Source of the DNA: a virus
Length of the DNA stretch: 64,000 bases
Direction: 5' to 3' (one strand)
IMG/VR virus record: IMGVR_UViG_3300031857_000029
In this document: positions 1 through 64,000 of the stretch, in pieces
Layout of the letters: each line of letters begins with the position of its first letter
Position numbering within the stretch: position 1 is the stretch's first letter
Notes under the pieces: model-generated
Database searches by the model: none
What the model was told of the DNA's origin: nothing
Seen by the model: only the letters and a program-made list of their open reading frames with translations
Position numbers and translations under genes: made by a program

Positions 1-9
1 AGAATCACC

Positions 10-303
10 ATGAGTTGTTTCTTTTGCGGTTCGTCCGTGTCCGCAGATGCAGATACACGGGCAGTTCTTTGTTCACGGTGCACTTCCCGACTCGCGGGAA
101 CACCGACAGAGATAAACAAATTTCCCAAAAGGGAGGTTAGTATGACTGACATTGTTGCTAAGCAGACCAAGGCCCCGAAGGCCGCGAAGACCACCAAGCC
201 GACCGCCGGTTTCGGTCGTGGGTGGCATCTTCGGAAGGAGTTTACCGCTCCGAATGGTGACCGCTATAGCTTCGGTAAGCTCATCACTGTCGAGCAGAAG
301 TAA
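10..303 (+). CDS. Zn-ribbon hypothetical protein, paralogue of 50162..50530
   Basis: CxxC...CxxC then RGW motif; followed by promoter/hairpin. Confidence 0.7.
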   Translation: MSCFFCGSSVSADADTRAVLCSRCTSRLAGTPTEINKFPKREVSMTDIVAKQTKAPKAAKTTKPTAGFGRGWHLRKEFTAPNGDRYSFGKLITVEQK

Positions 304-306
304 GAC

Positions 307-370
307 TTGACATTTTGGAAAACTCCGTTATATTTATGGTACCCAACCCTCTAAATATAGCGGAGTTTTT
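307..370 (+). promoter_or_regulatory. sigma70-like promoter overlapping an inverted repeat
   Basis: TTGACA 307-312, TATATT 329-334; AAAACTCCG...CGGAGTTTT inverted repeat. Confidence 0.55.
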
Positions 371-373
371 TCA

Positions 374-538
374 ATGGAATTCGTACAAGAGATAGTCGGT
401 GAACTACCTCTTTCAGAATTCCGGTCTGTGGCTCAGAAGGTCTTTTTAGGAAACTGGAATGTTGAGTTGTACTACGAAGCGATGGGACTTGATTGGGATG
501 ATGAAGTGGTGGAAAACGAAAACGACAACCTGAATTAA
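374..538 (+). CDS. small acidic hypothetical protein (54 aa)
   Basis: GGAG RBS, ATG..TAA read by hand (MEFVQEIVGELPLSEF...). Confidence 0.55.
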   Translation: MEFVQEIVGELPLSEFRSVAQKVFLGNWNVELYYEAMGLDWDDEVVENENDNLN

Positions 539-552
539 GGTTGTCGTTTTTC
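518..552. terminator. bidirectional intrinsic terminator
   Basis: AAAACGACAACC / GGTTGTCGTTTT hairpin between convergent genes. Confidence 0.75.
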
Positions 553-553
553 T

Positions 554-2644
554 TTATAGTATCTTTTCTAGTTCTTTGATGACCATATCTGCGGTAATCT
601 CACGGGAACATTCGAATTGTCTCAGAGTTCCTTTATGATCTGGGCACCAGTTCCAATCGCCTGGGTCAAACTTATGTCGGTTCCAACATCCAGAACATTT
701 TCCTTTTGGTGCAGATATTCTGATACAATCCTGCATCTCATTGAATGGTTCGGTGAACCCACTTATCATCACGGTTGGTGTTCCCACCGCCCAACTTACC
801 CAGCTCAATCCACTACTGATACCTATGAATGCCTTTGACCTCTTTAATTCTTCTATAACTTTATCAATAGGTGACCTTGGAAATTGTTCTACCCCAGCAG
901 GATTTCGGTTTCCCATATATCCATCTTCTTCTTGGGACAGTAGTTTTACGGTATAACCTCGTTCTTTCAACCAGTTTACTACTTCTTGCCACCCAAATGG
1001 ATTATTCCAGTATTTAGATTGGGCAGTAGAGTGTGTGGCTATGGTCACTAACTTGGAATCTGTATTATCTATGTCGGGTTGTTTTACTTTTGGTTGTATT
1101 TCTTTGTATTCTAATCCCAATATATCTGATGCTATTTGCTGTAAAGAAACACTTATCGGGTTGGTTGGGTGTTTATCGCTGTCAAAAGTATTACCTGTAT
1201 GAAATAATCCAATTACGTACATAGCCATAAGATTATGAGCTGTCTCACCTGGGGTGACAAATGTAATTTCTGGATATTCTGATATGAACAAGTCATTCCA
1301 GAAGGTAGAGCATATTACTTCGCAATTATGTTTCTTTCTAAATTCATCTACATAAGGAATCCAGGCAAAAGTATCTCCTAAAGATTTAGAATCCAAAGCA
1401 ATATATACCCGATTTCCTTTTAATTCTAAATTATATGCCATTGACTGTCCCGTATTCTTTTCGGTAATTTCTACGCGCCAATCAACATAATATTTTATAT
1501 TTGGTTTTGCCCAAGAATTACGAGTCAACTCGGTGTTATAAACCACAGTATCGGTTTTCTTATCAATAAACTTTACGGAATATTTTATATCTTGTCCGCC
1601 AAGGATTTCAGCAAACATTCCATTTATACAATTGAAATTAAACTTTCTCACCTGTGACTTCTTTAGTATTGGTGTATTCTTATAGTGATTTATTAATTGT
1701 TTTTTCATAGAAGGTAACTCATTTGTTGTATAGATAGATACTAACTCTTTTGTTCTGTTGTACCAATCTAATAGTTCTGCATGTTTTCTGGCAGAAGTCG
1801 TATATGCCGTGTAATTCTCTATAACACGCTGTATCCCCTGCACAACCGCACCTACTTCCGCCTCTACAATTTCCATACCATCTAAACTATTGTTCTGCTC
1901 AAATGTTCCCACCACTGGTAATCCGCAAGACAAAGCTTCTACCAATGTTAAGTTTGGATGTCCTGCTTCCAACTGAGAAGGATGTAGAAATATACTATGG
2001 TTACGATATACTGTCAATAGTTCTTCTTCTGACAAGTCATATAGAATAGTTAGTTTATCGTATGTTGGTGGATTCTTCTCAAAATAATTTTTATTGTTAG
2101 ATGGACCAGCGATTGTGATTGGGAGTCCCAATCTCTGTGCTGCTTCTATAGCAATACCAAATCCTTTACGGTCAATTGATTGGTCATACGCATACCCATT
2201 ATTAGCCACACATAATAATTTATGAATAGGTCTAGTATCTGGTCCAGAGAAATATAAAGTGTCTACTCCGTGAGAGAAATACTCTGGGATTCCCTCAAAA
2301 TAATCTACAAGGTATTTTGCAGGAACAAACGATTTTATAGAACCCCGCATGGCCTGTAAGTTTTCTTTATATACTGGAGAATCTTTTCCATATAGATACG
2401 CATGGTGGTCGTGAAATGTAAAATAGTAGGGTATACCAACCTCTTGTAGTTCTAATGCTAAATTTGCAATGTGAACATGTACAACATCATGCTCCCCGTG
2501 TTTTACTTCACTTCTATATAATATACGAGATTCGTGATTTAGATTTAATAAGTTCTTATGGGTTTCCCAAATAATCTTTTCTACCGCACCCCACCCATTC
2601 GGAGGAATAGGTATAAGTCCAGGCGTTACATTTACTATTCGCAT
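554..2644 (-). CDS. GT4 glycosyltransferase fused to autotransporter strand-loop-strand O-heptosyltransferase (Aah/TibC-like) domain
   Basis: N-terminal GT-B (GWGAVEK, EALSCGLPVV); C-terminal SLGDTFAWIPY, STAQSKYWNNP, FIGISSGLSWVSWAVG, ISGF and CxxCWN...WCP...FECS iron-finger-type cysteines. Confidence 0.85.
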   Translation of the reverse strand: MRIVNVTPGLIPIPPNGWGAVEKIIWETHKNLLNLNHESRILYRSEVKHGEHDVVHVHIANLALELQEVGIPYYFTFHDHHAYLYGKDSPVYKENLQAMRGSIKSFVPAKYLVDYFEGIPEYFSHGVDTLYFSGPDTRPIHKLLCVANNGYAYDQSIDRKGFGIAIEAAQRLGLPITIAGPSNNKNYFEKNPPTYDKLTILYDLSEEELLTVYRNHSIFLHPSQLEAGHPNLTLVEALSCGLPVVGTFEQNNSLDGMEIVEAEVGAVVQGIQRVIENYTAYTTSARKHAELLDWYNRTKELVSIYTTNELPSMKKQLINHYKNTPILKKSQVRKFNFNCINGMFAEILGGQDIKYSVKFIDKKTDTVVYNTELTRNSWAKPNIKYYVDWRVEITEKNTGQSMAYNLELKGNRVYIALDSKSLGDTFAWIPYVDEFRKKHNCEVICSTFWNDLFISEYPEITFVTPGETAHNLMAMYVIGLFHTGNTFDSDKHPTNPISVSLQQIASDILGLEYKEIQPKVKQPDIDNTDSKLVTIATHSTAQSKYWNNPFGWQEVVNWLKERGYTVKLLSQEEDGYMGNRNPAGVEQFPRSPIDKVIEELKRSKAFIGISSGLSWVSWAVGTPTVMISGFTEPFNEMQDCIRISAPKGKCSGCWNRHKFDPGDWNWCPDHKGTLRQFECSREITADMVIKELEKIL

Positions 2645-3462
2645 AGTAGGTAGTCCAATACTTCGTTTGTGGATTTTTCTTCCTTAAACCCGTGATATAA
2701 TAGAACTTTACTAGAGTCATGTATATACTCCCAATCAGCTCCAGTTTCGTCTAAATTCTTTCCAAGTCGCGTGTCAGCTACAGCAGACTCTTCAGTTAAT
2801 TTAACAGTATTGATGTCGTGAGTGTTTACGAATATAAATCCTAAACTCTCAGTACCTCCGCGTTTCCAAATACAAACATTAAATGAAGTTTCATCGTGAA
2901 ATGGGTAATACCACTTGCGTCTAGAAATTAGATACTCATTCTTACACATAGAAGTGTATTCTTCAAAGAACTCTTGACAGTTTCTATTGAATACATAGAA
3001 GCACGACCACTGGTATCGCACAGACTTATCTTCTACATTAAAATACTTCATTAATAGCTTTTCATTGTACTCTTGGTAGTTACTTCCATCGGCGTCACGT
3101 GACCAAATAAACGGTAATTCGTGTGGTCCGAACACTCCCAACGCATAGTTGTGATTATGTTTTAGTTTATGAAAGTCCATCCGATGAGAGAAGAGTATGT
3201 CTGTATCTGTGAAGATGAAGTCTTGCTCATCTGGAAACATTTTCATTACATCTAACGACAATTCTGCCTTGTAATAATGGAATGTAGGATAGTTTCTTTC
3301 TGGAATCGGTACTTTTATTAAGTTTTTAGTTTCAAAGGAACTAATGAATCCTATCGTAAAATACACTACTTTAATATCATCGGTCAGATGTGGTTTCATT
3401 GACTTGATACAAGTAATTGCCTGATGTTCGCAAACTTTATTTGTATATAAAAATATAACCAT
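2635..3462 (-). CDS. putative GT-A (GT8-like) glycosyltransferase
   Basis: FTDTD DxD motif, HDETSFN, C-terminal YHG; inside the GT operon. Confidence 0.65.
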   Translation of the reverse strand: MVIFLYTNKVCEHQAITCIKSMKPHLTDDIKVVYFTIGFISSFETKNLIKVPIPERNYPTFHYYKAELSLDVMKMFPDEQDFIFTDTDILFSHRMDFHKLKHNHNYALGVFGPHELPFIWSRDADGSNYQEYNEKLLMKYFNVEDKSVRYQWSCFYVFNRNCQEFFEEYTSMCKNEYLISRRKWYYPFHDETSFNVCIWKRGGTESLGFIFVNTHDINTVKLTEESAVADTRLGKNLDETGADWEYIHDSSKVLLYHGFKEEKSTNEVLDYLLCE

Positions 3463-3463
3463 T

Positions 3464-5440
3464 TTACTTTACCTTAGTTGCGAATATACATTCACTTGTT
3501 CCTGCTGCTTCAAATTGATTTGGCTTAAACTCTTCTACCGTGTATCCCATTAATTTTATTTTATTTAACATCGTAGTATATTTTTGTTTGTAATCCTTTT
3601 CGAAGAAATGGCATTCTAAGAAAATATTATTTACATTTTTAAAAACCGATGGGTCTGCGTGTAAGATGATATCGTATTCCGCTCCTTCGATATCAATCTT
3701 CAATAAGTCTATTTCACCGTATGTACTGGTCAATTGCTCTAATGTTACAGTAGGAACTATCTCGGTCACATTACCCTTTACTCCAGCCATATGTGATTCC
3801 AGTCTATCAGGAGATAAGGTACTACTGATAACTGGATTATCTGGTGAATGGTAGAATGTGATTGGCTCTGGTGAATGGTGTAGTGCCTTTGCCAAAACAG
3901 TAACCGTAGTATTATGTTTAAAGTTTCTTTGTAAGTCTTTCAATGCTTTCTTGTCACATTCAATCGCAACAATCTTCTTGGCAAAATCATTCATTAACAT
4001 ATATGAACTGAATACGCCTACATTTGCACCAGCGTCAACAACGGTTTTATATGGCTTGTTTAACCACTTACCGTATTTTTGGTGAACAAAGTATTCTAAG
4101 AAATTAAATTGGTATGGGACAGAATTACTGAGGGTCAGTGTAGGCAAGTTAACATATGTGTGTACATATGGATGCTCATACAACTGCTCTCCCGTTTCGT
4201 TGTTATAAATGCAAAGCTTAACCCCCATAAAGTTAGGGTCATGTTCATATGAATGTACATGCTTATCAACCGGACGCATCCAATATTCAATATATGGTGC
4301 TAAGGAATCCATTACCGATGACCAGAGTACCGCATTAGATTTATATTCTTTTAATGAAATTAATATTGGAAAATCTATTGGTTGGTCTACCGAATAATAT
4401 ATTTGTTGTTCTTGTAGACTCCATCGAGATGTAAACTTATGATTTGATTTCATTTTTATAGAGGGTGTGGGTACATAGTCTTTTACTAACTTTTCTGCAA
4501 TACGATATGCATTCTTCTGCAAATCTTCTGTAAGATACTCAATTGTTTCGTATTTGTCAAAGTATCCCATATAAACTGGAAGATTGTAAATCAATGACGG
4601 CACCTTCCACCCTAATGATTCTCGGATGACAAGGGGCATAGTTTCCATATCAGTTGCGTGACCACGGGAGGTAAATAGGAATAAGTCTGCGGCTTCATAA
4701 AAGTTATCCACATCTGTCCGTTCATTCCACCACTTACAGTTTGATGGAAAGTCTTTCATCAGTGGTCCCCAATAGAATTTGAAGTTGTCAGCTTGATTCC
4801 CAATGAAATGGAACTGAATCGGGTAATTTTGTAACACCCGTGCATATTCAATAATCTCCGCTTGGTTCTTACGGGGAGTAAACAATCCTACATTAATTAC
4901 ATGCTTAAGATTGGGGTCCAGTCCAAGGTCACGAAGTGCTTGTTCTCTGGTCTTGGTTCTGACTTTATTCTCAATAGGATATTCGACCACATCGCATGGG
5001 ATGTCAAACTTTTTATATAGGTTTTCTTGATACTTACTCACCATCAAGAACTTATCTGGCAAATACACTTTGTTGTCTGTATTATATCCAGAATCGTGTG
5101 AGGTTTCTATAATAGAATAGTTTCTATCGGATGAATACAGTTTATCTGCCACATCTCCTTGCATGAACAGTTCGGGGATTTCTTGTAGATGAATAATGTC
5201 TGGCTGAATTTTCTTAATTACATCGAAAAGTTCATGCTTATTTTCCCCAAGGGTAATCAATCGGTCACCTAATAGATTGACTACTTTGTTACGCTGGACA
5301 ACAAGAACCCCACCTGTCACATTACCCCATTCAACACAATAGACCTCACAATCATCCTTAATGAGTTCTATTTGTTTGACGAGGTATTGGGGCATTCCGC
5401 CCGTTGACAGATGGGGTGCAATAAAAACCACTTTTTTCAT
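3464..5440 (-). CDS. GT4 glycosyltransferase fused to FkbM-family methyltransferase
   Basis: HLSTGGMPQY, RKNQ, ETMPLVIRE (GT4); VVDAGANVG and LLKIDIEGAEY (FkbM). Confidence 0.85.
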   Translation of the reverse strand: MKKVVFIAPHLSTGGMPQYLVKQIELIKDDCEVYCVEWGNVTGGVLVVQRNKVVNLLGDRLITLGENKHELFDVIKKIQPDIIHLQEIPELFMQGDVADKLYSSDRNYSIIETSHDSGYNTDNKVYLPDKFLMVSKYQENLYKKFDIPCDVVEYPIENKVRTKTREQALRDLGLDPNLKHVINVGLFTPRKNQAEIIEYARVLQNYPIQFHFIGNQADNFKFYWGPLMKDFPSNCKWWNERTDVDNFYEAADLFLFTSRGHATDMETMPLVIRESLGWKVPSLIYNLPVYMGYFDKYETIEYLTEDLQKNAYRIAEKLVKDYVPTPSIKMKSNHKFTSRWSLQEQQIYYSVDQPIDFPILISLKEYKSNAVLWSSVMDSLAPYIEYWMRPVDKHVHSYEHDPNFMGVKLCIYNNETGEQLYEHPYVHTYVNLPTLTLSNSVPYQFNFLEYFVHQKYGKWLNKPYKTVVDAGANVGVFSSYMLMNDFAKKIVAIECDKKALKDLQRNFKHNTTVTVLAKALHHSPEPITFYHSPDNPVISSTLSPDRLESHMAGVKGNVTEIVPTVTLEQLTSTYGEIDLLKIDIEGAEYDIILHADPSVFKNVNNIFLECHFFEKDYKQKYTTMLNKIKLMGYTVEEFKPNQFEAAGTSECIFATKVK

Positions 5441-5472
5441 ATGTATAAAACCTTTAATTAAAAGTTAATATG

Positions 5473-6726
5473 TTATGGGCATGTACCAGTTGATACAACA
5501 GCGCCACCGTCCCAACTAATATAACCAACGCCACTTGGACCGCCTGGATCTCTGTAATATCCGGCCGATGCGTAAGTACCAGTTTTGTTACTGAATAATT
5601 GTAGTGTTCCTGCTATGGTACCTGCTCCATCGTTATAGAACACCGTAGTAGTTGTTGCAGCACATACTTCGTTGGTTGTAGCATACGGACCAATACCCGT
5701 AATAGCATATACTCTGATTATTTGTACTGCGTTTTCTAAATTATTAGTAACAACTGTACTAGTGTGCGCAGGTATGGTTGCATCTCTGAACTGTACACTA
5801 CTTTCTATATTGTACTGTGCTCCCGGCCACGACAAACTGTACAAATTTGCAGTAAGACTTGCACTGTAATATGGAAGGTTGTTTGTCGGACTAAGTGGTG
5901 GGTCCGTCACGGTCACATTTATTGTATCAATAGTTACAAGATTATCTGACCGTATTGTTTTGAAATACAGTAATGCGTCTCCTGCTCTATCTGACAAAAA
6001 TTCAGGAGTCCATTGAAGTACTACATACAATGGGTCACCTGCTTCTAAGAAAATTTTGGGAGGATTATCATTATTTGCTACCGGGAACTTATAAGTAAAA
6101 GTTTGTGGTTGACCCGGCGTAAAGTCATCCCACGCAAAATAATTTAAATCCACATCATGCCAAAGACCATGTAGTGTGCGACCCGGATTCGTTCCTAATC
6201 TGGTATACGGACTACCATCTTCAGTAAATGGTGGGGCTATCGGTGTTAGTCCACTTTTAGTTTTTTTAATAGAGGTTAAAACATTGTTAAGTGCATCACC
6301 TGCTTCGGTATACAAAGTATCACTAATGGTGCCGCCGTCGGCGGGTGAAGCTGCGGTTAAGTTACCATCATCAGTAAAGATTGATGAGGTTGGTCTTGTT
6401 CTAAAATCCGCAGGATACGCTACTCCTGGAATTGCCGTAGTTTTGTATACATTCGTCCACGACAAGTTTCCACCACCACGTGTAATGTTGTTTACATTAC
6501 CGGCGGTATTTGATTGTGGAATGATTGGACCTTGTGTCGGGTCTTTATTAACACCGTCGAGTTGTGCTTGCATGGCATTTGACAAAGCTTCTCGCTTTGT
6601 CACCAAAACCGCATTCGATGATGTAGTGGACCCAATAACTCTTCTTTCAAAAAAGTTTGCTGTTGAGGCTGTTCCTCCTAATGTGGCCTCAACTCCGTGG
6701 TCAAATCGTGCATAATATCTAGCCAT
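5473..6726 (-). CDS. hypothetical virion-associated protein
   Basis: 417 aa Thr/Gly-rich ORF preceded by late-type motif. Confidence 0.65.
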   Translation of the reverse strand: MARYYARFDHGVEATLGGTASTANFFERRVIGSTTSSNAVLVTKREALSNAMQAQLDGVNKDPTQGPIIPQSNTAGNVNNITRGGGNLSWTNVYKTTAIPGVAYPADFRTRPTSSIFTDDGNLTAASPADGGTISDTLYTEAGDALNNVLTSIKKTKSGLTPIAPPFTEDGSPYTRLGTNPGRTLHGLWHDVDLNYFAWDDFTPGQPQTFTYKFPVANNDNPPKIFLEAGDPLYVVLQWTPEFLSDRAGDALLYFKTIRSDNLVTIDTINVTVTDPPLSPTNNLPYYSASLTANLYSLSWPGAQYNIESSVQFRDATIPAHTSTVVTNNLENAVQIIRVYAITGIGPYATTNEVCAATTTTVFYNDGAGTIAGTLQLFSNKTGTYASAGYYRDPGGPSGVGYISWDGGAVVSTGTCP

Positions 6727-6800
6727 ATTGAATACTCTCTGTATTAATTATTAATTATAATACTTCTATAAATATCTGTCAAGTGTACATTTGTATTTGT

Positions 6801-7334
6801 TTAACATGCTGATGTATCGCAAAAACCATTACAGCATGCACCAGAACAACAGGTTGAACCATCAATACAAGCGTCCCCCAGCGGAGAACACAGCGTACAG
6901 ATTTCAGTCGCAGTTATAGTACCATTAGTAAAGGTATAACAAGTTTGTCCAGAGAATGTACCACCAGAACATGCGGTTGGAGGAATAAACTTAGTGTTTA
7001 TCAAGGTAGTACATACATTATCGCCCGTATAATATAATGAATTAAAACTATATACTGAAACGTTGCAACTTACTGCACCATTACATATATTATAACAAGT
7101 GTCCCCAGTTTTACCATCTGCAAAGAACGAAGCCTTTTTACTGTGGTCGTAACTCCACCATTCACTTATTGCATCTGGATTGGTTGGTGTTGGATATGGA
7201 TTTTCACAGTTTTGAATTGGACTAAAAAACCCATCCGCTGCGCGACCAATATCAAAACCAGGCTGTGAAGGCACACCAAGTTCTATTCTTATTTGATTAA
7301 AACTAATTAAATTCCCAGTACTTGGTAATACCAT
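6801..7334 (-). CDS. Cys-rich putative fibre tip/adhesin-associated protein
   Basis: N-terminus LPSTGNLISFNQIRIELG resembles phage fibre-accessory proteins; Cys-rich C-terminus; directly follows the fibre gene. Confidence 0.6.
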   Translation of the reverse strand: MVLPSTGNLISFNQIRIELGVPSQPGFDIGRAADGFFSPIQNCENPYPTPTNPDAISEWWSYDHSKKASFFADGKTGDTCYNICNGAVSCNVSVYSFNSLYYTGDNVCTTLINTKFIPPTACSGGTFSGQTCYTFTNGTITATEICTLCSPLGDACIDGSTCCSGACCNGFCDTSAC

Positions 7335-7337
7335 AAC

Positions 7338-10121
7338 CTAGTCCGTCCCTAATTTCTTCTTCAATTCATCAATTTGTTTTTGTTGTTCTTTGATTGCTTC
7401 AATCAGTAATCCAACTATATTGCCATAGGCAACGGAATATTGGTCAATATCTTTTGCATAACTAACCACTTCTGGAATCACTTTCAATGTTTCTTGTGCG
7501 ATTACACCGATACCTCGTTTGTCTTTATCCTTCCAATCAAAGTATACACCACGAAGTTCCATTACTTTCTTTAATGCATCTTGAATAGTTACAATATTTT
7601 TCTTTGCTCGTTCATCAGAATACGCGGTGATATTGTCGGTTCCATAGATTTCGCCGTTCACGTGAAGTGGGTACGATGGAGCACCGCCGATACCCAATCG
7701 ACTATTGGCACTATCCCATCGTAGATTTGCGTAGCTGGTTAACGTAGTTGCTCCAGAGAAAACTGCTACACGGTCTGCCGTACCACCACTAATCGTTCCT
7801 GCGCCGGAAGTACCAGCGGTCCCCGATACTCCCGATGTGCCGGATGACCCGCTGGTTCCGTTGGCACCATTTGCTCCAGAAGTACCAGAACTGCCACTCG
7901 TACCATTTGCTCCAGATGTTCCTGAGCTACCCGATGACCCAGGCGCACCATTGTTACCAGATGTTCCTGATGAGCCACTTGATCCTGGTGCGCCATTGTT
8001 ACCAGAGGTACCAGAGGTACCAGAACTGCCGGATGAACCAGGCGCTCCATTATTTCCTGAGGTACCTGAACTACCTGTTCCTCCACTTGTACCGGATGTT
8101 CCTCCACTACCAGACACACCTGGGAGTCCCATAGCACCATCTCTACCAGATGAACCCGATGAACCCGAGGTGCCTGATGTTCCTGTAGAACCACTACTTC
8201 CAGATGTTCCCGATGTACCAGAACTTCCGCTTGTTCCTGCCGTTCCACTACTTCCTGCGGTTCCCGATGTTCCCGCACTTCCCGATGTGCCTGATGTTCC
8301 TGCCGAACCACTGGTGCCAGTTGTTCCAGAACTTCCGCTTGTTCCCGTTGTTCCAGAACTTCCACTTGTGCCCGTAGTTCCTGAACTACCCGAAGTGCCG
8401 CTAGTACCACTACTTCCGCTTGTTCCATTTTGACCAGATGTGCCTGAGCTTCCATTTTGCCCTGATGTACCGGCACTTCCGCTTGTTCCTGTTGAACCTG
8501 AACTGCCTGAAGTTCCCGTGCTACCGCTTGAGCCAGATGTTCCACTTGTTCCTGAACTACCGTTTATGCCAGATGTTCCAGAACTTCCGCCGCCACCTGT
8601 TGGACCCGGTAATCCCATTGCCCCATCGCGGCCAGAACTGCCAGAAGTACCTGATGTTCCACTTGTGCCCGCGGACCCAGATGTACCAGCAGTGCCACTT
8701 GTTCCAGAACTACCAGAAGTTCCAGTTGAGCCTGAACTACCAGCTGTGCCAGAAGACCCAGATGAACCTGAGGTACCTTGGACTCCAGATGTTCCAGAAC
8801 TACCATCAAAATAGTTAACGTTTTTTATCGGTGTGTATCCAGATGAACCCGCAGTGCCAGAACTACCGGCGGTCCCCGATGTTCCACTGGTTCCTGCTGT
8901 ACCGGATGTACCCACAGGTAGTTGTGCAACAATTAATAAAACATTTTCATCATTTGAGAATGAATATGTTGATTGAACTAATACTATTGGGAATGTCCAG
9001 TACGCATTGGGTCCAGTTTCTACACCAGTCCCCACCGTCCATTTTTGAAAATTACTTGAATTGTCCGCATCTTGTATTACTATCAACGACCCTGATGGGA
9101 TGATAGCTAAGAAAATATCTATATCTTCATTATTTTGGTCTAAATGGCTTACGACAAGTTCCGTAGCTGATGCTTGTGTAGCGTTGTTCCAGAGGATATG
9201 ACCACTACCAGGATTACCTGATGTTGCATTTGTGTTTGCTTGATATGGGAACAAGTCATTGGACTGTCCGTCTTTACCACTAGTTCCAGCTGTACCAGAT
9301 GTGCCCCCACTACCCGACACGCCGGGTAACCCCATAGCACCATCACGACCTGAGCTGCCTGATGACCCCGATGTTCCTGCGCTACCAGAAGTACCCGAGC
9401 TACCAGAGGTACCTGAAGTTCCTGAACTACCTCCAGTACCAGATGACCCCGAAGTACCAGAACTTCCAGTAGTTCCAGAAGTACCAGAAGTACCATTTAT
9501 GCCAGAGGAGCCTGACGAGCCAGCGGTACCAGCGGTTCCACCACCGCCGACTGGGCCTGGAAGCCCCATTGCGCCGTCACGGCCGGAACTACCCGATGTT
9601 CCTGTACTTCCAGAAGTACCAGATGTACCATCTCGTCCAGAAGAACCCGATGTACCCGGATTACCTTGATTACCTTGTATACCAGGAAGACCCATTGCTC
9701 CATCTCTTCCACTTGAGCCTGAGGTTCCTGCCGTTCCTGCCGTTCCAGATGTACCATCTGCTCCAGATGTACCAGAACTACCACCGCCACCTACTGGACC
9801 TGGAAGCCCCATAGCTCCATCTCTACCAGAACTACCTGATGAACCTGATGAACCTGGTGCTCCGTTTGCGCCACTAGTACCGCTGGTACCAAATGTTTCT
9901 CCACTAGTTCCACTACTACCCGCAGAAGAACCGCCGCCTACACCAGCGATTAGATATCCACCGGGTTTATTGTCGCCGGCGTGTAATCGAATAACTCCAA
10001 ATCCACTTGCTGTTGTGGATTCTATATCCGCAGTAAGAACGCCAGGCAATCCAACATACGCAGCGTTAGACCCTGACGTTCCTCGTAATATCTGAAATTC
10101 TGTGATATTATTATTTGGCAT
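7338..10121 (-). CDS. collagen-like (Gly-X-Y, Ser/Thr-rich) tail fibre with C-terminal peptidase S74 intramolecular chaperone
   Basis: Long GSS/GTS/GTA triplet runs; C-terminal SDERAKKNI...GVIAQE...LLIEAIKEQQKQIDEL. Confidence 0.85.
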   Translation of the reverse strand: MPNNNITEFQILRGTSGSNAAYVGLPGVLTADIESTTASGFGVIRLHAGDNKPGGYLIAGVGGGSSAGSSGTSGETFGTSGTSGANGAPGSSGSSGSSGRDGAMGLPGPVGGGGSSGTSGADGTSGTAGTAGTSGSSGRDGAMGLPGIQGNQGNPGTSGSSGRDGTSGTSGSTGTSGSSGRDGAMGLPGPVGGGGTAGTAGSSGSSGINGTSGTSGTTGSSGTSGSSGTGGSSGTSGTSGSSGTSGSAGTSGSSGSSGRDGAMGLPGVSGSGGTSGTAGTSGKDGQSNDLFPYQANTNATSGNPGSGHILWNNATQASATELVVSHLDQNNEDIDIFLAIIPSGSLIVIQDADNSSNFQKWTVGTGVETGPNAYWTFPIVLVQSTYSFSNDENVLLIVAQLPVGTSGTAGTSGTSGTAGSSGTAGSSGYTPIKNVNYFDGSSGTSGVQGTSGSSGSSGTAGSSGSTGTSGSSGTSGTAGTSGSAGTSGTSGTSGSSGRDGAMGLPGPTGGGGSSGTSGINGSSGTSGTSGSSGSTGTSGSSGSTGTSGSAGTSGQNGSSGTSGQNGTSGSSGTSGTSGSSGTTGTSGSSGTTGTSGSSGTTGTSGSAGTSGTSGSAGTSGTAGSSGTAGTSGSSGTSGTSGSSGSTGTSGTSGSSGSSGRDGAMGLPGVSGSGGTSGTSGGTGSSGTSGNNGAPGSSGSSGTSGTSGNNGAPGSSGSSGTSGNNGAPGSSGSSGTSGANGTSGSSGTSGANGANGTSGSSGTSGVSGTAGTSGAGTISGGTADRVAVFSGATTLTSYANLRWDSANSRLGIGGAPSYPLHVNGEIYGTDNITAYSDERAKKNIVTIQDALKKVMELRGVYFDWKDKDKRGIGVIAQETLKVIPEVVSYAKDIDQYSVAYGNIVGLLIEAIKEQQKQIDELKKKLGTD

Positions 10122-10209
10122 AGATTCCTAATAAATCGTTATAAAATACACTCCCTATAAATATCTGATTATAACGGGTTTATCCAATTATTACCCTATT
10201 ACGGACCAA

Positions 10210-10232
10210 AATCTTAATGAAATCTTAATGTT
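10210..10232 (+). promoter_or_regulatory. 23-bp tandem-repeat operator copy 1
   Basis: AATCTTAATGAAATCTTAATGTT, identical to 14211-14233 and reverse complement of 25728-25750. Confidence 0.75.
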
Positions 10233-10296
10233 CATGCACTTTACTTTTTCTTCTATTATAGTAGATTTATAGTATACCTCTTAACCACGGGATTTT

Positions 10297-12441
10297 ATGA
10301 CCAAGCACAAAGCACACAGTTCCTATTGGGTTGACGATACTTCCGTCTTTGATTTCGATACGGAGGATGTCAATAAGGATGAGCTTGACGTTTCTGCGGG
10401 TATTGACCGTATCGTGAAGCTTGCTACGATTCGTCGAGCTGTTGCCAACTTCGTTCGTATTCTCACGAATGATTCTTCTATTCATGTTAAGTATTCGTCA
10501 GGTCGGGATTCATACACCGATGGTAAGACGGTGGTGATTTCGGCTGACCACAATACTTCAAACTTTGACCCGATGGTTGGTCTTGCTTTGCATGAAGGGT
10601 CGCACTGTCTCCTTTCTGATTTCGGTTTCCTTCGTGCGATTAATCAACATCACGAAGTGTTCTACTCTGCGCTTCATCCCGACCTTCGGAAGTTGGTGAA
10701 GGTGAAGGCGGTTCGTGACGGTAATTATGATGTTTATGACAACATGCGTGAGAATCAGGCTATTCTCAATACACTTCGTCGGTATATTCAGCAGTTGATG
10801 AATATCATTGAGGACCGCCGTATTGATTCGTATGTGTATCGTTCGGCTCCTGGCTATCGTCCGTACTATGATGCGATGTATAAGAAGTATTTCTTTAATT
10901 CTGATGTGGAAAAGAATCTCCAGTTCAATCCCGACTGGCGTAAGCCGACTGTGGAGAATTATGTGAATTGGCTTCTTATGATTTTCTCTCCGCACTTTGA
11001 CAAGAAGGCGTTGCCGGGGCTGTCCAAGATGGTAGATATGATTGACCTCCAGAACATTCGTCGTTTTGATGAGAAGCATATGCCGGATTCTATCCGATGG
11101 AAGAAGTCTGGTGCGGTTGTATCCAATCCTGTTGCTGATAATGAACTTGTTGTTTACCATTATGACCAGTTCCCGCTTCTGTGGAAGACTGCGAACGAGC
11201 TGATGGTGGAGATTCTCAAGCGCGCCAAGTTCTATGCTGACCAAGAGGATGAGAACAATTCTGGCGATGATGGAATGGATGGTATTCCTATTGAGATGGA
11301 AGATGATGGCAAGGAGCTGGAGGGTGAGGGGATGCCGAATTATGACCTTCCACAGAAGAAGTTTAATGCGGGTAGGGGTAAGAAGGCAATGGAGAAGATG
11401 AAGGACATTCAGAATCAGACTGCTCGTAAGAAGAAAATTAAGAAGAATGAGCAGACGCAGATTGAGTCTATGGAATCTGCGGCGGCTGAAATGTCGGAGA
11501 ATTCTGACCCGATTTATGGAAAGGTTCCGTGCCTCGTTACGAAGAAGCTCACGAAGGAAATTATGAAGTCGGATTGGTTCCCATTTGCGAATGTGTGGGC
11601 GTTTAGTGGTGATGGTACGTGGCGCGACTCTGACCGTAACCAGACCTATCGTGGATTCCTTGCTGGGATTCGTATGGGACAGGTTCTCGCTCATAAGTTG
11701 CAGGTTCGTAACGAGCCGCAGATTACACACTTTACTCGTCAAGAGCATGGGAAGATTGACCGCCGTATCCTCTCGCAGTTGGGAATGGATATTGAGAATG
11801 TGTTCAAGCGGACTACGGTTGATTCGTACAATCCGGCTCTTCTCTATCTGTCGGTGGATGCCTCTGGTTCGATGTGGGGTGGCAAGTGGGAGCGTGTGAT
11901 GACGGTGATGACGGCTCTTGCCTTCGCCGCTGATAAGATTCGTAATCTTGATGTGGTGATTTCGCTCCGTGGAAATGTCGGTAGTGGGATTCCGACTGTG
12001 GCGGTTGTGTATGATAGCCGTGTAGATACGTTCGTCAAGGCGAAGGCACTGTTCCCATACCTTGCGTCTAACGGTTCTACTCCTGAGGGATTGTGCTACC
12101 ACAGCACGATTGAGTTGATGCAGGAGTGTGTCAAGACGCACACGGTATACTTCATCAACTTCTCTGATGGTGAGCCGGGGTGCTCGTTCAGCCACAACGG
12201 AAAGCGGTTTGACTATGGTGGTGAGCAGGCGATGAAGCAGACCAAGAATACGGTTCGTATCATGCGTGAGATGGGGATTCGTATTATGAGTTACTTCATT
12301 AGTGACTATCATTCTCACAATGAGTCCTACACGACGAAGTTCTTCCGCAATATGTATGGGCAAGAGGCGGAGTTCGTGGATGTAAAGAATGTGGTGAATG
12401 TTCTTAAGACCTTGAACAAGCTCCTACTGATTAAGGAATAA
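10297..12441 (+). CDS. vWA-domain protein with N-terminal HExxH metallopeptidase-like domain (CobT-like MoxR partner)
   Basis: LHEGSH, NIIEDRRID; MIDAS VDASGSM, STPEG, FSDGEP. Confidence 0.85.
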   Translation: MTKHKAHSSYWVDDTSVFDFDTEDVNKDELDVSAGIDRIVKLATIRRAVANFVRILTNDSSIHVKYSSGRDSYTDGKTVVISADHNTSNFDPMVGLALHEGSHCLLSDFGFLRAINQHHEVFYSALHPDLRKLVKVKAVRDGNYDVYDNMRENQAILNTLRRYIQQLMNIIEDRRIDSYVYRSAPGYRPYYDAMYKKYFFNSDVEKNLQFNPDWRKPTVENYVNWLLMIFSPHFDKKALPGLSKMVDMIDLQNIRRFDEKHMPDSIRWKKSGAVVSNPVADNELVVYHYDQFPLLWKTANELMVEILKRAKFYADQEDENNSGDDGMDGIPIEMEDDGKELEGEGMPNYDLPQKKFNAGRGKKAMEKMKDIQNQTARKKKIKKNEQTQIESMESAAAEMSENSDPIYGKVPCLVTKKLTKEIMKSDWFPFANVWAFSGDGTWRDSDRNQTYRGFLAGIRMGQVLAHKLQVRNEPQITHFTRQEHGKIDRRILSQLGMDIENVFKRTTVDSYNPALLYLSVDASGSMWGGKWERVMTVMTALAFAADKIRNLDVVISLRGNVGSGIPTVAVVYDSRVDTFVKAKALFPYLASNGSTPEGLCYHSTIELMQECVKTHTVYFINFSDGEPGCSFSHNGKRFDYGGEQAMKQTKNTVRIMREMGIRIMSYFISDYHSHNESYTTKFFRNMYGQEAEFVDVKNVVNVLKTLNKLLLIKE

Positions 12442-12459
12442 AAGAATAAATCGGAAATA

Positions 12460-12489
12460 GGAAACCTCCACAGAAATGTGGGGGTTTTC
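12460..12489 (+). terminator. intrinsic terminator
   Basis: AAACCTCCACA-GAAA-TGTGGGGGTTT hairpin plus T tract. Confidence 0.75.
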
Positions 12490-12533
12490 TGTTATTATAT
12501 CCTATTTATATATTGACCTCTTTAGGTGATTAT

Positions 12534-13907
12534 ATGACACAGCACAAGATTGTAAAAATACCAGATTGGGTAACGCCAGAATCGGAAACATTTTTAAATG
12601 AAGTAGGCTTACAAGGTTGGGAATTGGTGCATTTGTACAATCAACATGCGTACATGAAAGCTTCAACTGCTGGAACCTTAGCAAGTGGTTCTACAAGTAC
12701 GGCGGTGGATGCATTTGGTCGTCAACGTGTGTCCGAAGTTTATACACTAAATGATTACAAACACATTTATGCAATTGACAATAACTTCGTTGATTTCACC
12801 GCATCGAATGGAACGATAACATTTAATCCAAATCGTTCATCGGTAACCCTCGCTGTTCCAGCGACATCAGGAAGTCGTGCAGTACATCAAACAAAGATGT
12901 ATCACAACTATATGCCGGGAAAGAGTCAATTAATTCTTAGCAGTGTTGTAATGGGTGCAGCACAAGCTGGAGTCATTAAACGCACTGGATATTATGATGA
13001 CCACAATGGTATCTTCATTGAACAAGACCAAACAGGTAGTTTACAACTTGTTATTCGTTCATCTACTAATGGCACTGGGTCAATAACAGAAGAACGAGTT
13101 AAACAAGAAAACTGGAGTATCAATACACTACTCTCTGGTGATTTCGTACTTGATATTACCAAATCACAACTCTTCTATATTGATTTCCAATGGTTAGCAG
13201 TTGGTCGTGTTCGTTGTGGATTCGTATATAAAGGAAGCACGGTTATCTGTCATACCTTTGACCACTCAAATACAACTGCGGTGGCATATATGACGAACCC
13301 AAATCTTCCTATTCGTTGTGAAGTCATCAACACATCCACAGCTTCTACAGGAAGTATGGAACAAATCTGTTCGACGGTTGGTAGTGAAGGTGGATATATG
13401 GAAAGTGGGATTGCACAAGCACTGAGTAGTCCATCCCTTCGTAGTTTAACGTCCAGTGCAACGATGCCTGTGATGGCCGTTCGATTAAAAAATTCATATT
13501 CGGGATTACCAAATCGTGCATTCGTTCGTGTGACCAGTGTTGGTGCATTTACAGAAAGTCAAACGGTGCAATATCAATTAGTAAAACTTCCAGCGTCCTC
13601 CTCACTTATTGGCGGTAGTTGGGTGTCGGTAGGTGATAATTCTGTTGTTGAATATAACACCACCGCAACTTCGTATGGATTAACTAGTGGTAGTGCATTA
13701 CTTGGTGGATTTATTTTCGCAGGTGGTGTTGGTGGTGGTAATAATATCGCCGGACAACAACAAACACCTGGTATTGATACCCGCGTTAATTTCATCGCCC
13801 AAAACTATAATAGTGATAATAGTGAAATTTATATACTTGCTGTAAAAAATATGACTACCAGCACTACCAACATTGGTGGTACTATAATGTGGAGAGAAGT
13901 TTACTAA
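12534..13907 (+). CDS. conserved phage hypothetical protein (beta-rich, possibly virion)
   Basis: Long ORF, AGGTGA RBS before ATG 12534, DAFGRQRVS motif, TATTTATA upstream. Confidence 0.7.
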   Translation: MTQHKIVKIPDWVTPESETFLNEVGLQGWELVHLYNQHAYMKASTAGTLASGSTSTAVDAFGRQRVSEVYTLNDYKHIYAIDNNFVDFTASNGTITFNPNRSSVTLAVPATSGSRAVHQTKMYHNYMPGKSQLILSSVVMGAAQAGVIKRTGYYDDHNGIFIEQDQTGSLQLVIRSSTNGTGSITEERVKQENWSINTLLSGDFVLDITKSQLFYIDFQWLAVGRVRCGFVYKGSTVICHTFDHSNTTAVAYMTNPNLPIRCEVINTSTASTGSMEQICSTVGSEGGYMESGIAQALSSPSLRSLTSSATMPVMAVRLKNSYSGLPNRAFVRVTSVGAFTESQTVQYQLVKLPASSSLIGGSWVSVGDNSVVEYNTTATSYGLTSGSALLGGFIFAGGVGGGNNIAGQQQTPGIDTRVNFIAQNYNSDNSEIYILAVKNMTTSTTNIGGTIMWREVY

Positions 13908-13947
13908 TTTTCTTGATATTTATAATCACACTTAACTGAGTAATAAT

Positions 13948-14145
13948 ATGGCCGGATTCTGGTATAAAGTCGAAGTCATGCCTTCTGGGTCTGCTAACCT
14001 CACTTCGTGGTTAGATACCCAAGGAGCAAGTAAATGGCAATTAGTACAAGTTATTCCCACCTCTACTGTCATTACCAGTGGTAGCGGGACATCTACTGTC
14101 ACAAGTGGTCAAGTACTTTGCTATTTCATTTCTGGTTCAAATTAA
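13948..14145 (+). CDS. small hypothetical protein, DUF4177-like
   Basis: LDTQGASKWQLVQV resembles LNEVGLQGWELVHL in the preceding gene. Confidence 0.55.
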   Translation: MAGFWYKVEVMPSGSANLTSWLDTQGASKWQLVQVIPTSTVITSGSGTSTVTSGQVLCYFISGSN

Positions 14146-14168
14146 TATTTTAATTAATAGTTTATAAT

Positions 14169-14194
14169 AAGGACACCTTCGGGTGTCCTTTTTT
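14169..14194 (+). terminator. intrinsic terminator
   Basis: AAGGACACC-TTCG-GGTGTCCTT plus T tract. Confidence 0.85.
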
Positions 14195-14210
14195 ATTACC
14201 TTATATTAGG

Positions 14211-14269
14211 AATCTTAATGAAATCTTAATGTTGGTGAAATTGACAAATACGAGTGTGCGGTATATATT
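14211..14269 (+). promoter_or_regulatory. operator copy 2 plus sigma70 promoter
   Basis: 23-bp repeat then TTGACA(14241)-17-TATATT(14264). Confidence 0.8.
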
Positions 14270-14307
14270 TCAGTATGTTCAAAATCACACCAAACTACGA
14301 GGGTTAC

Positions 14308-15471
14308 ATGGATACGATTGTAAAGGTTCTGGATGATATGACTGCTGTTGACGCCAACGGTAAGGATGTGACCCGCAAGGTTCCAGTCCACGCCCGTAAG
14401 CGAGCCCTCCACAATGAGTGTGCTCTTCGTCTGGTCAAGACCAAGACGGGTAAGACGCAGTGGCGTGACACCGACCTTTCCGATTTCGAGGCTCTTGCCA
14501 AGCAGGCGGTTCCGACCAAGCGCACTGGTAATGTGAAGAACGAGTTGGAGAAGGATGTTACCGATTTCCTTTCCAAGTGCGAGGAGTTGAAGCCCGACCA
14601 TCTCATTATCTCGCCGTTGAAGTGGCGGTATCTGATGCGCTCGGTTCTTCGTGGTAAGAATATTCTGATGACTGGTCCTTCGGGTTGTGGTAAGACTCTT
14701 GCCGCTCAGACGATTGCGGGAGCACTGGACGGTCGTGAGTTCTTCTACTTCAATGTCGGTGCGACCCAAGACCCGCGTTCTACTCTTATCGGAAATACCC
14801 ATTACAGCAAGGACAAGGGAACCTTCGTCGCAGAGGCTCTGTTCGTCAAGGCGATTCAGACGCCGAACGCTATCATTCTTCTTGACGAGCTGACCCGTGG
14901 TCACGCTGACGCCTGGAATATTCTGATGACGGTGCTTGACGAGAATCAGCGGTATCTTCGTATTGACGAAATGCCGAATACGCCGACCATCAAGGTGGCG
15001 AAGGGTGTGACCTTTATCGCCACTGCGAACATCGGTGCTGAGTATACTGCAACCCGTGTTCTTGACCGAGCAATGTTGGACCGTTTCGCTTCGATTGTCG
15101 AGATGGAGCCGCTCAGCATGAGTGATGAGGTCACGCTTCTTCAGATGACCTATCCTGAGGTTGAGATTAACCTTCTGGAGTCTATCGCAGAGATTGCTGA
15201 CCACACCAGGCAGCAGGTTCGTAGCGAAGACCCGAAGGTGACCACCTCTATCTCGTCACGTATCACGGTCGAGATGGCGGGTCTATTGAATGATGGGTTC
15301 TCACTTGCGGAGACGGCTGAGGCTTGTATCTATCCCTTCTTCTCAAACGCCGGTGGGAATGACTCTGAGCGGACCTATATGAAGCAGTTGGTCCAGAAGT
15401 ATCTCCCCGTGGCCGGTGGTGCTACTGCTCCGTGGGAGCAGCCGACGAAGAACCCTGCGGACCCCTTTTAA
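14308..15471 (+). CDS. MoxR/CbbQ/CobS-type AAA+ ATPase
   Basis: Walker A GPSGCGKT, Walker B ILLDELTR, ATAN, LDRAMLDRF; GAGG RBS before ATG 14308. Confidence 0.9.
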   Translation: MDTIVKVLDDMTAVDANGKDVTRKVPVHARKRALHNECALRLVKTKTGKTQWRDTDLSDFEALAKQAVPTKRTGNVKNELEKDVTDFLSKCEELKPDHLIISPLKWRYLMRSVLRGKNILMTGPSGCGKTLAAQTIAGALDGREFFYFNVGATQDPRSTLIGNTHYSKDKGTFVAEALFVKAIQTPNAIILLDELTRGHADAWNILMTVLDENQRYLRIDEMPNTPTIKVAKGVTFIATANIGAEYTATRVLDRAMLDRFASIVEMEPLSMSDEVTLLQMTYPEVEINLLESIAEIADHTRQQVRSEDPKVTTSISSRITVEMAGLLNDGFSLAETAEACIYPFFSNAGGNDSERTYMKQLVQKYLPVAGGATAPWEQPTKNPADPF

Positions 15472-15480
15472 TACAAATAT

Positions 15481-15795
15481 ATGAAACTCCGTATCAAGTC
15501 CAGTCTAGCCCCTGCCATCGTTCGGGGAACAAAGCATGACCGAATCGTGGCAGGGACTATCTGGGAAGTCAATGGTGAGAAGTGGGACCACTACTTTGTG
15601 GCGGTTACGCCTGGTATCACCTTTGAGCAGATTGAATGGGTACGTAATATTCCCGTTGCAGAATATACAGAGAAGAATGTGTGGAGTACGAAGGGTAACG
15701 AGAAGTATGTAGTGCGTACATACAAGGATGGACGTAAGACTTGCACGTGTTATGGGTTCATGTATCGTAAACAATGTAAACATACAAAGGTGTAA
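15481..15795 (+). CDS. SWIM zinc-finger protein
   Basis: CTCYGFMYRKQCKH. Confidence 0.75.
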   Translation: MKLRIKSSLAPAIVRGTKHDRIVAGTIWEVNGEKWDHYFVAVTPGITFEQIEWVRNIPVAEYTEKNVWSTKGNEKYVVRTYKDGRKTCTCYGFMYRKQCKHTKV

Positions 15796-15796
15796 A

Positions 15797-16138
15797 ATGG
15801 ATATCAGTCAGTTGAAGCAAGAGGCAGCAATTGCCGCAGACCAGATTGAAATTGGATGGGATAAGTTAGAGAACCCCACCTATCGTAAGGATTTTGAACG
15901 CACTCTCATTAAGGCATCTGCCTATGTCCCAGAGTTGGAGGGCTTGTATAAGAAGCTGACTGCGGGAGAAAGTGTGTTGAACTCCGATGAACAGACGCCA
16001 CTTTCCTATGAGGACTTGGAGAAGTATAGCAAGCTGGTGGAAGAGGAGCTCTTTAATGGCTATGTTCTGGAAGCTCTATATAAGAAGTATCGGGCAGTGG
16101 AGAATGTGATTCAGGCTGCTATTGATAATCCAGAGTAA
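15797..16138 (+). CDS. hypothetical protein
   Basis: AAGGTG RBS, operon position. Confidence 0.65.
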   Translation: MDISQLKQEAAIAADQIEIGWDKLENPTYRKDFERTLIKASAYVPELEGLYKKLTAGESVLNSDEQTPLSYEDLEKYSKLVEEELFNGYVLEALYKKYRAVENVIQAAIDNPE

Positions 16139-16171
16139 TTGTTAAACACTATTTAATTGAGGAAAAAGAAA

Positions 16172-16471
16172 ATGCACAAAGACGAAATCACCCTATCGGT
16201 CACCTCTTTCAATAAGACGACCAATATCACTCAACCCGACGATATTGATATGCATGAGTTCTTGGATAGCTGCCGGAGCCTCGCTATCGCCGCTGGATAT
16301 CACGAAGATAGCTGGAAGGATGCGGTCATTGAAATGTCTAATGAGTATTTGATTGAGGAAGAGAACCAGACCAATAAGCAGCTAGATGAGGTCTTGGCTC
16401 AGCATAAAGTCTATACGGGCAAGTCCAACCTGACAACCCATTGGGGTCCGCTCAACCCCACCGAGTGTTAA
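16172..16471 (+). CDS. hypothetical protein
   Basis: GAGG RBS, ORF. Confidence 0.65.
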   Translation: MHKDEITLSVTSFNKTTNITQPDDIDMHEFLDSCRSLAIAAGYHEDSWKDAVIEMSNEYLIEEENQTNKQLDEVLAQHKVYTGKSNLTTHWGPLNPTEC

Positions 16472-16576
16472 TAAATAGTATTTAATATAGAGTGGTTGAC
16501 AACCTGTGGTCACCCCCACTATATTTAATAATAATGCAAATAGTAGTAATACAGATACGCCTATAAAGGAGGCAGT

Positions 16577-16765
16577 ATGTACACCGGAAGCATAGACCAC
16601 GCCACACATGAACCCCTATATACCTGTTATACCTGTAGTACCCCAGTCGTTCCAGGTAACCCCGGCGTATACTGGAAAGACCACCGGGTATTCTGTAGTG
16701 CAGGTTGTGTCTATACCTACTATGAGGGGGAACCGGCGGCAGAGGCAGAGGACTACCAGCCTTAA
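16577..16765 (+). CDS. small Zn-finger hypothetical protein
   Basis: AAGGAGG RBS; CxxC...FCSxxC. Confidence 0.6.
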   Translation: MYTGSIDHATHEPLYTCYTCSTPVVPGNPGVYWKDHRVFCSAGCVYTYYEGEPAAEAEDYQP

Positions 16766-16942
16766 AATAACATATATCTTTAATATATAGTATTATTAAT
16801 TAACGCAATATCGGCTACAGGTGTCGTGATGGTGTCGTTATACCGTCACCCGCAGTTGAAAGGCTCGTGTTCATTCATCGCGAGCAAAATTTTTCCTGAA
16901 GTATAGCGTGTTTTCTATAAAGTCTTTTTCTTGGAGCGTGTT

Positions 16943-17125
16943 ATGTACGAGGTGAATCAACTCATTGAAATTATGAATCACTCTGAGCCGTCTTGTAATG
17001 GGCAATATGGGACTATTGAAAAGATTGAAATTGCCTATGACGGCTATACACACTACTATACGGTGCGCTTAGAGGACTCTGACCAGCTGTGTGTATGTAC
17101 TGATGATGAGATAATGGAGGCGTGA
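16943..17125 (+). CDS. small SH3-like hypothetical protein
   Basis: GGAG RBS; GQYGTIEKI...YTVRL pattern. Confidence 0.55.
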   Translation: MYEVNQLIEIMNHSEPSCNGQYGTIEKIEIAYDGYTHYYTVRLEDSDQLCVCTDDEIMEA

Positions 17126-17297
17126 CCGATATGAAAGAAGCGTTCTGGCTAATAGTCATCATAGCGTGTATTGTATATGCAGCGTTGACCGATGGACCGC
17201 CAAATGACAATACCTAATGGCTGGCCGTGGTTATTCGCGCTAATAACTACATTAGTATTGATGCGTATTAGCCGTAATATGGACCGCTAATAGGGGT

Positions 17298-17669
17298 CCG
17301 TTTTATCATATTTTATGGTCGTTTTATCATTTTTGGAGGTGGGGTATGCTGGTACGGGAATTATATAATCAGTTGACGCATGACCTACAAGCGCATGGGG
17401 AACTGGAGTTTATGGTACAGATTAAACAGCCAGACGGCAGTATTATTAATTGCGTGTATGTGGCTGACCGCTATGTATCACCAGCCAGTGAGGGGCCCCA
17501 TCGCTATGTCCTCCGCATGGTCCCGATGCAGGCATGGTCCGAAAGGGGAAGGAACGGCTCCTAATAATATGTTATAATGACAGGCCGTCAGACATTTTGA
17601 CATATTCCGGCCTGTGTTAAAATGACACACCGTTTTATCATATTTTGACCCCGTTTTATCATTTTTTGG
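17298..17669 (+). repeat. two near-identical 39-40 bp repeats, each holding two GTTTTATCA boxes
   Basis: 17298-17336 and 17630-17669: CCGTTTTATCATATTTT-N5-CGTTTTATCATTTTT. Confidence 0.8.
17346..17564 (+). CDS. hypothetical protein
   Basis: GGAGGT RBS. Confidence 0.55.
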   Translation: MLVRELYNQLTHDLQAHGELEFMVQIKQPDGSIINCVYVADRYVSPASEGPHRYVLRMVPMQAWSERGRNGS

Positions 17670-17706
17670 GTATTGACTTATTGACCGCTTTGGTGTAAAT
17701 TGCGGT

Positions 17707-17880
17707 ATGATTAAAAACATCCAGCGTGACGAGCAGGGCCGTGTGGAGTCCGGCACCTGCCACTGCGGCCACAAGGTGTGGCTCGGTGAATTCACCTGTG
17801 AGTGCGACCACTGCGGTCGGCTCTATAACTGGGCGGGGCAGGAGCTCATGCCCGTCGAGCACTGGGAGGAGGACTACTAG
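17707..17880 (+). CDS. small Zn-ribbon protein (57 aa), probably leaderless
   Basis: Hand-read MIKNIQRD...CHCG...CDHCG; TTGACT-17-TAAATT ends 5 nt before the ATG. Confidence 0.6.
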   Translation: MIKNIQRDEQGRVESGTCHCGHKVWLGEFTCECDHCGRLYNWAGQELMPVEHWEEDY

Positions 17881-18225
17881 GACCTGTCCAGCTTTCACGG
17901 TGGGGGCTGTCCAGGTTTGACGGTCCCCGTTAATAGGTTATATTGACAGGCGGGTGCGACATTATGACATTATGGCATTAACGCCCCGAAGATATCCCGA
18001 ACTACCGATAATGTGTATTATGTAAACCTGTTTTATCATTTTCAGGCAGGCCGTACATCGTCGGAACGGATGACGGCACAGCGCCCCATCACGGCAAGGG
18101 CATCCCGATATCCCATGCGCCGGGCATCCTTTATGCTTTTCGCCATTACGATCGTCTGCCAAGAGTAGTGCGCAGTCTTGCAAGTATAGACCCACTGCCG
18201 CATGCCCGATAGGTGGGGGAGCCGT

Positions 18226-18438
18226 TTAGTGAGCACGATAGGGCTCCAGGTATTGAATATTGCAGAAACCGATATGCTGGTCGCTCATCCTACGCACATG
18301 CCGTAGCTGTCCACTTGTCCTGCCGCCTGGGGGATTGACCACCTGCACCAGGTCGCCGGGCTGGAAACCGTCGAGCCACTCAAAGACGCTCAGGTCGGTG
18401 ATTGTATAAAGACTGCCGAGCCGTACACGCTTTGCCAT
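18226..18438 (-). CDS. hypothetical protein
   Basis: GAGG RBS, operon position. Confidence 0.5.
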   Translation of the reverse strand: MAKRVRLGSLYTITDLSVFEWLDGFQPGDLVQVVNPPGGRTSGQLRHVRRMSDQHIGFCNIQYLEPYRAH

Positions 18439-18439
18439 T

Positions 18440-18649
18440 TTAGAAAAGCCTCTCAATCGCTGAAGGTGTAACGCCCACCAGCATGAGTAGCTCCTCTGCG
18501 CCGTATACCTTGCGGGCATCGCAGGACTCGCAGGAGTAGGCTCGAGCGTCCGGCTCCACACCTTCCTGCTCATGTCCACACGCAATGCAGATGCCGATAT
18601 ACTCCCCAGACTCCACTGCCTCTAGCACTTGGTCAATTGAAATGCGCAT
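18440..18649 (-). CDS. Zn-ribbon protein
   Basis: CIACG...VEPDA...CESC. Confidence 0.7.
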   Translation of the reverse strand: MRISIDQVLEAVESGEYIGICIACGHEQEGVEPDARAYSCESCDARKVYGAEELLMLVGVTPSAIERLF

Positions 18650-18847
18650 TTTTATTTCCTCTTATCGTAGAATGTTGGCCCCAAGCTCCATCAGCTCGGT
18701 GCGTAGCTCGTTAAGGGCTTCCTCGACCTCGTAGTTATACGGGGCATTGTCCACTGCCTTTGCGAGAGCCTCGAACGTTTGGGCCACGATGTCTAACTGC
18801 GTCTTGAACATAGGATGGGCTGGGTTTGGGATATTCATGCTTTCCTC

Positions 18848-19249
18848 TTACTTGGTGAGAGTGTAGGGCTTGTTCCAGTCGCCCACCTTCAGGTTGTAGT
18901 AATACGCGGTGTCGAAGTAGTCCGTCTGAATGTCGGAGCGGTCGTAATAGTCGGCCGCCTTCAGCGCAGAAATCATCTCACCGATGAAATCCTTCGCCGT
19001 TCCATCCTTGTAGTGCTCGTCATACCAGTAGGGGTTCACCTCGAAGTTATACCGCTCCCGCACCGAGGCGATATCCATCATCGTGCGCTGCGTATTCATA
19101 TCCGCGAGGAAATCGATCGACCCAGACTTAAGGGTGCAGGTGATAGAGTGCTGAGTGCAGCGGAAGGTCGCCTTCATTCCATACTTAGCGAGTACGGGCT
19201 TAGCCGCCGTCACAATCTTCGCCTTACGCTCTTGGTTCATCCATGCCAT
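18848..19249 (-). CDS. conserved phage early hypothetical protein
   Basis: GGAG RBS, own promoter, D-x-SD-x-QTDYFD motif. Confidence 0.7.
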   Translation of the reverse strand: MAWMNQERKAKIVTAAKPVLAKYGMKATFRCTQHSITCTLKSGSIDFLADMNTQRTMMDIASVRERYNFEVNPYWYDEHYKDGTAKDFIGEMISALKAADYYDRSDIQTDYFDTAYYYNLKVGDWNKPYTLTK

Positions 19250-19442
19250 CTGCTTTCGTTCTCCGTTTAGGTTATAGTGTATTATAAACCTATATTGAAT
19301 AGAACACAAGGGGGTGGGGCATATTTCTTTTAATTGTTACAATTCCTTCGGTGTTTGTTCGGGTGTTTTATCATTGTTTTATCACGCGGGCAAAAAAGAA
19401 GCCCCCACCAGCCGAAGCCAGCAGGGGCACCTTCCCCATATG

Positions 19443-20276
19443 TTATGCGCGGGTCAAGAGAACCCGAGCGATAGACTCCCAGCGAGCGGGATTGTCTTTA
19501 GCCAATCCACAGAGCTTCATGAGGGTTCGGATAGACAGCTCTCGCAGGTTGTGTCGATGAGTAGCGAGGAACGAAAGGATAGGAGCCCGAAGGTTCTGGG
19601 GAACATCCTCACGGTCAAAAATCTTTCCAGCGTGGGCGATGTGATTCACCCACACACCGAGCTCGTCACGATTGTGAAGCCGAAGGTCAAGATACAGCGA
19701 GCGAGACATGAGAGCCTCGAAGTGCTGAGCGTACTTGTTCTTGCCCTCGTCCACGAAAGTCTGAAAGTCAAGATTCGAAATAAAAATCATTGCTCCGTTG
19801 AACTCGAACTGCTGGGGAATGTCAGCTTCCTTCAGCTGCGGAGCCTCCTTCATGTACGATACCTTACGGCTTGAGCTCGTATCGCAGAGCGCCTTGAGAA
19901 TGTTCAACGCATCCTCATCGTTGAAGATGGAGTCAGCGTCATCGAGGACAATCACGTTGCCCGGCTTCCGATACTTGTAAGCCAACATATAGAGATGAAT
20001 GGCGGAAAGTGAGCCGCGAACAATCTCGTGCGGTACATTAGAATGCTCAAGAATCTGCTCGACCGTATAAGTCTTGCCCACGCCGGGAGCGCCGGTCACT
20101 ACCATTGCGCGGATGTTCTGGGCAACGGCACCCTTTGTGAGAAGTGAAAGAATATCGAAACGCTCCTTTAGGTCGGAAAGAATCTGCGAGTCACTGCGGT
20201 TCTTCGGCTTGGACTGCTCTCGGGCAAGGATATCCTGCTTCGAGGGGCGACCACGCTTCACAATCTTGATGCTCAT
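19443..20276 (-). CDS. phage AAA-domain ATPase
   Basis: GAPGVGKT, IVLDDAD, FISN, ALMSR. Confidence 0.85.
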   Translation of the reverse strand: MSIKIVKRGRPSKQDILAREQSKPKNRSDSQILSDLKERFDILSLLTKGAVAQNIRAMVVTGAPGVGKTYTVEQILEHSNVPHEIVRGSLSAIHLYMLAYKYRKPGNVIVLDDADSIFNDEDALNILKALCDTSSSRKVSYMKEAPQLKEADIPQQFEFNGAMIFISNLDFQTFVDEGKNKYAQHFEALMSRSLYLDLRLHNRDELGVWVNHIAHAGKIFDREDVPQNLRAPILSFLATHRHNLRELSIRTLMKLCGLAKDNPARWESIARVLLTRA

Positions 20277-20335
20277 CTGTATCCTCTTTGGATGTTTGGG
20301 GAAGTCTCTAAATCTAACAGGTTGGGAAAGGTTTG

Positions 20336-20548
20336 TCAAGCCCTAGAGAGAACATAGGCAGACATCTGCTTCCCCTCGTTTCGGTACAGCTTCAGCTCGG
20401 ACCCCTCTCGCAGTCCCTTGGCTGCCCGCCCACCTAGGGCCGACACATAGTGCTTGCCCTTTGGTCCCTCGACTACATAGAACGGATTGCGAGTGCTGGG
20501 GGATTCAAGCAATTTCACAATGTCAATAAAGTTTTGCTTCATGTTCAA
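20336..20548 (-). CDS. hypothetical protein
   Basis: ORF in operon. Confidence 0.5.
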   Translation of the reverse strand: MNMKQNFIDIVKLLESPSTRNPFYVVEGPKGKHYVSALGGRAAKGLREGSELKLYRNEGKQMSAYVLSRA

Positions 20549-20760
20549 TTCCTCGCTCGGTTTACGAAACGCTTCAGGGTTTCTACTGCTTGCTTGTTCT
20601 TCGGGTTGACATACTCCAGCCGTCCTGCGGTCTTATGGTCAAACACCATCGCACCCACATATTTCTCGACACCACTGCACTGCACACACGTTTGCGTATC
20701 GGGGAGCACCTCGAGCCTCTCGCCGGGGATGACGCACTTACATTTGAAACATAGTCTCAT
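20545..20760 (-). CDS. TraR/DksA C4-type zinc-finger protein
   Basis: CFKCKCVIPGERLEVLPDTQTCVQC. Confidence 0.75.
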   Translation of the reverse strand: MRLCFKCKCVIPGERLEVLPDTQTCVQCSGVEKYVGAMVFDHKTAGRLEYVNPKNKQAVETLKRFVNRARN

Positions 20761-21458
20761 TACGCAGCCCTCTGTAGGATAGTGAACCCGCTGGTGTCCT
20801 TCTTCGCCTTCCCCTTCGCCAGTAGTCCGACGATAACACACTTTTCGTCGAGGAAGCGAAGGTCAGTCTCGGTGCCGTCGATAACCTTCACACCAGCCCA
20901 CTTAGCGGGAAGCTCGTCGAACACTACGGCGACATTCATGCCCTGCCCCAACATACGGAGCGCGTCGATTTCGTTCGTCTCGCTCCGGCTGAAGGTCAAG
21001 TGATAGTTGAGAGCCTTGACCTTTCGGTTCGTCAGCTTCGTGTAATCGTAGAACTGGCGATTAGGGAACGCGAGGAAGATGTTCGGATACGTCACGCCGT
21101 CAATCGTGACTGGCACCGTCTCCCACCGGATGTCGCTCGTGCCGTTCAGACGGAACACCGGAATCATGTTCTCACGCTCAGCCTTCCGCTCAGCCGCTTC
21201 GATATCCTTCACAAGCTGAGCCATAAAGGTTTCACGATTTTCGAAAAACCACTTGGTCTTGCGGATACGGGCCTCCTGAATGGCGGTGAAGCGACCACGC
21301 CCCGCAGTGTTCAGACAAGCCGAAGCACAACCCTCGGACGCCATCGGGCAGGTATTGTATCCCGACAAGGTAGACGGCGCGAGGTGCATGATGAAGGTCA
21401 TGTAGCCCATAGCCTCGCCCTTCGCCGTCTTTGTGTTCCCGATAGTCAGCAGCTTCAC
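20760..21458 (-). CDS. GP88-like (Fe-S/radical-SAM-related) phage protein
   Basis: CPMASEGCASACL, RLNGTSDIRW, FYDYTK, YHLTFS. Confidence 0.7.
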   Translation of the reverse strand: MKLLTIGNTKTAKGEAMGYMTFIMHLAPSTLSGYNTCPMASEGCASACLNTAGRGRFTAIQEARIRKTKWFFENRETFMAQLVKDIEAAERKAERENMIPVFRLNGTSDIRWETVPVTIDGVTYPNIFLAFPNRQFYDYTKLTNRKVKALNYHLTFSRSETNEIDALRMLGQGMNVAVVFDELPAKWAGVKVIDGTETDLRFLDEKCVIVGLLAKGKAKKDTSGFTILQRAA

Positions 21459-21717
21459 TTTGTTCTCCCTTTAGGTTATGGGTGAAATATAACCCTATAT
21501 CGAAGAAAGGGAAGGGGGTGCGCAACATCGTTACAATTGGACAAGGTTAGGAATAGCTGGACAGGCGTTTGTCAAGGGCATTAACGTATTTGTTACACAA
21601 TTGTTACACAACTACCATGCTGTTTTATCATCGACAGCCAGGTGTTTTATCATTTCGGCAATAAAAAACCCCGCCGGTCGGGGCGGGGAAAACCAGGCTG
21701 CAGCCTTTCGGGTTTTT

Positions 21718-21993
21718 TTACTTTAGTGCTTCAAGGAGTGCATGCAGGGTTGCCTCGTATCGGGCCATCTCATCGAGCCGCTTGGTCAACTTCTCCCGCT
21801 CCCTTGCAATGTTCTCCAACTGCACGGGTGCCAGCTCTTTCACAATGAGAGGAAGGTTCGCATCCTTCCCCAGTACTGCATGCTCACCTGTCGCCACATC
21901 GGGCAGTGTGCCTTCGGTCGGCAGGTTACTCTCGTTGAAGTCTCGCAGTGCGTTGCCAACCTTGTCTGCGGTATTTGTAAAAATACTAATCAC
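21718..21993 (-). CDS. hypothetical protein, C-terminal coiled coil
   Basis: GGAG RBS, terminator downstream. Confidence 0.55.
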   Translation of the reverse strand: MISIFTNTADKVGNALRDFNESNLPTEGTLPDVATGEHAVLGKDANLPLIVKELAPVQLENIAREREKLTKRLDEMARYEATLHALLEALK

Positions 21994-22322
21994 GTTGCCA
22001 CTCCATCATACGCTTATGTGAACCATCACGATTTGGCTTTACCTTTCTGCGATTGTCAGTCAGAGAACCCACAGGGTCCATAGACTTGCGAATCACTTCA
22101 CGAGGCGAAGCATACTCGTACATCTCTTCTAACTCATCATAATCAATCACAATGAAACTCGGGCTGAAGGACAAAGACAGCTAAGGCACATGCCGTTCGT
22201 GTTGTCAAAGGTTTGATTTTTACAATCTTCGTTTGCACAACCAGCACTTGCGCACTTCTTACACTTATACAAGTACTGACCACACTGCCTATCGTTATCC
22301 AACTTCATTCTGCACTGTGCCA

Positions 22323-22742
22323 TTACGGATTCTTCCGCGGACGACCACGGGGCTTGAACTTCTTGGCGAACTCAGCCTCACGAGCCTCATGCAGCTTCTC
22401 TGCATCAGTACCCGCCTTGGGGACACCATAGTGATGCTTCCAATCATACTGGTCCACCGTATCTAGAGTGCCATAAGTTCGACGCTCATTGATTTGAGCC
22501 CAAGACTTGATACCATAGATGACCCAGCTGTTGCGGTCCACCATATAGCGACCAAGCTTCTGGAGCGGCTTGCCCTGATGGAAGGTCTGCACGTACACCT
22601 TGTCAAACTTACGACCTGTCTCAATCTGTACCGTGTCGGTAGTATCCCGCCCATCGGTGTCAGCCTTCTGGAAAGCGGCTCGGAACTTCTCCAGCTTCTC
22701 GACATACTCCACTGCTCGGTCCAGTCCAACGGTCTTGCTCAT
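22323..22742 (-). CDS. hypothetical protein with C-terminal AT-hook
   Basis: GAGG RBS, own promoter, KPRGRPRK. Confidence 0.7.
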   Translation of the reverse strand: MSKTVGLDRAVEYVEKLEKFRAAFQKADTDGRDTTDTVQIETGRKFDKVYVQTFHQGKPLQKLGRYMVDRNSWVIYGIKSWAQINERRTYGTLDTVDQYDWKHHYGVPKAGTDAEKLHEAREAEFAKKFKPRGRPRKNP

Positions 22743-22836
22743 CTGTGTATCCTCGTTTAGTTGTTTAGTGTTTTTTACTTACTATATTAAGTTTAACTAC
22801 TTACCACGATTTTGTCAAGGGGTCTTCAATAATATC

Positions 22837-23115
22837 TTATATTTCAATCCCCAAGTCTCGTGCCGTCTGCATCAACTCTTCCTCTGGTAGCGACTCCGCC
22901 CACTCCAACTGATACTCGTAGTAGGCACTCTCCAAGTCATCCATCGTTGCCACTTCGAGCAACTTCGTGGCAATGAGGGCGGGAAGGTCGGTACGCTGCT
23001 CCTCTGCGAAGGCAATCCAATCGGTGAGAGCCTCGTCCAAGTTTGCACGCTTCGGCTCATCGTACAACCCGTGCTTCATATCGTCTGCCTGAATGTCTGC
23101 CATTGCGTTATCCAT
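22837..23115 (-). CDS. acidic hypothetical protein
   Basis: GGAG RBS. Confidence 0.6.
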   Translation of the reverse strand: MDNAMADIQADDMKHGLYDEPKRANLDEALTDWIAFAEEQRTDLPALIATKLLEVATMDDLESAYYEYQLEWAESLPEEELMQTARDLGIEI

Positions 23116-23116
23116 T

Positions 23117-23407
23117 TTAGAACTCCAAGTTGATGTAGTCTGCGTCATCCACTACTTCCCAAAACTTATTTGCGAAATCATCACGGGTCATAGACTTGTT
23201 AGCGATGACGTTCTTGTGGTAATCCTCGTACGCCTCTAACATACAGTCAAGTGCGAACACATTCCCGACAAGAGTATAGGACGAATCACCATACGACACG
23301 TTGCTCCACGCCTTGTCGGCAATCCACTCCACTTCGGCATTGGTCAGCTCCAGATGGTCATAGATGTCGGAAATATTCACAAGGGACACCGTAAAGGTCT
23401 TACCCAT
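23117..23407 (-). CDS. acidic hypothetical protein
   Basis: AGGAG RBS. Confidence 0.6.
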   Translation of the reverse strand: MGKTFTVSLVNISDIYDHLELTNAEVEWIADKAWSNVSYGDSSYTLVGNVFALDCMLEAYEDYHKNVIANKSMTRDDFANKFWEVVDDADYINLEF

Positions 23408-23609
23408 TGGGATACGTCTCCTTGTCATAGTTGAACCACGCCATCAGATTCTTGTGGAGCTTCTTGTCAGTCTTGGCGAAGTGAACCAAGAGGGACGAAA
23501 GGTAACCCGCAGAGAACGAATCGTTGCCCCACTTGTTACGGTTCTTGTCCGTGAACTCCTTGACCATCACTTCCAACTCCGTCTGCATTTTGTTCTCCGT
23601 ATTAGTCAT
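23400..23609 (-). CDS. hypothetical protein
   Basis: First ORF after promoter at 23644. Confidence 0.55.
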   Translation of the reverse strand: MTNTENKMQTELEVMVKEFTDKNRNKWGNDSFSAGYLSSLLVHFAKTDKKLHKNLMAWFNYDKETYPNG

Positions 23610-23650
23610 ATACTGAATATAACCTATTATTGAATAGATGTCAAGGGGGG

Positions 23651-23809
23651 TCAGACCTCGAAGTAACGGGACCGATCATCCCGCTGGTCCGCCACCCACG
23701 CGTCCCCATCCTTCCACGCGCACTTGGAGCTGCAGTAGTTCTGCCACCAACCCTTCACCGGGAGGGGCTCGTAGCACCACACACAGCACTCCTCCGTGTG
23801 TTCCTTCAT
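23651..23809 (-). CDS. small Zn-finger protein
   Basis: CVWC...YCSSKC. Confidence 0.5.
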   Translation of the reverse strand: MKEHTEECCVWCYEPLPVKGWWQNYCSSKCAWKDGDAWVADQRDDRSRYFEV

Positions 23810-23878
23810 CTTCGCACCTTTACGCATTGTAGTACTCCTCGCACTGAATCTGCGTGTCGAAATCGTCAATCGTGTCCA

Positions 23879-24130
23879 TTAGTTTACCTCGTCAATATCA
23901 GGGATGATGGTGTCCATCGGGTACTCCTCTATCCAACAAAGTTCCTTCACAAAGGTTTCCACAACCTCTTCTGCCTTACCCTTGTCGTTGGTGACATACA
24001 CAATCTCTGTATCAACTGAAATGAAGGTTTCGACAATCTCTTCTGCTTTGTTCTTGTCCGTGGTCACATACACCACATCGTCCACATTGTCGATTTCCCT
24101 TTCATACTTGACCACATACACCTTATTCAT
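23879..24130 (-). CDS. acidic hypothetical protein with internal duplication
   Basis: VYVTTDKNKAEEIVETF / VYVTNDKGKAEEVVETF. Confidence 0.65.
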   Translation of the reverse strand: MNKVYVVKYEREIDNVDDVVYVTTDKNKAEEIVETFISVDTEIVYVTNDKGKAEEVVETFVKELCWIEEYPMDTIIPDIDEVN

Positions 24131-24284
24131 TTCGTTTCCCTATTGAAGTTATACTAAATATAACCTTATATTGGGGGAACACAAGGGGTTTCCTGATATT
24201 TCTTTATTTCGTTACATATGGACAAGGATAGGACTAGCTGGACAAGGGGTTCGGGGTATCTTCGGGGGGTTTTATCACAGCGGG

Positions 24285-24436
24285 CAAAAACTTTAAACCC
24301 CCCACTGCGGAGTATGCAGTGGAGGGCTCCCGTATCGTGGGGAACGCCGGAGTTTTTTATTTAGGGGACTCGGTGAGTAAACCCCTGTTAGCGTTAGGTG
24401 GTTTGGGTACCCATTCCACAACGCCCGTTCTCAATT
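24285..24436 (-). ncRNA. putative small structured RNA
   Basis: Own TTGACA-17-TAGATT promoter, three hairpins, terminal GC hairpin plus U tract, only a 6-codon ORF without RBS. Confidence 0.5.
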
Positions 24437-24768
24437 ATACATAAATCTAACTCAAAGACTACCGCTTGTCAAGGGGGTCACCTCTTTTATTTCTACCTTG
24501 TACCCATGCTCCACATATGCCGCTGCCACCCATTGCGCCTTGGTCAAGGAATGTGCCTGCTCCGCAATATGGTGGTCACCCTTTGTTCCTTCAATCCTAT
24601 ATGTCGGCATCGGCATTCTCCAGTTTATTTGACCTGACCGCAAATACTTTCATTCCCTTTTTCTTCTTTCTACTATTCACCCATGCCGTATACTCAGCTT
24701 CGGCTTCCATCATTGCCACATCATAAAGCATACCGTGCTGGTCTGGGTAGAGCGGTCCCCTATACATA

Positions 24769-24951
24769 TTAGAGGTCACGGTTAGAAGGATTTTCGCTCA
24801 CCCACGCCATCCAATCAGTCAGAATCTTACTGGCTTCCCGACGATTGACAAAGAACTGCTCTTGAATGTATGGGGACGCTCCATACATATTCGTCTCGCC
24901 AGACTCACGAAGGCGGTTGAGATAGATAAACTCCTCACGGACATTAGACAT
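24769..24951 (-). CDS. conserved phage hypothetical protein
   Basis: LRESGETNMYGASPY motif, GGAGG RBS. Confidence 0.65.
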   Translation of the reverse strand: MSNVREEFIYLNRLRESGETNMYGASPYIQEQFFVNRREASKILTDWMAWVSENPSNRDL

Positions 24952-25330
24952 TTGCATCCTCCATCTCATAAAGGTTGATTTCCTGCGGGTCCAAAGCGTA
25001 GCAATTCCACTTTCCATCTTCCCACACATACCCATACTCACACGACACACTACGGAAATGCTCAACCATTTCGGAAAAGTACTTGAAGGTCTTGGTGTCT
25101 ACATCGGTGTCTCCTCGACGGCTGTAGGCCTCACACTCTGTCTCTTCGAGCCCATCCCGAAGGCTTGAGATGTCACCAATGTTGACAAGCAGCTTTGCCC
25201 AGAGGTCCGCGCCGTAGTGGTCACGAAGGGTCACACCGACACCGCCGGGGTACCCATCCCAATGGCAATAGATGGCGGTGTACTCATTCGTGTCGTGGTC
25301 ATACTTTGCGATGAAACTGCGGGTAGCCAT
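24944..25330 (-). CDS. conserved phage hypothetical protein
   Basis: MATRS..IYCHWDGYP..VG motif. Confidence 0.75.
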   Translation of the reverse strand: MATRSFIAKYDHDTNEYTAIYCHWDGYPGGVGVTLRDHYGADLWAKLLVNIGDISSLRDGLEETECEAYSRRGDTDVDTKTFKYFSEMVEHFRSVSCEYGYVWEDGKWNCYALDPQEINLYEMEDANV

Positions 25331-25659
25331 TAGAGCTCCACCTCCACCGACACCCCACGAGGAACCGTGATACGAGCCCCATCAATGATGTAGGTGATAC
25401 GACTACGGCTGACTGTCTCCACCTGCGGGCGGGGAGTACTGACCCGGCGAGGGACATTACGATTTCTGCGGGTCCACCCGAGCGTCACACCAACCTGCTT
25501 TCTGACCGACTCAGCCACCTGCGCCTGAATACGAGCGGAGTACTTGGCGTTCTTGGGGTTCTTGATAAGGGTCTGGACAATCTCCTGCGGGTTCATCCAG
25601 CGCTCAATCCCATCGAAGTTGACGCCGTACTTCCAGTTGACTCGCTCTGAATACTGCAT
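25330..25659 (-). CDS. basic hypothetical protein
   Basis: AAGGAG RBS, downstream of operator copy 3. Confidence 0.65.
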   Translation of the reverse strand: MQYSERVNWKYGVNFDGIERWMNPQEIVQTLIKNPKNAKYSARIQAQVAESVRKQVGVTLGWTRRNRNVPRRVSTPRPQVETVSRSRITYIIDGARITVPRGVSVEVEL

Positions 25660-25727
25660 TTGTGTAGCTCCTTTGTTTGATTGGATGATGTAATATACTG
25701 TACTACTGGGGAAAGGTCAAGGGGAGA

Positions 25728-25750
25728 AACATTAAGATTTCATTAAGATT
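25728..25750 (-). promoter_or_regulatory. 23-bp tandem-repeat operator copy 3
   Basis: AACATTAAGATTTCATTAAGATT, exact reverse complement of copies 1 and 2. Confidence 0.75.
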
Positions 25751-25830
25751 TCTCACCCCTCTCTGTAAGGAACGCCCCTACAATCAGAAAGACGAACATA
25801 TAGGTACCAAAGACAAGGACGGCCATCGTA

Positions 25831-25986
25831 TTAGGCTCCAAAGACCACAAGTTCCTGACCCTTGTAGACTGCTGGGGTGACCATATCCCATTCGAGCTCA
25901 ATCTGGTCATCGCCAGTGTCAATCTCGACCACGGCGTTCGGGTCAAGCTGTTCGAGGAGTTCAATCAGGGTCTTTACGTTCATCAT
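25831..25986 (-). CDS. small hypothetical protein
   Basis: MNVKTLIELLEQLDPNAVV pattern common in phage early genes. Confidence 0.6.
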   Translation of the reverse strand: MMNVKTLIELLEQLDPNAVVEIDTGDDQIELEWDMVTPAVYKGQELVVFGA

Positions 25987-26251
25987 TTTCTCTCTTGAAG
26001 TGTTACCTATAATATAAGGGGAAACCCCCCAAACCACAAGGGCTGGAGGGCTATTGTTACAATTGGACAAGATTAGGACTAAAGCTGGACAATAACGCCC
26101 ACGTCCAGCAGGACGGCGTAGACCACCATCCCAGCCCAGAAGGTGACGATAGGGACAAGGAACTTGTACCCCAGGTTGTCATCCATCTTGAAGCTATAGT
26201 CGAGGTCAGAGATGAGAGTGCGATACTTGGTCATACGTTATACTCCTGGTA

Positions 26252-26476
26252 TTAGAGAAAGGAAAAGACTGAACCCACAATAGACTTGACCACCCAAGTC
26301 CACATCAGAAAGGGTAGCACCTTCATCACCAATGTATAGAGAAGAAGAGCAGCATACCCACCCACGATGAACCAACGGGCTTTCCATAGGAAGTCAAGGA
26401 CAACCCGCAACCCCTCTGGGATGTCTGACACGATGGAGGTGAACAGCCCTTGCAACGATTTGACCCAACTAACCAT
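26252..26476 (-). CDS. membrane hypothetical protein
   Basis: AAGGAG RBS, hydrophobic C-terminal half. Confidence 0.6.
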   Translation of the reverse strand: MVSWVKSLQGLFTSIVSDIPEGLRVVLDFLWKARWFIVGGYAALLLYTLVMKVLPFLMWTWVVKSIVGSVFSFL

Positions 26477-26672
26477 ACGGCTCCTTTGTAGAATGTCCTT
26501 GAATATAACCTTATAATAGGATAGGGTCAAGGGCTATAACGCAATCGTTACAATAGGGGGGCGACTTTTTAGGGAACGCCAGGCCGGGGCCGGCAGCGGC
26601 AGGGGGTGGGTAGCCAGTTTCCGCGCGGTGTCAGGTTTTTTCCCCTATAGCTCGCTTTCTTATAAAGTATTT

Positions 26673-27038
26673 TTAGTCTTTTAGGTTTATGGGAAGGCAT
26701 CCGTGTATAGTACCATAGGGAGCGGTCGTATTATGGTCACTCCACATCGGATATTTCTTTTCTTCTAATGTCCATCCATAGGTGAAGTCGGGGGTACTCC
26801 CATAGGCACGCAACATACCAAGTTCTGCGGTTTTGGTCAACTGCCAACACAGGCCTGGCGTACTGACGAGAAACCATCGGATAGGTTCTCCAGGCGTACT
26901 CGTTATCGTAAAGGTATCAATCTTTCCTATCCAGCTGGTATTAGACTCTATAATTACCAGAAACTCTTGTTGTGGTATAGGTACAGTAACCTCTGTGCAT
27001 CCCAGTAGGAAGAGTAGCGCTGGCCAGAGTTGTTTCAT
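26673..27038 (-). CDS. putative lipoprotein
   Basis: Signal peptide with LLGC lipobox. Confidence 0.6.
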   Translation of the reverse strand: MKQLWPALLFLLGCTEVTVPIPQQEFLVIIESNTSWIGKIDTFTITSTPGEPIRWFLVSTPGLCWQLTKTAELGMLRAYGSTPDFTYGWTLEEKKYPMWSDHNTTAPYGTIHGCLPINLKD

Positions 27039-27259
27039 AGGTTCCCCGTATGGTGTTTGTAATACATAGTTTTCCGCTAGCTGGAATTCGAGTAAGTTCC
27101 CACAGGGCGTAAAAAAATTCCAGGAAAAAATTTTTACCTATACGAATGAAATTAATAACCTATTTATACTATATAGATTGGTATACAGACCACTATTTAT
27201 TCTTAACACTTGACAAACTCAGCGGTTACTACTATACTAAAGTAAACTGTGAGAATTAT

Positions 27260-27442
27260 ATGAATAAACTAAACAAATATTTCGTACCAGTAAATTTAAT
27301 TGTGTATGGCGAAACCGAAGCAGATGCGTTAGATTATGTACAAACTGCACTCGACCATTCTGATTTGTTGGACCAAGATGGCATCGTCGGTGTCAATCCT
27401 GACATTGAAGTAGATGACATTGAATTCTACGAGGAGGAGTAA
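27260..27442 (+). CDS. acidic hypothetical protein
   Basis: TTGACA..TATACT promoter upstream. Confidence 0.55.
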   Translation: MNKLNKYFVPVNLIVYGETEADALDYVQTALDHSDLLDQDGIVGVNPDIEVDDIEFYEEE

Positions 27443-27445
27443 AGT

Positions 27446-27688
27446 ATGATTAAAGGTTTCAGAAATTTTGTACGGCCGCTGCAAGTTCCATTGTCTTTAG
27501 TAGTTGCATTTGTTGCATTCCTTTGGTATGCAGACTACCTAAAGACAATAGACAACAACAATGCAGCACAACGACAGCAAGTTGTCTGTCCGTCTTTTTT
27601 GAGTATTGCAAGGTCAGCACGGGATACGCTGATTGTTATGAGAAACGAACCGCTGTGTAACAGTTACGTCCTCGATAACTTACAGTAA
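27446..27688 (+). CDS. single-pass membrane protein
   Basis: GGAG RBS, one hydrophobic segment. Confidence 0.6.
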   Translation: MIKGFRNFVRPLQVPLSLVVAFVAFLWYADYLKTIDNNNAAQRQQVVCPSFLSIARSARDTLIVMRNEPLCNSYVLDNLQ

Positions 27689-27901
27689 TTGTATTCTGGA
27701 GATATTTATGAAGGTGAATTGTACAACCGTTGCATTTATGATGGGTGTCATCATTGGTGCATTGATACATACGGAAAACTCTATCGTTAATGTGGTTAGT
27801 TCTATTGCACTAGCAACGGTTGTCTTTCATCTGTCTTTTGAAAAAACTTTTAGTTTTAAGTTCATTAAAAAGGGTTCCTAATATACTTTTTGGGGAACCG
27901 A

Positions 27902-28243
27902 ATGCGAACACCAAATTTGTTCGGAGAATTTAATTCAGCAATCATCGCCGCACTTGGAGCTCTGGTCTTTGGTGCGTTGATGAAGTTTGTATCTAAGTTA
28001 ACCGATAAAAGAAAAGATACACTAAACGAACATCTAGAACTCCGTAGAGAACTACGAGAAGAACTTGATGCGGTCAAACATGAAATAAACACTCTCCAAA
28101 AAGAATTAGATGAATGGAGAGAAAAGTATTACCATCAAGTTGAAGTCACCACATTGTTGCAAGCAGAACTTGCGGCAATGCGTATAGAGATGTCTAACTA
28201 TACGAGTGGGGAATTTATCGCACCAAAAGACCGTGATGATTAA
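27902..28243 (+). CDS. membrane-anchored coiled-coil protein
   Basis: N-terminal TM, heptad-rich remainder. Confidence 0.65.
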   Translation: MRTPNLFGEFNSAIIAALGALVFGALMKFVSKLTDKRKDTLNEHLELRRELREELDAVKHEINTLQKELDEWREKYYHQVEVTTLLQAELAAMRIEMSNYTSGEFIAPKDRDD

Positions 28244-28553
28244 TCCCATAGTCTATACCGTAACGGTTATAGACTTATATACGGACAAGGTATTAGGTAT
28301 TCGTAGAACGCCTGTCATTTATACACAGTTTAAGTTCGCGGAACATTCTGTAAAGAATAATACTATGGGACTGTCGGATGGAACCTATCAATATGCTGTT
28401 ATTGAAGAAAGCGTATTAAATGTTATTCGTCCTACCATTGAATCTGTAAAACTCAGTCAATGGTGGTATAAATACAATTCTGTGCTAGATGAATTTGAAG
28501 CATGTAATATACCAACACAATTAAAAAATCAATCTGGGTTTGGAATAGGTTGA
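28236..28553 (+). CDS. hypothetical protein
   Basis: Overlapping start/stop with upstream gene. Confidence 0.6.
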   Translation: MINPIVYTVTVIDLYTDKVLGIRRTPVIYTQFKFAEHSVKNNTMGLSDGTYQYAVIEESVLNVIRPTIESVKLSQWWYKYNSVLDEFEACNIPTQLKNQSGFGIG

Positions 28554-28612
28554 TACAATCGTAACCAAGACACTATATATTAGTGTAAGGTTTTTATCTA
28601 AGGTAGGTTTTT

Positions 28613-29005
28613 ATGAATATGTTTATGTTAGGAGTACTAGCGGGTATTGTTGTATTTGCAGTATTGTACTCTGTATTTATGTTGAACAAATTACACGCTG
28701 GAATTATCTTGATACACCAGATGGTGGAAAATCAAGGAAAAGCAGCTCAAATGTTATTTATGAAGGTTAATAAAATAGAGAAGGTAACAGAAACTACGAT
28801 GCAATCAGCCGAAGCATTCGTTGATGCGTTACGTGAGTCAGCAGAACAAATGATGAATATGCGACCACCACGTTTGCGAAATCAGGATGATTCGGAACAA
28901 TTTGATGACCTTCGTAAAACATTTGATGACGGTATTCGTCGCATGGAAGAAGATGACGAAGATGAAGATAGTGAAGAAGGACCACAAGAGGATTGGAAAA
29001 AGTAG
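28613..29005 (+). CDS. membrane-anchored protein with acidic tail
   Basis: N-terminal TM. Confidence 0.65.
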   Translation: MNMFMLGVLAGIVVFAVLYSVFMLNKLHAGIILIHQMVENQGKAAQMLFMKVNKIEKVTETTMQSAEAFVDALRESAEQMMNMRPPRLRNQDDSEQFDDLRKTFDDGIRRMEEDDEDEDSEEGPQEDWKK

Positions 29006-29163
29006 TACCTCTTGACAAAATTTGTACCCACTAGTATACTGGGTTTAAGCGCTTAACACACAATTCAATTTATTAAACTCTGTTTAATATTAACAGAGAA
29101 CGTGTGCCCTTTGCGCTTAATTGGGTTAAAAAGAAAAAGAAGCAAAAAGAAAAAGAGAAAAGC

Positions 29164-29538
29164 ATGATAAATAAAGAACAGGTTATAACTAATATAGGTT
29201 CAGGTTGGCATAGTCATATTGAAACAATATATGCTATGTTGCCTGAACTTTCGTTTTGCTCTGGAGTTTATTTAATAGAACGAAAGAATGGAATGTTGCG
29301 TGTAATTTTTTCTCGTACAGACTTGACAACACCAGCGCAAGACTTTATACTTAAGTCTATAGAGTATAAGATTGAAAGATTGACAGCAAAGGTATGTGAA
29401 GAATGTGGTCAATATGGAGTTCGTAGAACAGAACTTCCAACAGTTAAAACTCTATGTACTCGTTGTTATGCATTTGAGTACAGCAAGCTTAATCCCGTGC
29501 CATCTTTGGTGGCGAATCAACAACCTCAAATTGTTTGA
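29164..29538 (+). CDS. hypothetical protein with Zn ribbon
   Basis: GW...CEECG...LCTRC. Confidence 0.65.
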   Translation: MINKEQVITNIGSGWHSHIETIYAMLPELSFCSGVYLIERKNGMLRVIFSRTDLTTPAQDFILKSIEYKIERLTAKVCEECGQYGVRRTELPTVKTLCTRCYAFEYSKLNPVPSLVANQQPQIV

Positions 29539-29545
29539 GGCATGT

Positions 29546-29785
29546 ATGTTTTTTACAGAAGAAGATGTAGAACCCGTAGTTCAAGTAGCAAAAGAGATTT
29601 TTGGACCTGTTGGCAACCTTCTTGAAGGAAAGAATGTGATGAAGAACATTCTTATTGGTACCAACGAATTTGGTAAAATCTGGTACGGTGACATTGAAGG
29701 CGATTCCGATTATATTCTTGGACTTTGCCGTGTAATGTCACAGCGTGTCGGTCAGTCCGTCACGGTAGTACATGAGTCTTTCTAA
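29546..29785 (+). CDS. hypothetical protein
   Basis: GAGG RBS, GKIWYGD motif. Confidence 0.6.
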   Translation: MFFTEEDVEPVVQVAKEIFGPVGNLLEGKNVMKNILIGTNEFGKIWYGDIEGDSDYILGLCRVMSQRVGQSVTVVHESF

Positions 29786-29919
29786 TAATATAATTTAATT
29801 ACCAACTTAATTTGTTGGTGTATTGACAAATTAACAAGAAAGATTCATATTTAGTATGTTGATTTGCCCAAATCAGGGTAACAACAAGTAAAAAACTCTA
29901 TTATAGAGAGGTTATTTGT

Positions 29920-30234
29920 ATGGCAAAGCGTAATCGTAGTCGCAACACCCGTTTCGAGGTTCGTTCGTACAATGAGCAGGAGCGCATGAGCACCACTCGT
30001 CGTATTATGACGTACCTTCGTTCACTCGCTAACCGCCGTTCGACCGGCACCGTTAGTGCAGATGACGTTCACAACTACCTGACCCGTGATGGTGTTCGTG
30101 AGCAGCAGACCCGTACCCGTCTTTCGTTCATCAACGCTGTTTTCAGCGGTGAGATGTTTGAGCGGGTTGGCACGATGGCTTCGGCTCGTCCGCAGGCTCG
30201 TGGCCGTTCAATCTCTACCTATATGGTAGCGTAA
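29920..30234 (+). CDS. Arg-rich putative nucleic-acid-binding protein
   Basis: Own TTGACA promoter, GAGG RBS, strong CGT codon bias, terminator after. Confidence 0.7.
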   Translation: MAKRNRSRNTRFEVRSYNEQERMSTTRRIMTYLRSLANRRSTGTVSADDVHNYLTRDGVREQQTRTRLSFINAVFSGEMFERVGTMASARPQARGRSISTYMVA

Positions 30235-30255
30235 TACGGTTCTCCCGATAGAAGT

Positions 30256-30287
30256 GGGGAGGGCCTTCGGGTTCCTCCCCATTTTTA
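30256..30287 (+). terminator. intrinsic terminator
   Basis: GGGGAGGGCC-TTCG-GGTTCCTCCCC plus T tract. Confidence 0.75.
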
Positions 30288-30319
30288 TTGGTATTAAAAT
30301 TATTAGTTAAATATGTATT

Positions 30320-30369
30320 ATTAAGATTTCATTAAGGGACTTGTGGAATCTTAACTTTTGTTGTATACT
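30320..30369 (+). promoter_or_regulatory. tRNA-array promoter with inverted partial operator
   Basis: ATTAAGATTTCATTAAG then TTGTGG-17-TATACT. Confidence 0.6.
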
Positions 30370-30380
30370 TATAAAATCTG

Positions 30381-30465
30381 GGACAGGTGGCAGAGTGGTC
30401 TATTGCAACGGTCTTGAAAACCGTCGAGCTGAGAGGCTCCGAGAGTTCGAATCCCTCCCTGTCCG
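30381..30465 (+). tRNA. tRNA-Ser(TGA)
   Basis: Cloverleaf, long variable arm, loop CTTGAAA. Confidence 0.95.
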
Positions 30466-30471
30466 TACAAT

Positions 30472-30553
30472 GCGTTCGTGGCGTAATTGGTAGCCGCACC
30501 AGCCTTAGGAGCTGGCGCCTCACGGCGTGGGGGTTCGAGTCCCTCCGAACGCA
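30472..30553 (+). tRNA. tRNA-Leu(TAG)
   Basis: Loop CTTAGGA, long variable arm. Confidence 0.95.
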
Positions 30554-30555
30554 TT

Positions 30556-30628
30556 GCCACGATAGCTCAGTTGGTAGAGCACTCGATTTGTAATCGAGAG
30601 CGCATCGGTTCAAGCCCGATTCGTGGCT
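30556..30628 (+). tRNA. tRNA-Thr(TGT)
   Basis: Loop TTTGTAA. Confidence 0.95.
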
Positions 30629-30635
30629 CTGGTAC

Positions 30636-30707
30636 GCCTTGATAGCTCAATGGTAGAGCATGTGACTCTTAATCACCAGGTTGTAGGTTCGAGTCCTACT
30701 CAGGGCA
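30636..30707 (+). tRNA. tRNA-Lys(CTT)
   Basis: Loop CTCTTAA. Confidence 0.93.
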
Positions 30708-30723
30708 TTTCAATGGAGGTTAT

Positions 30724-30834
30724 ATGATAAATGTAATTCTTGGAGTAGTTACAATCATTATGTTAGTATTTACAATCGGTTCTGCGTTTCTCGCAAGTGA
30801 AGAAAAAGAAGAGAGGTATCGTTCACGTGAGTAA
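30724..30834 (+). CDS. small single-pass membrane protein (36 aa)
   Basis: GGAGGT RBS; hand-read MINVILGVVTIIMLVFTIG... Confidence 0.55.
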   Translation: MINVILGVVTIIMLVFTIGSAFLASEEKEERYRSRE

Positions 30835-30931
30835 TATAATTTTCTATGGTATCTGTATATTCTTTCTACTACTCAGTATATGGACAACTATTTCAGTTAA
30901 TCATCGGTGGGGTCGTAAGAAGTAATTTGTT

Positions 30932-31003
30932 GCGGGTGTAGCTCAGTGGTAGAGTCCGTGCTTGCCAAGCACGTTGTCGTGGGTTCGAATCCCATCGCCC
31001 GCT
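30932..31003 (+). tRNA. tRNA-Gly(GCC)
   Basis: Loop TTGCCAA. Confidence 0.95.
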
Positions 31004-31019
31004 CTTATAGGAGAACAAT

Positions 31020-31114
31020 ATGACAGCAGCAGTAATTACATTTTTATTTATTGCGATATCAATTGGATTGGCAACTTGGTATATCGCAAAATTTTTAGAG
31101 AAAGGAGAGTTCTA

Positions 31115-31115
<1 letters not shown>
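31020..31115 (+). CDS. small single-pass membrane protein (31 aa)
   Basis: AGGAG RBS; hand-read MTAAVITFLFIAISIG... Confidence 0.5.
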
Positions 31116-31302
<187 letters not shown>

Positions 31303-31308
31303 TAACAT

Positions 31309-31382
31309 TCCTCGGTAGCTCAGTTGGTTAGAGCGGGTGACTGTTAATCACTAGGTCGGGGGTTCAAGTCCCTCCCGGGGAG
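31309..31382 (+). tRNA. tRNA-Asn(GTT)
   Basis: Loop CTGTTAA. Confidence 0.95.
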
Positions 31383-31402
31383 TTTTAATTTAGGAGAGTG
31401 TT

Positions 31403-31696
31403 ATGCCAATTCGTAAGACCAAAGAGTTACTAGAAATGAAACCGATTGAATTAACGGAAACTGCAGAGCACCGTATCCACAGAAGGAAGTGGTGGGCAAT
31501 TTTGATTTTGATTATCGGCGGTGTAATGTTAGCAGGAAAGCTTCCAGTTCCGTACTCACTTGCATACGCATTGTTACTCTTCGGTCATTTAGGAATGTTA
31601 CATACATTCTATGACAAACGTGACATTCCAATGATGGTCGTGAATGCAGTCTGGGTATTTATTGACGCGGTTGGAATGTATCGGTGGTTTAACTAG
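31403..31696 (+). CDS. membrane protein (about 3 TM)
   Basis: AGGAG RBS, hydrophobic segments. Confidence 0.65.
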   Translation: MPIRKTKELLEMKPIELTETAEHRIHRRKWWAILILIIGGVMLAGKLPVPYSLAYALLLFGHLGMLHTFYDKRDIPMMVVNAVWVFIDAVGMYRWFN

Positions 31697-31766
31697 GTCC
31701 ATAGTGTAATTGGCAACACAACAGTCTCCAAAACTGTTTTTCTAGGTTCGAGTCCTAGTGGGCCTG
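31695..31766 (+). tRNA. tRNA-Trp(CCA)
   Basis: Loop CTCCAAA. Confidence 0.95.
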
Positions 31767-31788
31767 CCTCACCTCAACTAAAAAGGTT

Positions 31789-32223
31789 ATGAAAAAACTA
31801 GTATTGTTGTTAACACTGATTGGCTGTTCTACAAAGTCACCAACTGAAGTTGTTAATGAACCATACATAAGATTTGCTAAAAATCTAGACTCATTAGCAA
31901 TTATCAGAAATGTACAGACATTCAAGCCGTTAGAACTTCAAACAAACTTACCAGACCAAACCAAAGTTATATGGGAATCTGATATTTGGGTAAAGGTTAG
32001 AGTTGGTGTGGATTCATCTTATATAACAAATCGATTGACGATTAATTGGCCGTGGGTAGATACGGTCACTACCGTTAATTGTTGTTCATATAGCTATAAA
32101 GGTTATGCGAAAAGCGTGTTTGGTGCATTTGAAATTATGCGAGGACAAACTGCAACTATCATAGCATCAACGAAAGTAGGAAAAAAAGTATTAGCAGATA
32201 CTATAAAAATTGTTATGTATTAA
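31789..32223 (+). CDS. putative lipoprotein
   Basis: MKKLVLLLTLIGC lipobox. Confidence 0.7.
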   Translation: MKKLVLLLTLIGCSTKSPTEVVNEPYIRFAKNLDSLAIIRNVQTFKPLELQTNLPDQTKVIWESDIWVKVRVGVDSSYITNRLTINWPWVDTVTTVNCCSYSYKGYAKSVFGAFEIMRGQTATIIASTKVGKKVLADTIKIVMY

Positions 32224-32226
32224 GTT

Positions 32227-32301
32227 GGGGTGGTGGCGCAATTTGGTTAGCGCACCGCACTGTCACTGCGGTGGTTGCGGGTTCGAGTCCCGTCCATCCC
32301 G
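32227..32301 (+). tRNA. tRNA-Asp(GTC)
   Basis: Loop CTGTCAC. Confidence 0.95.
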
Positions 32302-32325
32302 TTCCCCTTGACGAAGGAGTGTATT

Positions 32326-32520
32326 ATGAAGCGTGTATATTTGAGTAGTACCGAAAACAAAATCGCCGGAGTGTGTGGCGGATTCGCAGAAACACTAGGA
32401 ATCGACCCAACACTTATCAGATTACTTTTCGTTGCCGCGTTTCTCTCCCCACTCCCTGCAGTAATTTTTTATCTCTTGTGTTGGATGGTTATTCCAAGAG
32501 ATCCAGGTTACACCAAGTAA
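32326..32520 (+). CDS. pspC: PspC-domain membrane protein
   Basis: KIAGVCGGFAETLGIDPTLIRL...YLLCWMVIP. Confidence 0.85.
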   Translation: MKRVYLSSTENKIAGVCGGFAETLGIDPTLIRLLFVAAFLSPLPAVIFYLLCWMVIPRDPGYTK

Positions 32521-32523
32521 GAC

Positions 32524-32597
32524 GGCTGGGTAGCTCAGCTGGTTAGAGCACGGCACTCATAATGCCGGGGTCGCCGGTTCAAGTCCGGCCCCAGCTA
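32524..32597 (+). tRNA. tRNA-Met(CAT), elongator type
   Basis: Loop CTCATAA, no initiator features. Confidence 0.9.
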
Positions 32598-32614
32598 TTG
32601 ACATAGGAGGATTT

Positions 32615-32806
32615 ATGTATTATATTACTTACAATGGGGTAGTGACCCCACATCCGTATCAAACCCGTGAAGATGCGATTCATGAATTGAAGAGCACCTT
32701 TGGTGACCTTGAACTTGATAAACACGATATTGCGTTTTGGCCAAGTGTATCAGCTCGGGGAAACACAAAGATTGAAATTAAACGATACGATGGTGAAATA
32801 GAATAA
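32615..32806 (+). CDS. hypothetical protein
   Basis: AGGAGG RBS. Confidence 0.6.
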   Translation: MYYITYNGVVTPHPYQTREDAIHELKSTFGDLELDKHDIAFWPSVSARGNTKIEIKRYDGEIE

Positions 32807-32890
32807 GGGAGTGCCGCAGAGTTGGAGGACTGCAGCAGACTGTAAATCTGCCGTCAATAGACCTAGTTGGTTCGAATCCATCCACTCCCA
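32807..32890 (+). tRNA. tRNA-Tyr(GTA)
   Basis: Loop CTGTAAA, long variable arm; C at position 8 and a T-stem mismatch. Confidence 0.85.
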
Positions 32891-32893
32891 TAT

Positions 32894-32967
32894 ACACCAG
32901 TAGCTCAGCTGGTTAGAGCATTCGTCTGATACACGAAAGGTCGCTAGTTCAACTCTAGCCTGGTGTA
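32894..32967 (+). tRNA. tRNA-Ile(GAT)
   Basis: Loop CTGATAC. Confidence 0.92.
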
Positions 32968-32970
32968 CTT

Positions 32971-33044
32971 GCTCTTGTGGCGTAATTGGATAGCGCAATT
33001 GATTTCTACTCAATGGGTTGGGGGTTCGAGTCCCTCCAGGAGCG
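32971..33044 (+). tRNA. tRNA-Arg(TCT)
   Basis: Loop TTTCTAC. Confidence 0.93.
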
Positions 33045-33049
33045 CTTAT

Positions 33050-33123
33050 GGTGATTGTAGCTCAGCTGGTAGAGCAGCGGATTGTGGTTCCGCGGGTCGC
33101 GGGTTCGAGCCCCGTCATTCACC
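33050..33123 (+). tRNA. tRNA-His(GTG)
   Basis: Loop TTGTGGT, encoded G-1, C73. Confidence 0.95.
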
Positions 33124-33128
33124 CCTCC

Positions 33129-33201
33129 GCTTACATAGCTCAGTTGGTAGAGCACCACTTTGGTAAAGTGGAGGTCACCAGTTCAATCCTGGTTGTAAGC
33201 T
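33129..33201 (+). tRNA. tRNA-Thr(GGT)
   Basis: Loop TTGGTAA. Confidence 0.95.
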
Positions 33202-33202
33202 T

Positions 33203-33427
33203 ATGAAACTAACTGATGCTGAAAATCATAAAAAATTAACGGTTATAGAACTTCACGATACGCCATATGAACAGAAATTGCGTATACTAGGATTCAAAGA
33301 AGGTTGTGAAGTATGTCCGTTGACGAATAATGGTTCTTCTATGATTGTTGGTGTTGATAATTGTAGATATGCAATAGGAAAAGAAATTACAGACTGTATT
33401 TTAGTAGAACAATTACCGCCCTTATAG
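33203..33427 (+). CDS. feoA: FeoA-domain protein
   Basis: MKLTD...QKLRILGFKEGCEV...IVGVDNCRYAIG..I.V pattern. Confidence 0.7.
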   Translation: MKLTDAENHKKLTVIELHDTPYEQKLRILGFKEGCEVCPLTNNGSSMIVGVDNCRYAIGKEITDCILVEQLPPL

Positions 33428-33490
33428 TTCAATTGGATAGAGCACTAGTCTTCGGAACTAGGAATGTGGGTTCGAGTCCTGCTAGGGGCA
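33418..33490 (+). tRNA. tRNA-Arg(TCG)
   Basis: Loop CTTCGGA. Confidence 0.92.
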
Positions 33491-33498
33491 TGTAAATT

Positions 33499-33705
33499 AT
33501 GAAAAATAAAATTCAATATAACACAGACAATCTTGTAATCGTAGATACACCCACAGAACAATGGCAGATGGAGATTACAGAATATAATAAACGTGGATAT
33601 TCGGAAAAGATAATAAGCGAAATGACTGACGAAGAGTTTATAGAACAAGGTTGGAAATGGATACGTGGAGATTGGGCATGGGAAGGAATGGGACACTGGC
33701 CTTGA
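33499..33705 (+). CDS. hypothetical protein
   Basis: ORF between tRNAs. Confidence 0.45.
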   Translation: MKNKIQYNTDNLVIVDTPTEQWQMEITEYNKRGYSEKIISEMTDEEFIEQGWKWIRGDWAWEGMGHWP

Positions 33706-33740
33706 CAAAAAAATAATAAGTTAATATATTTAGTGTATTA

Positions 33741-33813
33741 CGGGGAGTAGCTCAGTTGGTAGAGTGCACGCTTTGGGAGCGTGATGTCGCAGGTTCGAGT
33801 CCTGTCTCCCCGA
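33741..33813 (+). tRNA. tRNA-Pro(TGG)
   Basis: Loop TTTGGGA. Confidence 0.95.
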
Positions 33814-33834
33814 CTAACTCATAAAACGGTTGAT

Positions 33835-34854
33835 ATGATAGAAAAACTTACACGGTATACAATATTTAATTCAAATAATTCGTGGATATTGACCACGGAG
33901 AAAATAGCATCTTCTTGGTTAAAAGGACAATTTGACTTTAATTATACAGAAATATTCATAGATAGTTACACATATGAACTACGTCACATAAAAAGAGATT
34001 CATACCTAGACGTTTCTGAATCGGTACACAATGAGTTACAAGTAAAGTTTTCGCATGATTGGAATAAATTTGTAAACGGAAGTAATGAATATAATTTTAT
34101 ATTTTTTATTAGAAATCCAGTTAACAAATTTATGACAGGATGGGTTCAAGATTTCGTTATTAGAAAATTGAACGTTGGGTTTATTGAGCAAGAAATAGAA
34201 AGGTTATCCAAACATTTTTATCACAAAGATGTAGATAAATTTATTAACTACGCGTTAAAAGAAAAGCAAGAGGGTGGTGACAGATTCCCAGAAGTAGATT
34301 CTATACCATTTGAATTTAAAAACATTTTTAAAGAATTTTGTTTTCCTTCTAGACATCACGAAAACTTTTTCCATACTGAAGCAAGCGTTTTAATAGAACA
34401 TACAAGGTCTGGGCACATACCAGAAAATTTGTATCTGCTGTGGAAATTGTTATTCAAGAAACCATTTGAATTTAATAATGATAATTTGTATGTCTTGGAC
34501 ATTGATTTGGAAGATACTAAGTCTGTACTAGAAAATAAATTTAATATTCCAGCAAATAAAGATGTTGACAAATACGTTAGACATCCATATTTTAAAACTA
34601 GGACTTATGATTATTTATCAAAAGAATATGTTATCATAAATGCTTTGTTAGAAACAGAAATATTTTTTTGGTTTGAAATAGTTTCTAAGTTATATCCATC
34701 AATATCGCAATTTGCATCAACCTCTGTACCAAAATATAAAGAGAGATTTTATATACCCAATGAGTTAGAGTTTTATGATTTAGAAACTCATATGAACTGG
34801 TGGAAATATGAACCGCCCGAAACTTGGTTAAAATACACAAAAAATACATTATGA
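33835..34854 (+). CDS. possible sulfotransferase-family protein, very AT-rich
   Basis: EKIASS (5'-PSB-like) and FIRNPVNKFMTG (3'-PB-like). Confidence 0.5.
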   Translation: MIEKLTRYTIFNSNNSWILTTEKIASSWLKGQFDFNYTEIFIDSYTYELRHIKRDSYLDVSESVHNELQVKFSHDWNKFVNGSNEYNFIFFIRNPVNKFMTGWVQDFVIRKLNVGFIEQEIERLSKHFYHKDVDKFINYALKEKQEGGDRFPEVDSIPFEFKNIFKEFCFPSRHHENFFHTEASVLIEHTRSGHIPENLYLLWKLLFKKPFEFNNDNLYVLDIDLEDTKSVLENKFNIPANKDVDKYVRHPYFKTRTYDYLSKEYVIINALLETEIFFWFEIVSKLYPSISQFASTSVPKYKERFYIPNELEFYDLETHMNWWKYEPPETWLKYTKNTL

Positions 34855-35006
34855 AAAGTAAAGATAGACTTCCAACAATTATTGCAGTAACAGCGCTGAT
34901 TATTTATTTGGTGTTTCTTTTCGTCATAACACGGTCCAGTACAGAGGAACCACTGGAAGGTGGAGATATTCAGCGAGCAATAGAAACAGACCAATACAAG
35001 TAAGTT

Positions 35007-35081
35007 GGGCGGGTGGCAGAGAGGCCCAATGCAAGAGTCTGCAAAACTCTAAAACCGCGGGTTCGAATCCCGCCTCGCCCT
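35007..35081 (+). tRNA. tRNA-Cys(GCA)
   Basis: Loop CTGCAAA, U73. Confidence 0.95.
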
Positions 35082-35089
35082 TTTATACT

Positions 35090-35362
35090 ATGGTACCAAA
35101 ATACATAATTAAAACTCCTGTATATCAATACGCAAAATCATATTATCATATAGACGTATTAGATGGTAGATATGAAGGATTACAATTTAATTTTTCAAAA
35201 ATTGAAATAATTAATGATGGTGAGGATAAAAAGTTAAGTTTTCAATATAATTTATTAAGTATTCCGCAGGAAATTGAAGTAGATGAAGAACTTGAACAAG
35301 TAGTTAGTGATATATTACAACACATTATTGAAAGAGGTTATTATGAATTTGACACCAAATGA
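35090..35362 (+). CDS. hypothetical protein
   Basis: ORF in operon. Confidence 0.6.
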   Translation: MVPKYIIKTPVYQYAKSYYHIDVLDGRYEGLQFNFSKIEIINDGEDKKLSFQYNLLSIPQEIEVDEELEQVVSDILQHIIERGYYEFDTK

Positions 35363-35597
35363 TAAGTTGAAGTTAGAAGGAGCACTGAAAGATATGTCTA
35401 CTTCTATGACCAGAGTAGAAGCAGAACGTGACCTTCAAAAGAATATTATTGGAGATATTTGCGAAGAACTCAATCTCAACAAGAAGGTATTCCGTAAGTT
35501 AGCCAAGGTGTACCACAAGCAGAACTTTGATGACGAAGTAAATACCCATCACGAATTTGAGAAGTTATACGAGACTGTAACTAACAAGTCCAAGTAA
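35343..35597 (+). CDS. T4 DsbA-like dsDNA-binding protein
   Basis: SMTRVEAERDLQK...KKVFRKLAKVYHKQNF...FEKLYETV. Confidence 0.75.
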   Translation: MNLTPNDKLKLEGALKDMSTSMTRVEAERDLQKNIIGDICEELNLNKKVFRKLAKVYHKQNFDDEVNTHHEFEKLYETVTNKSK

Positions 35598-35605
35598 AGT
35601 AGTTG

Positions 35606-35690
35606 GGACAGTTGGCTGAGTGGTCTAAAGCAGGAGATTACTAATCTCTCGTACCGAAAGGTACCGTGGGTTCGAATCCTACACTGTCCG
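35606..35690 (+). tRNA. tRNA-Ser(ACT), A34 anticodon
   Basis: Ser-type body (long variable arm, G73); stem GGAGA/TCTCT, loop TTACTAA. Confidence 0.9.
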
Positions 35691-35715
35691 TTCACCATTC
35701 ATAATAGGAGATATT

Positions 35716-35826
35716 ATGACAATTCGTAAATCACATTCACGTAAAATAAAGGCAAAGGGTGGCGGAACCAGACGAGTTACTGTTAAATCCGCATTTGTTA
35801 AAACTGGTAAGAAGAAACGTAAGTAA
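35716..35826 (+). CDS. small very basic peptide (36 aa)
   Basis: AGGAG RBS; MTIRKSHSRKIKAKGGGTRRVTVKSAFVKTGKKKRK. Confidence 0.6.
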   Translation: MTIRKSHSRKIKAKGGGTRRVTVKSAFVKTGKKKRK

Positions 35827-35937
35827 TTAATAATATGTAAAAATTGTCAAATTTATACAAAAATTACATATTATTAATTTAAATACTATATATTAAGGTG
35901 GGACTTGACAAGCAGGCTCTCTTTGTATATCTTTAAG

Positions 35938-36160
35938 GTGTTGAGTGTTTGACAAGTGAAGGGAAGTAGTTATGGAACTATCCGGGGTCGGACAACCCCC
36001 CGCTCCATTTGACCCCTCGTTGTTGAGATGCCACCATAACGGCACGGGGAAGTTTCCGACGAGAAGCGCTGTCAATTGCTGAGACAAACATATAGTGAGG
36101 ATGACACTATATGATAATAGATAGGTTCCTCCCTAACCCAATGGGAGGATTTTTCATCTC
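35938..36160 (+). ncRNA. putative structured non-coding RNA
   Basis: TTGACA promoter at 35905; nested complementary segments; no plus-strand ORF in the track. Confidence 0.45.
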
Positions 36161-36168
36161 TAGGAGTT

Positions 36169-36252
36169 GCTCCTGTGGTGGAATCGGTATACACAACAGA
36201 CTTAAAATCTGTCGGCCTTACGGTCTTGCGAGTTCGAGTCTCGCCGGGAGCA
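36169..36252 (+). tRNA. tRNA-Leu(TAA)
   Basis: Loop CTTAAAA. Confidence 0.95.
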
Positions 36253-36268
36253 TGGTTATAAAATAGAA

Positions 36269-36341
36269 GGGCCTGTAGCTCAGCTGGGAGAGCGCCTGAT
36301 TTGCATTCAGGAGGTCATCGGTTCGATCCCGTTCAGGTCCA
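36269..36341 (+). tRNA. tRNA-Ala(TGC)
   Basis: Loop TTTGCAT, G3:U70. Confidence 0.95.
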
Positions 36342-36381
36342 CTTGACAAACATCCCTTAGTGTAGTATACTTAAGAAGTAC

Positions 36382-36455
36382 GCTCCTATAGTGTCAACGG
36401 TTAGCACAAGAGACTTTTAATCTTTTAGGTCTAGGTTCGAATCCTAGTGGGAGCA
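36382..36455 (+). tRNA. tRNA-Lys(TTT)
   Basis: Loop CTTTTAA. Confidence 0.92.
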
Positions 36456-36458
36456 TAA

Positions 36459-36532
36459 CCGCGAGTAGCTAAATGGTGAAGGCAGCCGCCTTATATGCGG
36501 AAGATATGGGGGTTCAAGTCCCTCCTCGCGGA
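36459..36532 (+). tRNA. tRNA-Ile(TAT)
   Basis: Loop CTTATAT, A73. Confidence 0.85.
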
Positions 36533-36537
36533 CTGTC

Positions 36538-36611
36538 GGGCCGTTAGCTCAGTCGGTTAGAGCACGCGACTCATAATCGTGCGGTCCTGGGTTCAAGTCC
36601 CAGACGGCCCA
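36538..36611 (+). tRNA. tRNA-Ile2(CAT), lysidine type
   Basis: Body GGGCCGTTAGCTCAG...GCGACTCATAATCG resembles Ile2 rather than Met. Confidence 0.8.
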
Positions 36612-36639
36612 TTTTCCATAAAATTCAGAATAAATACAG

Positions 36640-36673
36640 TCCAACGTGATATTTATATTTACGTTGGATTTTT
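36640..36673 (+). terminator. terminator hairpin with late-promoter motif in its loop
   Basis: TCCAACGT-GATATTTATATTT-ACGTTGGA plus T tract. Confidence 0.65.
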
Positions 36674-36722
36674 GTATTTTAATGGTTCTTTGTAATTGTC
36701 TACGTCAACAAACGGAGCTTTT

Positions 36723-37208
36723 ATGAAGAACCATTTTTATGCCGCATGGGGTGCTTGGTGGTTACTAATTACGCCACTCCCAGCCCAAGAAAAAGAAATA
36801 TTTGTTGAAAAGGTGACCAATTCTGTCGTGATTGGTCCAGTAGCAGGAAATCGTGGTCTTGAATTTGGGGTAAAAAATATCCTTGAAGAATTCCTACTGG
36901 AAAAGGAATACAATCTTAATCCAAAATCACCAGCACGACTTCAAGTTGAAATTATATTCTTGGATGTACTGACCACCAAAAAGAATGTCTCCGTGTTCCA
37001 TTCAAACGCAGAAACGGTTGTTATACGGTTGCGTGGAACAATGGTTGTTAATGGTAAGAAGGGGAAACCCGTGGTTGTTGAAGAAAGTTCTTCGGAAATT
37101 TCTATGTCTACTTTGTTGATTGACGAAGGCGGCAAATTCAACCAAACAAGTCTCTCAAACGCCTTAAAAAAATCTTGTGAGAGCTTGATTAACAAACTAT
37201 CGGAGTAA
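36723..37208 (+). CDS. secreted CsgG/TolB-N-like alpha-beta protein
   Basis: Signal peptide; FGVKNILEEFL and FNQTSLSNALKK parallel LGVTNIVVEYL and FNQSTIGTSTKK of 40748. Confidence 0.55.
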   Translation: MKNHFYAAWGAWWLLITPLPAQEKEIFVEKVTNSVVIGPVAGNRGLEFGVKNILEEFLLEKEYNLNPKSPARLQVEIIFLDVLTTKKNVSVFHSNAETVVIRLRGTMVVNGKKGKPVVVEESSSEISMSTLLIDEGGKFNQTSLSNALKKSCESLINKLSE

Positions 37209-37209
37209 T

Positions 37210-39255
37210 ATGAAAAAACTATTGACGGCAGTTCTTCTACTTCTGCCTATTTTCAAAGTAGAAGCGCAACCCGCGCTTTGGTGGGGTGCAAACACCATTA
37301 CAACTAATACAAATGGTGGTGCAATCGTAAAGAATGATACAATTTCTTTGGAAGTAAAGTTGAACCCCAACTTTTCTACCATTCGTTCTGTGTTCTTTGA
37401 TTTTCAACATCAAAAAGATGCCATCACATTGTTGGATGTGCAATCAGGTGCAGGTATTCCGCAAGGAGCCAATTTCACCTACACCAACTACTATTATCCT
37501 AACTGTAAGTTCAACAGAACTGCAACTAACACCACCGATAATGCTTGGAACAATTATATGAATGCGCAATACACTTGTAACGCATCAACTGTTCCCTATC
37601 ATGCCATCAATCGTATTCAAGTGAATGTGTCCAGTGCGCAAAACTTGGACCACGCTACATACATCAAACTCCGTTTTAGAATTGCCAAGACGGATGCGGG
37701 GTTTCCATACGATTCCGTATACATGAACTTTGCTGTTGGATATGATGTAAATGGTGGAACTATGACCAATACACAAAACGTTGGGGCAAAGGGTGTCTGG
37801 ATTAATTTAGCACCAAACGCAAATAATTTGATTGTTGGTGAAGTAAAACATAGTGCAAATACTACCGCAGGATTGAAAAATTTGATGCGGTTGTCTATTA
37901 CTGATACATTGGTACAACCCACAGAAGTTGCTAATGCAGCGGTGGGTGGAAACGGACAGTTTGCTTTTGCACAACAATTGCAAGTGAACTCACCATACAA
38001 GTTCCGATTAGTATTACCAGCAGATAGTTTGGCACCCTTGAGTTTGGCAGCAACCACTATCTCTGACTTTACCGCAGCACAACAAGAATGGATTACCCAA
38101 AATCTTGACCGTACATTTAAGAACAACAACATCAACAAGGGTATGAAGTATTGGGCAGCAGATGTCAATAATGATGGTGTATTTGATGGTGGGGATGTTC
38201 AAGTGTTATTCAACGCCGTAACTGGATTGGATACCATTATGGCACCACCAGCAGGATGTGCAGCAAACTGTAGTATCAGTATTCCATTGTTCCACGGTGC
38301 AGATTACGACAACACACCATTGACCAATTGGAATGATTTGATGACAGGCAAGACCATTGATATCATTCCAGGTGAAGTGGAATATGCCATCATCAATCTC
38401 AATGGATATGGAGCAGGTCAATCCAGATTCTATGTGGATATGCGTGAATTCCCAGCAGGGGTCACACCTTCATCTGTGAAGTGGATGAATATTCTTGATG
38501 TGTATAACGGACCTGTCACCTTTATGTCAAGTGATGCAAGTTGGGCATTCTATAAGATTGCGTCAAGTTTCACCAAAGCAACAAATGGAACATCAGCATT
38601 CAATAATAATATTAGAAATGTCAATAATCAAAATGTAGATTACGCACTTCGCATCAATGCAAAGTTAAGTAATAAAACATCAGGATACGTTCACGCACGA
38701 ACCACTACAAGTGAACAAACCCTTGACCTTCGTTACGCATTGAAGGGTGATGTGAACCTATCACATTCTTCATTGGTCACAGAACAACAAGCAGCGATTT
38801 ACGGTTGGGGTAATTTGGTGGTTCCAAGTGGTCAAAGTATTGATACAAAGGTCAACAACGTAGTAGTTACAGGTGATACTATTAACATTCCTTTCAATGT
38901 AGATACAAAGGGTATCGTATTATCTGGTTTACAATATGAAGTCAAGTATGACCCAACATTGGTGAAGTTTGTGAAAATGAATATTGATACTCCAAGTTGG
39001 GTATCGTTCGTTCATCCAATGGTGGACGGAACTGTTCGTTTTGGTGCAGTTGATAAAGATTTAAAGAACCCATTAACAGGAGCAAATCTCACCCCATTCA
39101 AGTTACAACTCGTAGCATTGAAGGCTGGTGTAGACCTAAACACCTCTGTGGTTTTGACACAGGTTATGGACGCAGCAGATAATAAGGGTAATCAGGTTGG
39201 TATTAACCTTTCCTCTACTGTAATCCGTTTGGTCGGTATCAGTAACTTTCGATAG
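37210..39255 (+). CDS. secreted cohesin/dockerin-domain protein
   Basis: Signal peptide; ADVNNDGVFDGGD Ca-loop; cohesin-like LSGLQYEVKYDPTLVKF and N-terminal beta-sandwich. Confidence 0.7.
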   Translation: MKKLLTAVLLLLPIFKVEAQPALWWGANTITTNTNGGAIVKNDTISLEVKLNPNFSTIRSVFFDFQHQKDAITLLDVQSGAGIPQGANFTYTNYYYPNCKFNRTATNTTDNAWNNYMNAQYTCNASTVPYHAINRIQVNVSSAQNLDHATYIKLRFRIAKTDAGFPYDSVYMNFAVGYDVNGGTMTNTQNVGAKGVWINLAPNANNLIVGEVKHSANTTAGLKNLMRLSITDTLVQPTEVANAAVGGNGQFAFAQQLQVNSPYKFRLVLPADSLAPLSLAATTISDFTAAQQEWITQNLDRTFKNNNINKGMKYWAADVNNDGVFDGGDVQVLFNAVTGLDTIMAPPAGCAANCSISIPLFHGADYDNTPLTNWNDLMTGKTIDIIPGEVEYAIINLNGYGAGQSRFYVDMREFPAGVTPSSVKWMNILDVYNGPVTFMSSDASWAFYKIASSFTKATNGTSAFNNNIRNVNNQNVDYALRINAKLSNKTSGYVHARTTTSEQTLDLRYALKGDVNLSHSSLVTEQQAAIYGWGNLVVPSGQSIDTKVNNVVVTGDTINIPFNVDTKGIVLSGLQYEVKYDPTLVKFVKMNIDTPSWVSFVHPMVDGTVRFGAVDKDLKNPLTGANLTPFKLQLVALKAGVDLNTSVVLTQVMDAADNKGNQVGINLSSTVIRLVGISNFR

Positions 39256-39262
39256 GAGCAAT

Positions 39263-39640
39263 ATGAAAAACTATTTACGATACGGGATAATTTCCCTTTT
39301 GGTAATTGGTTGCTACGACAATAATATTTTTAATCCAGATATGAGTAAACCACTTGATTTGGGAGTGACATCAACCTCCACAAAGTTTAGAACACAAAAA
39401 GTTACGACTACGGATGGTCACGCATCGGTATTAGTTGAAGTCACACCAGGTGCGTTGTATAGTTTACAACTTACCAGTATTGATGGTAAGATATTAGCAG
39501 TAGAAGGATTTACCGCAGATAAAGTCAATCAAGTCATCGACCTTGACTATACCAAGATTAAAAATGGTTCTTATGACTTAAACCTACTGGATGTCTCTGG
39601 CAACGTTGTCAAGATTCCAGTAATCATCAACAAACAATAG
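39263..39640 (+). CDS. lipoprotein with Ig-like (T9SS-CTD/FlgD-like) domain
   Basis: VIGC lipobox; YSLQLTSIDGKIL...NGSYDLNLLD...IINKQ. Confidence 0.6.
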   Translation: MKNYLRYGIISLLVIGCYDNNIFNPDMSKPLDLGVTSTSTKFRTQKVTTTDGHASVLVEVTPGALYSLQLTSIDGKILAVEGFTADKVNQVIDLDYTKIKNGSYDLNLLDVSGNVVKIPVIINKQ

Positions 39641-39649
39641 GAGAGTGTT

Positions 39650-39919
39650 ATGTCAGAAGAAAGTTCAGGCGGTGGATTAAAGAACGCAATCATTGGTTTA
39701 GTAACCATTATTGTGACCGCAATCGCAGGTGTTATTGGTAAGCAATTGATGGGTGGAGAAGAAGCAGCAACAACTCCACCACCAGCGGCAGCACCAGTAA
39801 TCAACCTTAATGTTGAAAACAACAATTCCGTGAAGGGTGGTTCAGGTGGTGGCGCAGCAGCACCAGCCCCAGCACCAAAAAAGAAGGACGATTGGGCAAA
39901 AGAAGAACCAAAGTGGTAA
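39650..39919 (+). CDS. single-pass membrane protein with Pro/Ala-rich tail
   Basis: AGGAG RBS, one TM. Confidence 0.7.
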   Translation: MSEESSGGGLKNAIIGLVTIIVTAIAGVIGKQLMGGEEAATTPPPAAAPVINLNVENNNSVKGGSGGGAAAPAPAPKKKDDWAKEEPKW

Positions 39920-40048
39920 CCGTATGACTCCCGAAGAGGTTAAAGATTACGGTGAACGAGTAGAAGTTATGGCTAAAAAAGAACCTGCTTACGCAGGTTG
40001 GGGTTTCTTTTACTATGAATCAACTCATACCAATGAGGAAATTAATCT

Positions 40049-40456
40049 ATGCGAAATGAAGAAGAAATTACAACATCTGAAGAAACTGAAGTTTCGGTTT
40101 TAGATGCAACCCCAATTGAGGAAACTCCAATGACTACATCAGCAGAAAAATCAGCAGCACAAGAAAGTAAGTTTCAAGAAATGTTATTTAAGATGATGGC
40201 TCGTCGTTGGAACATTACGGCAATTGTTCTTATCACCTTTATGTTAATTGTTGGTGGTATTACAATGGCAGTATATAATCAAACAGCAATCGACGGTGAA
40301 TGGAAAGAACTTCTTCTACTTATGTTAGGTGCTTTCATCGGTTCATATGGTAAAATAATTGATTACTGGTTCTCAGACACCGACAAGGACAAGATGTTGG
40401 TACAAAAGATGGATGAAGAAGATGGACAATCCTTCTCAAATACGTTAGGAGGTTAA
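40049..40456 (+). CDS. two-TM membrane protein (holin candidate)
   Basis: Two hydrophobic helices, IIDYWFS. Confidence 0.65.
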   Translation: MRNEEEITTSEETEVSVLDATPIEETPMTTSAEKSAAQESKFQEMLFKMMARRWNITAIVLITFMLIVGGITMAVYNQTAIDGEWKELLLLMLGAFIGSYGKIIDYWFSDTDKDKMLVQKMDEEDGQSFSNTLGG

Positions 40457-40457
40457 T

Positions 40458-40748
40458 ATGGATGCAAAACAAATTCAAAAAGGATTGTTATCAAAGTTTT
40501 CACAAATCTTTCAAGATAACAATGAATATAACGAAAAAACAGTAATTGGTTTCCTATCATTTGCAGTAATGACCTTGTATTCTTTGGTGGACCTCGTAAC
40601 AGGTGTTATGGGTATTCCGTTAGAAATTCATGAATTTGTGTATAACTCATTTATGGTCATTACACTCGGTTCTTTTGGTATTGCAGGATTGGAAAAGTTT
40701 TCACCAACTGCGGTCAAGCAAGCAAAGGCCGGCGAAGGGGAAGAATAA
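40458..40748 (+). CDS. two-TM membrane protein (holin candidate)
   Basis: NEKTVIGFLSF...LGSFGIAGLEKF. Confidence 0.65.
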   Translation: MDAKQIQKGLLSKFSQIFQDNNEYNEKTVIGFLSFAVMTLYSLVDLVTGVMGIPLEIHEFVYNSFMVITLGSFGIAGLEKFSPTAVKQAKAGEGEE

Positions 40749-41509
40749 TGAAAAATATTAATAAGGTATTTAAACCGTTTGCATTGTTTATATGGACGGT
40801 AATAGTTGTTACTGCGTTAGTTGTGTTCCCAAATATAATGTCAGCACAAGTTGTTGGTAAGACACAAACCGAAGAATACCGTGCATCATTTGAAAGAAAG
40901 GTCAATATCGATTCGTTGATGGATTACGATGGACCAAAGATTCCTATTCAATTGTTAAACATCGGTATCAACGAAGAAGTGTTCGCAATGTACCCAGAAC
41001 TCAAAGACAAGCGTGTTGGTCTTGGAGTCACCAATATCGTTGTGGAATATTTGGAAGAAACAAATCGCTTCACTTTTACCGAAGATAAGACGGAAATCAA
41101 GAACCGCATGGTAAAGCAATTCCAAGCATCACAATCGGGTATTACCGAAAACAAGTTGGATGGTCGTGGTAAGATTAAGTTAGCCCGTTACTTCGTATAC
41201 ATTGAAGTCTATGATTTCTCAGTATCCGAAGATGAAACCATCAATTTGAAAGATGGTGTCAAGAATAAAGTGGTTACTCGTTTAGGTTTGCAGGTGAAGT
41301 TCGTTGATGCGGAAACTGGTGAATACTTTACTGGTTCTGGATTAGGGGAAGCAAAAACAGTTCGTGAATTAACCCTTATGAACGATGATAACTTTGGTGA
41401 AATCAAGTTCAACCAAAGTACCATCGGTACCAGTACTAAGAAAGCACTCGAAGATGCATCAGCAAAGATAGTAACGCGGATGGTCCGCAAGAAGATTTTC
41501 CCAAACTAA
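40748..41509 (+). CDS. CsgG/HfaB-family protein
   Basis: Signal peptide; GLGVTNIVVEYLEETNRF, GKIKLARYFVYIEVYDF, LGLQVKFVDAETGE. Confidence 0.75.
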   Translation: MKNINKVFKPFALFIWTVIVVTALVVFPNIMSAQVVGKTQTEEYRASFERKVNIDSLMDYDGPKIPIQLLNIGINEEVFAMYPELKDKRVGLGVTNIVVEYLEETNRFTFTEDKTEIKNRMVKQFQASQSGITENKLDGRGKIKLARYFVYIEVYDFSVSEDETINLKDGVKNKVVTRLGLQVKFVDAETGEYFTGSGLGEAKTVRELTLMNDDNFGEIKFNQSTIGTSTKKALEDASAKIVTRMVRKKIFPN

Positions 41510-41519
41510 GGAGTTTTTT

Positions 41520-41762
41520 ATGACAACGGTATTTGTTTTATTATTAGTAGCAGTAGCAGTTGCATTCGTACTCACCAGAAAGTCGCAACAACCACTTAAG
41601 CTTGTTGGTACTGTCAAGAAGGTTGAAGCAGCAGTAGCAAAGACACTTGATGTCAATGGTGATGGCAAAGTTGACCTTAAGGATGTTAAGGCAGCAGCAG
41701 AAGTGGTCAAGAAGGTTCGTAAACCACGTGCAAAGAAGATAACTGGTAAAAAGAAAAACTAA
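41520..41762 (+). CDS. membrane-anchored basic protein with EF-hand/dockerin-type loop
   Basis: N-terminal TM; LDVNGDGKVDLKD. Confidence 0.65.
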   Translation: MTTVFVLLLVAVAVAFVLTRKSQQPLKLVGTVKKVEAAVAKTLDVNGDGKVDLKDVKAAAEVVKKVRKPRAKKITGKKKN

Positions 41763-42379
41763 TGAAAAAACTATTAGTATTTTTCTTATTAGCACTTCCA
41801 TTACAAGCGCAGGATACCGTTCGGGTGAAACATGGCAACTATGAATCGGTATTTTCTGTGAGTAAGAGGTATCCTGTGCTTGTGGAATGGACAGTGACTC
41901 GTAGTAAGTTGGAATGTAAGAATCCAGCAAAGCGTACGGACAAGTTCCTCCCAGACCCAAACATCAAGAAAGAAAGTAATATTGATGAAGATTATGTCAA
42001 GTCTGGATTTGACCGTGGACACATCTCACCAGCCGCAGATGCACGGTGTAATGAAAAACATATGGCAGAAAGTTTCTATTTCACCAATATGGCTCCACAA
42101 TATCCTGGTTTAAATCGTGGTCAATGGAAGAACTTAGAAGAATGGACTCGTATTCTCGCTGTAGAAAATGATTCAGTCATTGTTAAGGCAGGATGTGTTG
42201 GTGAAGCACAAAAGATGAATCGTGTTGTAGTTCCTACACACTGCTGGAAAGTTATTCGTGTTAAGAATCAAACAGAAGCATATGTGTTTCCAAATGTTCC
42301 AGAACGGTCAAAGTCATTTGAAATGCACAAGGTACCGTTGGATAGTGTAAAGAAACTTACAAAGTTACCAATTAAATAA
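41762..42379 (+). CDS. secreted DNA/RNA non-specific endonuclease
   Basis: Signal peptide; FDRGH, TNMAPQ, NRGQWKNLE. Confidence 0.9.
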   Translation: MKKLLVFFLLALPLQAQDTVRVKHGNYESVFSVSKRYPVLVEWTVTRSKLECKNPAKRTDKFLPDPNIKKESNIDEDYVKSGFDRGHISPAADARCNEKHMAESFYFTNMAPQYPGLNRGQWKNLEEWTRILAVENDSVIVKAGCVGEAQKMNRVVVPTHCWKVIRVKNQTEAYVFPNVPERSKSFEMHKVPLDSVKKLTKLPIK

Positions 42380-43800
42380 TGAGACATATTAGAACCGCAG
42401 TTATACTATTATTATTTGTAGCATCAAGCTGTGGTAAAGCACAAGTTGTAGTACAAACTTGGGTTGACCCGTGTACGAATACAGTTCAAACGGCAACATT
42501 TCCTATTAATGGGCCTGGTGTACTGATTTCGTATCGTGGTCAATCCAAGATTTTTACTGCGGCACAAGCACAAGCGGGTGAACTATTAGCATGGATTAAT
42601 CAAGTCACCGTAACTATCCCGTGTCCTGTAGTGAATAATCCCGTGGTGACACAAACCACAACTACTGTCGCAACACAAGCTGCAACACAAGCGGCGTCCG
42701 CTGCGGCAAGTGCTGCGGCATCAGCAGCCGCAAGTGCCGCAGCTTCTTCGGCAGCATCTTCAGCAGCAGGTAGTGCCGCAAGTTCGGCGGCAAATAGTGC
42801 AGCAAGTTCTGCTGCAACGTCAGCGGCGGCGTCTACACCACCCCCAACACCACCACCCGCTCCTGCAACACCTGCGGCACCAGCAGCACCCGCACCATCT
42901 AGTAGTTCGTCCTCTACTCCTGCTCCTTCTAGTTCATCGTCAGAACCAGCACCCACATCAAGTGGTGGTGGAGAACCCACGGCAGAATCTAAACCAGCAG
43001 AAGCTAAAGCCGAGGCTAAGTCAGAATCTTCATCGGAATCTAAATCAGAATCAAAGTCAGAAGAAAGTAAATCTGAATCTAAGTCTGAAGAAAAGTCTGA
43101 AGAGAAGAAGGACGAAAAGAAAGAAGAAAAGAAAAAGGGTGGTGAAAATGTTAATCCTTTATTAGTGGCATCTGATTTAACCACAGGTCAAAATCCAGAC
43201 GGTAGTTTAACTGCGATGTTGACTACGGGCGTGTCACAATCTTCATTAGCAGGTGATAAGAGTTATGGTGTCACTGGTATTCTTTGGTTGACATTTGACC
43301 AAGGAGCTATCAACGCATCCTATTCTAAGATGAAGTTTGATAAAGGTAAATTAAAACATATTATGTCGTATGCCAACACCGCAGCATATCTAAAAGGAAC
43401 GTGGATGAATATGACTGGTGTAACGTGGGTCAAACCCGACCCTAAGTGGGGAATTGTTGGGGTAAGTGGAAACGTTATTATCTTGGCAATTCCAGACAAA
43501 ATGGAAAAGAAAACAGCAATTAGTTACGCAACGTCATTTGCAGCATTCTGGATGCACAATCCAATTCAGCTAAATGAACGTGCCACACTATCTCCACAGA
43601 TATTTATTCTGGGTTCACCAGTATCATATAATGATATGACCAAGTTTACCTTTAGTGATCAGTTAAGTGCTATGGTCGGTAACTCGGTAGACTATAAGAT
43701 TACCAAACGATTCGGTATGACAGGCGCACACAGAGTAATGGTTCCGTCAACAGGAAAACCTCTACACTTTTTACTCATCGGTTCACGGGTAACACTATAA
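42379..43800 (+). CDS. secreted protein with Ala/Ser/Pro/Glu linker and C-terminal beta-strand (possible barrel) domain
   Basis: Signal peptide, low-complexity linker, amphipathic beta pattern ending IGSRVTL. Confidence 0.65.
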   Translation: MRHIRTAVILLLFVASSCGKAQVVVQTWVDPCTNTVQTATFPINGPGVLISYRGQSKIFTAAQAQAGELLAWINQVTVTIPCPVVNNPVVTQTTTTVATQAATQAASAAASAAASAAASAAASSAASSAAGSAASSAANSAASSAATSAAASTPPPTPPPAPATPAAPAAPAPSSSSSSTPAPSSSSSEPAPTSSGGGEPTAESKPAEAKAEAKSESSSESKSESKSEESKSESKSEEKSEEKKDEKKEEKKKGGENVNPLLVASDLTTGQNPDGSLTAMLTTGVSQSSLAGDKSYGVTGILWLTFDQGAINASYSKMKFDKGKLKHIMSYANTAAYLKGTWMNMTGVTWVKPDPKWGIVGVSGNVIILAIPDKMEKKTAISYATSFAAFWMHNPIQLNERATLSPQIFILGSPVSYNDMTKFTFSDQLSAMVGNSVDYKITKRFGMTGAHRVMVPSTGKPLHFLLIGSRVTL

Positions 43801-43809
43801 GGAGCAGTT

Positions 43810-44589
43810 ATGATTAAAGAATTACCGTTCTCAGAACAAAGCGCATTATTTGCAAGATTTAGTAATTTAGCATATCAAAAACCAAAAGAAGCAACCAATT
43901 TATTTAAGAAAGCAGGGTTTGACGAAGTAACATATTACGGAAATGAAGGTAGTAACGCATATGTAATTGAAAGTAAAGACGATGTAGTAGTCGTATGTCG
44001 TGGTACTGAAGTCAAAGAATGGAGTGATATTAGTGCAGACCTTAGTATAGCATTGACTCCATCACGCACGGGTATCGGCAAGGTTCATCGTGGATTTCGT
44101 ACATACACCGACAAGATTTGGGAACCAATTAAAGCACATATTAGTCCAATTAAGAACAAAGATATTTGGTTTACTGGACATAGTTTAGGTGCGGCAATGG
44201 CAACATTGATGGCTCGTCGTTGTGTGTTGGATATTAGTATGAGAGTTCCAACTCTATTCACTTATGGCAGTCCACGTGTTGGTAATCGTGCATATATCAA
44301 TGAATTTAATTCTCAAATTACACATCATCGTTGGGTTAATGACGGTGATATTGTAACTAAAGTTCCATTTGTTCCATTTTATTATCATTGCGGCACAATG
44401 CATCATATCGGAAGTGACGGAAAGGTTGCGGTTGAGTTTGATAGAAAAATTAGTTGGAAACGTATTTTATCCCTGCTTTTACCCCACGGTATTTTCAAGT
44501 TAATTGCAGGAGATACAAAGGACCATTCATCAGAATTGTACACGGAAAACTTGACATTCTGGGCAATGAATGACGTATCACAATCTTAA
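43810..44589 (+). CDS. class 3 lipase
   Basis: CRGT, VHRGF, TGHSLG, TYGSPRVG, DIVTKVP. Confidence 0.9.
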   Translation: MIKELPFSEQSALFARFSNLAYQKPKEATNLFKKAGFDEVTYYGNEGSNAYVIESKDDVVVVCRGTEVKEWSDISADLSIALTPSRTGIGKVHRGFRTYTDKIWEPIKAHISPIKNKDIWFTGHSLGAAMATLMARRCVLDISMRVPTLFTYGSPRVGNRAYINEFNSQITHHRWVNDGDIVTKVPFVPFYYHCGTMHHIGSDGKVAVEFDRKISWKRILSLLLPHGIFKLIAGDTKDHSSELYTENLTFWAMNDVSQS

Positions 44590-44606
44590 CCAATTAGGAG
44601 AAACGT

Positions 44607-45206
44607 ATGGACATCAGTAAACTCAAAGGTCACGTTCCAGACGCAGTTATTGCTCAAATTCCAGAAGTAATGGACAAGTTCCAAATCAACACCCCACTTC
44701 GTCTTTGCCACTTTCTTGCACAATGTGGTCACGAATCCGGCAACTTCAAGGCAGTGAATGAAAATCTAAACTATGGTGCAAAGGGACTTCGTGGTATCTT
44801 TGGAAAGTACTTCCCAACTGATGCAAAGGCAGCAGAATACGAACGTAAACCAGAAAAGATTGCAAATCTTGTGTACGGTGGTCGTATGGGTAACGGACCA
44901 GAAGCAAGTGGTGACGGATACAAATATCGTGGTCGTGGTTACATTCAATTGACTGGCAAGGATAACTATGCAGCATTTGATAAGGTAGTCGCAGAAGATA
45001 TCACCGCAACTCCAGACCTCGTAGCAACCAAGTATCCACTTCTCTCAGCAGCTTGGTTCTGGAATTCACGCAAACTCAATGAATTAGCAGATAAGGGTGC
45101 TACCGATGCAGAAGTAACGTCAATTACCAAAAAGGTAAATGGCGGAACCATCGGATTAGAAGACCGCATCAAGCACTTTAAGGAATTCTATAATTTAGTG
45201 AAGTAA
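44607..45206 (+). CDS. GH19 endolysin (chitinase class I fold)
   Basis: FLAQCGHES, ENLNY, YRGRGYIQLTG, NGGTIGLEDR. Confidence 0.92.
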   Translation: MDISKLKGHVPDAVIAQIPEVMDKFQINTPLRLCHFLAQCGHESGNFKAVNENLNYGAKGLRGIFGKYFPTDAKAAEYERKPEKIANLVYGGRMGNGPEASGDGYKYRGRGYIQLTGKDNYAAFDKVVAEDITATPDLVATKYPLLSAAWFWNSRKLNELADKGATDAEVTSITKKVNGGTIGLEDRIKHFKEFYNLVK

Positions 45207-45282
45207 TTCTTTTTTAAGAACTACATATATAAGTGGGGGTTGACAATATGTTAATCCCCATTTTATATTTATGGAGGTTCGT

Positions 45283-45786
45283 ATGTATAAAATTTTATTA
45301 TTTGTAGTTGCAGTACAAACGGTATCCACTACCAAATTACCACTTCCGTCAAAAACATTACGAGATACAACTAATAACTTAATTGTAATTCATAATGATG
45401 GAAGTAATATGGACGCGAAAACAACGCATAGAGTTCTTCGTCGCCGTAGATTGGCTTATCATTATTTTATTGATAGAAACGGAAAGATTTATCAATTTGT
45501 TGACCCAAAGTATGTTGCGAAACATGCGGGAATTTCGTGGTTGGATGGATTGGTAAATTGGAATAACTTTAGTATTGGAATTTGTCTACAAGGTAGAAAT
45601 ATCACACGATACACAGATAAACAATACGCAAGCTTACAATCGTTAGTGACGATGTTACACCAACGATATCCAAATAGTAAGGGGAAATCATTATATACAC
45701 ATGCACAAATCGCATTTCCACGATTTAGGAAGAAAGACCCAGGCGATTTGTTTGATATGACACGAATTAAAGTAGATAGTATCTAA
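45283..45786 (+). CDS. N-acetylmuramoyl-L-alanine amidase (Amidase_2)
   Basis: IVIH, YHYFIDRNG, AKHAG, SIGICL, H...KDPG. Confidence 0.85.
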   Translation: MYKILLFVVAVQTVSTTKLPLPSKTLRDTTNNLIVIHNDGSNMDAKTTHRVLRRRRLAYHYFIDRNGKIYQFVDPKYVAKHAGISWLDGLVNWNNFSIGICLQGRNITRYTDKQYASLQSLVTMLHQRYPNSKGKSLYTHAQIAFPRFRKKDPGDLFDMTRIKVDSI

Positions 45787-45801
45787 TAGAGGATAAAGGT
45801 T

Positions 45802-46815
45802 ATGATTAAACATGCTGATGTAATTGTAGATTTACAAGCAGGTGATACGGGTAAAGGTAAGGTTGCTCATGCACTTGCTAAAAATTATGACCTGATTTTT
45901 CGGTATAACGGTGGGTCAAATGCTGGTCACACGGTGTATCACGATGGGAAGAAAGTCGTAACTCATCTTGTTCCTATTGGTGTATTGTTTGGTATTCCAA
46001 GTATTATTGGATTAGGATGTGTGGTCAATATTCCCAAGCTAATGGAAGAGATTCGTGATTTACAAGCACAAGGAATCAAGACAGACGGATTAATTTTTGT
46101 TGATAAGCGAGCACACGTAGTGTTCGGATATCATATAGATGAAGATACACGGGATTCTAAAATCGGAACAACTCGTCAAGGTATCGGTCCAGCTTATCGT
46201 GACAAGTACTCCCGTCAAGGAACACGTATTGGTGATTTGGACACAAGTTCCATAAAAGATTTTAGTGTCATTGATACTTATGAATTGTTCCACAACAAAC
46301 ACAACGATTGGCGTATCTTGTGTGAAGGGGCACAAGGATTTCAGATTGATATTGATTGGGGTGACTACCCATATGTGACAAGTTCACATTGTACTGTGGG
46401 GTCGGCAATCTTGAATGGAATTTCACCACGCCGTCTTCGTCATATCTATGGAATTATGAAGGCATACGAAACCTATTCAGGGTTCAAGACCACATTCCAA
46501 GATGAAAATGACTCAGACCTTCAAAAAATTCAAGAAGCAGGTGGTGAATTCGGTGCTACTACTGGCCGGAAGCGGAAGGTTCGTTGGTTAGATTTAGATG
46601 GCGTTATTAAAGCCGCCAATATCAATGGTGTTACCGACTTAATTATCAATAAAGCAGATATTTTGGCTCAAGTCGGTGTATTCAAATATGTCTATGGTGG
46701 AGTAGTGTACGAAGTTCTAACATTAGACGAATTCAAAGCGCAAATTAATGATATTCTATATGAGTATACCGATGTAGAAGAAATTGTATGGTCAATGACC
46801 CCGAACGGAATTTGA
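45802..46815 (+). CDS. purA: adenylosuccinate synthetase, short form
   Basis: QAGDTGKGK, GGSNAGHT, GTTRQGIGPAY, EGAQG, GATTGRKR, NKAD. Confidence 0.9.
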   Translation: MIKHADVIVDLQAGDTGKGKVAHALAKNYDLIFRYNGGSNAGHTVYHDGKKVVTHLVPIGVLFGIPSIIGLGCVVNIPKLMEEIRDLQAQGIKTDGLIFVDKRAHVVFGYHIDEDTRDSKIGTTRQGIGPAYRDKYSRQGTRIGDLDTSSIKDFSVIDTYELFHNKHNDWRILCEGAQGFQIDIDWGDYPYVTSSHCTVGSAILNGISPRRLRHIYGIMKAYETYSGFKTTFQDENDSDLQKIQEAGGEFGATTGRKRKVRWLDLDGVIKAANINGVTDLIINKADILAQVGVFKYVYGGVVYEVLTLDEFKAQINDILYEYTDVEEIVWSMTPNGI

Positions 46816-46822
46816 GGTTTTT

Positions 46823-47668
46823 ATGGTAAATGTTGGAGTGATAGGACTTGGTTATGTGGGAACAGCTGTTTTTAAGGGATTTGAAACAATTACTAAAGTT
46901 CGTACATACGATATAGCTAAAGAATGTACAGAACAATCTATTGGTGAGGTAGCTAATAAATCACAAGTAGTATTCATCTGTGTTCCAACACCGATGAATC
47001 CAGATGGAACATGTAATACGAACATTGTAGAAACAGTTTTACAAGAAATATCAACTACAAACCAGTCAGAAAGTGCATCACCGATTTGTGTACTGAAATC
47101 AACTATCACTCCTGGTACAACAAAGAGACTTGCGAAACAGTTCCCAAATCTAACCATATGCTTTAACCCAGAATTTTTGACAGAAAAGAATTATATCAAT
47201 GATTTCTTGTCACAAGTCAATGTTATTTTAGGATATGTCAATAACGCTAGAGAAGTTAGAGTTGTTAATGATTTGTACAGAGAACGATTCGGTGAAGCAA
47301 ATATAATAATCATCAATTCTGATGAAGCCGAAATGGTTAAGTATGTTGCAAATACATTCCTTGCCACAAAGGTTGCCTATTTGAATGAAATTTGGCAAAT
47401 CTGTCAAAAGACGGGAATCAATTATGACCATATGATTACCGTGTTGAACCAAGATGAACGGCTGGGAAGTACTCATTGGAACGTGCCTGGGCATGATGGA
47501 AAATTTGGGTTTGGCGGTACGTGTTTTCCAAAAGATATAAATGCCTTAATTCAATTTGGAAATACAAACGGACAAAACACCCCGTTATTAAATGCGGTGT
47601 GGGAGAAAAACCTCGAAATGCGTCCCGAAAGGGATTGGGAATTGGACAAAGGTAGGGCTGTAATATAA
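46823..47668 (+). CDS. UDP-glucose/GDP-mannose dehydrogenase family, lacking C-terminal domain
   Basis: GLGYVG, CVPTP, KSTITPG, NPEFL, GFGGTCFPKD. Confidence 0.85.
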   Translation: MVNVGVIGLGYVGTAVFKGFETITKVRTYDIAKECTEQSIGEVANKSQVVFICVPTPMNPDGTCNTNIVETVLQEISTTNQSESASPICVLKSTITPGTTKRLAKQFPNLTICFNPEFLTEKNYINDFLSQVNVILGYVNNAREVRVVNDLYRERFGEANIIIINSDEAEMVKYVANTFLATKVAYLNEIWQICQKTGINYDHMITVLNQDERLGSTHWNVPGHDGKFGFGGTCFPKDINALIQFGNTNGQNTPLLNAVWEKNLEMRPERDWELDKGRAVI

Positions 47669-47730
47669 AGTATTTATATAGACCCCTTGACATTTTGGGT
47701 GACATACATTATATTTAGAATGTGGTTCAC

Positions 47731-47804
47731 GGGTGGTTAGCTCAGTTGGTTAGAGCATCTCGTTTACACCGAGAGGGTCGGGGGTTCGAGTCCCTCACTA
47801 CCCA
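47731..47804 (+). tRNA. tRNA-Val(TAC)
   Basis: Loop TTTACAC. Confidence 0.95.
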
Positions 47805-47805
47805 T

Positions 47806-47877
47806 GCGAGTGTCATATAACGGCTATTATCCTAGCCTTCCAAGCTAGAGACGCGGGTTCGACTCCCGCCACTCGCT
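47806..47877 (+). tRNA. tRNA-Gly(TCC)
   Basis: Loop CTTCCAA. Confidence 0.93.
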
Positions 47878-47881
47878 CTTT

Positions 47882-47963
47882 GCTCTTGTGGTGGAATGGT
47901 ATACACGGAAGTCTCAAAAACTTCTGCCCTAAAGGCTTGTGAGTTCGAGTCTCACCGGGAGCA
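47882..47963 (+). tRNA. tRNA-Leu(CAA)
   Basis: Loop CTCAAAA. Confidence 0.95.
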
Positions 47964-48006
47964 CTTGACAAATTTGAATTGGTTGTTTATATTTATATTT
48001 CTATAC

Positions 48007-48078
48007 GCCGCGTTCGTCTATCGGCTAGGACGCTAGACTTTCACTCTGGTAAGACGGGTTCGATTCCCGTACGCGGTA
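48007..48078 (+). tRNA. tRNA-Glu(TTC)
   Basis: Loop CTTTCAC. Confidence 0.95.
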
Positions 48079-48099
48079 TGAATATTCACGGAGTCAAAT

Positions 48100-48192
48100 A
48101 TGCCACATCCAAAAAAGTGCGGAAAGGGTCGTCGTAAGATTGGCTCAAAGAAACGCAACAATCGTTGGAAAAATAGAAAGCGTAAACATTAG
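48100..48192 (+). CDS. small very basic peptide (30 aa)
   Basis: GGAG RBS; MPHPKKCGKGRRKIGSKKRNNRWKNRKRKH. Confidence 0.55.
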   Translation: MPHPKKCGKGRRKIGSKKRNNRWKNRKRKH

Positions 48193-48418
48193 TACTATCC
48201 GAGGCCTTTTCCCTACCTTTCACCTCGTTAACAGCCTTTGGGCGAATGGAAAGACTTTTAAAAATGATAGGGCGGGTTCTAGGGTCGTTAGGCCTAGAGA
48301 CGTTTTGGCTAGTTTAGTATGGAAACTAGCAGGCGGTTTGGGGAAGCTTGACGAAGTGGTGTGTCCGCCTATATATTTTTAATGAGTGAGCTGATATCTC
48401 ATAACACATCCCCCGCAT

Positions 48419-48489
48419 TGCCCTCTCGTTCAATGGCAGGACGCCAGGCTTTGGACCTGGCTATCGTGGTTCGAATCCACGGGGGGCAA
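48419..48489 (+). tRNA. tRNA-Gln(TTG)
   Basis: U1-A72, loop CTTTGGA. Confidence 0.92.
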
Positions 48490-48530
48490 CTTGAAGTAGG
48501 TTACATTTTACCCTTTATGGAGAGTACACC

Positions 48531-48722
48531 ATGTACAAGTTCATTCTCGCAGTAGCAGTAATCAGTCTTTCAGCATGTGCAGCAAAGGAAGAAGTTCAAG
48601 GTGAAGTTGCAGCTGATTCAACAGTTGTAGCACCAGTTGTTGCAGATTCAACCAAGATTGATACCGATTCAATCAAGTCACCAGAAGTAAAGCCAGTAGT
48701 AGAAGGCGAAGCAGCTAAGTAA
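48531..48722 (+). CDS. small lipoprotein
   Basis: LSAC lipobox, GGAG RBS. Confidence 0.7.
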   Translation: MYKFILAVAVISLSACAAKEEVQGEVAADSTVVAPVVADSTKIDTDSIKSPEVKPVVEGEAAK

Positions 48723-48756
48723 TATTTCGGACTGTGGCTAATACCCACAGTCTCCT

Positions 48757-48827
48757 GCGGTTCTAGTGTAATAGATAGCACGGTAGGCGTCCAGCTTACA
48801 GGTCCGGTGCAACTCCGTGGAACCGCT
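48757..48827 (+). tRNA. degenerate tRNA-Gly(TCC)-like RNA
   Basis: Acceptor GCGGTTC/GAACCGC plus U73, D arm, stem GTAGG/CTTAC with loop CGTCCAG, T loop TGCAACT. Confidence 0.7.
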
Positions 48828-49051
48828 CTTAAAGGGATTCTGTCTTTTCGATGGAATCCCTTTTCACCTAAAAGGAGGTTATTATGCATCCAAACGAACT
48901 AAATGTATTACAGAACACAGAATCTTTTATGGAAGAAGCAACAAAACTTGGGGAACGATACGTTGAAGCCCTAAAAGACCAGATTTCTCGTCAAAAAGAA
49001 AGAAAACAAAAGTAAACTGATATTTAAATAAGTCTACATTTTGGAGCGGTT

Positions 49052-49498
49052 ATGCAGAAACCAACTAAGTATGTAAAAGCAACATTGACAAATAGTTGCG
49101 TCCCTGCGTGCCTCGCTATGGTTACGGGCAAAACACTCACAAGAGTAATCAAAGAAATTTACGAACATTGGGAAAACGAAGGTCGATATCAAGGAATTGA
49201 AGATAACATCGTTGACCAGTATCTTTCTAAAAATGGATACGCAATTCAGCGTATTAGTCACGAATACGAACCTAACAAGTTGTTAATTCCAAAATGGCCA
49301 GTCAAACCATTCGCTCCAATTCATATCGTAGATGTGTGGTCAACGAATCCGCCTGGAATGCACGCGGTGGTGATGTTAAAAGATGGAACAATTTATGACC
49401 CGTCTAATAAGCGTATCAAAGATATCTCAATGTACCAACGAGTATTTGGAATCGCAGGTGTTTGGAAAGTTACAGATAAGATTTTTGATGTAAAATAA
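49052..49498 (+). CDS. peptidase C39-like protein
   Basis: NSCVPACLAMV...MHAVV...IYDP. Confidence 0.65.
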   Translation: MQKPTKYVKATLTNSCVPACLAMVTGKTLTRVIKEIYEHWENEGRYQGIEDNIVDQYLSKNGYAIQRISHEYEPNKLLIPKWPVKPFAPIHIVDVWSTNPPGMHAVVMLKDGTIYDPSNKRIKDISMYQRVFGIAGVWKVTDKIFDVK

Positions 49499-49832
49499 GG
49501 GCCCGACCGGTTTCGACGGGATGTAGATGACTAGATTTTGTGTCCAGTTTAGTAATACTGGTAAAACAGACTAAAAATTTCAACTGGCAATCAATTAGCC
49601 CTCGCTGCGTAAGCAGCCTGACGAAGTAATCTGACCCACATAGGGTTACTATCGTTCATAACTGTGGTGTAGTATCGGAGAGATGAGTTGGTATCTGATA
49701 TCAAATTTACAAACTCTTATCCGTGTGGTTTCGCTGATTATTCAAAACACGGAAACATCTAACAATCAGCTACACACATAAACATTTAGTAGGAAGCAGT
49801 CTCGGACCAGGGTTCGACTCCCTGCGGGTCCA
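49499..49832 (+). ncRNA. ssrA: tmRNA
   Basis: 5' GGGCCCGACCGGTTTCGAC, 3' GGACCAGGGTTCGACTCCCTGCGGGTCCA with G3:U70; tag ORF GNQLALAA* at 49586-49612. Confidence 0.95.
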
Positions 49833-49868
49833 CTAATAGTTACGAATCACAATTTTTTTGGAGAACTT

Positions 49869-50162
49869 ATGTACAAAAAAATTCTTGGGCAGATTCGTAA
49901 ATTATTCTTTAAAGAAGAACGATATGATACTTCACTTCGTCGGCAATGTATTCTTGAAGAATATAAACTTATATTTGAACAAGTAAGAAGTTCGGACGAC
50001 TTGACAAAGTTGCTTGCATCTCGTAAACTTATTAGAGACTTCCAACAAGGCGCTATTGATGTTGGGGAAGAACAATGGACTCGCCCATATCTGATGGATT
50101 TGCATCGAGCATGGAATATCAAGTATAGATACTGGAAACGAATCAGAGGCAGAGGTAAATAA
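49869..50162 (+). CDS. hypothetical protein
   Basis: GGAG RBS. Confidence 0.6.
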   Translation: MYKKILGQIRKLFFKEERYDTSLRRQCILEEYKLIFEQVRSSDDLTKLLASRKLIRDFQQGAIDVGEEQWTRPYLMDLHRAWNIKYRYWKRIRGRGK

Positions 50163-50530
50163 TGTTAAAGAAAAAGGTTACAAAATTTACTGGTGGTAAA
50201 CTTAGAGCAAAAGAACGTAAGACTCTGGTATGCCAAGATTGTGATGTGGTTACCGTCGAAGTGGCAAGTGATATCAAAGCTGTAACTTGTGCATATTGCG
50301 TTCAACGACAAGTCGCTCCTCCCGCTGGTATCAAGCCAAAGCCGGAAGGTGAGAAGTTTCCCCGTGGTTGGGCATTGAAGCAACGGTATGTTCACACAGA
50401 TGGTAGAGTATTTATTAAGGGGAAGGATACTGGTGAAATTGAAACACCAGAAGCTCCAAAACCAAAGAAGGAAAGAAAGATTACTGTAAAGAAAACAGCA
50501 AAGAAAAAAACTCCAAAGCGGAGAAAGTAA
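50162..50530 (+). CDS. basic Zn-ribbon protein
   Basis: CQDC...CAYC, PRGW motif, Lys-rich tail. Confidence 0.7.
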   Translation: MLKKKVTKFTGGKLRAKERKTLVCQDCDVVTVEVASDIKAVTCAYCVQRQVAPPAGIKPKPEGEKFPRGWALKQRYVHTDGRVFIKGKDTGEIETPEAPKPKKERKITVKKTAKKKTPKRRK

Positions 50531-50848
50531 ATGCTTCAATTACCACCAAATAAGCCATTCCAAGTTATACAAAAATTTCTTCAAGATAACGAAGCATTAG
50601 TATACTGGTATATGACATTGAGTATTTCAAAGTCTATTAAGGAAAATACTGATAAGACAGAATTATTTTCGTTCGGTGGTAGTAGTGAAAATATCGCAGT
50701 GGTCAAGAAAAGTGATTACGAACAAGTATTGTCTGATGCAATAAAGCATTTTAGTGACGCAGAAGAATATGAACATGCTGCGTTCGCACGAGATTTGTTA
50801 AACAAGTGGAAGATTGAACAAGTAATAAACGAAAAACCAACGGAGTAG
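50531..50848 (+). CDS. hypothetical protein with UvrB/C-like helical motif
   Basis: AEEYEHAAFARD. Confidence 0.6.
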   Translation: MLQLPPNKPFQVIQKFLQDNEALVYWYMTLSISKSIKENTDKTELFSFGGSSENIAVVKKSDYEQVLSDAIKHFSDAEEYEHAAFARDLLNKWKIEQVINEKPTE

Positions 50849-50850
50849 TT

Positions 50851-51363
50851 ATGGGATTTGAATCTGCGCGATGCGTAGTTCTTAATGCCACATACGAACC
50901 GATTACAATTGTCTCATCCAAACGGGCACTCGTACTTTACCTTGAAGGTAAAGCTATGATTGTCGAAGAACATCCAGAGTTGGTGGTGCGGTCACCGAGT
51001 CAGACGTTCCCTGTTCCGATTAGCATTGTGCTAAAGGAATTTGTAAAGGGTCGTATGGTATTTCGGACTAAAGCACTACTGACACAACGAAATCTATTTA
51101 TTCGTGACCAGTATACTTGTCAGTACTGCGGTCGCAACAAACAACAAATTAAGCACTCAGAATTCTTAACCCGTGACCACGTAGTTCCGCGTCATATCGG
51201 GGGTAAGGATATTTGGGAGAACGTGGTCACCTGCTGTAATTCGTGTAATAACAAGAAGGCGTATCATCTATTAGAAGATATTAATATGACCCTCTTGAAA
51301 ATTCCAGCAGCACCTACTATATTTGAATTGTGGACTAGGCAACAGAAAAAACACTATCACTAA
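50851..51363 (+). CDS. HNH endonuclease
   Basis: VLNATYEP, RDQYTCQYCG, DHVVP, WENVVTCCNSCNNKK. Confidence 0.9.
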   Translation: MGFESARCVVLNATYEPITIVSSKRALVLYLEGKAMIVEEHPELVVRSPSQTFPVPISIVLKEFVKGRMVFRTKALLTQRNLFIRDQYTCQYCGRNKQQIKHSEFLTRDHVVPRHIGGKDIWENVVTCCNSCNNKKAYHLLEDINMTLLKIPAAPTIFELWTRQQKKHYH

Positions 51364-51378
51364 ACAAGGATAAACACA

Positions 51379-52002
51379 ATGGTTACGGAAGAGCAACTTA
51401 AAGAACGGTACGAGAAGTTTCTAGAGTTTGTCAAAGCTGACGAACGTTCTGAGCAACTTCTCGCAATGTACGAAGATTTCAGTACGGAGTTGACCACCGC
51501 TCCGGCTGCAGGTAAAACCTATTTTCATAATGCGTTTCCCGGCGGATATCTTGACCACGTGGTTCGGGTGACGGAAACAGCACTCCAGCTGGCGTCGGTA
51601 TATAAGAAGATTGGCGGTGATATAGACTTCACCAAGCAAGAGCTGGTGTTCGCTGCGCTTCATCACGATTTGGGTAAGCTAGGTAATCCAGTTGAAGGGC
51701 CATATTATGTTGACCAAGATTCGGATTGGCACCGTAAACGTGGTGAAATGTACAAGCAGAACGAAAACATTCAATATATGAAGGTTCCCGACCGCGCCCT
51801 CTATCTTCTTCAACACTATGATATCAAGATTACACAGAAGGAATGGATTGGTATCAAGTTGTCCGATGGTATTTATGATGAGGGAGCAAAGTCGTATCTG
51901 ATTAACTACGCTCCATATGCGATGAAAACCAACCTTCCTCGTATTATTCACTGGGCTGACCATATGTCTAGTCAATCAGAAAACGATAATTCACGATTTT
52001 AA
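51379..52002 (+). CDS. HD-domain phosphohydrolase
   Basis: H-NAFPGGYLDH, LHHDLGK, HWAD. Confidence 0.85.
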   Translation: MVTEEQLKERYEKFLEFVKADERSEQLLAMYEDFSTELTTAPAAGKTYFHNAFPGGYLDHVVRVTETALQLASVYKKIGGDIDFTKQELVFAALHHDLGKLGNPVEGPYYVDQDSDWHRKRGEMYKQNENIQYMKVPDRALYLLQHYDIKITQKEWIGIKLSDGIYDEGAKSYLINYAPYAMKTNLPRIIHWADHMSSQSENDNSRF

Positions 52003-52126
52003 TATTGTTTAATATAACCGTTCAAAATCACTTGGACGGTTATATTTATATTAGACCTGCGCACAATGCGAGGTCATACCAACGTGACGCTCAATAGTGA
52101 GGTCACATAATATAGGAGGTCATTTT

Positions 52127-52606
52127 ATGACTCATTTAGTATTTCGCCCATTCGGGTCAACGGTTTTGAACAATCGGGATAACTTCATCAGTACATTCGA
52201 TAAGATGTTCGATGAATTTGCTCGAAAAGATTTCCCAGAGTTTTTCCAACATTGGGGAGCAGAACCTTTTGGAAAGGCAGCATATCCGAAGGTCAATGTA
52301 ATCTCAAATGACGAGTCTGTGACAATTGAAGCGGAACTCGCTGGTTACAAGAAGAATGAAATTGATATTGAGGTTAAGGAAGGTGTCTTGACCATTTCGG
52401 GTGGCGCATCTCAATTGAACGAGCAAACTGATAAATCCGTTTATCTACTTCGTGAACTCAAGCGTAGTTCGTTCAGTCGTTCATTTAAGCTCGGTGACCA
52501 ATTGGATGCCTCAGCAGTAGATGCACAGTTTGATAATGGGTTATTGACTGTAACAATCCAAAAATTGACAAAGGAACCAGCTAGTACAAAGGTTACAATT
52601 AAGTAA
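52127..52606 (+). CDS. Hsp20 small heat-shock protein
   Basis: YPKVNV, AELAG, SFSRSF, FDNGLLTV. Confidence 0.92.
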   Translation: MTHLVFRPFGSTVLNNRDNFISTFDKMFDEFARKDFPEFFQHWGAEPFGKAAYPKVNVISNDESVTIEAELAGYKKNEIDIEVKEGVLTISGGASQLNEQTDKSVYLLRELKRSSFSRSFKLGDQLDASAVDAQFDNGLLTVTIQKLTKEPASTKVTIK

Positions 52607-52633
52607 TTTCACTTTAACCAACAGGAGGTCTGT

Positions 52634-52690
52634 ATGTGCTGTTGTGTAGATTGTAAGTGTAGTTGCTGTGTAAACCACATAACCGAGTAA
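52634..52690 (+). CDS. putative Cys-rich micropeptide (18 aa)
   Basis: AGGAGGT RBS; MCCCVDCKCSCCVNHITE. Confidence 0.45.
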   Translation: MCCCVDCKCSCCVNHITE

Positions 52691-52757
52691 CGGGAGGTGA
52701 TCCACATCGGTTATGTCTGGTATCCAACCTTAATTTAAGGAGATAAACTAGAAATAT

Positions 52758-52796
52758 AACGAGCCGGACTGGTTCTTACTGGTTCGGTTCGTTTTT
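52758..52796 (+). terminator. intrinsic terminator
   Basis: AACGAGCCGGAC...GTTCGGTTCGTT plus T tract. Confidence 0.6.
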
Positions 52797-52810
52797 CTTT
52801 TGGAGAATAT

Positions 52811-53776
52811 ATGAGTAAATTTTTTAATTTCAAAACACTGGTTTCATTTACTGCGTTAGTAATTGCAGGAAGCGCAGCACTGTTCTCAGTAACGGGCATT
52901 GGTACCTTATTCGCAGGAGCAGCAGTGTCTGCGATGGTGATGGCTGGTGCTTTGGAATTAGGTAAGCTGGTGGGTATCTCATTTCTTTACCGATATTGGA
53001 ATGAAATACCAAAAGCATTAAAGAGTTATATGTTGGTGGCAAGCGTTGTGCTTATCGGTATTACATCAGCGGGTATCTATGGATATCTATCGTCTGCATA
53101 TGCAAAGGTTGCAGCTGACCCATTAAAGATGAACGCAGAAGTGCAAATCTTGAATTCACAAGCACAAACCCTTGACCAAGAAATACAACGAAAGACACAA
53201 CGATTAGACCAGATTATTGCGCTTCGTGGTCAACAAGAAAATCGTATTGATAATCTTATCAGTAAAAGTACCACGGGTTCTAATACATCCATTCGGTCAG
53301 CACAAAATAGTTTAACAGAATTGAATAGAACTGCAAACACATTACAAAAAGAAATCAATCAAGCGTCATCACAACGAGATAGTTTAAAAGCAAAAAGTTT
53401 GACCACAGATGTTGCCATCACAACTAATTCAGATATCGGAACATTCGTATATATTTCTCGCGCAATTGGTGTTCCATTAGATACAGTAGTTAAATGGTTT
53501 ATACTAGTGATTGTGTTAGTATTTGACCCGTTATCAATCTGTTTAATTCTTGCATATAATTTTTTAATGAAACGGGAGCAACCTGAAGAAAAATCATATG
53601 AAATATATGGAGAAAGTATACCTGAAGAACGAAGATTGTCTGACGATTTGATGGATACATTAGAAGGAGATGACCCATTTCCTCAGTATATGACAAAAGA
53701 AGAAACCGAAGATGTATTGGAAAAATTTTGGATGAAAAAAACTATGGCTAAACATAAAGATATTAATATCTTTTAA
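52811..53776 (+). CDS. membrane protein with coiled-coil domain
   Basis: 3 N-terminal TM, coiled coil, TM with VFDPL. Confidence 0.75.
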   Translation: MSKFFNFKTLVSFTALVIAGSAALFSVTGIGTLFAGAAVSAMVMAGALELGKLVGISFLYRYWNEIPKALKSYMLVASVVLIGITSAGIYGYLSSAYAKVAADPLKMNAEVQILNSQAQTLDQEIQRKTQRLDQIIALRGQQENRIDNLISKSTTGSNTSIRSAQNSLTELNRTANTLQKEINQASSQRDSLKAKSLTTDVAITTNSDIGTFVYISRAIGVPLDTVVKWFILVIVLVFDPLSICLILAYNFLMKREQPEEKSYEIYGESIPEERRLSDDLMDTLEGDDPFPQYMTKEETEDVLEKFWMKKTMAKHKDINIF

Positions 53777-53840
53777 TAGACCACTTGACAAAATCCCCAA
53801 TTTGGTGTATATTTAGTATACTACTTAATTGGGGGTTTCT

Positions 53841-54740
53841 GTGCCTATCAACGTTGGTTACTGTTGCATCAACAATACACTAAATAAGAAGGGCATTACT
53901 ACTGGCCGTGCTATGCGTAAAGCCACATTTGAAGCCAAGGGTATTAAATACGCATCTGAATTGGCACTCGCAAACGCCAAAGACCTCCTTGAAATCCTTA
54001 TGTGGAACGCCGACAACGGAGTAAAAGTATTCCGTATGGGGTCTGGTATATTCCCGTGGGGTACCGAATACAAGTCCACAAACCTACCAGATTTCTTTGA
54101 GATTGCCAGTACCTTACGACTCTGCGGTAACTTCGCAAAACATACTGGTCAGCGCATTACCGCTCATCCTGACCATTTCGTAAAGTTGGGGTCAACCAAT
54201 CCAAAAGCAGTCGAGAATTCTATCAAAGACTTGGAACTTCACTCCGAAGTATTTGACCTTATGGGGCTTGATACAACTCCCTACAATGCAATCAATATTC
54301 ATGTGGGTATGAACTTTTCCGAAGAAACTGCTCAACGATGGATTGATAATTTCCGTAAGTTGTCACCAAATCTTCAAGCTCGTATGGTGGTCGAGAATGA
54401 TGACAAAGAAAACTCATTTTCCATCATTCAACTTTTTACATACCTACACACAGAGTTGGGTATTCCGCTTACCTTCGACTATTTCCATCATCAGTTTCAC
54501 CCCGATGGATTGACCACCCAAGAAGCAGCAGAACTTGCCGCCGGCACTTGGCCGGAAGGTATCACACCACTTTTCCATTATAGTGAGAGTAAAAATATCA
54601 ATGAAAATGTTACAGGCAATCCTCGGGCTCATGCTGATTATGTCTTTTCTCGTATTGACGATTTTGGACTCACGTTGGATGTTGACCTCGAAGCAAAAGC
54701 TAAAGAACTAGCACTATTCAAATATCGGGAGTTAGTATGA
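53841..54740 (+). CDS. uvsE: UV DNA damage endonuclease
   Basis: GYCCIN, TAHPDHF, NIHVG, VVENDD, FDYFHH, HYSES, AHAD, EAKAKE. Confidence 0.92.
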   Translation: MPINVGYCCINNTLNKKGITTGRAMRKATFEAKGIKYASELALANAKDLLEILMWNADNGVKVFRMGSGIFPWGTEYKSTNLPDFFEIASTLRLCGNFAKHTGQRITAHPDHFVKLGSTNPKAVENSIKDLELHSEVFDLMGLDTTPYNAINIHVGMNFSEETAQRWIDNFRKLSPNLQARMVVENDDKENSFSIIQLFTYLHTELGIPLTFDYFHHQFHPDGLTTQEAAELAAGTWPEGITPLFHYSESKNINENVTGNPRAHADYVFSRIDDFGLTLDVDLEAKAKELALFKYRELV

Positions 54741-54882
54741 ATACACTACTTGACATTTTACGGGGAACGATATATGTTATTGTATCACTTATAATAATCG
54801 CTGTATTAGGGGTTATCTATTTGGGATTTGTGACTTTTGTTCTATTTCAAGAACTTTTCAAGTACCTTAAAGAAAAACTACA

Positions 54883-55518
54883 ATGACACCGCTTATTTCT
54901 TTTGCTATTACGACGCATAACGAAGGCGACTATATTCGTGAACTGATTGACCAGCTTGTTCCACACTGTGAACAAACCGGCGATGAAATTGTTGTCGTGG
55001 ATGATAATTCTACCGACCCGTTCACCACAAGTATGTTATATGACTATGAGAACGCAGATTTAATCCAACTGTATAGTCACGAACTTAATCACAACTTCGG
55101 TGAACACAAGAATTTCTTGAACAGTAAGTGTAACGGAGAATACATTTTCCAAGTTGATGCGGACGAAAAGTTTCATAGTAATCTTCTCAACTATATGCAT
55201 GATATTGTAGATAACAATAAGCATGTAGATTTGTTTATGATTCCTCGCGTGAATATTGTGGGTGGATTAACTGATGAGGATATTCGTCGTTGGGGATGGA
55301 GAATCAATGAAAAGGGTTGGGTAATGTTCCCAGACTATCAGACTCGTTTATATAAGAATGCTGAACATATTAAGTGGCAAGGAACAGTACACGAACGCAT
55401 TGTAGGATATAACACCACAGCTTCATTACCAGCAGAAGAAGAATGGAGTCTGTATCACATCAAGGATATTGACCGTCAACGCAAACAAAACGACTATTAT
55501 GACACAATTACACGGTAA
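54883..55518 (+). CDS. GT2 glycosyltransferase
   Basis: ITTHNE, VVVDDNSTD, QVDADE, PDYQTRL. Confidence 0.85.
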   Translation: MTPLISFAITTHNEGDYIRELIDQLVPHCEQTGDEIVVVDDNSTDPFTTSMLYDYENADLIQLYSHELNHNFGEHKNFLNSKCNGEYIFQVDADEKFHSNLLNYMHDIVDNNKHVDLFMIPRVNIVGGLTDEDIRRWGWRINEKGWVMFPDYQTRLYKNAEHIKWQGTVHERIVGYNTTASLPAEEEWSLYHIKDIDRQRKQNDYYDTITR

Positions 55519-56530
55519 ACAAGCACTCACCTACGACGATATCCAGTTGATTCCTGCATACTCGGATATTGAATCTCGTCAGAATATTGACCTATCTACC
55601 CAATTGACTACTAATTATAGGATTAGGGTTCCACTTGTTGCATCTCCAATGGACACGGTATGTGATAGTGAAATGGCAATCGCAATGGCAGCACTTGGTG
55701 GAATTGGATGTATCCATCGTTTTTATACAATTGAAGAAGAAGCCGAACAGGTACTTAAGGTTGCCAATAATGTAAAGAACAAGGATTGGTTTACACCGCA
55801 TGTGATGGCAGCAGTCGGTGCTAATGGTGATTACTTAGAACGAGCACAAGAATTGGTTAAAAGCGGAGCCAATATTATTTTGATTGATGTTGCACACGGG
55901 TACCATAAGTTTGTAGTAGATGCAATTCGTACTATGAAGAACACTCTTCCTTCACATATTGATATTGTTGCAGGAAATGTTGCAACTGGTGATGCGGCTC
56001 TTAGGTTACAAGAAGAAGGAGCTGATGCAATTCGTGTTGGGATTGGTGGTGGGTCACTTTGTACTACCCGTATCAAAACGGGATTTGGTGTTCCAAATGT
56101 GACATCGTTGATTAATTGTTCACATGCAGTCCAAGTTCCGATTATCGCATGTGGTGGTATTCGGAATGGTGGTGACATTGCGAAGGCACTGGGAGTTGGA
56201 GCAAATTCCGTTATCCTCGGTTCACTTATCGCAGGAACGAAGGAAGCCCCAGGTCCAATGATTGAGAAGGCAAATGGGTTGTATAAGCGGTATCGTGGTG
56301 CGGCATCGTTGGAAACAAAGAGTATCCACGGTCAAGCAACACGGAATGTTGAAGGTGAATCAACTATCGTACCATTTAAGGGTAAGGTGAAGTTTGTGGT
56401 GGATGGACTTCTTGACGGATTGCGTTCTGCATTATCTTATGCTGGTGCAAACAATCTTCGGGAGTATTTTCCAGAATATGTGGTGGTGACTAATGCCGGG
56501 GTTCGTGAGGCACAACCACATTTACTCTAA
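55499..56530 (+). CDS. guaB: IMP dehydrogenase/GMP reductase family, no CBS domains
   Basis: LTYDDI, ASPMDTV, IDVAHG, GIGGGSLCTTR, YRGAAS, VEG. Confidence 0.85.
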   Translation: MTQLHGKQALTYDDIQLIPAYSDIESRQNIDLSTQLTTNYRIRVPLVASPMDTVCDSEMAIAMAALGGIGCIHRFYTIEEEAEQVLKVANNVKNKDWFTPHVMAAVGANGDYLERAQELVKSGANIILIDVAHGYHKFVVDAIRTMKNTLPSHIDIVAGNVATGDAALRLQEEGADAIRVGIGGGSLCTTRIKTGFGVPNVTSLINCSHAVQVPIIACGGIRNGGDIAKALGVGANSVILGSLIAGTKEAPGPMIEKANGLYKRYRGAASLETKSIHGQATRNVEGESTIVPFKGKVKFVVDGLLDGLRSALSYAGANNLREYFPEYVVVTNAGVREAQPHLL

Positions 56531-56541
56531 TAGGAGGATAT

Positions 56542-57069
56542 ATGAAGTACCTTTCTATTCTTACGGTAGCATTAATGGTTTTGTTAGCAGGGACAATTAA
56601 GAAGGTCCATATACCAGATGGCATCGTGCGGTCAGAACCAACAGAATTGGAAAAGTTCCTTGACCATATGGCGCAAAGGGAGAGCGACAATACTCCGCAT
56701 GTAGTTAATCGGTTTGGTATGATGGGAAAGTATCAATTTGACCCACGCACGGTTAAGGTGCTGGGGTTCAATATATCAAAGAATCAATTCCTACGCAATC
56801 CTGAATTACAGGACAGCGTGATGGTGAAGTATATGAGAGAGAATAACTCTCTACTGGACCGTATTATCGAAAATTACGAAGGTAAAAAGTTTAAGGGAGT
56901 TCGTATTACCCGTTCTGGTGTTCTCGCCGCCGCTCATTTGGCTGGTGCGGGGAATGTGAAGAAGTATTTTGTGAACGGAGATATGCATGGTCGAACGGAT
57001 GCAAACGGAACTTCAATTCGTGATTATTTAGAAGAATTCAACAAGTATAAATTACGGGAAAATTTCTAA
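56542..57069 (+). CDS. lysozyme-fold/lytic transglycosylase-like protein with signal anchor
   Basis: RES...VNRFGMMGKYQF, LAAAHLAG. Confidence 0.65.
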   Translation: MKYLSILTVALMVLLAGTIKKVHIPDGIVRSEPTELEKFLDHMAQRESDNTPHVVNRFGMMGKYQFDPRTVKVLGFNISKNQFLRNPELQDSVMVKYMRENNSLLDRIIENYEGKKFKGVRITRSGVLAAAHLAGAGNVKKYFVNGDMHGRTDANGTSIRDYLEEFNKYKLRENF

Positions 57070-57362
57070 TGTTAATATTTTTGGTTGCACTCTTGACAAT
57101 TCTAGTTGCGGTGTTATCTTTCGCAACATATAACCTGTTAAGAAAGAACGAAGAATTAGAAGATGTCATCAATCAGTTTTATGGTCGAACAAATGCGACT
57201 GTAAGACTGATGAGGCATTTTGATGACCGTCAAATCTTTGAACAAGATGACGAAGTAGGAAATGTTTTTAAACAATTGGTAGAATGTGTAGATTTATTAT
57301 ACGCATTCGTTACGGAGACACGTAATGGCGACAACAACTCCAGCGAGGAAGAAGAACGATAA
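57069..57362 (+). CDS. membrane-anchored hypothetical protein
   Basis: N-terminal TM, FEQDDEVG. Confidence 0.65.
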   Translation: MLIFLVALLTILVAVLSFATYNLLRKNEELEDVINQFYGRTNATVRLMRHFDDRQIFEQDDEVGNVFKQLVECVDLLYAFVTETRNGDNNSSEEEER

Positions 57363-58071
57363 GGTCTATTTCACAGAAGAAACTGAAAAGGCAATAATCG
57401 CATACAATAAATCTGAAGATTTAGATGTAAGAGAACAATTATTTAGAAGTAAAATACAAGGACCGCTTGATAAGCTAGCAGAGAATGTTATCAATCGGTT
57501 CAAATTTCCATATATGGAGGGTACCTTCGATGAAATCAAAGCGCAGGTAGTCTCCTTTCTGGTTATCAATCTTCATAAATTTACTGAAGATAAGGGTAAA
57601 GCGTTTTCATATTTTAGTGTTATTGCTAAAAATTATTTGATTTTACACAATAATAACTCCTATAAGGAAGAAAAACGAGTACTGTACTTCTCAGACCAAA
57701 CGGAAGATTCATTTAGTTTGGAAGAAATGCTTGTCGTAGAGCCGGAAACACGGGATTCTACAGTAGACATGAAGGAATTCCTAAAACTGTTGGTAGAATA
57801 CTGGGAATTCAATCTTGACCGCTTTTTTAAGAAGAAACGAGACAAGGAAATTGCAGCTGCGATAGTTAAACTCATCGAACGTATTGATAATATTGACAAT
57901 TTCAACAAAAAGGCCCTCTATCTTATGGTAAGGGAAATGACCAATTATAAGACTGCTCATATCACGAAGGTTATTAACAAGATGCGACCCCAAATTTTGA
58001 AGATGTTGAGGGAATTTAGACGAAACGGACATATTTCAGACCCTACTACATATTTCTCATATAAAAAGTAA
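57325..58071 (+). CDS. phage sigma-factor-like protein (T4 gp55-like late sigma)
   Basis: YFTEETE, KLAENVINRFKF, LHKFTEDKGKAFSYFSVIAKNY (region-2-like). Confidence 0.7.
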   Translation: MATTTPARKKNDKVYFTEETEKAIIAYNKSEDLDVREQLFRSKIQGPLDKLAENVINRFKFPYMEGTFDEIKAQVVSFLVINLHKFTEDKGKAFSYFSVIAKNYLILHNNNSYKEEKRVLYFSDQTEDSFSLEEMLVVEPETRDSTVDMKEFLKLLVEYWEFNLDRFFKKKRDKEIAAAIVKLIERIDNIDNFNKKALYLMVREMTNYKTAHITKVINKMRPQILKMLREFRRNGHISDPTTYFSYKK

Positions 58072-58098
58072 ATCCTATCTATTTATAATATAGGATTT
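58070..58098 (+). promoter_or_regulatory. late-promoter motif inside a hairpin loop
   Basis: AAATCCTAT-CTATTTATAAT-ATAGGATTT. Confidence 0.6.
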
Positions 58099-58110
58099 TA
58101 GGGGGTCTTT

Positions 58111-58494
58111 ATGGATATCAATTCGGAACTGTATGATGGGAAGAGTTTAGCCGACATCTTCACCGAAATACACAAAAACACTGACAGTAAACGGGCACAA
58201 ATCAACTCGTTTATTATGAAAATGGTCCAACTCATTCGCACTCCAGAAGATGCGGCTGTGATTGGACCAATTGTGCAGGGATTCTTGGAAGTGAACGTCA
58301 AAAATGACGAACACTTGGTTCGTGTCGCACAAATTGCACAACGAATCGTGTCAGTTGGGGTCAAATCCAACGCATCATTAGAGGGATTACTATCAGAATC
58401 AGAGAAGGAAGCATTACTTAAGGATATCACAACGGAAATCCAAGACCTTCAAGAAGATGTGAAGGACTTGGATGATGTTTTTGCGGAGAAGTAA
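58111..58494 (+). CDS. hypothetical helical protein
   Basis: First gene of the structural operon. Confidence 0.7.
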   Translation: MDINSELYDGKSLADIFTEIHKNTDSKRAQINSFIMKMVQLIRTPEDAAVIGPIVQGFLEVNVKNDEHLVRVAQIAQRIVSVGVKSNASLEGLLSESEKEALLKDITTEIQDLQEDVKDLDDVFAEK

Positions 58495-59871
58495 GTGTCA
58501 TCTTTTGGACCAACTGCATACAACATAGATATCAACCAACTGGGAGCTTCACAGTTCCCAAGATTTGCTGTATCACAACCAACCCCATATCAAGACGGAT
58601 TAGTTGAGGATGTTATTCTAAACGAGTTACACCCACAATACGCAGCTGATGGAAGTAATGTAGGTATGGTGCAAGTACGATTCATTCCAGGTGACCGTGG
58701 TGTTCCAAAAGAAAAATTAAACTGGGTAGCTCCGATAGACTCCAGTATACGAGAATATCCGTTAAAAAACGAACTAGTATTGGTGTTTTATTCATTAGGT
58801 AGATTGTTTTATACCCGTAGAATTAATTCTACAAACAAAACCACGGAAAGTTCTTGGCCAGGATTAAGTGAACGATTCTCGCCACAAGTTCGATCAGACA
58901 ATAGAAGTGATGCAGCTCAAATTGCTGCACAAGGTGGTACTCCATATCGTCCGTGGGGAATGAAACAACAATTTAGTTTGGGTGATGAATTTAGTGAAAA
59001 TCCTGCAGTTCGTATGGTTCGTCCAAATGAAGGTGATTTAATCATACAAGGACGATTTGGGAATACTGTTCGGTTTGGTTCTAGTTTGTTCAGTAATCCA
59101 AATACCGCATCACCACAACCAAATCTAATATTTTCGGTTGGGCAAAGTCCAAATAAGGTTACATCTATTGATATTAATAACGATGGTACTAACGAAACTG
59201 TTGCTGGGGGTCCATACGGATTAACCTACGAAGATATCAATAAAGATAAAAGTAGTTTTTGGATGGTAGTGGATGAAAAAATAGTACTTGACCCCGCAAC
59301 CAAATCTACTATAGCGCACCTACGGTCAACAGAATCATCCGACTCTACCAAATACACCGGAGCACAGATTTTTCTAAATTCTGATAGAGTCATTTTAAAC
59401 AGTAAAGTAAATGAAATATCGTTGTTTGCGAAAAAAGAAATCAACCTAAGTGCAGTAGAGTCAATTACGATAGATTCAGCAAAATCAGTGTTTATTACGG
59501 CAGAACGAGATATTGAAATATCCACGCCCAGAGATTTGGTACTCTCAGGCCGTTCTGTTAGTATAAATGTGACAAATGATATAGCTCAGGGAACCTCAGG
59601 AAACTACATAATATCGGGTAAAAAGATATTTATAGGGGCGTCACCAAACGATACAACACAACCAATGGTGTTGGGCGGTGAGTTGGCAGCATGGTTACAG
59701 AATTTAATGGACGCATTTATTGTAGAAATACCTAAATCTATTGCTACACTAAATCCAGTCCCATTTGTCAAAGCTATAACTGAATTACGGATAAAACTCG
59801 GAGCACCGGGCATTCCACAAGCGGCTATATTCAATAGTACTAGTAACTTTACTTCTAAAACTAACGACTGA
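58495..59871 (+). CDS. baseplate hub/spike (gp5-like) protein
   Basis: YPLKNELV, EGDLIIQGRFGNTVRFG, NSDRVILNSK beta-helix repeats, upstream of gp25. Confidence 0.7.
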   Translation: MSSFGPTAYNIDINQLGASQFPRFAVSQPTPYQDGLVEDVILNELHPQYAADGSNVGMVQVRFIPGDRGVPKEKLNWVAPIDSSIREYPLKNELVLVFYSLGRLFYTRRINSTNKTTESSWPGLSERFSPQVRSDNRSDAAQIAAQGGTPYRPWGMKQQFSLGDEFSENPAVRMVRPNEGDLIIQGRFGNTVRFGSSLFSNPNTASPQPNLIFSVGQSPNKVTSIDINNDGTNETVAGGPYGLTYEDINKDKSSFWMVVDEKIVLDPATKSTIAHLRSTESSDSTKYTGAQIFLNSDRVILNSKVNEISLFAKKEINLSAVESITIDSAKSVFITAERDIEISTPRDLVLSGRSVSINVTNDIAQGTSGNYIISGKKIFIGASPNDTTQPMVLGGELAAWLQNLMDAFIVEIPKSIATLNPVPFVKAITELRIKLGAPGIPQAAIFNSTSNFTSKTND

Positions 59872-59873
59872 TT

Positions 59874-60428
59874 ATGGCAATACCTAGTAACTTATTACCA
59901 ATAAATAATCCGTTTAGAGCAGAGGTAGAGGAACTTCCAACTATATCACCACCAACTACTGGAGTTTCGGGAGTACCAAGTAATTTACTACCAGTTAACA
60001 CCAGTAATATTTCTGGTTCGTTCCAATCGTTGGCGGGAAATATACCAACAGCTAATATACCCGAAATACCACAGTTTTCAATACTAAACACGGTTATACC
60101 AGATAGATTATTTACTACGGGAAGTATTGACCAAGTTAGAGCACGAACCCTAAATGCAGCAAGTACATATACCGGTGGGTTACCGGCATTACCAACGCTT
60201 CCAACAGTAAATTCATTTATACCATCAAGACCTCGAATACCATCATACGGTCAAATTAAGAACTATATCAAAACTAAGATAGACAGAATTAAACAACGAA
60301 AACAACAAGCATCTGTAAAAGCATTAGATTCAGAACTTAAAAAACAAGAAAATCCGTTCAAGTATAGACAGTCGTTAAAAAACCAAGAAACAAAAAGCAC
60401 GGTTCTTGGACGATTTAATAACCAGTAG
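59874..60428 (+). CDS. Pro-rich hypothetical protein
   Basis: ORF in structural operon. Confidence 0.65.
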   Translation: MAIPSNLLPINNPFRAEVEELPTISPPTTGVSGVPSNLLPVNTSNISGSFQSLAGNIPTANIPEIPQFSILNTVIPDRLFTTGSIDQVRARTLNAASTYTGGLPALPTLPTVNSFIPSRPRIPSYGQIKNYIKTKIDRIKQRKQQASVKALDSELKKQENPFKYRQSLKNQETKSTVLGRFNNQ

Positions 60429-60439
60429 AGGGTAATATT

Positions 60440-60796
60440 ATGGATAAAGCATTATTCAGAGCGTATGTCAAGGAATTGGTCAAAGAACAAATTGAAGAAT
60501 CGGTTGAAAAGGCCGTAAAAAAGATTCTTCCAGAAGTTCTTGGGGAAGCTATTGCAGAAATTAAGAGTAGTCAACCAAATAAGGTAAACGAAGCAGCTAC
60601 TGCTAAACCAAAACTTTCTCGTAGTCAACTAGCTGCAATGATGGGACTAGAACGCCATGGTGATACCATTACGGCAACATCAAAGAATGTGGGTCCAGTA
60701 ATGCAAGCTCCACAAGGTATGACTGAAGATAATCCTACGCTACAAGCTATCAATAGAGACTATTCTGCTCTAATGAAAGCAATGAAGTTGACCTGA
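60440..60796 (+). CDS. hypothetical protein
   Basis: GAGG RBS, RDYSALMKAM motif. Confidence 0.7.
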   Translation: MDKALFRAYVKELVKEQIEESVEKAVKKILPEVLGEAIAEIKSSQPNKVNEAATAKPKLSRSQLAAMMGLERHGDTITATSKNVGPVMQAPQGMTEDNPTLQAINRDYSALMKAMKLT

Positions 60797-60808
60797 TTGG
60801 AGATATAA

Positions 60809-61294
60809 ATGGCTCAGAAGTTTATTGGTATCACATTACCAGTTCGGTTAGGACAAACAGGAATGTTTGACCAATCAACAACGGTAATTCAACAAGTTCG
60901 TTCTAACTTTAAGAATTTGATTCTTACGAAGAAGGGAGAACGGGTTGGGCAACCAGATTTGGGGTGCGACTTGTGGAAAATATTATTTGAACCATTAACT
61001 GAAGAGACATTAGAAAATGCTCGATTAGCAGTAGCGGAAGCAGTAGACCGGTGGTTACCATTTATTGAATTAATAGATTTTCAAATTACTAAAACAGATG
61101 ATGAAAATATTATCAGTATAAAATGTTTATACAGATTCAGAAATAACCCAAATGTAACCGACCAAATAACATTAGCAGCACAACAATTTGGTGCACCAAC
61201 AGTTGGGTTTACAGAAGTTCCAGAAGATGCTGTACCTACACAAGCAGAAATTACAGCGCTTGAAAACGCTCGTCGTATTAGAAGACTTAATTAA
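60809..61294 (+). CDS. baseplate wedge subunit, gp25/GpW-like
   Basis: NLILTKKGERVGQPDLGCDL..LFEP. Confidence 0.88.
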   Translation: MAQKFIGITLPVRLGQTGMFDQSTTVIQQVRSNFKNLILTKKGERVGQPDLGCDLWKILFEPLTEETLENARLAVAEAVDRWLPFIELIDFQITKTDDENIISIKCLYRFRNNPNVTDQITLAAQQFGAPTVGFTEVPEDAVPTQAEITALENARRIRRLN

Positions 61295-61307
61295 TTTGGA
61301 GTTTTAA

Positions 61308-63233
61308 ATGGCAACAAATCAATCAGTAATTATACAACCAAGACCAAATGTCAAGCAAATTAATTATGTCTCAAAGACGTTCACGGACTTTAGACAAAAC
61401 TTAATAGAATTTGCTAAAGCATATTACCCAAACGCATACTCAGATTTTAATGAAACTTCACCTGGTATGATGTTTATTGAAATGGCATCATATATTGGTG
61501 ATGTCCTTTCATTTTATATTGATAATCAATTTAAAGAAAACTTGTTAGCATATGCTGAACAACAAGAAAATGTCATTTCTATCTCACAATTCCTCGGATA
61601 CAAACCAAAATTAGTTTCACCGTCTACAGTGGTAGCAACATTATATCAATTAGCACCAGCAATACTTGATAATGGTGTTTATGTACCGGACCCACGATAT
61701 TTGATTAAAGTAGCACGGGGAAGTACATTCACTACAAGCGGACAAACCTCAGTTCAATTCAGATTGGGTGAGGATGTATATTTCTCAGACATTACCGCAG
61801 AAAACTATATAATTAATACATTTACTGGTGGTGGTAATCCTGACACATTTATTGTTAGTAAACCGGCCCTATTGGTATCAGCTGAAGAAAGAACAACCAC
61901 ATTTTCTTTTGGAAGCGCACAAAAGTTTACCTCTGTACTAATGCCAGAGGAATCTATCATTGGTATTGAAAGTGTGGTTGATTCGAACGGTAATACTTGG
62001 TACGAAGTTGACTACTTAGCACAAGATGTGATTATGGATGACCTAGATGTTACTGATAATGGTGAAACAGGAATTTTACCATCATCTAAGTTACGACTTC
62101 GCAGAGTTCCTCGCAGATTTGTTACCAGACTGAACAGAGATTCACGAATGGAATTAGTCTTTGGTTCGGGAACCGATAACGAAGCCGAAGTAAATACGAC
62201 ATTAGACTCTAGACAAGTAGCAAATTCTCAGTATGGAAATACTATAGAAGATACATTAGGTAATGTAGCTATTAATAATGTAAACTTTCTTAATAGCAAT
62301 GCTTACGGAATAGCTCCAGCGAACATAACACTAACAGTAACTTATTTGGTTGGCGGTGGGGTAAATGCCAATACTCCTTCCAATACAATTAATGTTGTAG
62401 CTGAAACAACCACATTAAATGACACAACGGATTATACACAAGCAGAACTTAGTACATTTAATGCAGCAGTGCAAAGTATCACTATTAACAACGACCTACC
62501 AGCTACTGGCGGTGGTGAAGGTGAATCTATAGACGAAATTCGTGAAAACGCATTGGCGTTCTTTAATGCACAAAATCGTGTAGTTACTGTAGAAGATTAT
62601 GCAGTTCGTTCTTACGCACTACCTTCACGGTTTGGTCGTATAGCAAAAGCCTTTGCAGTAAGAGATGAACAGATTAACAGAATATTAGCAGCACAAAATG
62701 ACAAAGTGTATGTAGATAATCCAGTGCGTCCAAATGTAATAAACTTGTACACATTAGGATATGATACTAATGGTAATTTAGATGAATTAAATACATTGGT
62801 TAAAGAAAATTTAGCACGATATCTTGAACAGTTTAGAATGTTAACCGATGATGTTAATATTCTCGATGCATTTATTATCAATATCGGCGTACAATTTGAC
62901 ATCTCTGTACTAAGAAATTACAATGTAAATGATGTTGTCGCACGAAGTATTGGGGCTGTACAAGATTTTTTTGATACAAGTAAATGGAACATCAATCAAC
63001 CAATCATCTTAGCAGATTTGTCATACAATATTGGATTGGTAGAGGGGGTCCAGACAGTAAAGAGTGTTCGTATCTTCAACAGATATGAATACAGAGATGG
63101 TCTTGGATATCAAAATTATCGATATAATATTGACGAAGCCACAATCAATGGGGTTATCTATCCAAGTCTCGACCCAAGTATCTTTGAGTTGAAATATCCA
63201 ACAACTGATATTATAGGAAACGCTACCCAATGA
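61308..63233 (+). CDS. baseplate wedge subunit, T4 gp6-like (baseplate J family)
   Basis: YSDFNETSPGMMFIE, GDVLSFYID, GGGEGESIDEIR, QNRVVTVEDY. Confidence 0.88.
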   Translation: MATNQSVIIQPRPNVKQINYVSKTFTDFRQNLIEFAKAYYPNAYSDFNETSPGMMFIEMASYIGDVLSFYIDNQFKENLLAYAEQQENVISISQFLGYKPKLVSPSTVVATLYQLAPAILDNGVYVPDPRYLIKVARGSTFTTSGQTSVQFRLGEDVYFSDITAENYIINTFTGGGNPDTFIVSKPALLVSAEERTTTFSFGSAQKFTSVLMPEESIIGIESVVDSNGNTWYEVDYLAQDVIMDDLDVTDNGETGILPSSKLRLRRVPRRFVTRLNRDSRMELVFGSGTDNEAEVNTTLDSRQVANSQYGNTIEDTLGNVAINNVNFLNSNAYGIAPANITLTVTYLVGGGVNANTPSNTINVVAETTTLNDTTDYTQAELSTFNAAVQSITINNDLPATGGGEGESIDEIRENALAFFNAQNRVVTVEDYAVRSYALPSRFGRIAKAFAVRDEQINRILAAQNDKVYVDNPVRPNVINLYTLGYDTNGNLDELNTLVKENLARYLEQFRMLTDDVNILDAFIINIGVQFDISVLRNYNVNDVVARSIGAVQDFFDTSKWNINQPIILADLSYNIGLVEGVQTVKSVRIFNRYEYRDGLGYQNYRYNIDEATINGVIYPSLDPSIFELKYPTTDIIGNATQ

Positions 63234-64000
63234 GAACCATATTAACCGCCAGTAAAGATACTACATTATACCAAGCGTTTGTAAACAACAACGCTGGATT
63301 AGATGAAATACTTGAAATAGGTAAGGTCATAGATATATCCGAACCTACTAGCTCGACTGCATATGCAACGGGTTCAGCGCGGTCGTTGCTATATTTTGAA
63401 TTACCAACCACAGCAAGTGTACCAGCAACCGCTAGTTATTTCTTGAACTTAAAGTTAGCAAATGCAGATAATGTTAAGAGAAATCAACAAATTCTTATTT
63501 ATAAAGTTTCTCGGTCGTGGGATGAAGGTAGTGGATTCTTTTATCAAGATATAGAAAATGTAGAAGACGGTGCATCGTGGGCAAGATGTACTTCTGCGGT
63601 GTCGTGGAGTAGTGCGGGTGGTGATTTCTTAACGGGGTCAACTAGCCAAAGTGTCGTTCTATCATCATACCCACTTCAAGATATTCGCGTAGATGTTACA
63701 AACATTCTACAACCATTCGTTAGTCAATCTATACAAAATACCTTTCATGGGTTGGGATTACGTTTTCCAATTGCCGATGAACAAGATTCTACAAATAAAG
63801 GAAATATTAAAATATTTTCAACACAAACGCACACTATACATCAACCAACATTAGAAGTTGTATGGGAAACACAAACAGTAGTCACGGGAAGTTTATTACC
63901 AATTTCAACACTAAATGTAAAAGTTGTTGCATCTAATTTACGAGAAACATATACAAAAGGTGATGTCGATAAGGTAACTTTGGTAGTTCGTGACCAATAC
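63230..64000 (+). CDS. virion structural protein (DNRLRE-like domain), truncated by window end
   Basis: Hand-read MRTILTASKDTTLYQ...NAGLDEILEIGK...SRSWDEGSG; no stop seen before the end. Confidence 0.65.
   Translation, partial: MRTILTASKDTTLYQAFVNNNAGLDEILEIGKVIDISEPTSSTAYATGSARSLLYFELPTTASVPATASYFLNLKLANADNVKRNQQILIYKVSRSWDEGSGFFYQDIENVEDGASWARCTSAVSWSSAGGDFLTGSTSQSVVLSSYPLQDIRVDVTNILQPFVSQSIQNTFHGLGLRFPIADEQDSTNKGNIKIFSTQTHTIHQPTLEVVWETQTVVTGSLLPISTLNVKVVASNLRETYTKGDVDKVTLVVRDQY

Follow-up and report, generated by a model that had tools for sequence, protein, structure and literature searches.

On what do glycosyltransferases (GTs) act when a phage encodes them directly beside its tail fiber? 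The window, a 64,000-nucleotide stretch of DNA of a large lake phage, analyzed here as a whole, raises this question through a locus of six tightly packed minus-strand open reading frames (ORFs), P0001 to P0006 (positions 554 to 10121; intergenic gaps of -10 to 74 nt). An earlier note, written from the sequence alone, had placed all six ORFs at these positions and proposed that the phage glycosylates its own fiber; the domain matches agreed with the gene content that it had listed, which included four GT domains and an FkbM methyltransferase. The locus forms just the right-hand margin of a more extensive glycan island, which we read from the 56-kb contig of the closest relative (L002/G002) as a proxy; there, the adjoining island carries GT2, GT7, epimerase/dehydratase, and methyltransferase genes and a DUF1599 "nucleotide modification associated" gene. 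A PurZ-like enzyme is also encoded in the window. Megablast of the locus and of positions 37000 to 47700 against 50,697 phage records gave no match, and the nearest phage record (G001, 40 kb) has no gene for a domain like TibC, the heptosyltransferase to which P0006 is related.

P0006 (positions 554 to 2644, minus strand) joins an N-terminal GT4-type domain (residues ~1 to 300, positions 1745 to 2644; PF13692, 31.5 bits; PF00534, 29.7 bits) to a C-terminal domain like the O-heptosyltransferases of the Aah/TibC (BAHT) family (residues 350 to 695, positions 560 to 1597). Against the family model TIGR04414 (hepto_Aah_TibC), P0006 scored 294.3 bits (cutoff, 200; E = 1.2e-87) over model positions 27 to 374 of 374, and phage relatives of the domain scored 285 to 317 bits. 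It also matched the TibC structure 4RAP over ~340 residues (E = 7e-57). The HMM check that the earlier note had called for thus scores the C-terminal domain above the curated cutoff, making it a member of the Aah/TibC family by sequence. A secondary match to an LPS heptosyltransferase model was weak (TIGR02193, 35 bits), and the N-terminal barrel was partly covered by PF21129 (TibC_1st) at 17 bits, below the cutoff of 27.

We then compared P0006 with TibC and AAH residue by residue (4RAP/4RB4; PMC4358343). D424, in the motif SLGDTFAW, aligns with the catalytic Asp110 of TibC, the residue mutated in 4RB4, and Cys 650, 653, 667, and 679 align with the invariant Cys339, Cys342, Cys358, and Cys370 of the 1Fe-0S finger, so that the iron finger noticed earlier is predicted here as well. 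Across 105 distinct phage domains, D110, T226, K230, W305, F368, and the four iron-binding cysteines (TibC numbering) are invariant. Position 300 is always Ser in the phage domains (S611 of P0006, equivalent to S294 of AAH); P0006 therefore has the same residue at the stereoselectivity position as AAH, which takes both heptose epimers. The beta-hairpin thumb, which together with the N-terminal barrel builds the TibC dodecamer, differs, being three residues shorter, with Y576 and M577 in place of F265 and V266 at its tip. TibC and AAH are proteobacterial, whereas P0006 is viral and fused to a GT4 domain, and this N-terminal fusion may be incompatible with the TibC dodecamer.

By family assignment, the sugar transferred by P0006 would be a heptose from ADP-heptose. 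Three of the four donor-binding residues of TibC are kept (T540, K544, and W615 for Thr226, Lys230, and Trp305), but V596 stands at the site of Arg286. In TibC, Arg286 touches the adenine, and the R286A exchange cripples the enzyme; because this residue is replaced by Val, the nucleotide contact differs from that of TibC. The site is V, L, or I in nearly all phage members, including those beside HldA/HldC-like genes. We had considered R286V a sign of a non-ADP donor and dropped this idea because the same substitution occurs in a clade with adjacent rfaE-like genes. HldC-like and HldA-like genes come right after the TibC-like gene in one large clade (the clade assignment of TibC-like domains rests on a quick tree) and in several fused-type loci; their best NCBIfam matches are rfaE domains II and I. 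A GmhA-like gene is also present in a 343-kb phage. In the 64-kb window, phmmer detected no HldA or HldC homologue, and a PfkB search of the closest relative's 56-kb contig was likewise negative; neither of these sequences, nor the complete genome G003, nor G005, G006, or Mel-JY01 yielded any gene of the HldA, HldC, or PfkB type.

The protein beside P0006 that resembles a BAHT substrate is not an autotransporter, none of which is encoded there, but a repetitive, Ser-rich, collagen-like tail fiber. P0001 (positions 7338 to 10121, minus strand; 927 amino acids [aa]) matched Pfam Collagen (PF01391; 231 bits; E = 7e-70), Peptidase_S74 (PF13884; 54.5 bits; E = 1.5e-14), and tail-fiber PHROGs. Its 191 G-X-Y triplets (573 residues within G-X-Y runs) form three blocks at residues 78 to 287, 404 to 430, and 440 to 775 (positions 9261 to 9890, 8832 to 8912, and 7797 to 8804), with a noncollagen insert at residues ~288 to 403. 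The GSS/GTS runs and the scarcity of Pro that the earlier note had described hold up, as there are 62 GTS and 46 GSS triplets, Ser occupies Y in 112 triplets, and the triplets contain only 14 Pro; six GRDGAMGLPG blocks are also present. A C-terminal S74 intramolecular chaperone begins at YSDERAKKN (residue 835; positions 7341 to 7619) and retains the Ser/Lys cleavage motif of Peptidase_S74. P0001 is therefore predicted to be a triple-helical phage tail fiber with a self-cleaving chaperone.

Two proteins are encoded between the fiber and the GT genes. P0002 (positions 6801 to 7334, minus strand; 177 aa) is, as claimed, Cys rich, with 16 Cys. Its relatives follow S74-type fibers in TibC-negative loci (L162, L164, L165, L168, L171, L193, and L198), suggesting that it is a partner of the fiber rather than part of the glycosylation machinery. 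P0003 (positions 5473 to 6726, minus strand; 417 aa) had been called Thr rich; its Thr content is 13%, so the enrichment is only mild. Its AlphaFold2 (AF2) model (pLDDT, 82) has an alpha/beta head and Ig-like beta-sandwich domains, a fold search returned only generic, domain-level Ig-like matches (TM ≤0.21), and a homologue lies at the same place in L002. P0003 is probably structural or adhesin-like. P0002, P0003, and P0005 had no Pfam, PHROG, or NCBIfam match, with none in Pfam even at E = 5.

The remaining two genes encode the other GT domains. P0004 (positions 3464 to 5440, minus strand; 658 aa) is the expected fusion of a GT4-type (GT-B) enzyme (about positions 4481 to 5440; Glycos_transf_1, PF00534, 40.7 bits) with an FkbM methyltransferase (about positions 3542 to 4057). 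The latter scored 63.1 bits against PF05050 (cutoff, 22.7) and 90.7 bits against TIGR01444 (cutoff, 37.7), which assigns the C terminus to the FkbM family by sequence profile. Homologues of the GT4 part lie beside the TibC-like gene in 75 of the 82 first loci, where they are fused to Methyltransf_24 instead. P0005 (positions 2635 to 3462, minus strand; 275 aa) appears to be a GT6-like retaining GT. That it is a GT-A enzyme holds by fold and not by sequence profile: its AF2 model (pLDDT, 92.3) matched the GT6 enzymes ABO GTA/GTB, BoGT6a, and alpha-1,3-GalT in Foldseek (probability, 1.0; E, ~1e-8; TM of only ~0.5), and its D86-T87-D88 (DTD) motif is invariant among 34 homologues.

If these enzymes act on the fiber, TibC-like genes and Ser-rich collagen should occur together in other phages, a check that the earlier note had also proposed. 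A TibC-like domain is encoded in ~350 stretches among ~2.9 million viral contigs, and more than 300 viral contigs carry it. Matches at E <1e-30 were seen for 752 clusters (50% identity), the best ones being mostly multidomain fusions. Elsewhere the domain is fused to FkbM, Methyltransf_24, GT_PLOD, or DXD GTs in proteins of up to ~2,000 aa. A count among the 80 best relatives gave collagen at only 1 locus and was dropped, as a single clade of stand-alone enzymes accounts for 77 of those loci; diverse fused forms emerged when the scan was repeated with another seed. For the forward test, the phage TibC-like domains were clustered at 70% identity, and their surroundings were examined for collagen ORFs (≥90 aa; S+T fraction at X/Y, ≥0.55) no more than 10 kb away. 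Such an ORF was present for 20 of the 29 clusters, including those of Microcystis phage Mel-JY01 and a 735-kb megaphage. For a control, we picked 80 loci through the S74 domain of the fiber. Among these, TibC and a large Ser/Thr collagen each occur at a single locus, which is L161 in both cases (Fisher P values for the control comparison, 6e-14 and 9e-5). The remaining control collagen fibers consist of G-[I/T/L]-Q repeats, with Gln at a frequency of 0.66 and Ser at 0.02 in Y, while Y in TibC-linked fibers is Ser at 0.66.

The association was also seen from the opposite direction. Among 76 contigs picked solely by similarity to G-T/S-S collagen, 32 carry a TibC-like gene (22 in the locus and 10 elsewhere on the contig). 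In complete or large genomes (137 to 343 kb; complete ones, 190 to 343 kb), the collagen genes lie within ~6 to 17 kb of the TibC-like gene and almost nowhere else. Phage TibC-like domains with conserved catalytic residues are thus coupled, both statistically and by synteny, to Ser-rich collagen genes, and the co-occurrence holds in the forward, control, reverse, and whole-genome comparisons. It is not universal. Some fused TibC loci with full flanks (L112, L125, and L120) lack collagen; in a clade of ~115 loci, the TibC-like gene stands alone, and its partner is a noncollagen fiber of 2,300 aa; and a 27-kb phage that is 93% complete encodes a Ser/Thr collagen fiber and no TibC, GT1, or GT2 gene.

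The timing of expression was approached through candidate promoter elements. A TATTTATA motif, a candidate late-type element, lies 35 to 42 nt upstream of the fiber start codon (positions 10156 to 10163, minus strand). The window holds 13 copies against 4.4 expected, a number reached in 0 of 100 shuffles, and most copies lie just upstream of genes, one of them a virion structural gene. In the 74-nt gap before P0003, a second copy (positions 6767 to 6774, minus strand) overlaps a perfect sigma-70-like TTGACA-17-TATAAT (positions 6754 to 6782, minus strand), both being matches to a consensus only. The GT block and the fiber gene are thus each preceded by an element common to structural genes. 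The cotranscription previously proposed is thus supported only in part: the tight minus-strand packing stands, but, as judged from the candidate elements before P0003 and before the fiber gene, two coregulated units would be just as likely as a single transcript.

Taken together, these results support the earlier reading that the fiber is glycosylated, and we think it probable that the phage encodes O-glycosylation of its own virion fiber at Y-position Ser, followed by extension and methylation. Because the TibC-collagen pairing recurs in many unrelated phages, the fibers are probably sugar coated. During the late phase of infection, Ser hydroxyls in the G-[T/S]-S repeats of P0001 would receive a sugar from the TibC-like domain of P0006 in the cytoplasm of the host, most likely on the Ser at Y, directly before each Gly. 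The chains would be modified while still unfolded, ahead of the trimerization driven by the S74 chaperone. Both GT4 domains, together with the GT6-like GT-A enzyme, would then extend the glycan and the FkbM domain would cap it by O methylation, with sugar nucleotides coming partly from the adjacent glycan island. The product would be a densely O-glycosylated, nearly proline-free collagen stalk, which may benefit the phage through helix stabilization, shielding from proteases or lectins, or receptor interaction.

In known systems, as here, a BAHT gene lies beside a long, repetitive, Ser-rich surface fiber that is the presumed substrate. However, the known BAHT substrates are beta-helical autotransporters and the candidate beside P0006 is a collagen triple helix, which counts against the proposal. 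TibC modifies Ser and not Thr, N-S-G-G included, and is active on synthetic peptides (PMC4358343); a folded beta-helix is therefore not needed as a substrate. Unlike TibC and AAH, P0006 is accompanied by several GTs and a methyltransferase, so that an oligosaccharide is implied and not just one heptose. Collagen-like proteins are glycosylated in bacteria as well. The GT gene sgtA of Clostridioides difficile adjoins that for the collagen-like repeat protein BclA3 (PMC7157674), and Bacillus anthracis BclA is a glycosylated collagen-like exosporium fiber (Daubenspeck 2004, as cited in PMC9614988). The system proposed here would share with these a GT gene adjacent to that for a collagen-like repeat protein (G-X-[Thr] in the bacteria), O-glycosylation of a Y-position hydroxy-amino acid, and an enzyme active on peptides. 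As proposed here, the BclA glycan is extended further to an oligosaccharide, and this ends in a methylated sugar. Priming in those systems is done by an O-GlcNAc transferase of the GT-A/TPR type (or by a rhamnosyl system) rather than by a BAHT enzyme, and the repeats are GPT on a bacterial spore surface rather than G-T/S-S on a virion.

Among viruses, the Mimivirus collagen hydroxylase/glucosyltransferase L230 glycosylates virus-encoded, proline-poor collagen-like proteins (PMC9614988). It shares with our proposal a viral enzyme acting on a viral collagen-like protein, and one TibC-like fusion (P0185) carries a PLOD-type GT domain. However, L230 uses a GT-A domain on hydroxylysine in a eukaryotic giant virus, and both the enzyme family and the linkage are unrelated. 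Mycobacteriophage GTs are said to O-glycosylate phage structural proteins in the cytoplasm (Freeman et al. in 2023). There, capsid and tail-tube proteins are reportedly modified on their C-terminal tails by GT2/GT-A enzymes, and the hosts are Actinobacteria; no BAHT enzyme, heptose pathway, or collagen is known to be part of that system.

A different target was proposed for the host recognition clusters of pelagimyophages and cyanomyophages. In these aquatic T4-like myophages, GT and rfaE genes are likewise interspersed among tail-fiber genes, and the enzymes were read as "LPS-related AMGs" that modify the host O-chain (PMC7029224). Applied here, the GT cluster would remodel LPS, O-chain, or surface glycoproteins of the host envelope, thereby blocking superinfection or keeping progeny from sticking to debris, and the synteny with the fiber gene could merely reflect placement in a hypervariable host-recognition region. 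The LPS heptosyltransferases among the GT9 relatives, found here as the weak TIGR02193 match, and the larger glycan island beside the locus in the closest relative would fit such a role. We nevertheless consider it quite unlikely, as the protein O-heptosyltransferase model outscores the LPS heptosyltransferases by 294 to 35 bits, the GT block shares a late-type motif with structural genes, and envelope remodeling leaves unexplained both the clustering of collagen genes at the TibC gene in whole genomes and the switch of neighboring fibers from G-x-Q to G-T/S-S exactly when TibC is present. Our data point instead to the fibers as the substrate. Modification of phage DNA or nucleotides by sugars, as protection against restriction, is very improbable. 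Phage GTs are frequently DNA modifying, and the DUF1599 gene of the closest relative's island and the PurZ-like enzyme of the window could be read in that light, but the enzymes have no similarity to known DNA glycosyltransferases, the TibC-like domain belongs to a protein O-heptosyltransferase family, the genes lie in a late, fiber-linked block, and the collagen covariation would be left unexplained.

It is also conceivable, though unlikely, that a virion protein is glycosylated but that the TibC-like domain does not prime or the acceptor lies outside the collagen repeats. A GT4 or GT-A domain could start the glycan and TibC add heptose to a sugar; the pairing of the TibC-like and GT4-methyltransferase proteins in 75 of the 82 first loci suggests that they always work in concert. 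Another option is that the target is P0003 or P0002, which sit between the fiber and the GT genes, the noncollagen insert, or another structural protein, and the partner fiber of the stand-alone clade, which lacks collagen, indicates that BAHT-like phage enzymes can have noncollagen targets. However, every characterized BAHT acts directly on protein Ser (PMC4358343), the composition signal that tracks TibC is specifically Y-position Ser of collagen, and P0002 homologues accompany fibers without any TibC gene. Direct glycosylation of the collagen repeats by the TibC-like domain of P0006 is the more probable reading.

To our knowledge, BAHT enzymes have been described only in Proteobacteria, as virulence-associated enzymes that modify beta-helical autotransporters. 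In the literature on TibC or heptosyltransferases in phages, on glycosylation of phage collagen-like fibers, and on Mel-JY01, we did not find this pairing described. The family's role appears to be much wider than autotransporters, with a phage branch that is coupled to collagen-like fibers and whose enzymes covary with repeat composition. More tentatively, aquatic phages may have adopted it to build a "glyco-collagen," in which almost all triplets of a proline-free G-[T/S]-S helix bear a methylated oligosaccharide that contains heptose, and these sugars take over helix stabilization from hydroxyproline. Many of the "LPS-related auxiliary metabolic genes" (GTs, rfaE/hldE, and gmhA) that cyano-, pelagi-, and jumbo phages carry in their host-recognition regions would then serve virion glycosylation and not host-surface remodeling. 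Confirmation of fiber glycosylation by mass spectrometry would make this the second case of virion glycosylation in phages, with a mechanism of its own, show how proline-free collagen could be stabilized or shielded, alter how the GT, rfaE, and gmhA genes of aquatic phages are annotated, and yield compact pairs of enzyme and substrate from which defined O-heptosylated repeat proteins could be made.

Two smaller features were seen in the window. The nearest proteins to its structural protein are from cyanomyophages (42%). Just past the P0006 stop codon, a hairpin with a 14-bp stem and a T run (positions 518 to 551, a pattern match only) separates the P0006 unit from the convergent genes on its left.

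The stretch at 554-10121 of the window holds six ORFs, all on the minus strand and spaced by -10 to 74 nt. P0001 (7338-10121, minus strand) encodes a 927-aa collagen-like tail fibre with a Pfam Collagen match of 231 bits, a C-terminal Peptidase_S74 intramolecular chaperone (54.5 bits; cleavage-type motif YSDERAKKN at residue 835), and matches to numerous tail-fibre PHROGs. Its collagen comprises 191 G-X-Y triplets, of which 62 are GTS and 46 GSS; they form three blocks, and six copies of a GRDGAMGLPG block interrupt the repeats. Y is Ser at 112 triplets, and there are only 14 Pro. P0002 (6801-7334, minus strand; 177 aa, 16 Cys) and P0003 (minus strand; 417 aa, 13% Thr) had no family match in Pfam, PHROGs, or NCBIfam. 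On the same strand, P0004 joins a GT4-type glycosyltransferase (GT) to an FkbM methyltransferase (TIGR01444, 90.7 bits; cut-off, 37.7), and in P0006 a GT4-type domain is fused to a TibC-like domain. P0005 had no profile match; its AF2 model (34 homologues used; pLDDT 92) resembled GT6 enzymes (ABO transferases, BoGT6a, and alpha-1,3-GalT; E ~1e-8, TM ~0.5), and D86-T87-D88 is invariant in the 34 homologues. From these domain assignments, the inventory of the earlier note (fibre, Cys-rich protein, Thr-rich protein, GT4-FkbM fusion, GT-A enzyme, and GT4-TibC-like fusion) is therefore correct, by profiles and, for P0005, by fold. Relatives of P0002 come after S74-type fibres in TibC-less phages (L162, L164, L165, L168, L171, L193, and L198), and P0002 acts like a partner of the fibre tip that does not depend on glycosylation.

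The C-terminal domain of P0006 scored 294.3 bits (cut-off, 200) against TIGR04414, 'autotransporter strand-loop-strand O-heptosyltransferase', the model of the bacterial autotransporter heptosyltransferase (BAHT) family, and matched the TibC structure 4RAP with an E value of 7e-57. Residues described in the TibC structure paper (PMC4358343) were mapped onto the HMMER alignment and 105 distinct phage homologues. Asp110 (D424, catalytic), Thr226 (T540), Lys230 (K544), Trp305 (W615), Phe368, and all four iron-finger cysteines (650, 653, 667, and 679 of P0006) were invariant, and the stereoselectivity position (Pro300 in TibC, Ser294 in AAH) was always Ser. The sole departure among the mapped residues was the adenine contact Arg286 of TibC, replaced by Val or Leu/Ile in almost every phage member. 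In P0006, the thumb is shorter by three residues and the N-terminal barrel is detectable only in part. Judged by sequence, the domain is a BAHT family member, which upholds the earlier Aah/TibC-like assignment; BAHT is its closest enzyme family, from which P0006 differs in its fusion architecture, the missing Arg, and having no autotransporter. A representative search returned 1,516 clusters at E <1e-3 (752 below 1e-30), and the top members were mostly fusions. P0185, a 1,827-aa metagenomic protein, carries GT4, a PLOD-type (collagen-glycosylating) GT, DUF6625, FkbM, and TibC-like domains in one polypeptide; other fusions, such as P0128, have two or three TibC-like stretches.

A first IMG/VR scan, seeded with the TibC-like domain, returned 283 stretches. 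The best 80 gave a misleading view of collagen pairing: 77 fall in a single clade of enzymes (~383 aa) that stand alone and have no neighbouring collagen. Another scan, with the domain of the Microcystis phage Mel-JY01 as seed, gave 345 relatives and recovered diverse fused forms of 690-1,312 aa; most of these loci have a collagen ORF 0.03-5.4 kb away, with X and Y 60-99% Ser plus Thr. After clustering of the phage TibC-like domains at 70% identity, 20/29 clusters were collagen-positive; several negative clusters are truncated loci, and three (L112, L125, and L120) are genuine exceptions. The pairing was present in a 735-kb megaphage and in Mel-JY01, where a GT4-FkbM-TibC triple fusion adjoins a collagen ORF of 1,016 aa or more. 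Positions 1-3052 of the Mel-JY01 record (L001, PP395634.1) form one plus-strand frame of 1,016 aa that is open at the record start and has Collagen matches throughout; the deposited annotation, which probably miscalls the collagen gene, has minus-strand ORFs at 1-651 and 739-2298 and a short plus-strand ORF at 2519-3052.

As a control, we used 80 loci chosen via the S74 C-terminal domain of the fibre, independent of TibC. A TibC-like gene occurred in 1/80 (L161), and a large Ser/Thr collagen, of 3,190 aa, was likewise confined to that locus. The 11 other collagen fibres were of the form G-[I/T/L]-Q (Y = Gln 0.66, Ser 0.02), whereas the 30 TibC-linked collagens had X = Thr 0.50 or Ser 0.36 and Y = Ser 0.66 (up to 0.99). 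Fisher tests gave p = 6e-14 (presence) and p = 9e-5 (composition), values that overstate significance because the loci are partly interdependent. Three TibC-linked lineages have G-T-N/S repeats: G-T-N alternates with G-T-S in L096 (5418-13982), L103 (1-3900), and L117 (2335-4326), with X = Thr 0.78-0.95 and Y = Asn 0.42-0.62. Each Asn of the G-T-N repeats lies in an N-G-T sequon, so N-linked besides O-linked modification would be possible.

In the reverse test, 76 loci were chosen solely by similarity to a G-T/S-S stretch. A TibC-like gene was in the locus in 22 and elsewhere on the contig in 10 more, most contigs being <30% complete; the large contigs at least 59% complete were all positive (3/3; G019, G029, and G050). 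TibC is thus orders of magnitude more frequent among Ser/Thr collagen contigs than in the background (~350 stretches in ~2.9 million contigs). No TibC-like gene was found in three small phages (21-40 kb), one of which, 93% complete, had no GT1 or GT2 genes either; therefore, a phage GT is not required for such collagen. Through the forward scan, control, and reverse test, the pairing of a TibC-like gene with Ser/Thr collagen in phages, which the earlier note had proposed to test, is supported, with exceptions.

Larger genomes gave a similar picture. The complete 253-kb G003 has only two collagen ORFs, both within ~8 kb of the TibC-like gene, and the main collagen ORF of the complete 343-kb G004 lies ~6 kb from it. 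The 137-kb G006 has three giant collagen ORFs, each within ~17 kb, and in the 190-kb Mel-JY01 collagen matches flank the TibC fusion on both sides and occur nowhere else. In the 178-kb G005, two collagen ORFs are near the TibC-like gene and one is far.

A quick tree placed the stand-alone clade without collagen as one supported group (98% SH-aLRT), sister to the window and its closest relative, L002; outside it, 24/33 were collagen-linked. The loci of this clade begin with a giant fibre (1,200-2,300 aa) that contains an intein and has a C-terminus like that of Gp53-type tail fibres, followed by small ORFs, a GT4-Methyltransf_24 protein, the TibC-like gene, a 129-aa cytidylyltransferase-like protein, a 250-aa PfkB kinase, further genes, and terminase. 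The L012 giant fibre (2-6934) carries its Hint/intein module (PF14890, PF07591, PF01079) at residues ~1730-2032, ahead of the Gp53-like domain. Some loci have an insertion between fibre and GT genes, as in L023, where a 529-aa protein (31% Thr; 3748-5337) and a radical-SAM/SPASM enzyme (5357-7366) lie there. A large conserved protein (639-1,490 aa) with an NMN-adenylyltransferase-like N-terminus sits between the TibC cluster and terminase in L012 (12607-17079; also a GNAT domain) and Mel-JY01 (11243-13162; annotated merely as 'cytidylyltransferase like').

The best NCBIfam matches of the clade's cytidylyltransferase-like and PfkB proteins were rfaE domain II (100.7 bits) and domain I (116.9 bits), the two halves of HldE, both under trusted cut-offs. 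HldA/HldC-like genes lie beside TibC in this clade and in the fused-type L093, L097, L099, L101, L106, and L114, and G004 has HldA-like (301 bits), HldC-like (107 bits), and GmhA-like (188 bits) genes, which makes heptose the best-supported, though unproven, donor sugar. HldA/HldC-type genes were not found in the 64-kb window (phmmer), G002 (the larger contig of L002; PfkB search), G003, G005, G006, or Mel-JY01, nor a GmhA-like gene in the last four; these phages would use host ADP-heptose or another donor.

Similar gene sets in aquatic myophages are, in the prevailing published reading, host LPS modification (PMC7029224). The earlier note had read the locus as glycosylating the phage's own fibre, and the gene content and pairing support this as far as computation allows. 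TibC glycosylates Ser, not Thr (e.g., Ser313 in N-S-G-G), and accepts synthetic peptides (PMC4358343). The Y-position Ser of G-T-S-G would offer a TibC-like Ser-Gly context once per triplet, and the unfolded chain would be accessible to the enzyme ahead of S74-driven trimerisation. The partner conserved across lineages combines a GT4 with an O-methyltransferase (FkbM in the window, Methyltransf_24 elsewhere), which suggests that the glycan is a methylated oligosaccharide. We regard it as rather probable that Y-position Ser of the fibre is O-glycosylated by the TibC-like domain, with subsequent extension and methylation. Worm cuticle collagen, with glycosylated Thr at the Y position, is a precedent for helix stabilisation, and by analogy the fibre glycan might stabilise the collagen helix. 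The reported glycosylation of mycobacteriophage virions is among the known systems closest in logic to the one proposed here. So are Mimivirus L230 (PMC9614988) and SgtA-BclA3 and BclA, in which Thr of collagen-like GPT repeats is O-glycosylated by an adjacent GT (PMC7157674). None of these systems pairs a BAHT enzyme with collagen or a virus, and literature searches found no description of a BAHT/TibC and phage collagen-fibre pairing.

On the coding strand, TATTTATA occurs once each 35-48 nt upstream of the fibre gene and of the P0003-to-P0006 block. The window has 13 copies (among them 6767, 10156, 12503, 13917, 36650, 52043, and 58080) against 4.4 expected, a number reached in 0/100 shuffles; most are coding-strand copies some tens of nucleotides upstream of genes, including virion structural genes, making it a candidate late promoter element. 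The P0002/P0003 gap also holds a perfect predicted sigma-70-type promoter (consensus match). The packed same-strand ORFs and shared upstream TATTTATA bear out part of the earlier claim of co-transcription: coregulation of the fibre gene with the P0003-to-P0006 block is plausible, and two coregulated units are as likely as a single transcript.

The window is part of a large myophage that carries 29 tRNA genes, and its structural protein is closest to T4-like cyanomyophage proteins (42%). Megablast of the locus and 37000-47700 found no near relative among 50,697 deposited phage records. L002 has 64% identity and identical gene order, followed by a convergent island (DUF1599, GT2, a Methyltransf_24 protein, an NAD-dependent epimerase/GDP-mannose-dehydratase-type enzyme, and GT7). 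Divergent from the window's fibre gene are a 714-aa ORF (10297-12441, plus strand) with no PHROG match and a 405-aa AAA+/MoxR-like ATPase (14254-15471, plus strand; phrog_249), with a virion structural gene (phrog_1645) between them. Farther along, a 337-aa ORF (45802-46815, plus strand) matches phrog_1211, the PurZ-type (2-amino)adenylosuccinate synthetase family (E 2e-69), and may reflect a modified purine made by the phage or simply a PurA-like AMG.

Follow-up and report, generated by a model that had tools for sequence, protein, structure and literature searches.

Results and discussion

A serine tRNA gene with an ACU anticodon in a viral tRNA array

The window, by which we mean the whole stretch of 64,000 nucleotides of viral DNA analysed here, carries 29 tRNA genes on its plus strand between 30381 and 48490, as detected by ARAGORN. 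One of these is confirmed as an intact class II serine tRNA gene with an ACU anticodon (Table 1). An earlier sequence-only reading had recognized a serine-type tRNA with the loop UU-ACU-AA, and had reported that Ser(GCT) is missing from the window. The former observation is borne out by ARAGORN, Rfam and the fold. The latter holds as well, with ARAGORN recovering only Ser(tga) besides Ser(act), and no Ser(gct) gene, in the 64,000 nucleotides.

Table 1. Coordinates of the tRNA-Ser(ACU) gene and of other features of the window
Feature	Position	Strand	Basis and remarks
tRNA-Ser(UGA)	30381..30465	+	ARAGORN; sole other serine tRNA in the window; reader of UCN codons
tRNA-Arg(UCU)	32971..33045	+	ARAGORN; reader of the AGR half of the AGN box
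tRNA-Ser(ACU)	35606..35690	+	ARAGORN, Rfam RF00005, fold and relatives; 85 nt, class II, G73, CCA not encoded
Anticodon ACT (A34 C35 U36)	35640..35642	+	ARAGORN and sequence; inside the loop TTACTAA, 35638-35644
Basic micro-ORF	35716..35826	+	36 codons, 42% Lys+Arg; 25 nt after the tRNA, behind AGGAG
tRNA-Ile(UAU)	36459..36533	+	
ORF with DNA/RNA non-specific endonuclease domain	41762..42379	+	PF01223, E 2e-42
Adenylosuccinate-synthetase-family ORF	45802..46815	+	337 aa, short; Pfam PF00709, E 5e-84; PHROG 1211 'PurZ-type', E 2e-69

The Rfam tRNA model (RF00005) scores 55.3 bits on this gene against a cut-off of 29 (E 1e-9). The sequence forms an acceptor stem of 7 bp, all of them Watson-Crick, a 3-bp D stem with GG in the D loop, a 5-bp anticodon stem (GGAGA/UCUCU) closing the 7-nt loop UUACUAA, a long variable arm made of a 4-bp stem (UACC/GGUA) plus loop, and a standard T arm with GUUCGAAUC, followed by the discriminator G73. 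The minimum-energy fold is the same cloverleaf (-31.5 kcal/mol, z = -3.3), and none of 200 shuffled sequences folds as well.

Class II bacterial tRNAs with G73 are serine tRNAs, whereas those for leucine and tyrosine have A73. The other identity elements of serine tRNAs, as defined by work in E. coli, are G2-C71, A3-U70, C11-G24 and the long variable arm, and the entire set, including the variable-arm stem, is present in this gene. Recognition by seryl-tRNA synthetase is independent of the anticodon, and charging by the host enzyme is therefore to be expected. The NCU anticodon, U36 and A37-A38 further place the gene with the AGY-type serine tRNAs; the 36-UAA-38 sequence is described as needed for t6A (PMC13276492). 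The gene is hence a member of the serine tRNA family by its body and identity elements, without the G34 of the canonical AGY reader tRNA-Ser(GCU): A34 is found in the window and in all versions of the clade except those of two loci, L009 and L010. The tRNA-Arg(UCU) of the same array is a likely competitor that holds AGA and AGG as arginine codons. In three relatives (L013, L014 and L018) an Arg(tct) gene precedes Ser(act) at a distance of 4 nt, and no tRNA-Arg(CCU) gene was detected in the window by ARAGORN.

Conservation of the gene among related phage contigs

Relatives were gathered from IMG/VR by an exact-pattern scan with position 34 left open, and by a protein search with the neighbouring 681-aa ORF. 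Ser(act) was found in L001-L008, L012, L013, L014 and L018, and in G004, the contig to which L011 belongs, spanning 11 metagenomes in all, while L009 and L010 are the only related loci with Ser(gct) in its place. The window's own version recurs, identical or with differences of 1-2 nt, in independent metagenome assemblies; base 35640 is therefore neither a sequencing nor an assembly error. The sequence-only reading had allowed for an assembly error or a singleton mutation at this base. Both are ruled out by the recurrence of Ser(act) across the 11 metagenomes, with the independent assemblies agreeing on the base and the related phages carrying several diverged versions of the gene. No close cultured relative of the window was recovered by megablast or blastn, and the best match of a structural protein is to cyanophage S-RIM32, at 43%.

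A comparison of eight diverged versions revealed the pattern of constraint on the gene. In these, 97.4% of the stem cells are paired, as against 37-51% in control structures whose partners were slid sideways. Ten of the 24 stem pairs are altered on both sides, a number that none of 500 shuffles reaches, and these compensatory changes are spread over four of the five helices, the T stem having none. Positions 33-38 of the anticodon loop (UACUAA) are invariant in all eight versions, with position 32 being T or C, and the same invariance is seen in G1-G2-A3, in C11 and its partner G, and in G73. We conclude that the Ser(ACU) gene is intact, old and under selection.

The genomic context of the gene offers a view of its history. 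In L013, L014 and L018, Ser(act) fills the slot after Ile(gat)-Arg(tct) that is held by Ser(gct) in L009 and L010. In several other relatives the gene is followed, at a distance of 16-25 nt, by a 36-37-aa ORF homologous to the micro-ORF of the window (L001, at 2184-2291; L002; L004-L007; L012, at 6962-7069; and L025, at about 6340-6448 on the minus strand). These ORFs are 39-97% identical across the relatives, have no match in Pfam or PHROG, and adjoin three diverged versions of Ser(act), which points to one old locus that has kept ACU while the stems drifted. Among the loci sampled the micro-ORF is restricted to the window's clade and L025. We considered it as a general partner of Ser(ACU) and rejected this, with the ORF being present at 5 of 101 ACT loci and at none of 47 genome loci.

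A separate observation concerns L008, whose 681-aa protein is 96% identical to that of the window, yet whose Ser(act) belongs to a different sequence version, which departs from the window's in its acceptor stem, D arm and anticodon stem and is common to L012. This case suggests that tRNA genes are exchanged among the phages of the clade with the ACU anticodon kept.

Occurrence of Ser(ACU) beyond the clade

We scanned IMG/VR with a pattern combining TACTAA, class II spacing and the GGTTCGAATCC T arm, which matched at least 119 stretches. Adding the genes of the clade itself brought the number of distinct Ser(act) genes confirmed by ARAGORN to at least 99. When position 34 was left open, the matches listed included 17 confirmed ACT and 78 GCT genes, or about 18% ACT, a figure that refers only to tRNAs with the scanned T arm and loop, on contigs that were not dereplicated. 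Ser(act) and Ser(gct) occur together in just one of 114 viral loci among the matches listed. Anticodons with A34, other than Ser(act) and those for arginine, are rare among the bystander tRNAs of the sampled loci. The gene is also present in a cultured virus, the Xanthomonas jumbo phage XaC1, where the annotation says merely "tRNA-Ser". A BLAST search of cultured phages with the tRNA of the window gave, among the matches checked, ACT in XaC1, GCT in BUCT-ZZ01 and TGA in RHph_TM30.

The prokaryotic scan covered contigs from one genome per species and gave at least 120 matches. Genuine Ser(act) genes account for 58 of the 120 matches listed, mostly from Patescibacteria, Saccharibacteria and other MAGs, and also from Polynucleobacter. 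In 27 of these 58 bacterial loci, again among the matches listed, Ser(gct) lies within the same 8-kb stretch. In the bacterial MAGs (Patescibacteria, Saccharibacteria and 'uncultured Pseudomonadales'; loci L238-L357), Ser(act) usually adjoins Ser(gct) as part of clusters of serine and arginine tRNAs, whereas the phages show replacement instead. Some lone MAG matches on short contigs may be phage DNA binned into MAGs. The sequence-only reading had held Arg(ACG) to be largely the only tRNA with A34. This agrees with the reviews of the subject as a general statement, but understates the distribution, since phages often have Ser(ACU) and many bacterial MAGs contain it as well.

To what extent the anticodon is inherited can be judged from the tRNA tree, built with the wobble base masked. 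The ACT and GCT labels require 35 changes on it, against 84.6 +/- 4 when the labels are shuffled. Furthermore, the sample contains no pair of an ACT and a GCT gene that reaches 90% identity, and the GCT gene nearest to the window's tRNA is 80% identical. The clustering of the labels, combined with the lack of a close GCT partner, indicates that the ACT state is heritable and old; the tree is too short for counting its origins. The missing pairs at 90% identity or above also rule out a recent G34A point mutation.

The arginine tRNAs that accompany the gene were tabulated from the matches listed. Arg(tct) shows no link to Ser(act), being present at 36 of 102 ACT loci and 30 of 79 GCT loci. In the IMG/VR loci L020-L235, Arg(acg) accompanies Ser(act) far less often than Ser(gct) (6/102 vs 22/79), and Arg(cct) was seen only near Ser(gct) (0/102 vs 5/79). 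These differences in Arg(acg) and Arg(cct) may reflect GC content.

Codon usage and the contrast between ACU and GCU phages

Codons were counted in ORFs approximated as the longest ATG frames. In the long ORFs of the window there are 289 AGT and 70 AGC codons, an AGT share of 0.81, which makes AGY the box with the highest T share among the 16 NNY boxes, the others averaging 0.66. AGT is also the commonest serine codon, followed by TCA (276) and TCT (253), and Ser(ACU) and Ser(UGA) together match these three. The members of the clade with Ser(act) have AGT shares of 0.77-0.92, whereas in L009 and L010, which carry Ser(gct), the shares are 0.46-0.47, against 0.57-0.58 in their other NNY boxes. 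L003, a Ser(act) locus, resembles L009 and L010 in its other boxes (0.58), yet has an AGY share of 0.88. The difference in AGT share between the window and L010 is strongly supported (Fisher p = 3e-13), and at conserved AGY serines of orthologous genes an AGT in the window corresponds to an AGC in L010 11 times, as opposed to one instance of the reverse. The relationship also had predictive value: the fetched piece of L011 lacks the tRNA and has an AGT share of 0.86, from which Ser(act) was predicted, and its contig G004 does hold Ser(act). Conversely, G003, the 99%-complete contig of L010, has only Ser(gct) and no Ser(act). Thus, in the window's phage clade the anticodon co-varies with the choice of AGY codon.

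In the wider sample of IMG/VR loci, which is not dereplicated, AGT reaches 19.0 per 1000 codons with ACT and 12.3 with GCT (p = 1e-8), while AGC is equal in the two. The excess T bias of the AGY box in this sample is +0.006 for ACT and -0.065 for GCT, a small difference (p = 0.015), and the ACT term is not significant after general T bias has been accounted for (t = 1.4). A comparison of anticodon and codon bias by phylogenetically independent pairs had only five supported pairs to draw on, too few to give it any power.

Optimisation for AGU decoding, one of the explanations offered by the sequence-only reading, gains support from AGT being the top serine codon, from the T bias of the AGY box, and from the unbiased sister phages with Ser(GCU). 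However, loss of the host's tRNA-Ser(GCU) would also give an AGT bias, so codon usage does not cleanly separate decoding from evasion of a defence. In the latter case, which the sequence-only reading had raised as nuclease evasion, the host tRNA-Ser(GCU) would be cleaved or depleted, and the phage would supply a tRNA with an unrecognised anticodon and purge AGC codons that had become unreadable. Phage tRNAs have indeed been proposed to escape anticodon nucleases through changes in the loop (PMC10264068), and the replacement of GCT by ACT, with both in just one of the 114 phage loci listed, would suit such a history, as would the strong AGT bias that it likewise predicts. We nevertheless consider it unlikely: the published escape changes lie outside the anticodon, while here the decoding base itself differs, and Ser(gct) is presented as a tRNA that the nucleases spare in mycobacteria (PMC10264068). 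Moreover, the 70 AGC codons remaining in the window require a GCU-type reader, and evasion of phage defence offers no explanation for the 27 of 58 listed bacterial loci in which Ser(ACU) stands alongside Ser(GCU). We also know of no nuclease specific for tRNA-Ser(GCU).

The gene might be a tolerated, nearly neutral variant, or might serve a role outside translation, for instance as an integration site, a processing signal or a regulatory fragment, and bring no benefit in decoding. Drift is conceivable in that overexpression of Ser-tRNA(ACU) is harmless in E. coli (bioRxiv 10.64898/2026.05.15.725136), but we regard this account as extremely unlikely, since the anticodon shows no variation although 10 of 24 stem pairs are altered on both sides, the ACT and GCT genes cluster strongly on the tRNA tree with no GCT counterpart at 90% or more in the sample, and the anticodon tracks codon usage.

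A probable dedicated reader of AGU

The explanation that we favour, and hold to be reasonably probable, is that Ser(ACU) is an AGU-specialist serine tRNA with an unmodified A34, which has co-evolved with AGU-rich coding. The following steps can be envisaged: 1) The gene would give rise to a functional serine tRNA charged by the host seryl-tRNA synthetase. 2) A34 would most likely stay unmodified, with no conversion to inosine. 3) A34 would form a Watson-Crick pair with the third-position U of AGU, and as a result this codon would be read efficiently and almost exclusively. 4) The tRNA would replace the usual G34 (GCU) species in the phage tRNA set, fitting a genome whose commonest serine codon is AGU, from which the phage may benefit. 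5) The remaining AGC codons would be left to the host tRNA-Ser(GCU). 6) AGA and AGG would remain arginine codons because the phage tRNA-Arg(UCU) and the host arginine tRNAs compete for them. This proposal leaves unexplained why A34 is common in the serine AGY box but in none of the other two-codon boxes.

Were A34 converted to inosine by the host TadA or by another deaminase, the tRNA would read AGU and AGC as a GCU tRNA does, and also AGA. To our knowledge, A34 of bacterial Arg(ACG) is always deaminated, and TadA must be present in the hosts of several relatives, given the Arg(acg) genes of these phages. Additionally, Phe(AAA), an A34 tRNA of a two-codon box, was reportedly deaminated in E. 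coli (Raval, bioRxiv 10.64898/2026.05.15.725136), and the specificity of TadA may thus be looser than assumed.

Other lines of evidence make inosine at this position very unlikely. TadA-type substrates have the loop C32-U33-A34-C35-G36-A37, and 34 of the 35 phage Arg(acg) genes seen have CUACGA/GA (CTACGAA or CTACGGA), with C32 and G36. The loop UUACUAA departs from this at positions 32 and 36 (U32 and U36), and from these features Ser(ACU) appears not to be a TadA-type substrate. Work in E. coli has found TadA to be very specific for the Arg2 loop, with changes at 32, 37 or 38 having blocked its action on the other anticodons tested; an orthogonal ACU tRNA read AGU, with AGC and AGA below detection and AGG read weakly, and showed no inosine by cDNA sequencing, so that even with an Arg2-type loop ACU was not deaminated (PMC11066159). 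Reading by inosine would also leave the box-specific avoidance of AGC without a reason. As for a phage-encoded enzyme, Pfam PF00383 gave no TadA-type gene in the contigs of five relatives, its matches being one gene each in G003 and G004 of the dCMP-deaminase/ComEB type, and a regular-expression search found no deaminase motif in the six frames of the 64,000-nt window, which is part of the genome.

Inosine would moreover insert serine at AGA, which occurs 120 times in the window (8 per 1000 codons; the median of ACT-bearing phage loci is about 15 per 1000). In relatives, the columns of the window's AGA codons hold arginine in 57% and lysine in 15% of cases, and serine is outside the six commonest aligned residues. 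A recoding of AGA to serine is ruled out by this alignment. With a phage tRNA-Arg(UCU) present, a serine tRNA that read AGA through I34 would be harmful. The deliberate ambiguity at AGR codons entertained by the sequence-only reading, which had looked to AGA codons in conserved serine columns for a sign of it, gains no support from this alignment with arginine and lysine, nor from the phage's own tRNA-Arg(UCU).

A further alternative is that serine is inserted for arginine at AGG or AGA at a low, programmed level, or that A34 carries an unknown modification with a new reading pattern. The weak reading of AGG by the engineered tRNA in E. coli (PMC11066159) would allow for it, and so would the missing tRNA-Arg(CCU) of the window and the confinement of Arg(cct) to GCT loci among the matches listed (5/79, as against 0/102 ACT loci). 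But AGG, with 28 occurrences in 14,902 codons, is the rarest arginine codon of the window and falls in alignment columns of R or K, ACT and GCT loci matched for GC content show no difference in how often they use it (p = 0.25), and a candidate modifying enzyme was not found in the searches for deaminases described above. We therefore think that either is highly improbable.

A decoder of AGU with an unmodified A34, as favoured here, would be in keeping with a bench observation: overexpressed Ser-tRNA(ACU) improved the growth of E. coli (bioRxiv 10.64898/2026.05.15.725136). It is conceivable, if distinctly unlikely, that Ser(ACU) goes beyond codon matching and makes phage translation independent of the host tRNA-Ser(GCU). 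The latter could be removed by a defence system or by the phage itself; alternatively, an undescribed A34 modification or a controlled insertion of serine at AGG could be at work, and the 36-aa basic micro-ORF might act with Ser(ACU) on the ribosome.

Relationship to known systems

Comparison with previously described tRNAs places Ser(ACU) as follows. 1) With the tRNA-Ser(GCU) genes of L009 and L010 and of Synechococcus phage BUCT-ZZ01 it shares the class II body, G73, the long variable arm, U36-A37-A38 and a location in the same kind of phage tRNA array. It differs in having A34 in place of G34, with AGU expected to be read by a Watson-Crick pair and AGC probably unread. 2) With tRNA-Arg(ACG), the one A34 tRNA that is standard in bacteria, which is read as ICG after the action of TadA, it has in common a gene-encoded A34 and the A34-C35 pair of residues. 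The arginine tRNA, however, serves a four-codon box where I34 is safe and has the loop C32-U33-A34-C35-G36, whereas Ser(ACU) has U32 and U36 and belongs to a split box where I34 would misread AGA. 3) It has the same anticodon as the ACU tRNAs engineered in E. coli (Schmitt et al. 2024, PMC11066159; Raval et al. 2026, bioRxiv 10.64898/2026.05.15.725136), which were active, not deaminated, selective for U over C at the third position (U3:C3 of at least 95:5) and harmless or beneficial. Those were made from a M. jannaschii Tyr body or from E. coli Ser by a G34A change, while the window has a natural and conserved phage gene. 4) The Leu(AAG) and Thr(AGU) tRNAs of Lactobacillales/Leuconostocaceae likewise have A34 for G34 in AT-rich genomes favouring U-ending codons. 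Unlike the split-box Ser(ACU), they belong to four-codon boxes, in which a misread codon still gives the same amino acid, and deamination occurs in some of them. 5) Nuclease-evading phage tRNAs (van den Berg et al. 2023, PMC10264068) are similarly phage-encoded, with loops that differ from the host type. In these, though, the host anticodon is kept and neighbouring loop bases are changed, whereas in Ser(ACU) it is the wobble base that is changed, along with a shift in codon usage. Apart from position 34 its loop (UU-NCU-AA) is that of most phage Ser(gct) genes, 61 of 84 having ttgctaa.

In a survey of GtRNAdb, A34 tRNAs of two-codon boxes were sporadic and always accompanied by a G34 tRNA, and a review describes split-box A34 tRNAs as universally missing, phages included, and "prohibited" (PMC8007984). 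Contrary to that review, the window provides a natural and selectively maintained split-box A34 tRNA, of a kind that had to be built in E. coli for the study of Raval 2026 (bioRxiv 10.64898/2026.05.15.725136). In the literature searched, we found no description of a natural phage Ser(ACU). Nor is the case of the window a solitary one: among the IMG/VR matches listed, roughly every fifth or sixth serine tRNA of the AGY type has ACU. Sister genomes with either ACU or GCU amount to a natural experiment, in which AGU and AGC usage shifts in the AGY box only, and which makes testable both the reason for which cells avoid A34 and the conditions under which it pays. These tRNAs are also of relevance to annotation and to codon-usage models for phages, in which G34 is normally taken to decode AGU and AGC alike.

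Other features of the window

Some additional features of the window deserve mention in their own right. The tRNA-Ile(UAU) gene downstream of Ser(ACU) is shared with L001, L002, L004, L006-L010, L012-L014 and L018, and this anticodon, which has been counted as generally missing in prokaryotes (PMC8007984), occurs 44 times in the sampled viral loci, as against 50 occurrences of Ile(gat). The ORF with the non-specific endonuclease domain is located among unannotated ORFs downstream of the tRNA array. The short adenylosuccinate-synthetase-family ORF, which has a GH19 lysin, an amidase and a UDP-glucose-dehydrogenase-like ORF as neighbours, raises the possibility, through its PurZ-type match, of a 2-aminoadenine (Z) genome.

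Follow-up and report, generated by a model that had tools for sequence, protein, structure and literature searches.

A phage-only tRNA-Gly(UCC) with a bulged T stem and its possible role as a glycyl donor for DNA modification

Why would a phage that has an ordinary tRNA-Gly(UCC) carry a second one in which the D loop, the T arm and even the base preceding the anticodon depart from the usual form? Such a gene lies in the window, the whole 64,000-nt stretch of viral DNA analysed here (IMG/VR record IMGVR_UViG_3300031857_000029; Table 1). We asked whether it is a genuine tRNA, how widely it occurs and what it may be used for.

Table 1. Coordinates of the deviant tRNA-Gly(UCC), its parts and its neighbours in the window.
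Feature	Position	Strand	Remarks
Canonical tRNA-Gly(GCC)	30932..31004	+	Found by ARAGORN and Rfam
Canonical tRNA-Gly(UCC)	47806..47878	+	D-loop GG, GGTTCGA T loop, 5-bp T stem; Rfam 60.2 bits
Sigma-70-like promoter	48348..48377	+	TTGACG, 18-nt spacer, TATATT; 10/12 matches
tRNA-Gln(UUG)	48419..48490	+	Conserved upstream neighbour of the deviant tRNA
63-aa ORF	48531..48722	+	Lipoprotein-like signal sequence; between tRNA-Gln and the deviant tRNA
8-bp hairpin	48730..48752	+	Directly 5′ of the deviant tRNA; within the ~100-150 nt segment missing from non-carriers
Deviant tRNA-Gly(UCC)	48757..48827	+	71 nt (70 nt plus discriminator U); CCA not encoded
Acceptor stem	48757-48763 / 48820-48826	+	Perfect 7 bp
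D arm	48766-48781	+	Stem GUGU/GCAC, loop AAUAGAUA
Anticodon arm	48783-48799	+	5-bp stem; loop C-G33-UCC-A-G
Anticodon UCC	48790-48792	+	G33 at 48789; A37 next
Variable loop	48800-48803	+	AGGU
T arm	48804-48819	+	C-G, bulged U at 48818, then C-G, G-C, G-C
T loop	G55 at 48809	+	UGCAACU; G-U-G-C replacing G-T-Psi-C
10-bp hairpin with T-rich tail	48831..48867	+	Terminator-like; kept in carriers and non-carriers
tmRNA	49499-49835		Rfam match

The gene, its fold and its identity elements

With default settings, ARAGORN finds 29 other tRNAs in the window and misses the deviant one; it calls U33 relatives of the gene tRNA-Gly(tcc) by default, and the window copy, also as tRNA-Gly(tcc), at a threshold of 95%. 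The Rfam tRNA model (RF00005) gives no match even at E ≤ 10 in a 181-base search, leaving the gene below the gathering score of 29 bits, whereas the 29 other tRNAs of the window score 43-72 bits. Folded as a single sequence it is cloverleaf-like, with a z-score of only -2.0.

Comparison across the family defines the fold. Over 20 distinct family sequences, 99.5% of the cells of the cloverleaf are paired and all four stems covary, with 10 of the 20 pairs changing on both sides and none of 500 shuffles reaching the observed pairing (0/500); sliding the partner columns by 1-3 positions lowers pairing to 36-49%. The first-pass annotation had described the T stem as mismatched. Five pairs are indeed impossible there, but covariation shows that all 20 sequences form a stem of 4 bp from whose 3′ strand a single nucleotide bulges. 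In local numbering, 17 sequences have CG at pair 48-63, two have GC and one has AU, while at pair 50-60 there are 18 with G-C and two with A-U; the bulged base is U, A or G across the family. In standard numbering, nucleotide 50 is missing and 64 is bulged, so the 50-64 pair does not exist.

Two other folds were considered and rejected. The 5-bp mismatched T stem drawn by ARAGORN fails whenever position 63 changes, and a 9/3 fold, suggested by the single-sequence minimum free energy structure and by the allo-tRNAs of Mukai et al., fails covariation, with pairs 8-63 and 9-62 failing, uncompensated, in 3 and 4 of the 20 sequences and pair 8-63 breaking every time position 63 changes.

The bacterial identity set for glycyl-tRNA synthetase (GlyRS) comprises G1-C72, C2-G71, G3-C70, U73, C35 and C36 (PMC7826273). 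The three pairs, the discriminator U and U8-A9 can all be read in the window copy, and the elements that the first-pass annotation had singled out (G1-C72, C2-G71, U73, C35 and C36) are present there and invariant in 20 of 20 distinct sequences. It had also reported a D loop without GG, a trait that holds for the window and proves to be family-wide. U8, A14, A21, G26/A44, the A15/U48 Levitt pair, U54/A58 and C56 are all kept, and it is plausible that the lone D-loop G can still pair with C56 to give an L-shape.

Extent, genomic setting and loss of the family

Pattern scans of viral and metagenomic contigs, anchored in turn on each half of the gene (5′ and 3′), on the core formed by anticodon and T loop, and on the D arm plus anticodon, recovered about 50 loci on contigs of uncultured phages, often with unrelated flanks. 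The carriers are a group of uncultured lake phages. Removal of chance matches leaves 18 distinct sequences in the main clade, A. With the D-arm anchor, under which the T arm could vary at will, exactly the same 17 viral contigs came back, so the constancy of the T arm is no search artefact. Anchoring a scan on tRNA-Gln provided an unbiased denominator for carriage, and returned a second clade, B (six contigs), along with ~13 related contigs that lack the deviant tRNA.

A covariance model built on the family scores clade A at 92-101 bits and clade B at 69-71 bits, with the normal Gly(UCC) as the best non-member at 38-43 bits; in the window, the two genes score 100 and 41.7 bits, respectively. 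Another tRNA-like gene (L018/L022), found in a 91% complete genome that lacks the DNA-modification enzyme Mom discussed below, shares the T arm and G33, but at 28 bits it scores like a generic tRNA and was rejected as a member. Cultured phages yielded no deviant tRNA and only 20-nt chance matches, and two scans of ~186,000 prokaryote species genomes returned 0 and 112 matches, none of the 112 forming the cloverleaf. The deviant tRNAs are a discrete, phage-only family, present in one copy per genome.

Invariant in both clades are G1-C72, C2-G71, G3-C70, U73, C35, C36, A37, the D stem, the GG-less D loop and the bulged T stem. The D loop, AAUAGAUA in clade A and AACGUCA in clade B, contains one G in either form. 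Clade A has UGCAACU as its T loop; clade B has the canonical UUCAACU and also encodes CCA; the GTGC that the first-pass annotation had noted in the T arm is thus true of the window and clade A (G55) and does not extend to clade B (U55). Similarly, the G it had placed at position 33 is present in the window but in only 6 of the 18 distinct clade A sequences, the window's included. Only U or G ever occurs at this position, and the two have toggled on otherwise identical backgrounds at least twice (L006 versus L046, L012 versus L016). Lineages with G33 kept gaining compensatory stem changes. The same annotation had looked to related phages for conserved deviations with compensatory stems, and this is the pattern that the family displays.

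A normal Gly(UCC) does lie about 0.9 kb upstream, as first described. Together with Gly(GCC) it covers all glycine codons, so the deviant tRNA is redundant for decoding, and in the near-complete arrays (the window, G002 with 32 tRNAs and G004 with 30) it is always the third Gly tRNA. A role in translation supply was considered and rejected, glycine codon usage being ordinary. In the window, the promoter opens a transcription unit that runs through tRNA-Gln, the 63-aa ORF and the deviant tRNA to a hairpin, and in a relative (L005) an 11/12 promoter ends 17 nt ahead of the deviant tRNA itself. The order of tRNA-Gln followed by the deviant tRNA is kept at 44 of 46 family loci, and also in clade B. 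The intervening ORF has no Pfam match and is not conserved across the family; it is retained in two non-carriers (L274 and L278). The terminator-like hairpin was not called by a terminator scan owing to its 13-nt loop.

As its four stems covary, the covariance model separates members from other tRNAs, and promoters and a terminator-like hairpin flank it, this is a real, selectively maintained phage gene encoding a structurally deviant tRNA-Gly(UCC). It represents a new, deeply conserved class of non-canonical tRNA that standard annotation has overlooked.

Constraint on the molecule is uneven. On the 20 contigs where the deviant tRNA occurs together with the normal Gly, Gln and Glu tRNAs, diversity per site with the anticodon arm excluded is 0.035 in the deviant tRNA, whereas the normal Gly reaches 0.203, Gln 0.130 and Glu 0.121; the body is thus 3.5-6 times less diverse than those of neighbouring tRNAs, although the higher diversity of the neighbours may come partly from replacement by foreign tRNAs rather than from weaker constraint. 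The anticodon stem evolves equally fast in all, with a diversity of 0.365 in the deviant tRNA and 0.16-0.55 in its neighbours.

Loss of the gene is clean. The window aligns collinearly with two non-carriers (G006 and G007) at 78-88% identity, and in these only the ~100-150 nt segment holding the deviant tRNA is gone. Local co-loss of a partner gene was considered and rejected: between 47.5 and 64 kb of the window, G007 stays collinear everywhere but in this segment. In a tree of the shared flanks the two non-carriers fall within different, well-supported carrier clades, implying at least two losses or recombination events. The gene is dispensable.

A candidate partner enzyme in the same lineage

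Partner families were searched for in five related records, one of them 89% complete. The first-pass annotation had pointed to Fem or GNAT aminoacyl-transferases as possible partners; the former are absent, and the lineage encodes one of the latter, Mom (PF25680). FemAB, Acetyltransf_6, LPG_synthase_C, Leu_Phe_trans and Acetyltransf_1 (generic GNAT) have no match in the five records, MprF and L/F transferase were not found in them, and the same records yield no PolyA_pol (CCA-adding enzyme), tRNA-synt_2b (class-II synthetase core) or GTP_EFTU. The search for RNA_lig_T4_1 among related records ran without a positive control. A link to Z-DNA through PurZ was rejected, as the 337-aa adenylosuccinate synthetase fits true PurA far better than PurZ.

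Mom was reached by walking outward through contigs with identical proteins. A 281-aa protein in a collinear relative (L302:3445-4290) matches PF25680, and its gene sits between a clamp-loader subunit and Phage_clamp_A, followed by a dCMP deaminase. Against the PF25680 cut-off of 27.1 bits, Mom scores 153 bits (E 6e-46) in a clade A carrier (G002) and 160 bits (E 3e-48) in a clade B carrier with two copies (G012), and it is found in every record that spans the clamp-loader module. A record collinear with positions 1-12,000 of the window (G018) places Mom ~22.8 kb upstream of the window start. The deviant tRNA is therefore not adjacent to Mom but ~71 kb from it, and none of 31 Mom loci has a tRNA-Gly within 3 kb. 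The co-occurrence of the two genes amounts to a single lineage, in which only G002, G012 and the window lineage span both loci: Mom-bearing contigs stop short of the tRNA array, and carrier contigs without Mom stop short of the clamp-loader module. Three cultured Mom-positive phages have only the canonical tRNA-Gly(UCC).

The function of Mom is known from phage Mu, where, in what is called DNA momylation, it takes the glycine of Gly-tRNA-Gly and attaches it to adenine N6 in double-stranded DNA, the product rearranging to 6-NcmdA (Silva et al., Nat Commun 2026, PMC13219725). Mu Mom is selective for tRNA-Gly, in that glycine mischarged on tRNA-Ala is not used, yet it accepts all three normal E. 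coli Gly isoacceptors and probably reads mainly the acceptor end; it superposes on FemX and has a FemX-like mode of tRNA binding (PMC13219725). That paper discusses neither a phage tRNA nor competition with EF-Tu. Aligned to the crystallised Mu enzyme (8bv8), the lineage Mom conserves the equivalents of the catalytic residues R111 and S124 and likewise those of H58, Y59, D149 and Y159, all of them invariant in five lineage homologues; R151 of Mu Mom aligns to Glu, possibly through an alignment shift. The two systems would thus share a PF25680 Mom with its catalytic residues and Gly-tRNA-Gly as co-substrate (PMC13219725).

The differences lie in the donor and in the enzyme's periphery. Mu encodes no tRNA and uses host isoacceptors, and no dedicated donor tRNA has been described for it (PMC13219725). 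Unlike Mu Mom, the lineage Mom lies in the clamp-loader module of a ~190 kb phage and is ~50 residues longer, its five homologues sharing a conserved C-terminal extension of ~40 residues. This lineage-specific extension might be the module that reads the frozen body of the deviant tRNA. Judged by recognisable domains, Mom is the only aminoacyl-tRNA transferase found in the lineage.

What the deviant tRNA may be for

Is the deviant tRNA, then, a substrate for translation or for something else? Three T-stem pairs, 49-65, 50-64 and 51-63, determine how tightly EF-Tu binds a tRNA, and weakly bound tRNAs that have a normal copy beside them are candidate non-translational donors (Schrader & Uhlenbeck 2011, PMC3239215). 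In the canonical Gly(UCC) of the window these pairs are GC/CG/GC, for which the published table gives -0.6 kcal/mol; the deviant tRNA, with CG, no pair and CG, comes to at least +0.5 kcal/mol with the missing pair uncounted (PMC3239215). Like the weak-binding duplicates of that study, it combines an abnormal T stem with a normal copy in the genome, suggesting a specialised role, but those duplicates differ only in base-pair identity at the three positions, whereas here the 50-64 pair is absent. We infer that the deviant tRNA is charged by GlyRS and binds EF-Tu weakly.

A bacterial precedent exists. In S. aureus, EF-Tu-GTP ties up the proteogenic Gly-tRNAs and so acts as a competitive inhibitor of FmhB; the non-proteogenic (NP) species escape this, and FmhB recognises determinants in the D and T arms of the latter (PMC7826273). 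Like the deviant tRNA, the tRNA-Gly(UCC) species that feed FmhB/FemA/FemB (staphylococcal NP1-3 and S. epidermidis Ia/Ib) are redundant UCC isoacceptors beside proteogenic copies (PMC7826273). They too keep GlyRS identity, lack GG in the D loop, have a T stem expected to be weak for EF-Tu and are served by a GNAT-fold consumer, which in our case is a candidate; the UGC in place of UUC in the T loop is shared with clade A only. The deviant tRNA differs in being phage-encoded, with no detectable cellular homologue. Its EF-Tu-relevant change is a bulge and missing pair rather than weak base pairs, and its candidate consumer acts on DNA rather than peptidoglycan. The NP lineage is stated to be confined to staphylococci (PMC7826273), and, given its origin, T stem and lack of a Fem partner, the phage tRNA does not belong to it and is a functional analogue at most.

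Shortened, bulged 4-bp T stems also occur in the 8/4 and 9/3 allo-tRNAs, the (8/4) phage tRNA-Ser/His and selC* tRNA-Cys (bulge A51a), some of them in phage tRNA clusters like the gene described here (Mukai et al. 2017, PMC5389517). However, allo-tRNAs reach a 12-bp acceptor branch through a lengthened acceptor stem, carry their bulge on the 5′ strand (51a) and include none for glycine (PMC5389517), while the deviant tRNA has a 7-bp acceptor stem and a 3′-strand bulge at 64. It is not an 8/4 or 9/3 allo-tRNA.

We tentatively favour the reading that the deviant tRNA is a private glycyl donor for the phage's Mom, shielded from EF-Tu, although on comparative evidence we would stop just short of calling this probable. 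Host GlyRS and the host CCA-adding enzyme would mature and glycylate the tRNA, and its disrupted T stem would make the charged form a poor ligand of EF-Tu, so that its activated glycine stays unsequestered. Mom could then draw on this pool and move glycine onto N6 of adenine in double-stranded DNA, where the modified base would rearrange to 6-NcmdA and guard the DNA against restriction, with hypermodification of the ~190-kb genome taking place late in infection. That Mu Mom takes normal isoacceptors, so that a private tRNA is not required, counts against a Mom donor, as do the confinement of the co-occurrence to one lineage, the ~71 kb between the two genes, the three cultured Mom-positive phages with their canonical tRNA-Gly(UCC) and the L018/L022 look-alike in a genome that lacks Mom. 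Because Mu Mom works with ordinary isoacceptors, the deviant tRNA would assist the enzyme without being essential to it. Such a helper role would fit its repeated loss. The non-ribosomal glycyl donor proposed in the first-pass annotation is thus supported circumstantially, with Mom giving the DNA-modification option a concrete form and the Fem, MprF and L/F families absent.

Unlikely, but deserving of serious consideration, is that the gene encodes a translation-competent back-up tRNA-Gly(UCC), in which the elbow, the T stem and sometimes position 33 evade a host nuclease or toxin that targets tRNAs, sustaining decoding of GGA and GGG. Phage tRNA arrays are now largely interpreted as countermeasures against host tRNA nucleases (PMC10264068, PMC11464382, PMC11555353). 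Like counter-defence tRNAs such as T5 tRNA-Lys against PARIS, tRNA-Tyr against retron/PtuAB and the anticodon-loop variants of mycobacteriophages, the deviant tRNA is a gene of a large array, varies at position 33 and is patchily distributed, and its at least two independent losses are typical of counter-defence genes. Position 33 neighbours typical anticodon-nuclease cut sites, and this is the position that has toggled between U and G at least twice. The anticodon stems of all array tRNAs turn over fast, the gene is co-transcribed with ordinary tRNAs, and GGA and GGG account for 44% of the codons for glycine. Non-canonical tRNAs can, moreover, still serve translation: the D- and T-arm deviations are no proof of exclusion from the ribosome, given that tRNA-Pyl (no GG, no T-Psi-C) and the bulged selC* tRNA-Cys translate.

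What weighs against a back-up tRNA is where the deviations fall. Counter-defence phage tRNAs have a canonical body and act in translation, whereas this one deviates in its T stem and elbow and has a normal isoacceptor alongside, which could itself carry escape mutations. The family-wide deviation falls exactly on the EF-Tu specificity pairs, and the body is more constrained than those of its working neighbours. U33 is near-universally required for decoding, a requirement that G33 violates, and we know of no nuclease specific for tRNA-Gly whose recognition involves the elbow or T stem.

Similar features could point to a decoy or sponge that, charged or not, stays out of translation and titrates a host factor that recognises tRNA-Gly, for example a tRNase or, among GNAT toxins, one of the TacT/AtaT2 type, for which Gly-tRNA-Gly is the substrate to be acetylated. 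For the GNAT TacT, action on Gly-tRNA-Gly is established (cited in PMC13219725). A decoy would account for the retention of acceptor-stem and anticodon identity elements alongside altered EF-Tu and ribosome features, and the strongly constrained body is consistent with binding to one specific protein, as is repeated loss with an accessory gene. We nevertheless consider it improbable: stoichiometric action would demand very high expression from a single gene copy, there is no known target in the host, and the Gly-tRNA-consuming enzyme of the lineage would be left unexplained.

The structural arguments for a Mom donor apply equally to a glycyl donor for another acceptor, be it the cell envelope, a lipid, a glycan or a protein, served by a host enzyme or an unrecognised phage enzyme, and genes for the envelope and for glycosylation abound in the genome. 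The five transferase families sought in the related records (FemAB to generic GNAT) are absent, however, and with Mom as the sole recognisable aminoacyl-tRNA transferase we think this quite improbable. Finally, a decaying pseudogene or chance cloverleaf, the outcome that would have undone the first-pass proposal, might be suspected from the misses by default ARAGORN and Rfam, the z-score and the close relatives that lack the gene, but it is excluded for practical purposes by ~50 loci in which each of the four stems shows compensatory changes and the identity elements never vary, by G33 copies that went on evolving compensatorily, and by a body better conserved than those of functional neighbours, with promoters present.

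Returning to the private donor for Mom, its fullest statement is that of a virus-encoded, non-proteinogenic tRNA whose bulged T stem hides it from EF-Tu and reserves its glycine for DNA hypermodification by Mom, which would make it the first DNA-modification tRNA and, among viruses, the first equivalent of the tRNAs that staphylococci reserve for their cell wall. We offer this as an appreciable possibility, held tentatively. Dedicated non-translational donor tRNAs are so far known from a few bacterial cases, and it was only in 2026, with host tRNAs, that Mom was shown to modify DNA in a tRNA-dependent way. Should the pairing with Mom be confirmed, this would be the first case of a virus encoding a tRNA specifically for DNA modification, and the features by which Mom recognises its tRNA would become directly testable. 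The deviant tRNA would also provide a natural EF-Tu-evading scaffold, with a 7-bp acceptor stem, a 4-bp T stem and a bulge at 64. Even without the link to Mom, a new class of non-canonical tRNA remains; with it, viruses would be seen to partition the aminoacyl-tRNA pool between translation and the protection of their genomes.

Elements resembling the deviant tRNA-Gly

Another tRNA-Gly(UCC)-like gene, of reduced form, has a GCGGGTA/TACCCGC acceptor followed by U73 and an encoded CCA, a D arm with a 3-nt loop on a 4-bp stem, and a UGUCCAA anticodon loop in which, as in the deviant tRNA-Gly of the window, position 33 is G. The two also have the T loop UGCAACU in common, and the T stem of the reduced gene contains a bulged A. 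The covariance model of the deviant tRNA family gives this gene only 28 bits, and Mom, the DNA-modifying Gly-tRNA-Gly transferase (PF25680) proposed to consume the deviant tRNA, was not found in the genome that carries it (91% complete). The resemblance may reflect convergence or very distant kinship. The same loop recurs on an unrelated viral contig, where it closes a hairpin with a 7-bp stem that is surrounded by an acceptor-like 7-bp helix, giving a minihelix shape. This element scores a weak 24 bits and is possibly a chance occurrence.

Locations of the features discussed (L, related viral loci or contigs; G, genomes)
Feature	Location	Details
Reduced tRNA-Gly(UCC)-like gene	L018:792-860 and L022	69 nt; viral contig of 83 kb (G013)
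Minihelix-shaped element	L023:6032-6091; L042:1413-1472	
Mom proteins with C-terminal extension	L302:3445-4290; L304:1471-2298; L305:1342-2160 (-)	
Second Mom-family match	L306 (G012:138892-139473)	
purA-like gene	window 45802-46815	
UDP-glucose dehydrogenase-like gene	window 46823-47668	
HD-domain gene	window 51379-52002	
Phage-encoded tmRNA	window 49499-49835	Rfam, 114 bits
Very large set of glycosylation genes	window 554-10121 and about 19 kb upstream (L257, L260, L302)	
tRNA-Ser(ACU)	window 35606-35690	expected anticodon GCU
tRNA-Gly(ACC)	L007:4337-4410; L011:6075-6148	expected anticodon GCC

Mom proteins of the lineage

In the Mom proteins of this lineage, the C-terminus is extended by a strongly conserved stretch of ~40 residues (at roughly 232-272) with no counterpart in bacteriophage Mu Mom. 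A clade-B genome with the deviant tRNA encodes a second Mom-family match that is broken by two in-frame TGA codons, which might point to a pseudogene, to recoding or to an error in sequencing.

Genomic surroundings

The adenylosuccinate synthetase adjoining the tRNA cluster is shortened (337 aa). Its match to true PurA (E 4e-59) is far stronger than that to PurZ (2e-15), so it is probably not a marker of 2-aminoadenine DNA. Close to it are the UDP-glucose dehydrogenase-like gene, which is truncated, and the HD-domain protein. The tmRNA lies 0.7 kb downstream of the deviant tRNA; the window copy received no ARAGORN call, and tags in relatives read GNNQLALAA, ANNTLALAA and GNYNLALAA. The glycosylation set comprises several GT4, GT2 and GT7-like transferases, epimerases, FkbM-type methyltransferases and a heptosyltransferase-like domain. 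It adjoins a collagen-like fibre (927 aa, 26% glycine), and ThyX, a SpoU methylase and a PD-(D/E)XK nuclease are encoded nearby.

Ordinary tRNAs of the arrays

The arrays of ordinary tRNAs include genes with A34 anticodons, namely a tRNA-Ser(ACU) and, in related contigs, a tRNA-Gly(ACC). Across window positions 30381-36611 and 47731-48490 and the related loci, the anticodon stems of ordinary array tRNAs are hypervariable among related phages, with per-site diversity of 0.16-0.55, versus 0.12-0.20 in the rest of the molecules. This pattern fits selection imposed by host factors recognising the anticodon stem-loop.
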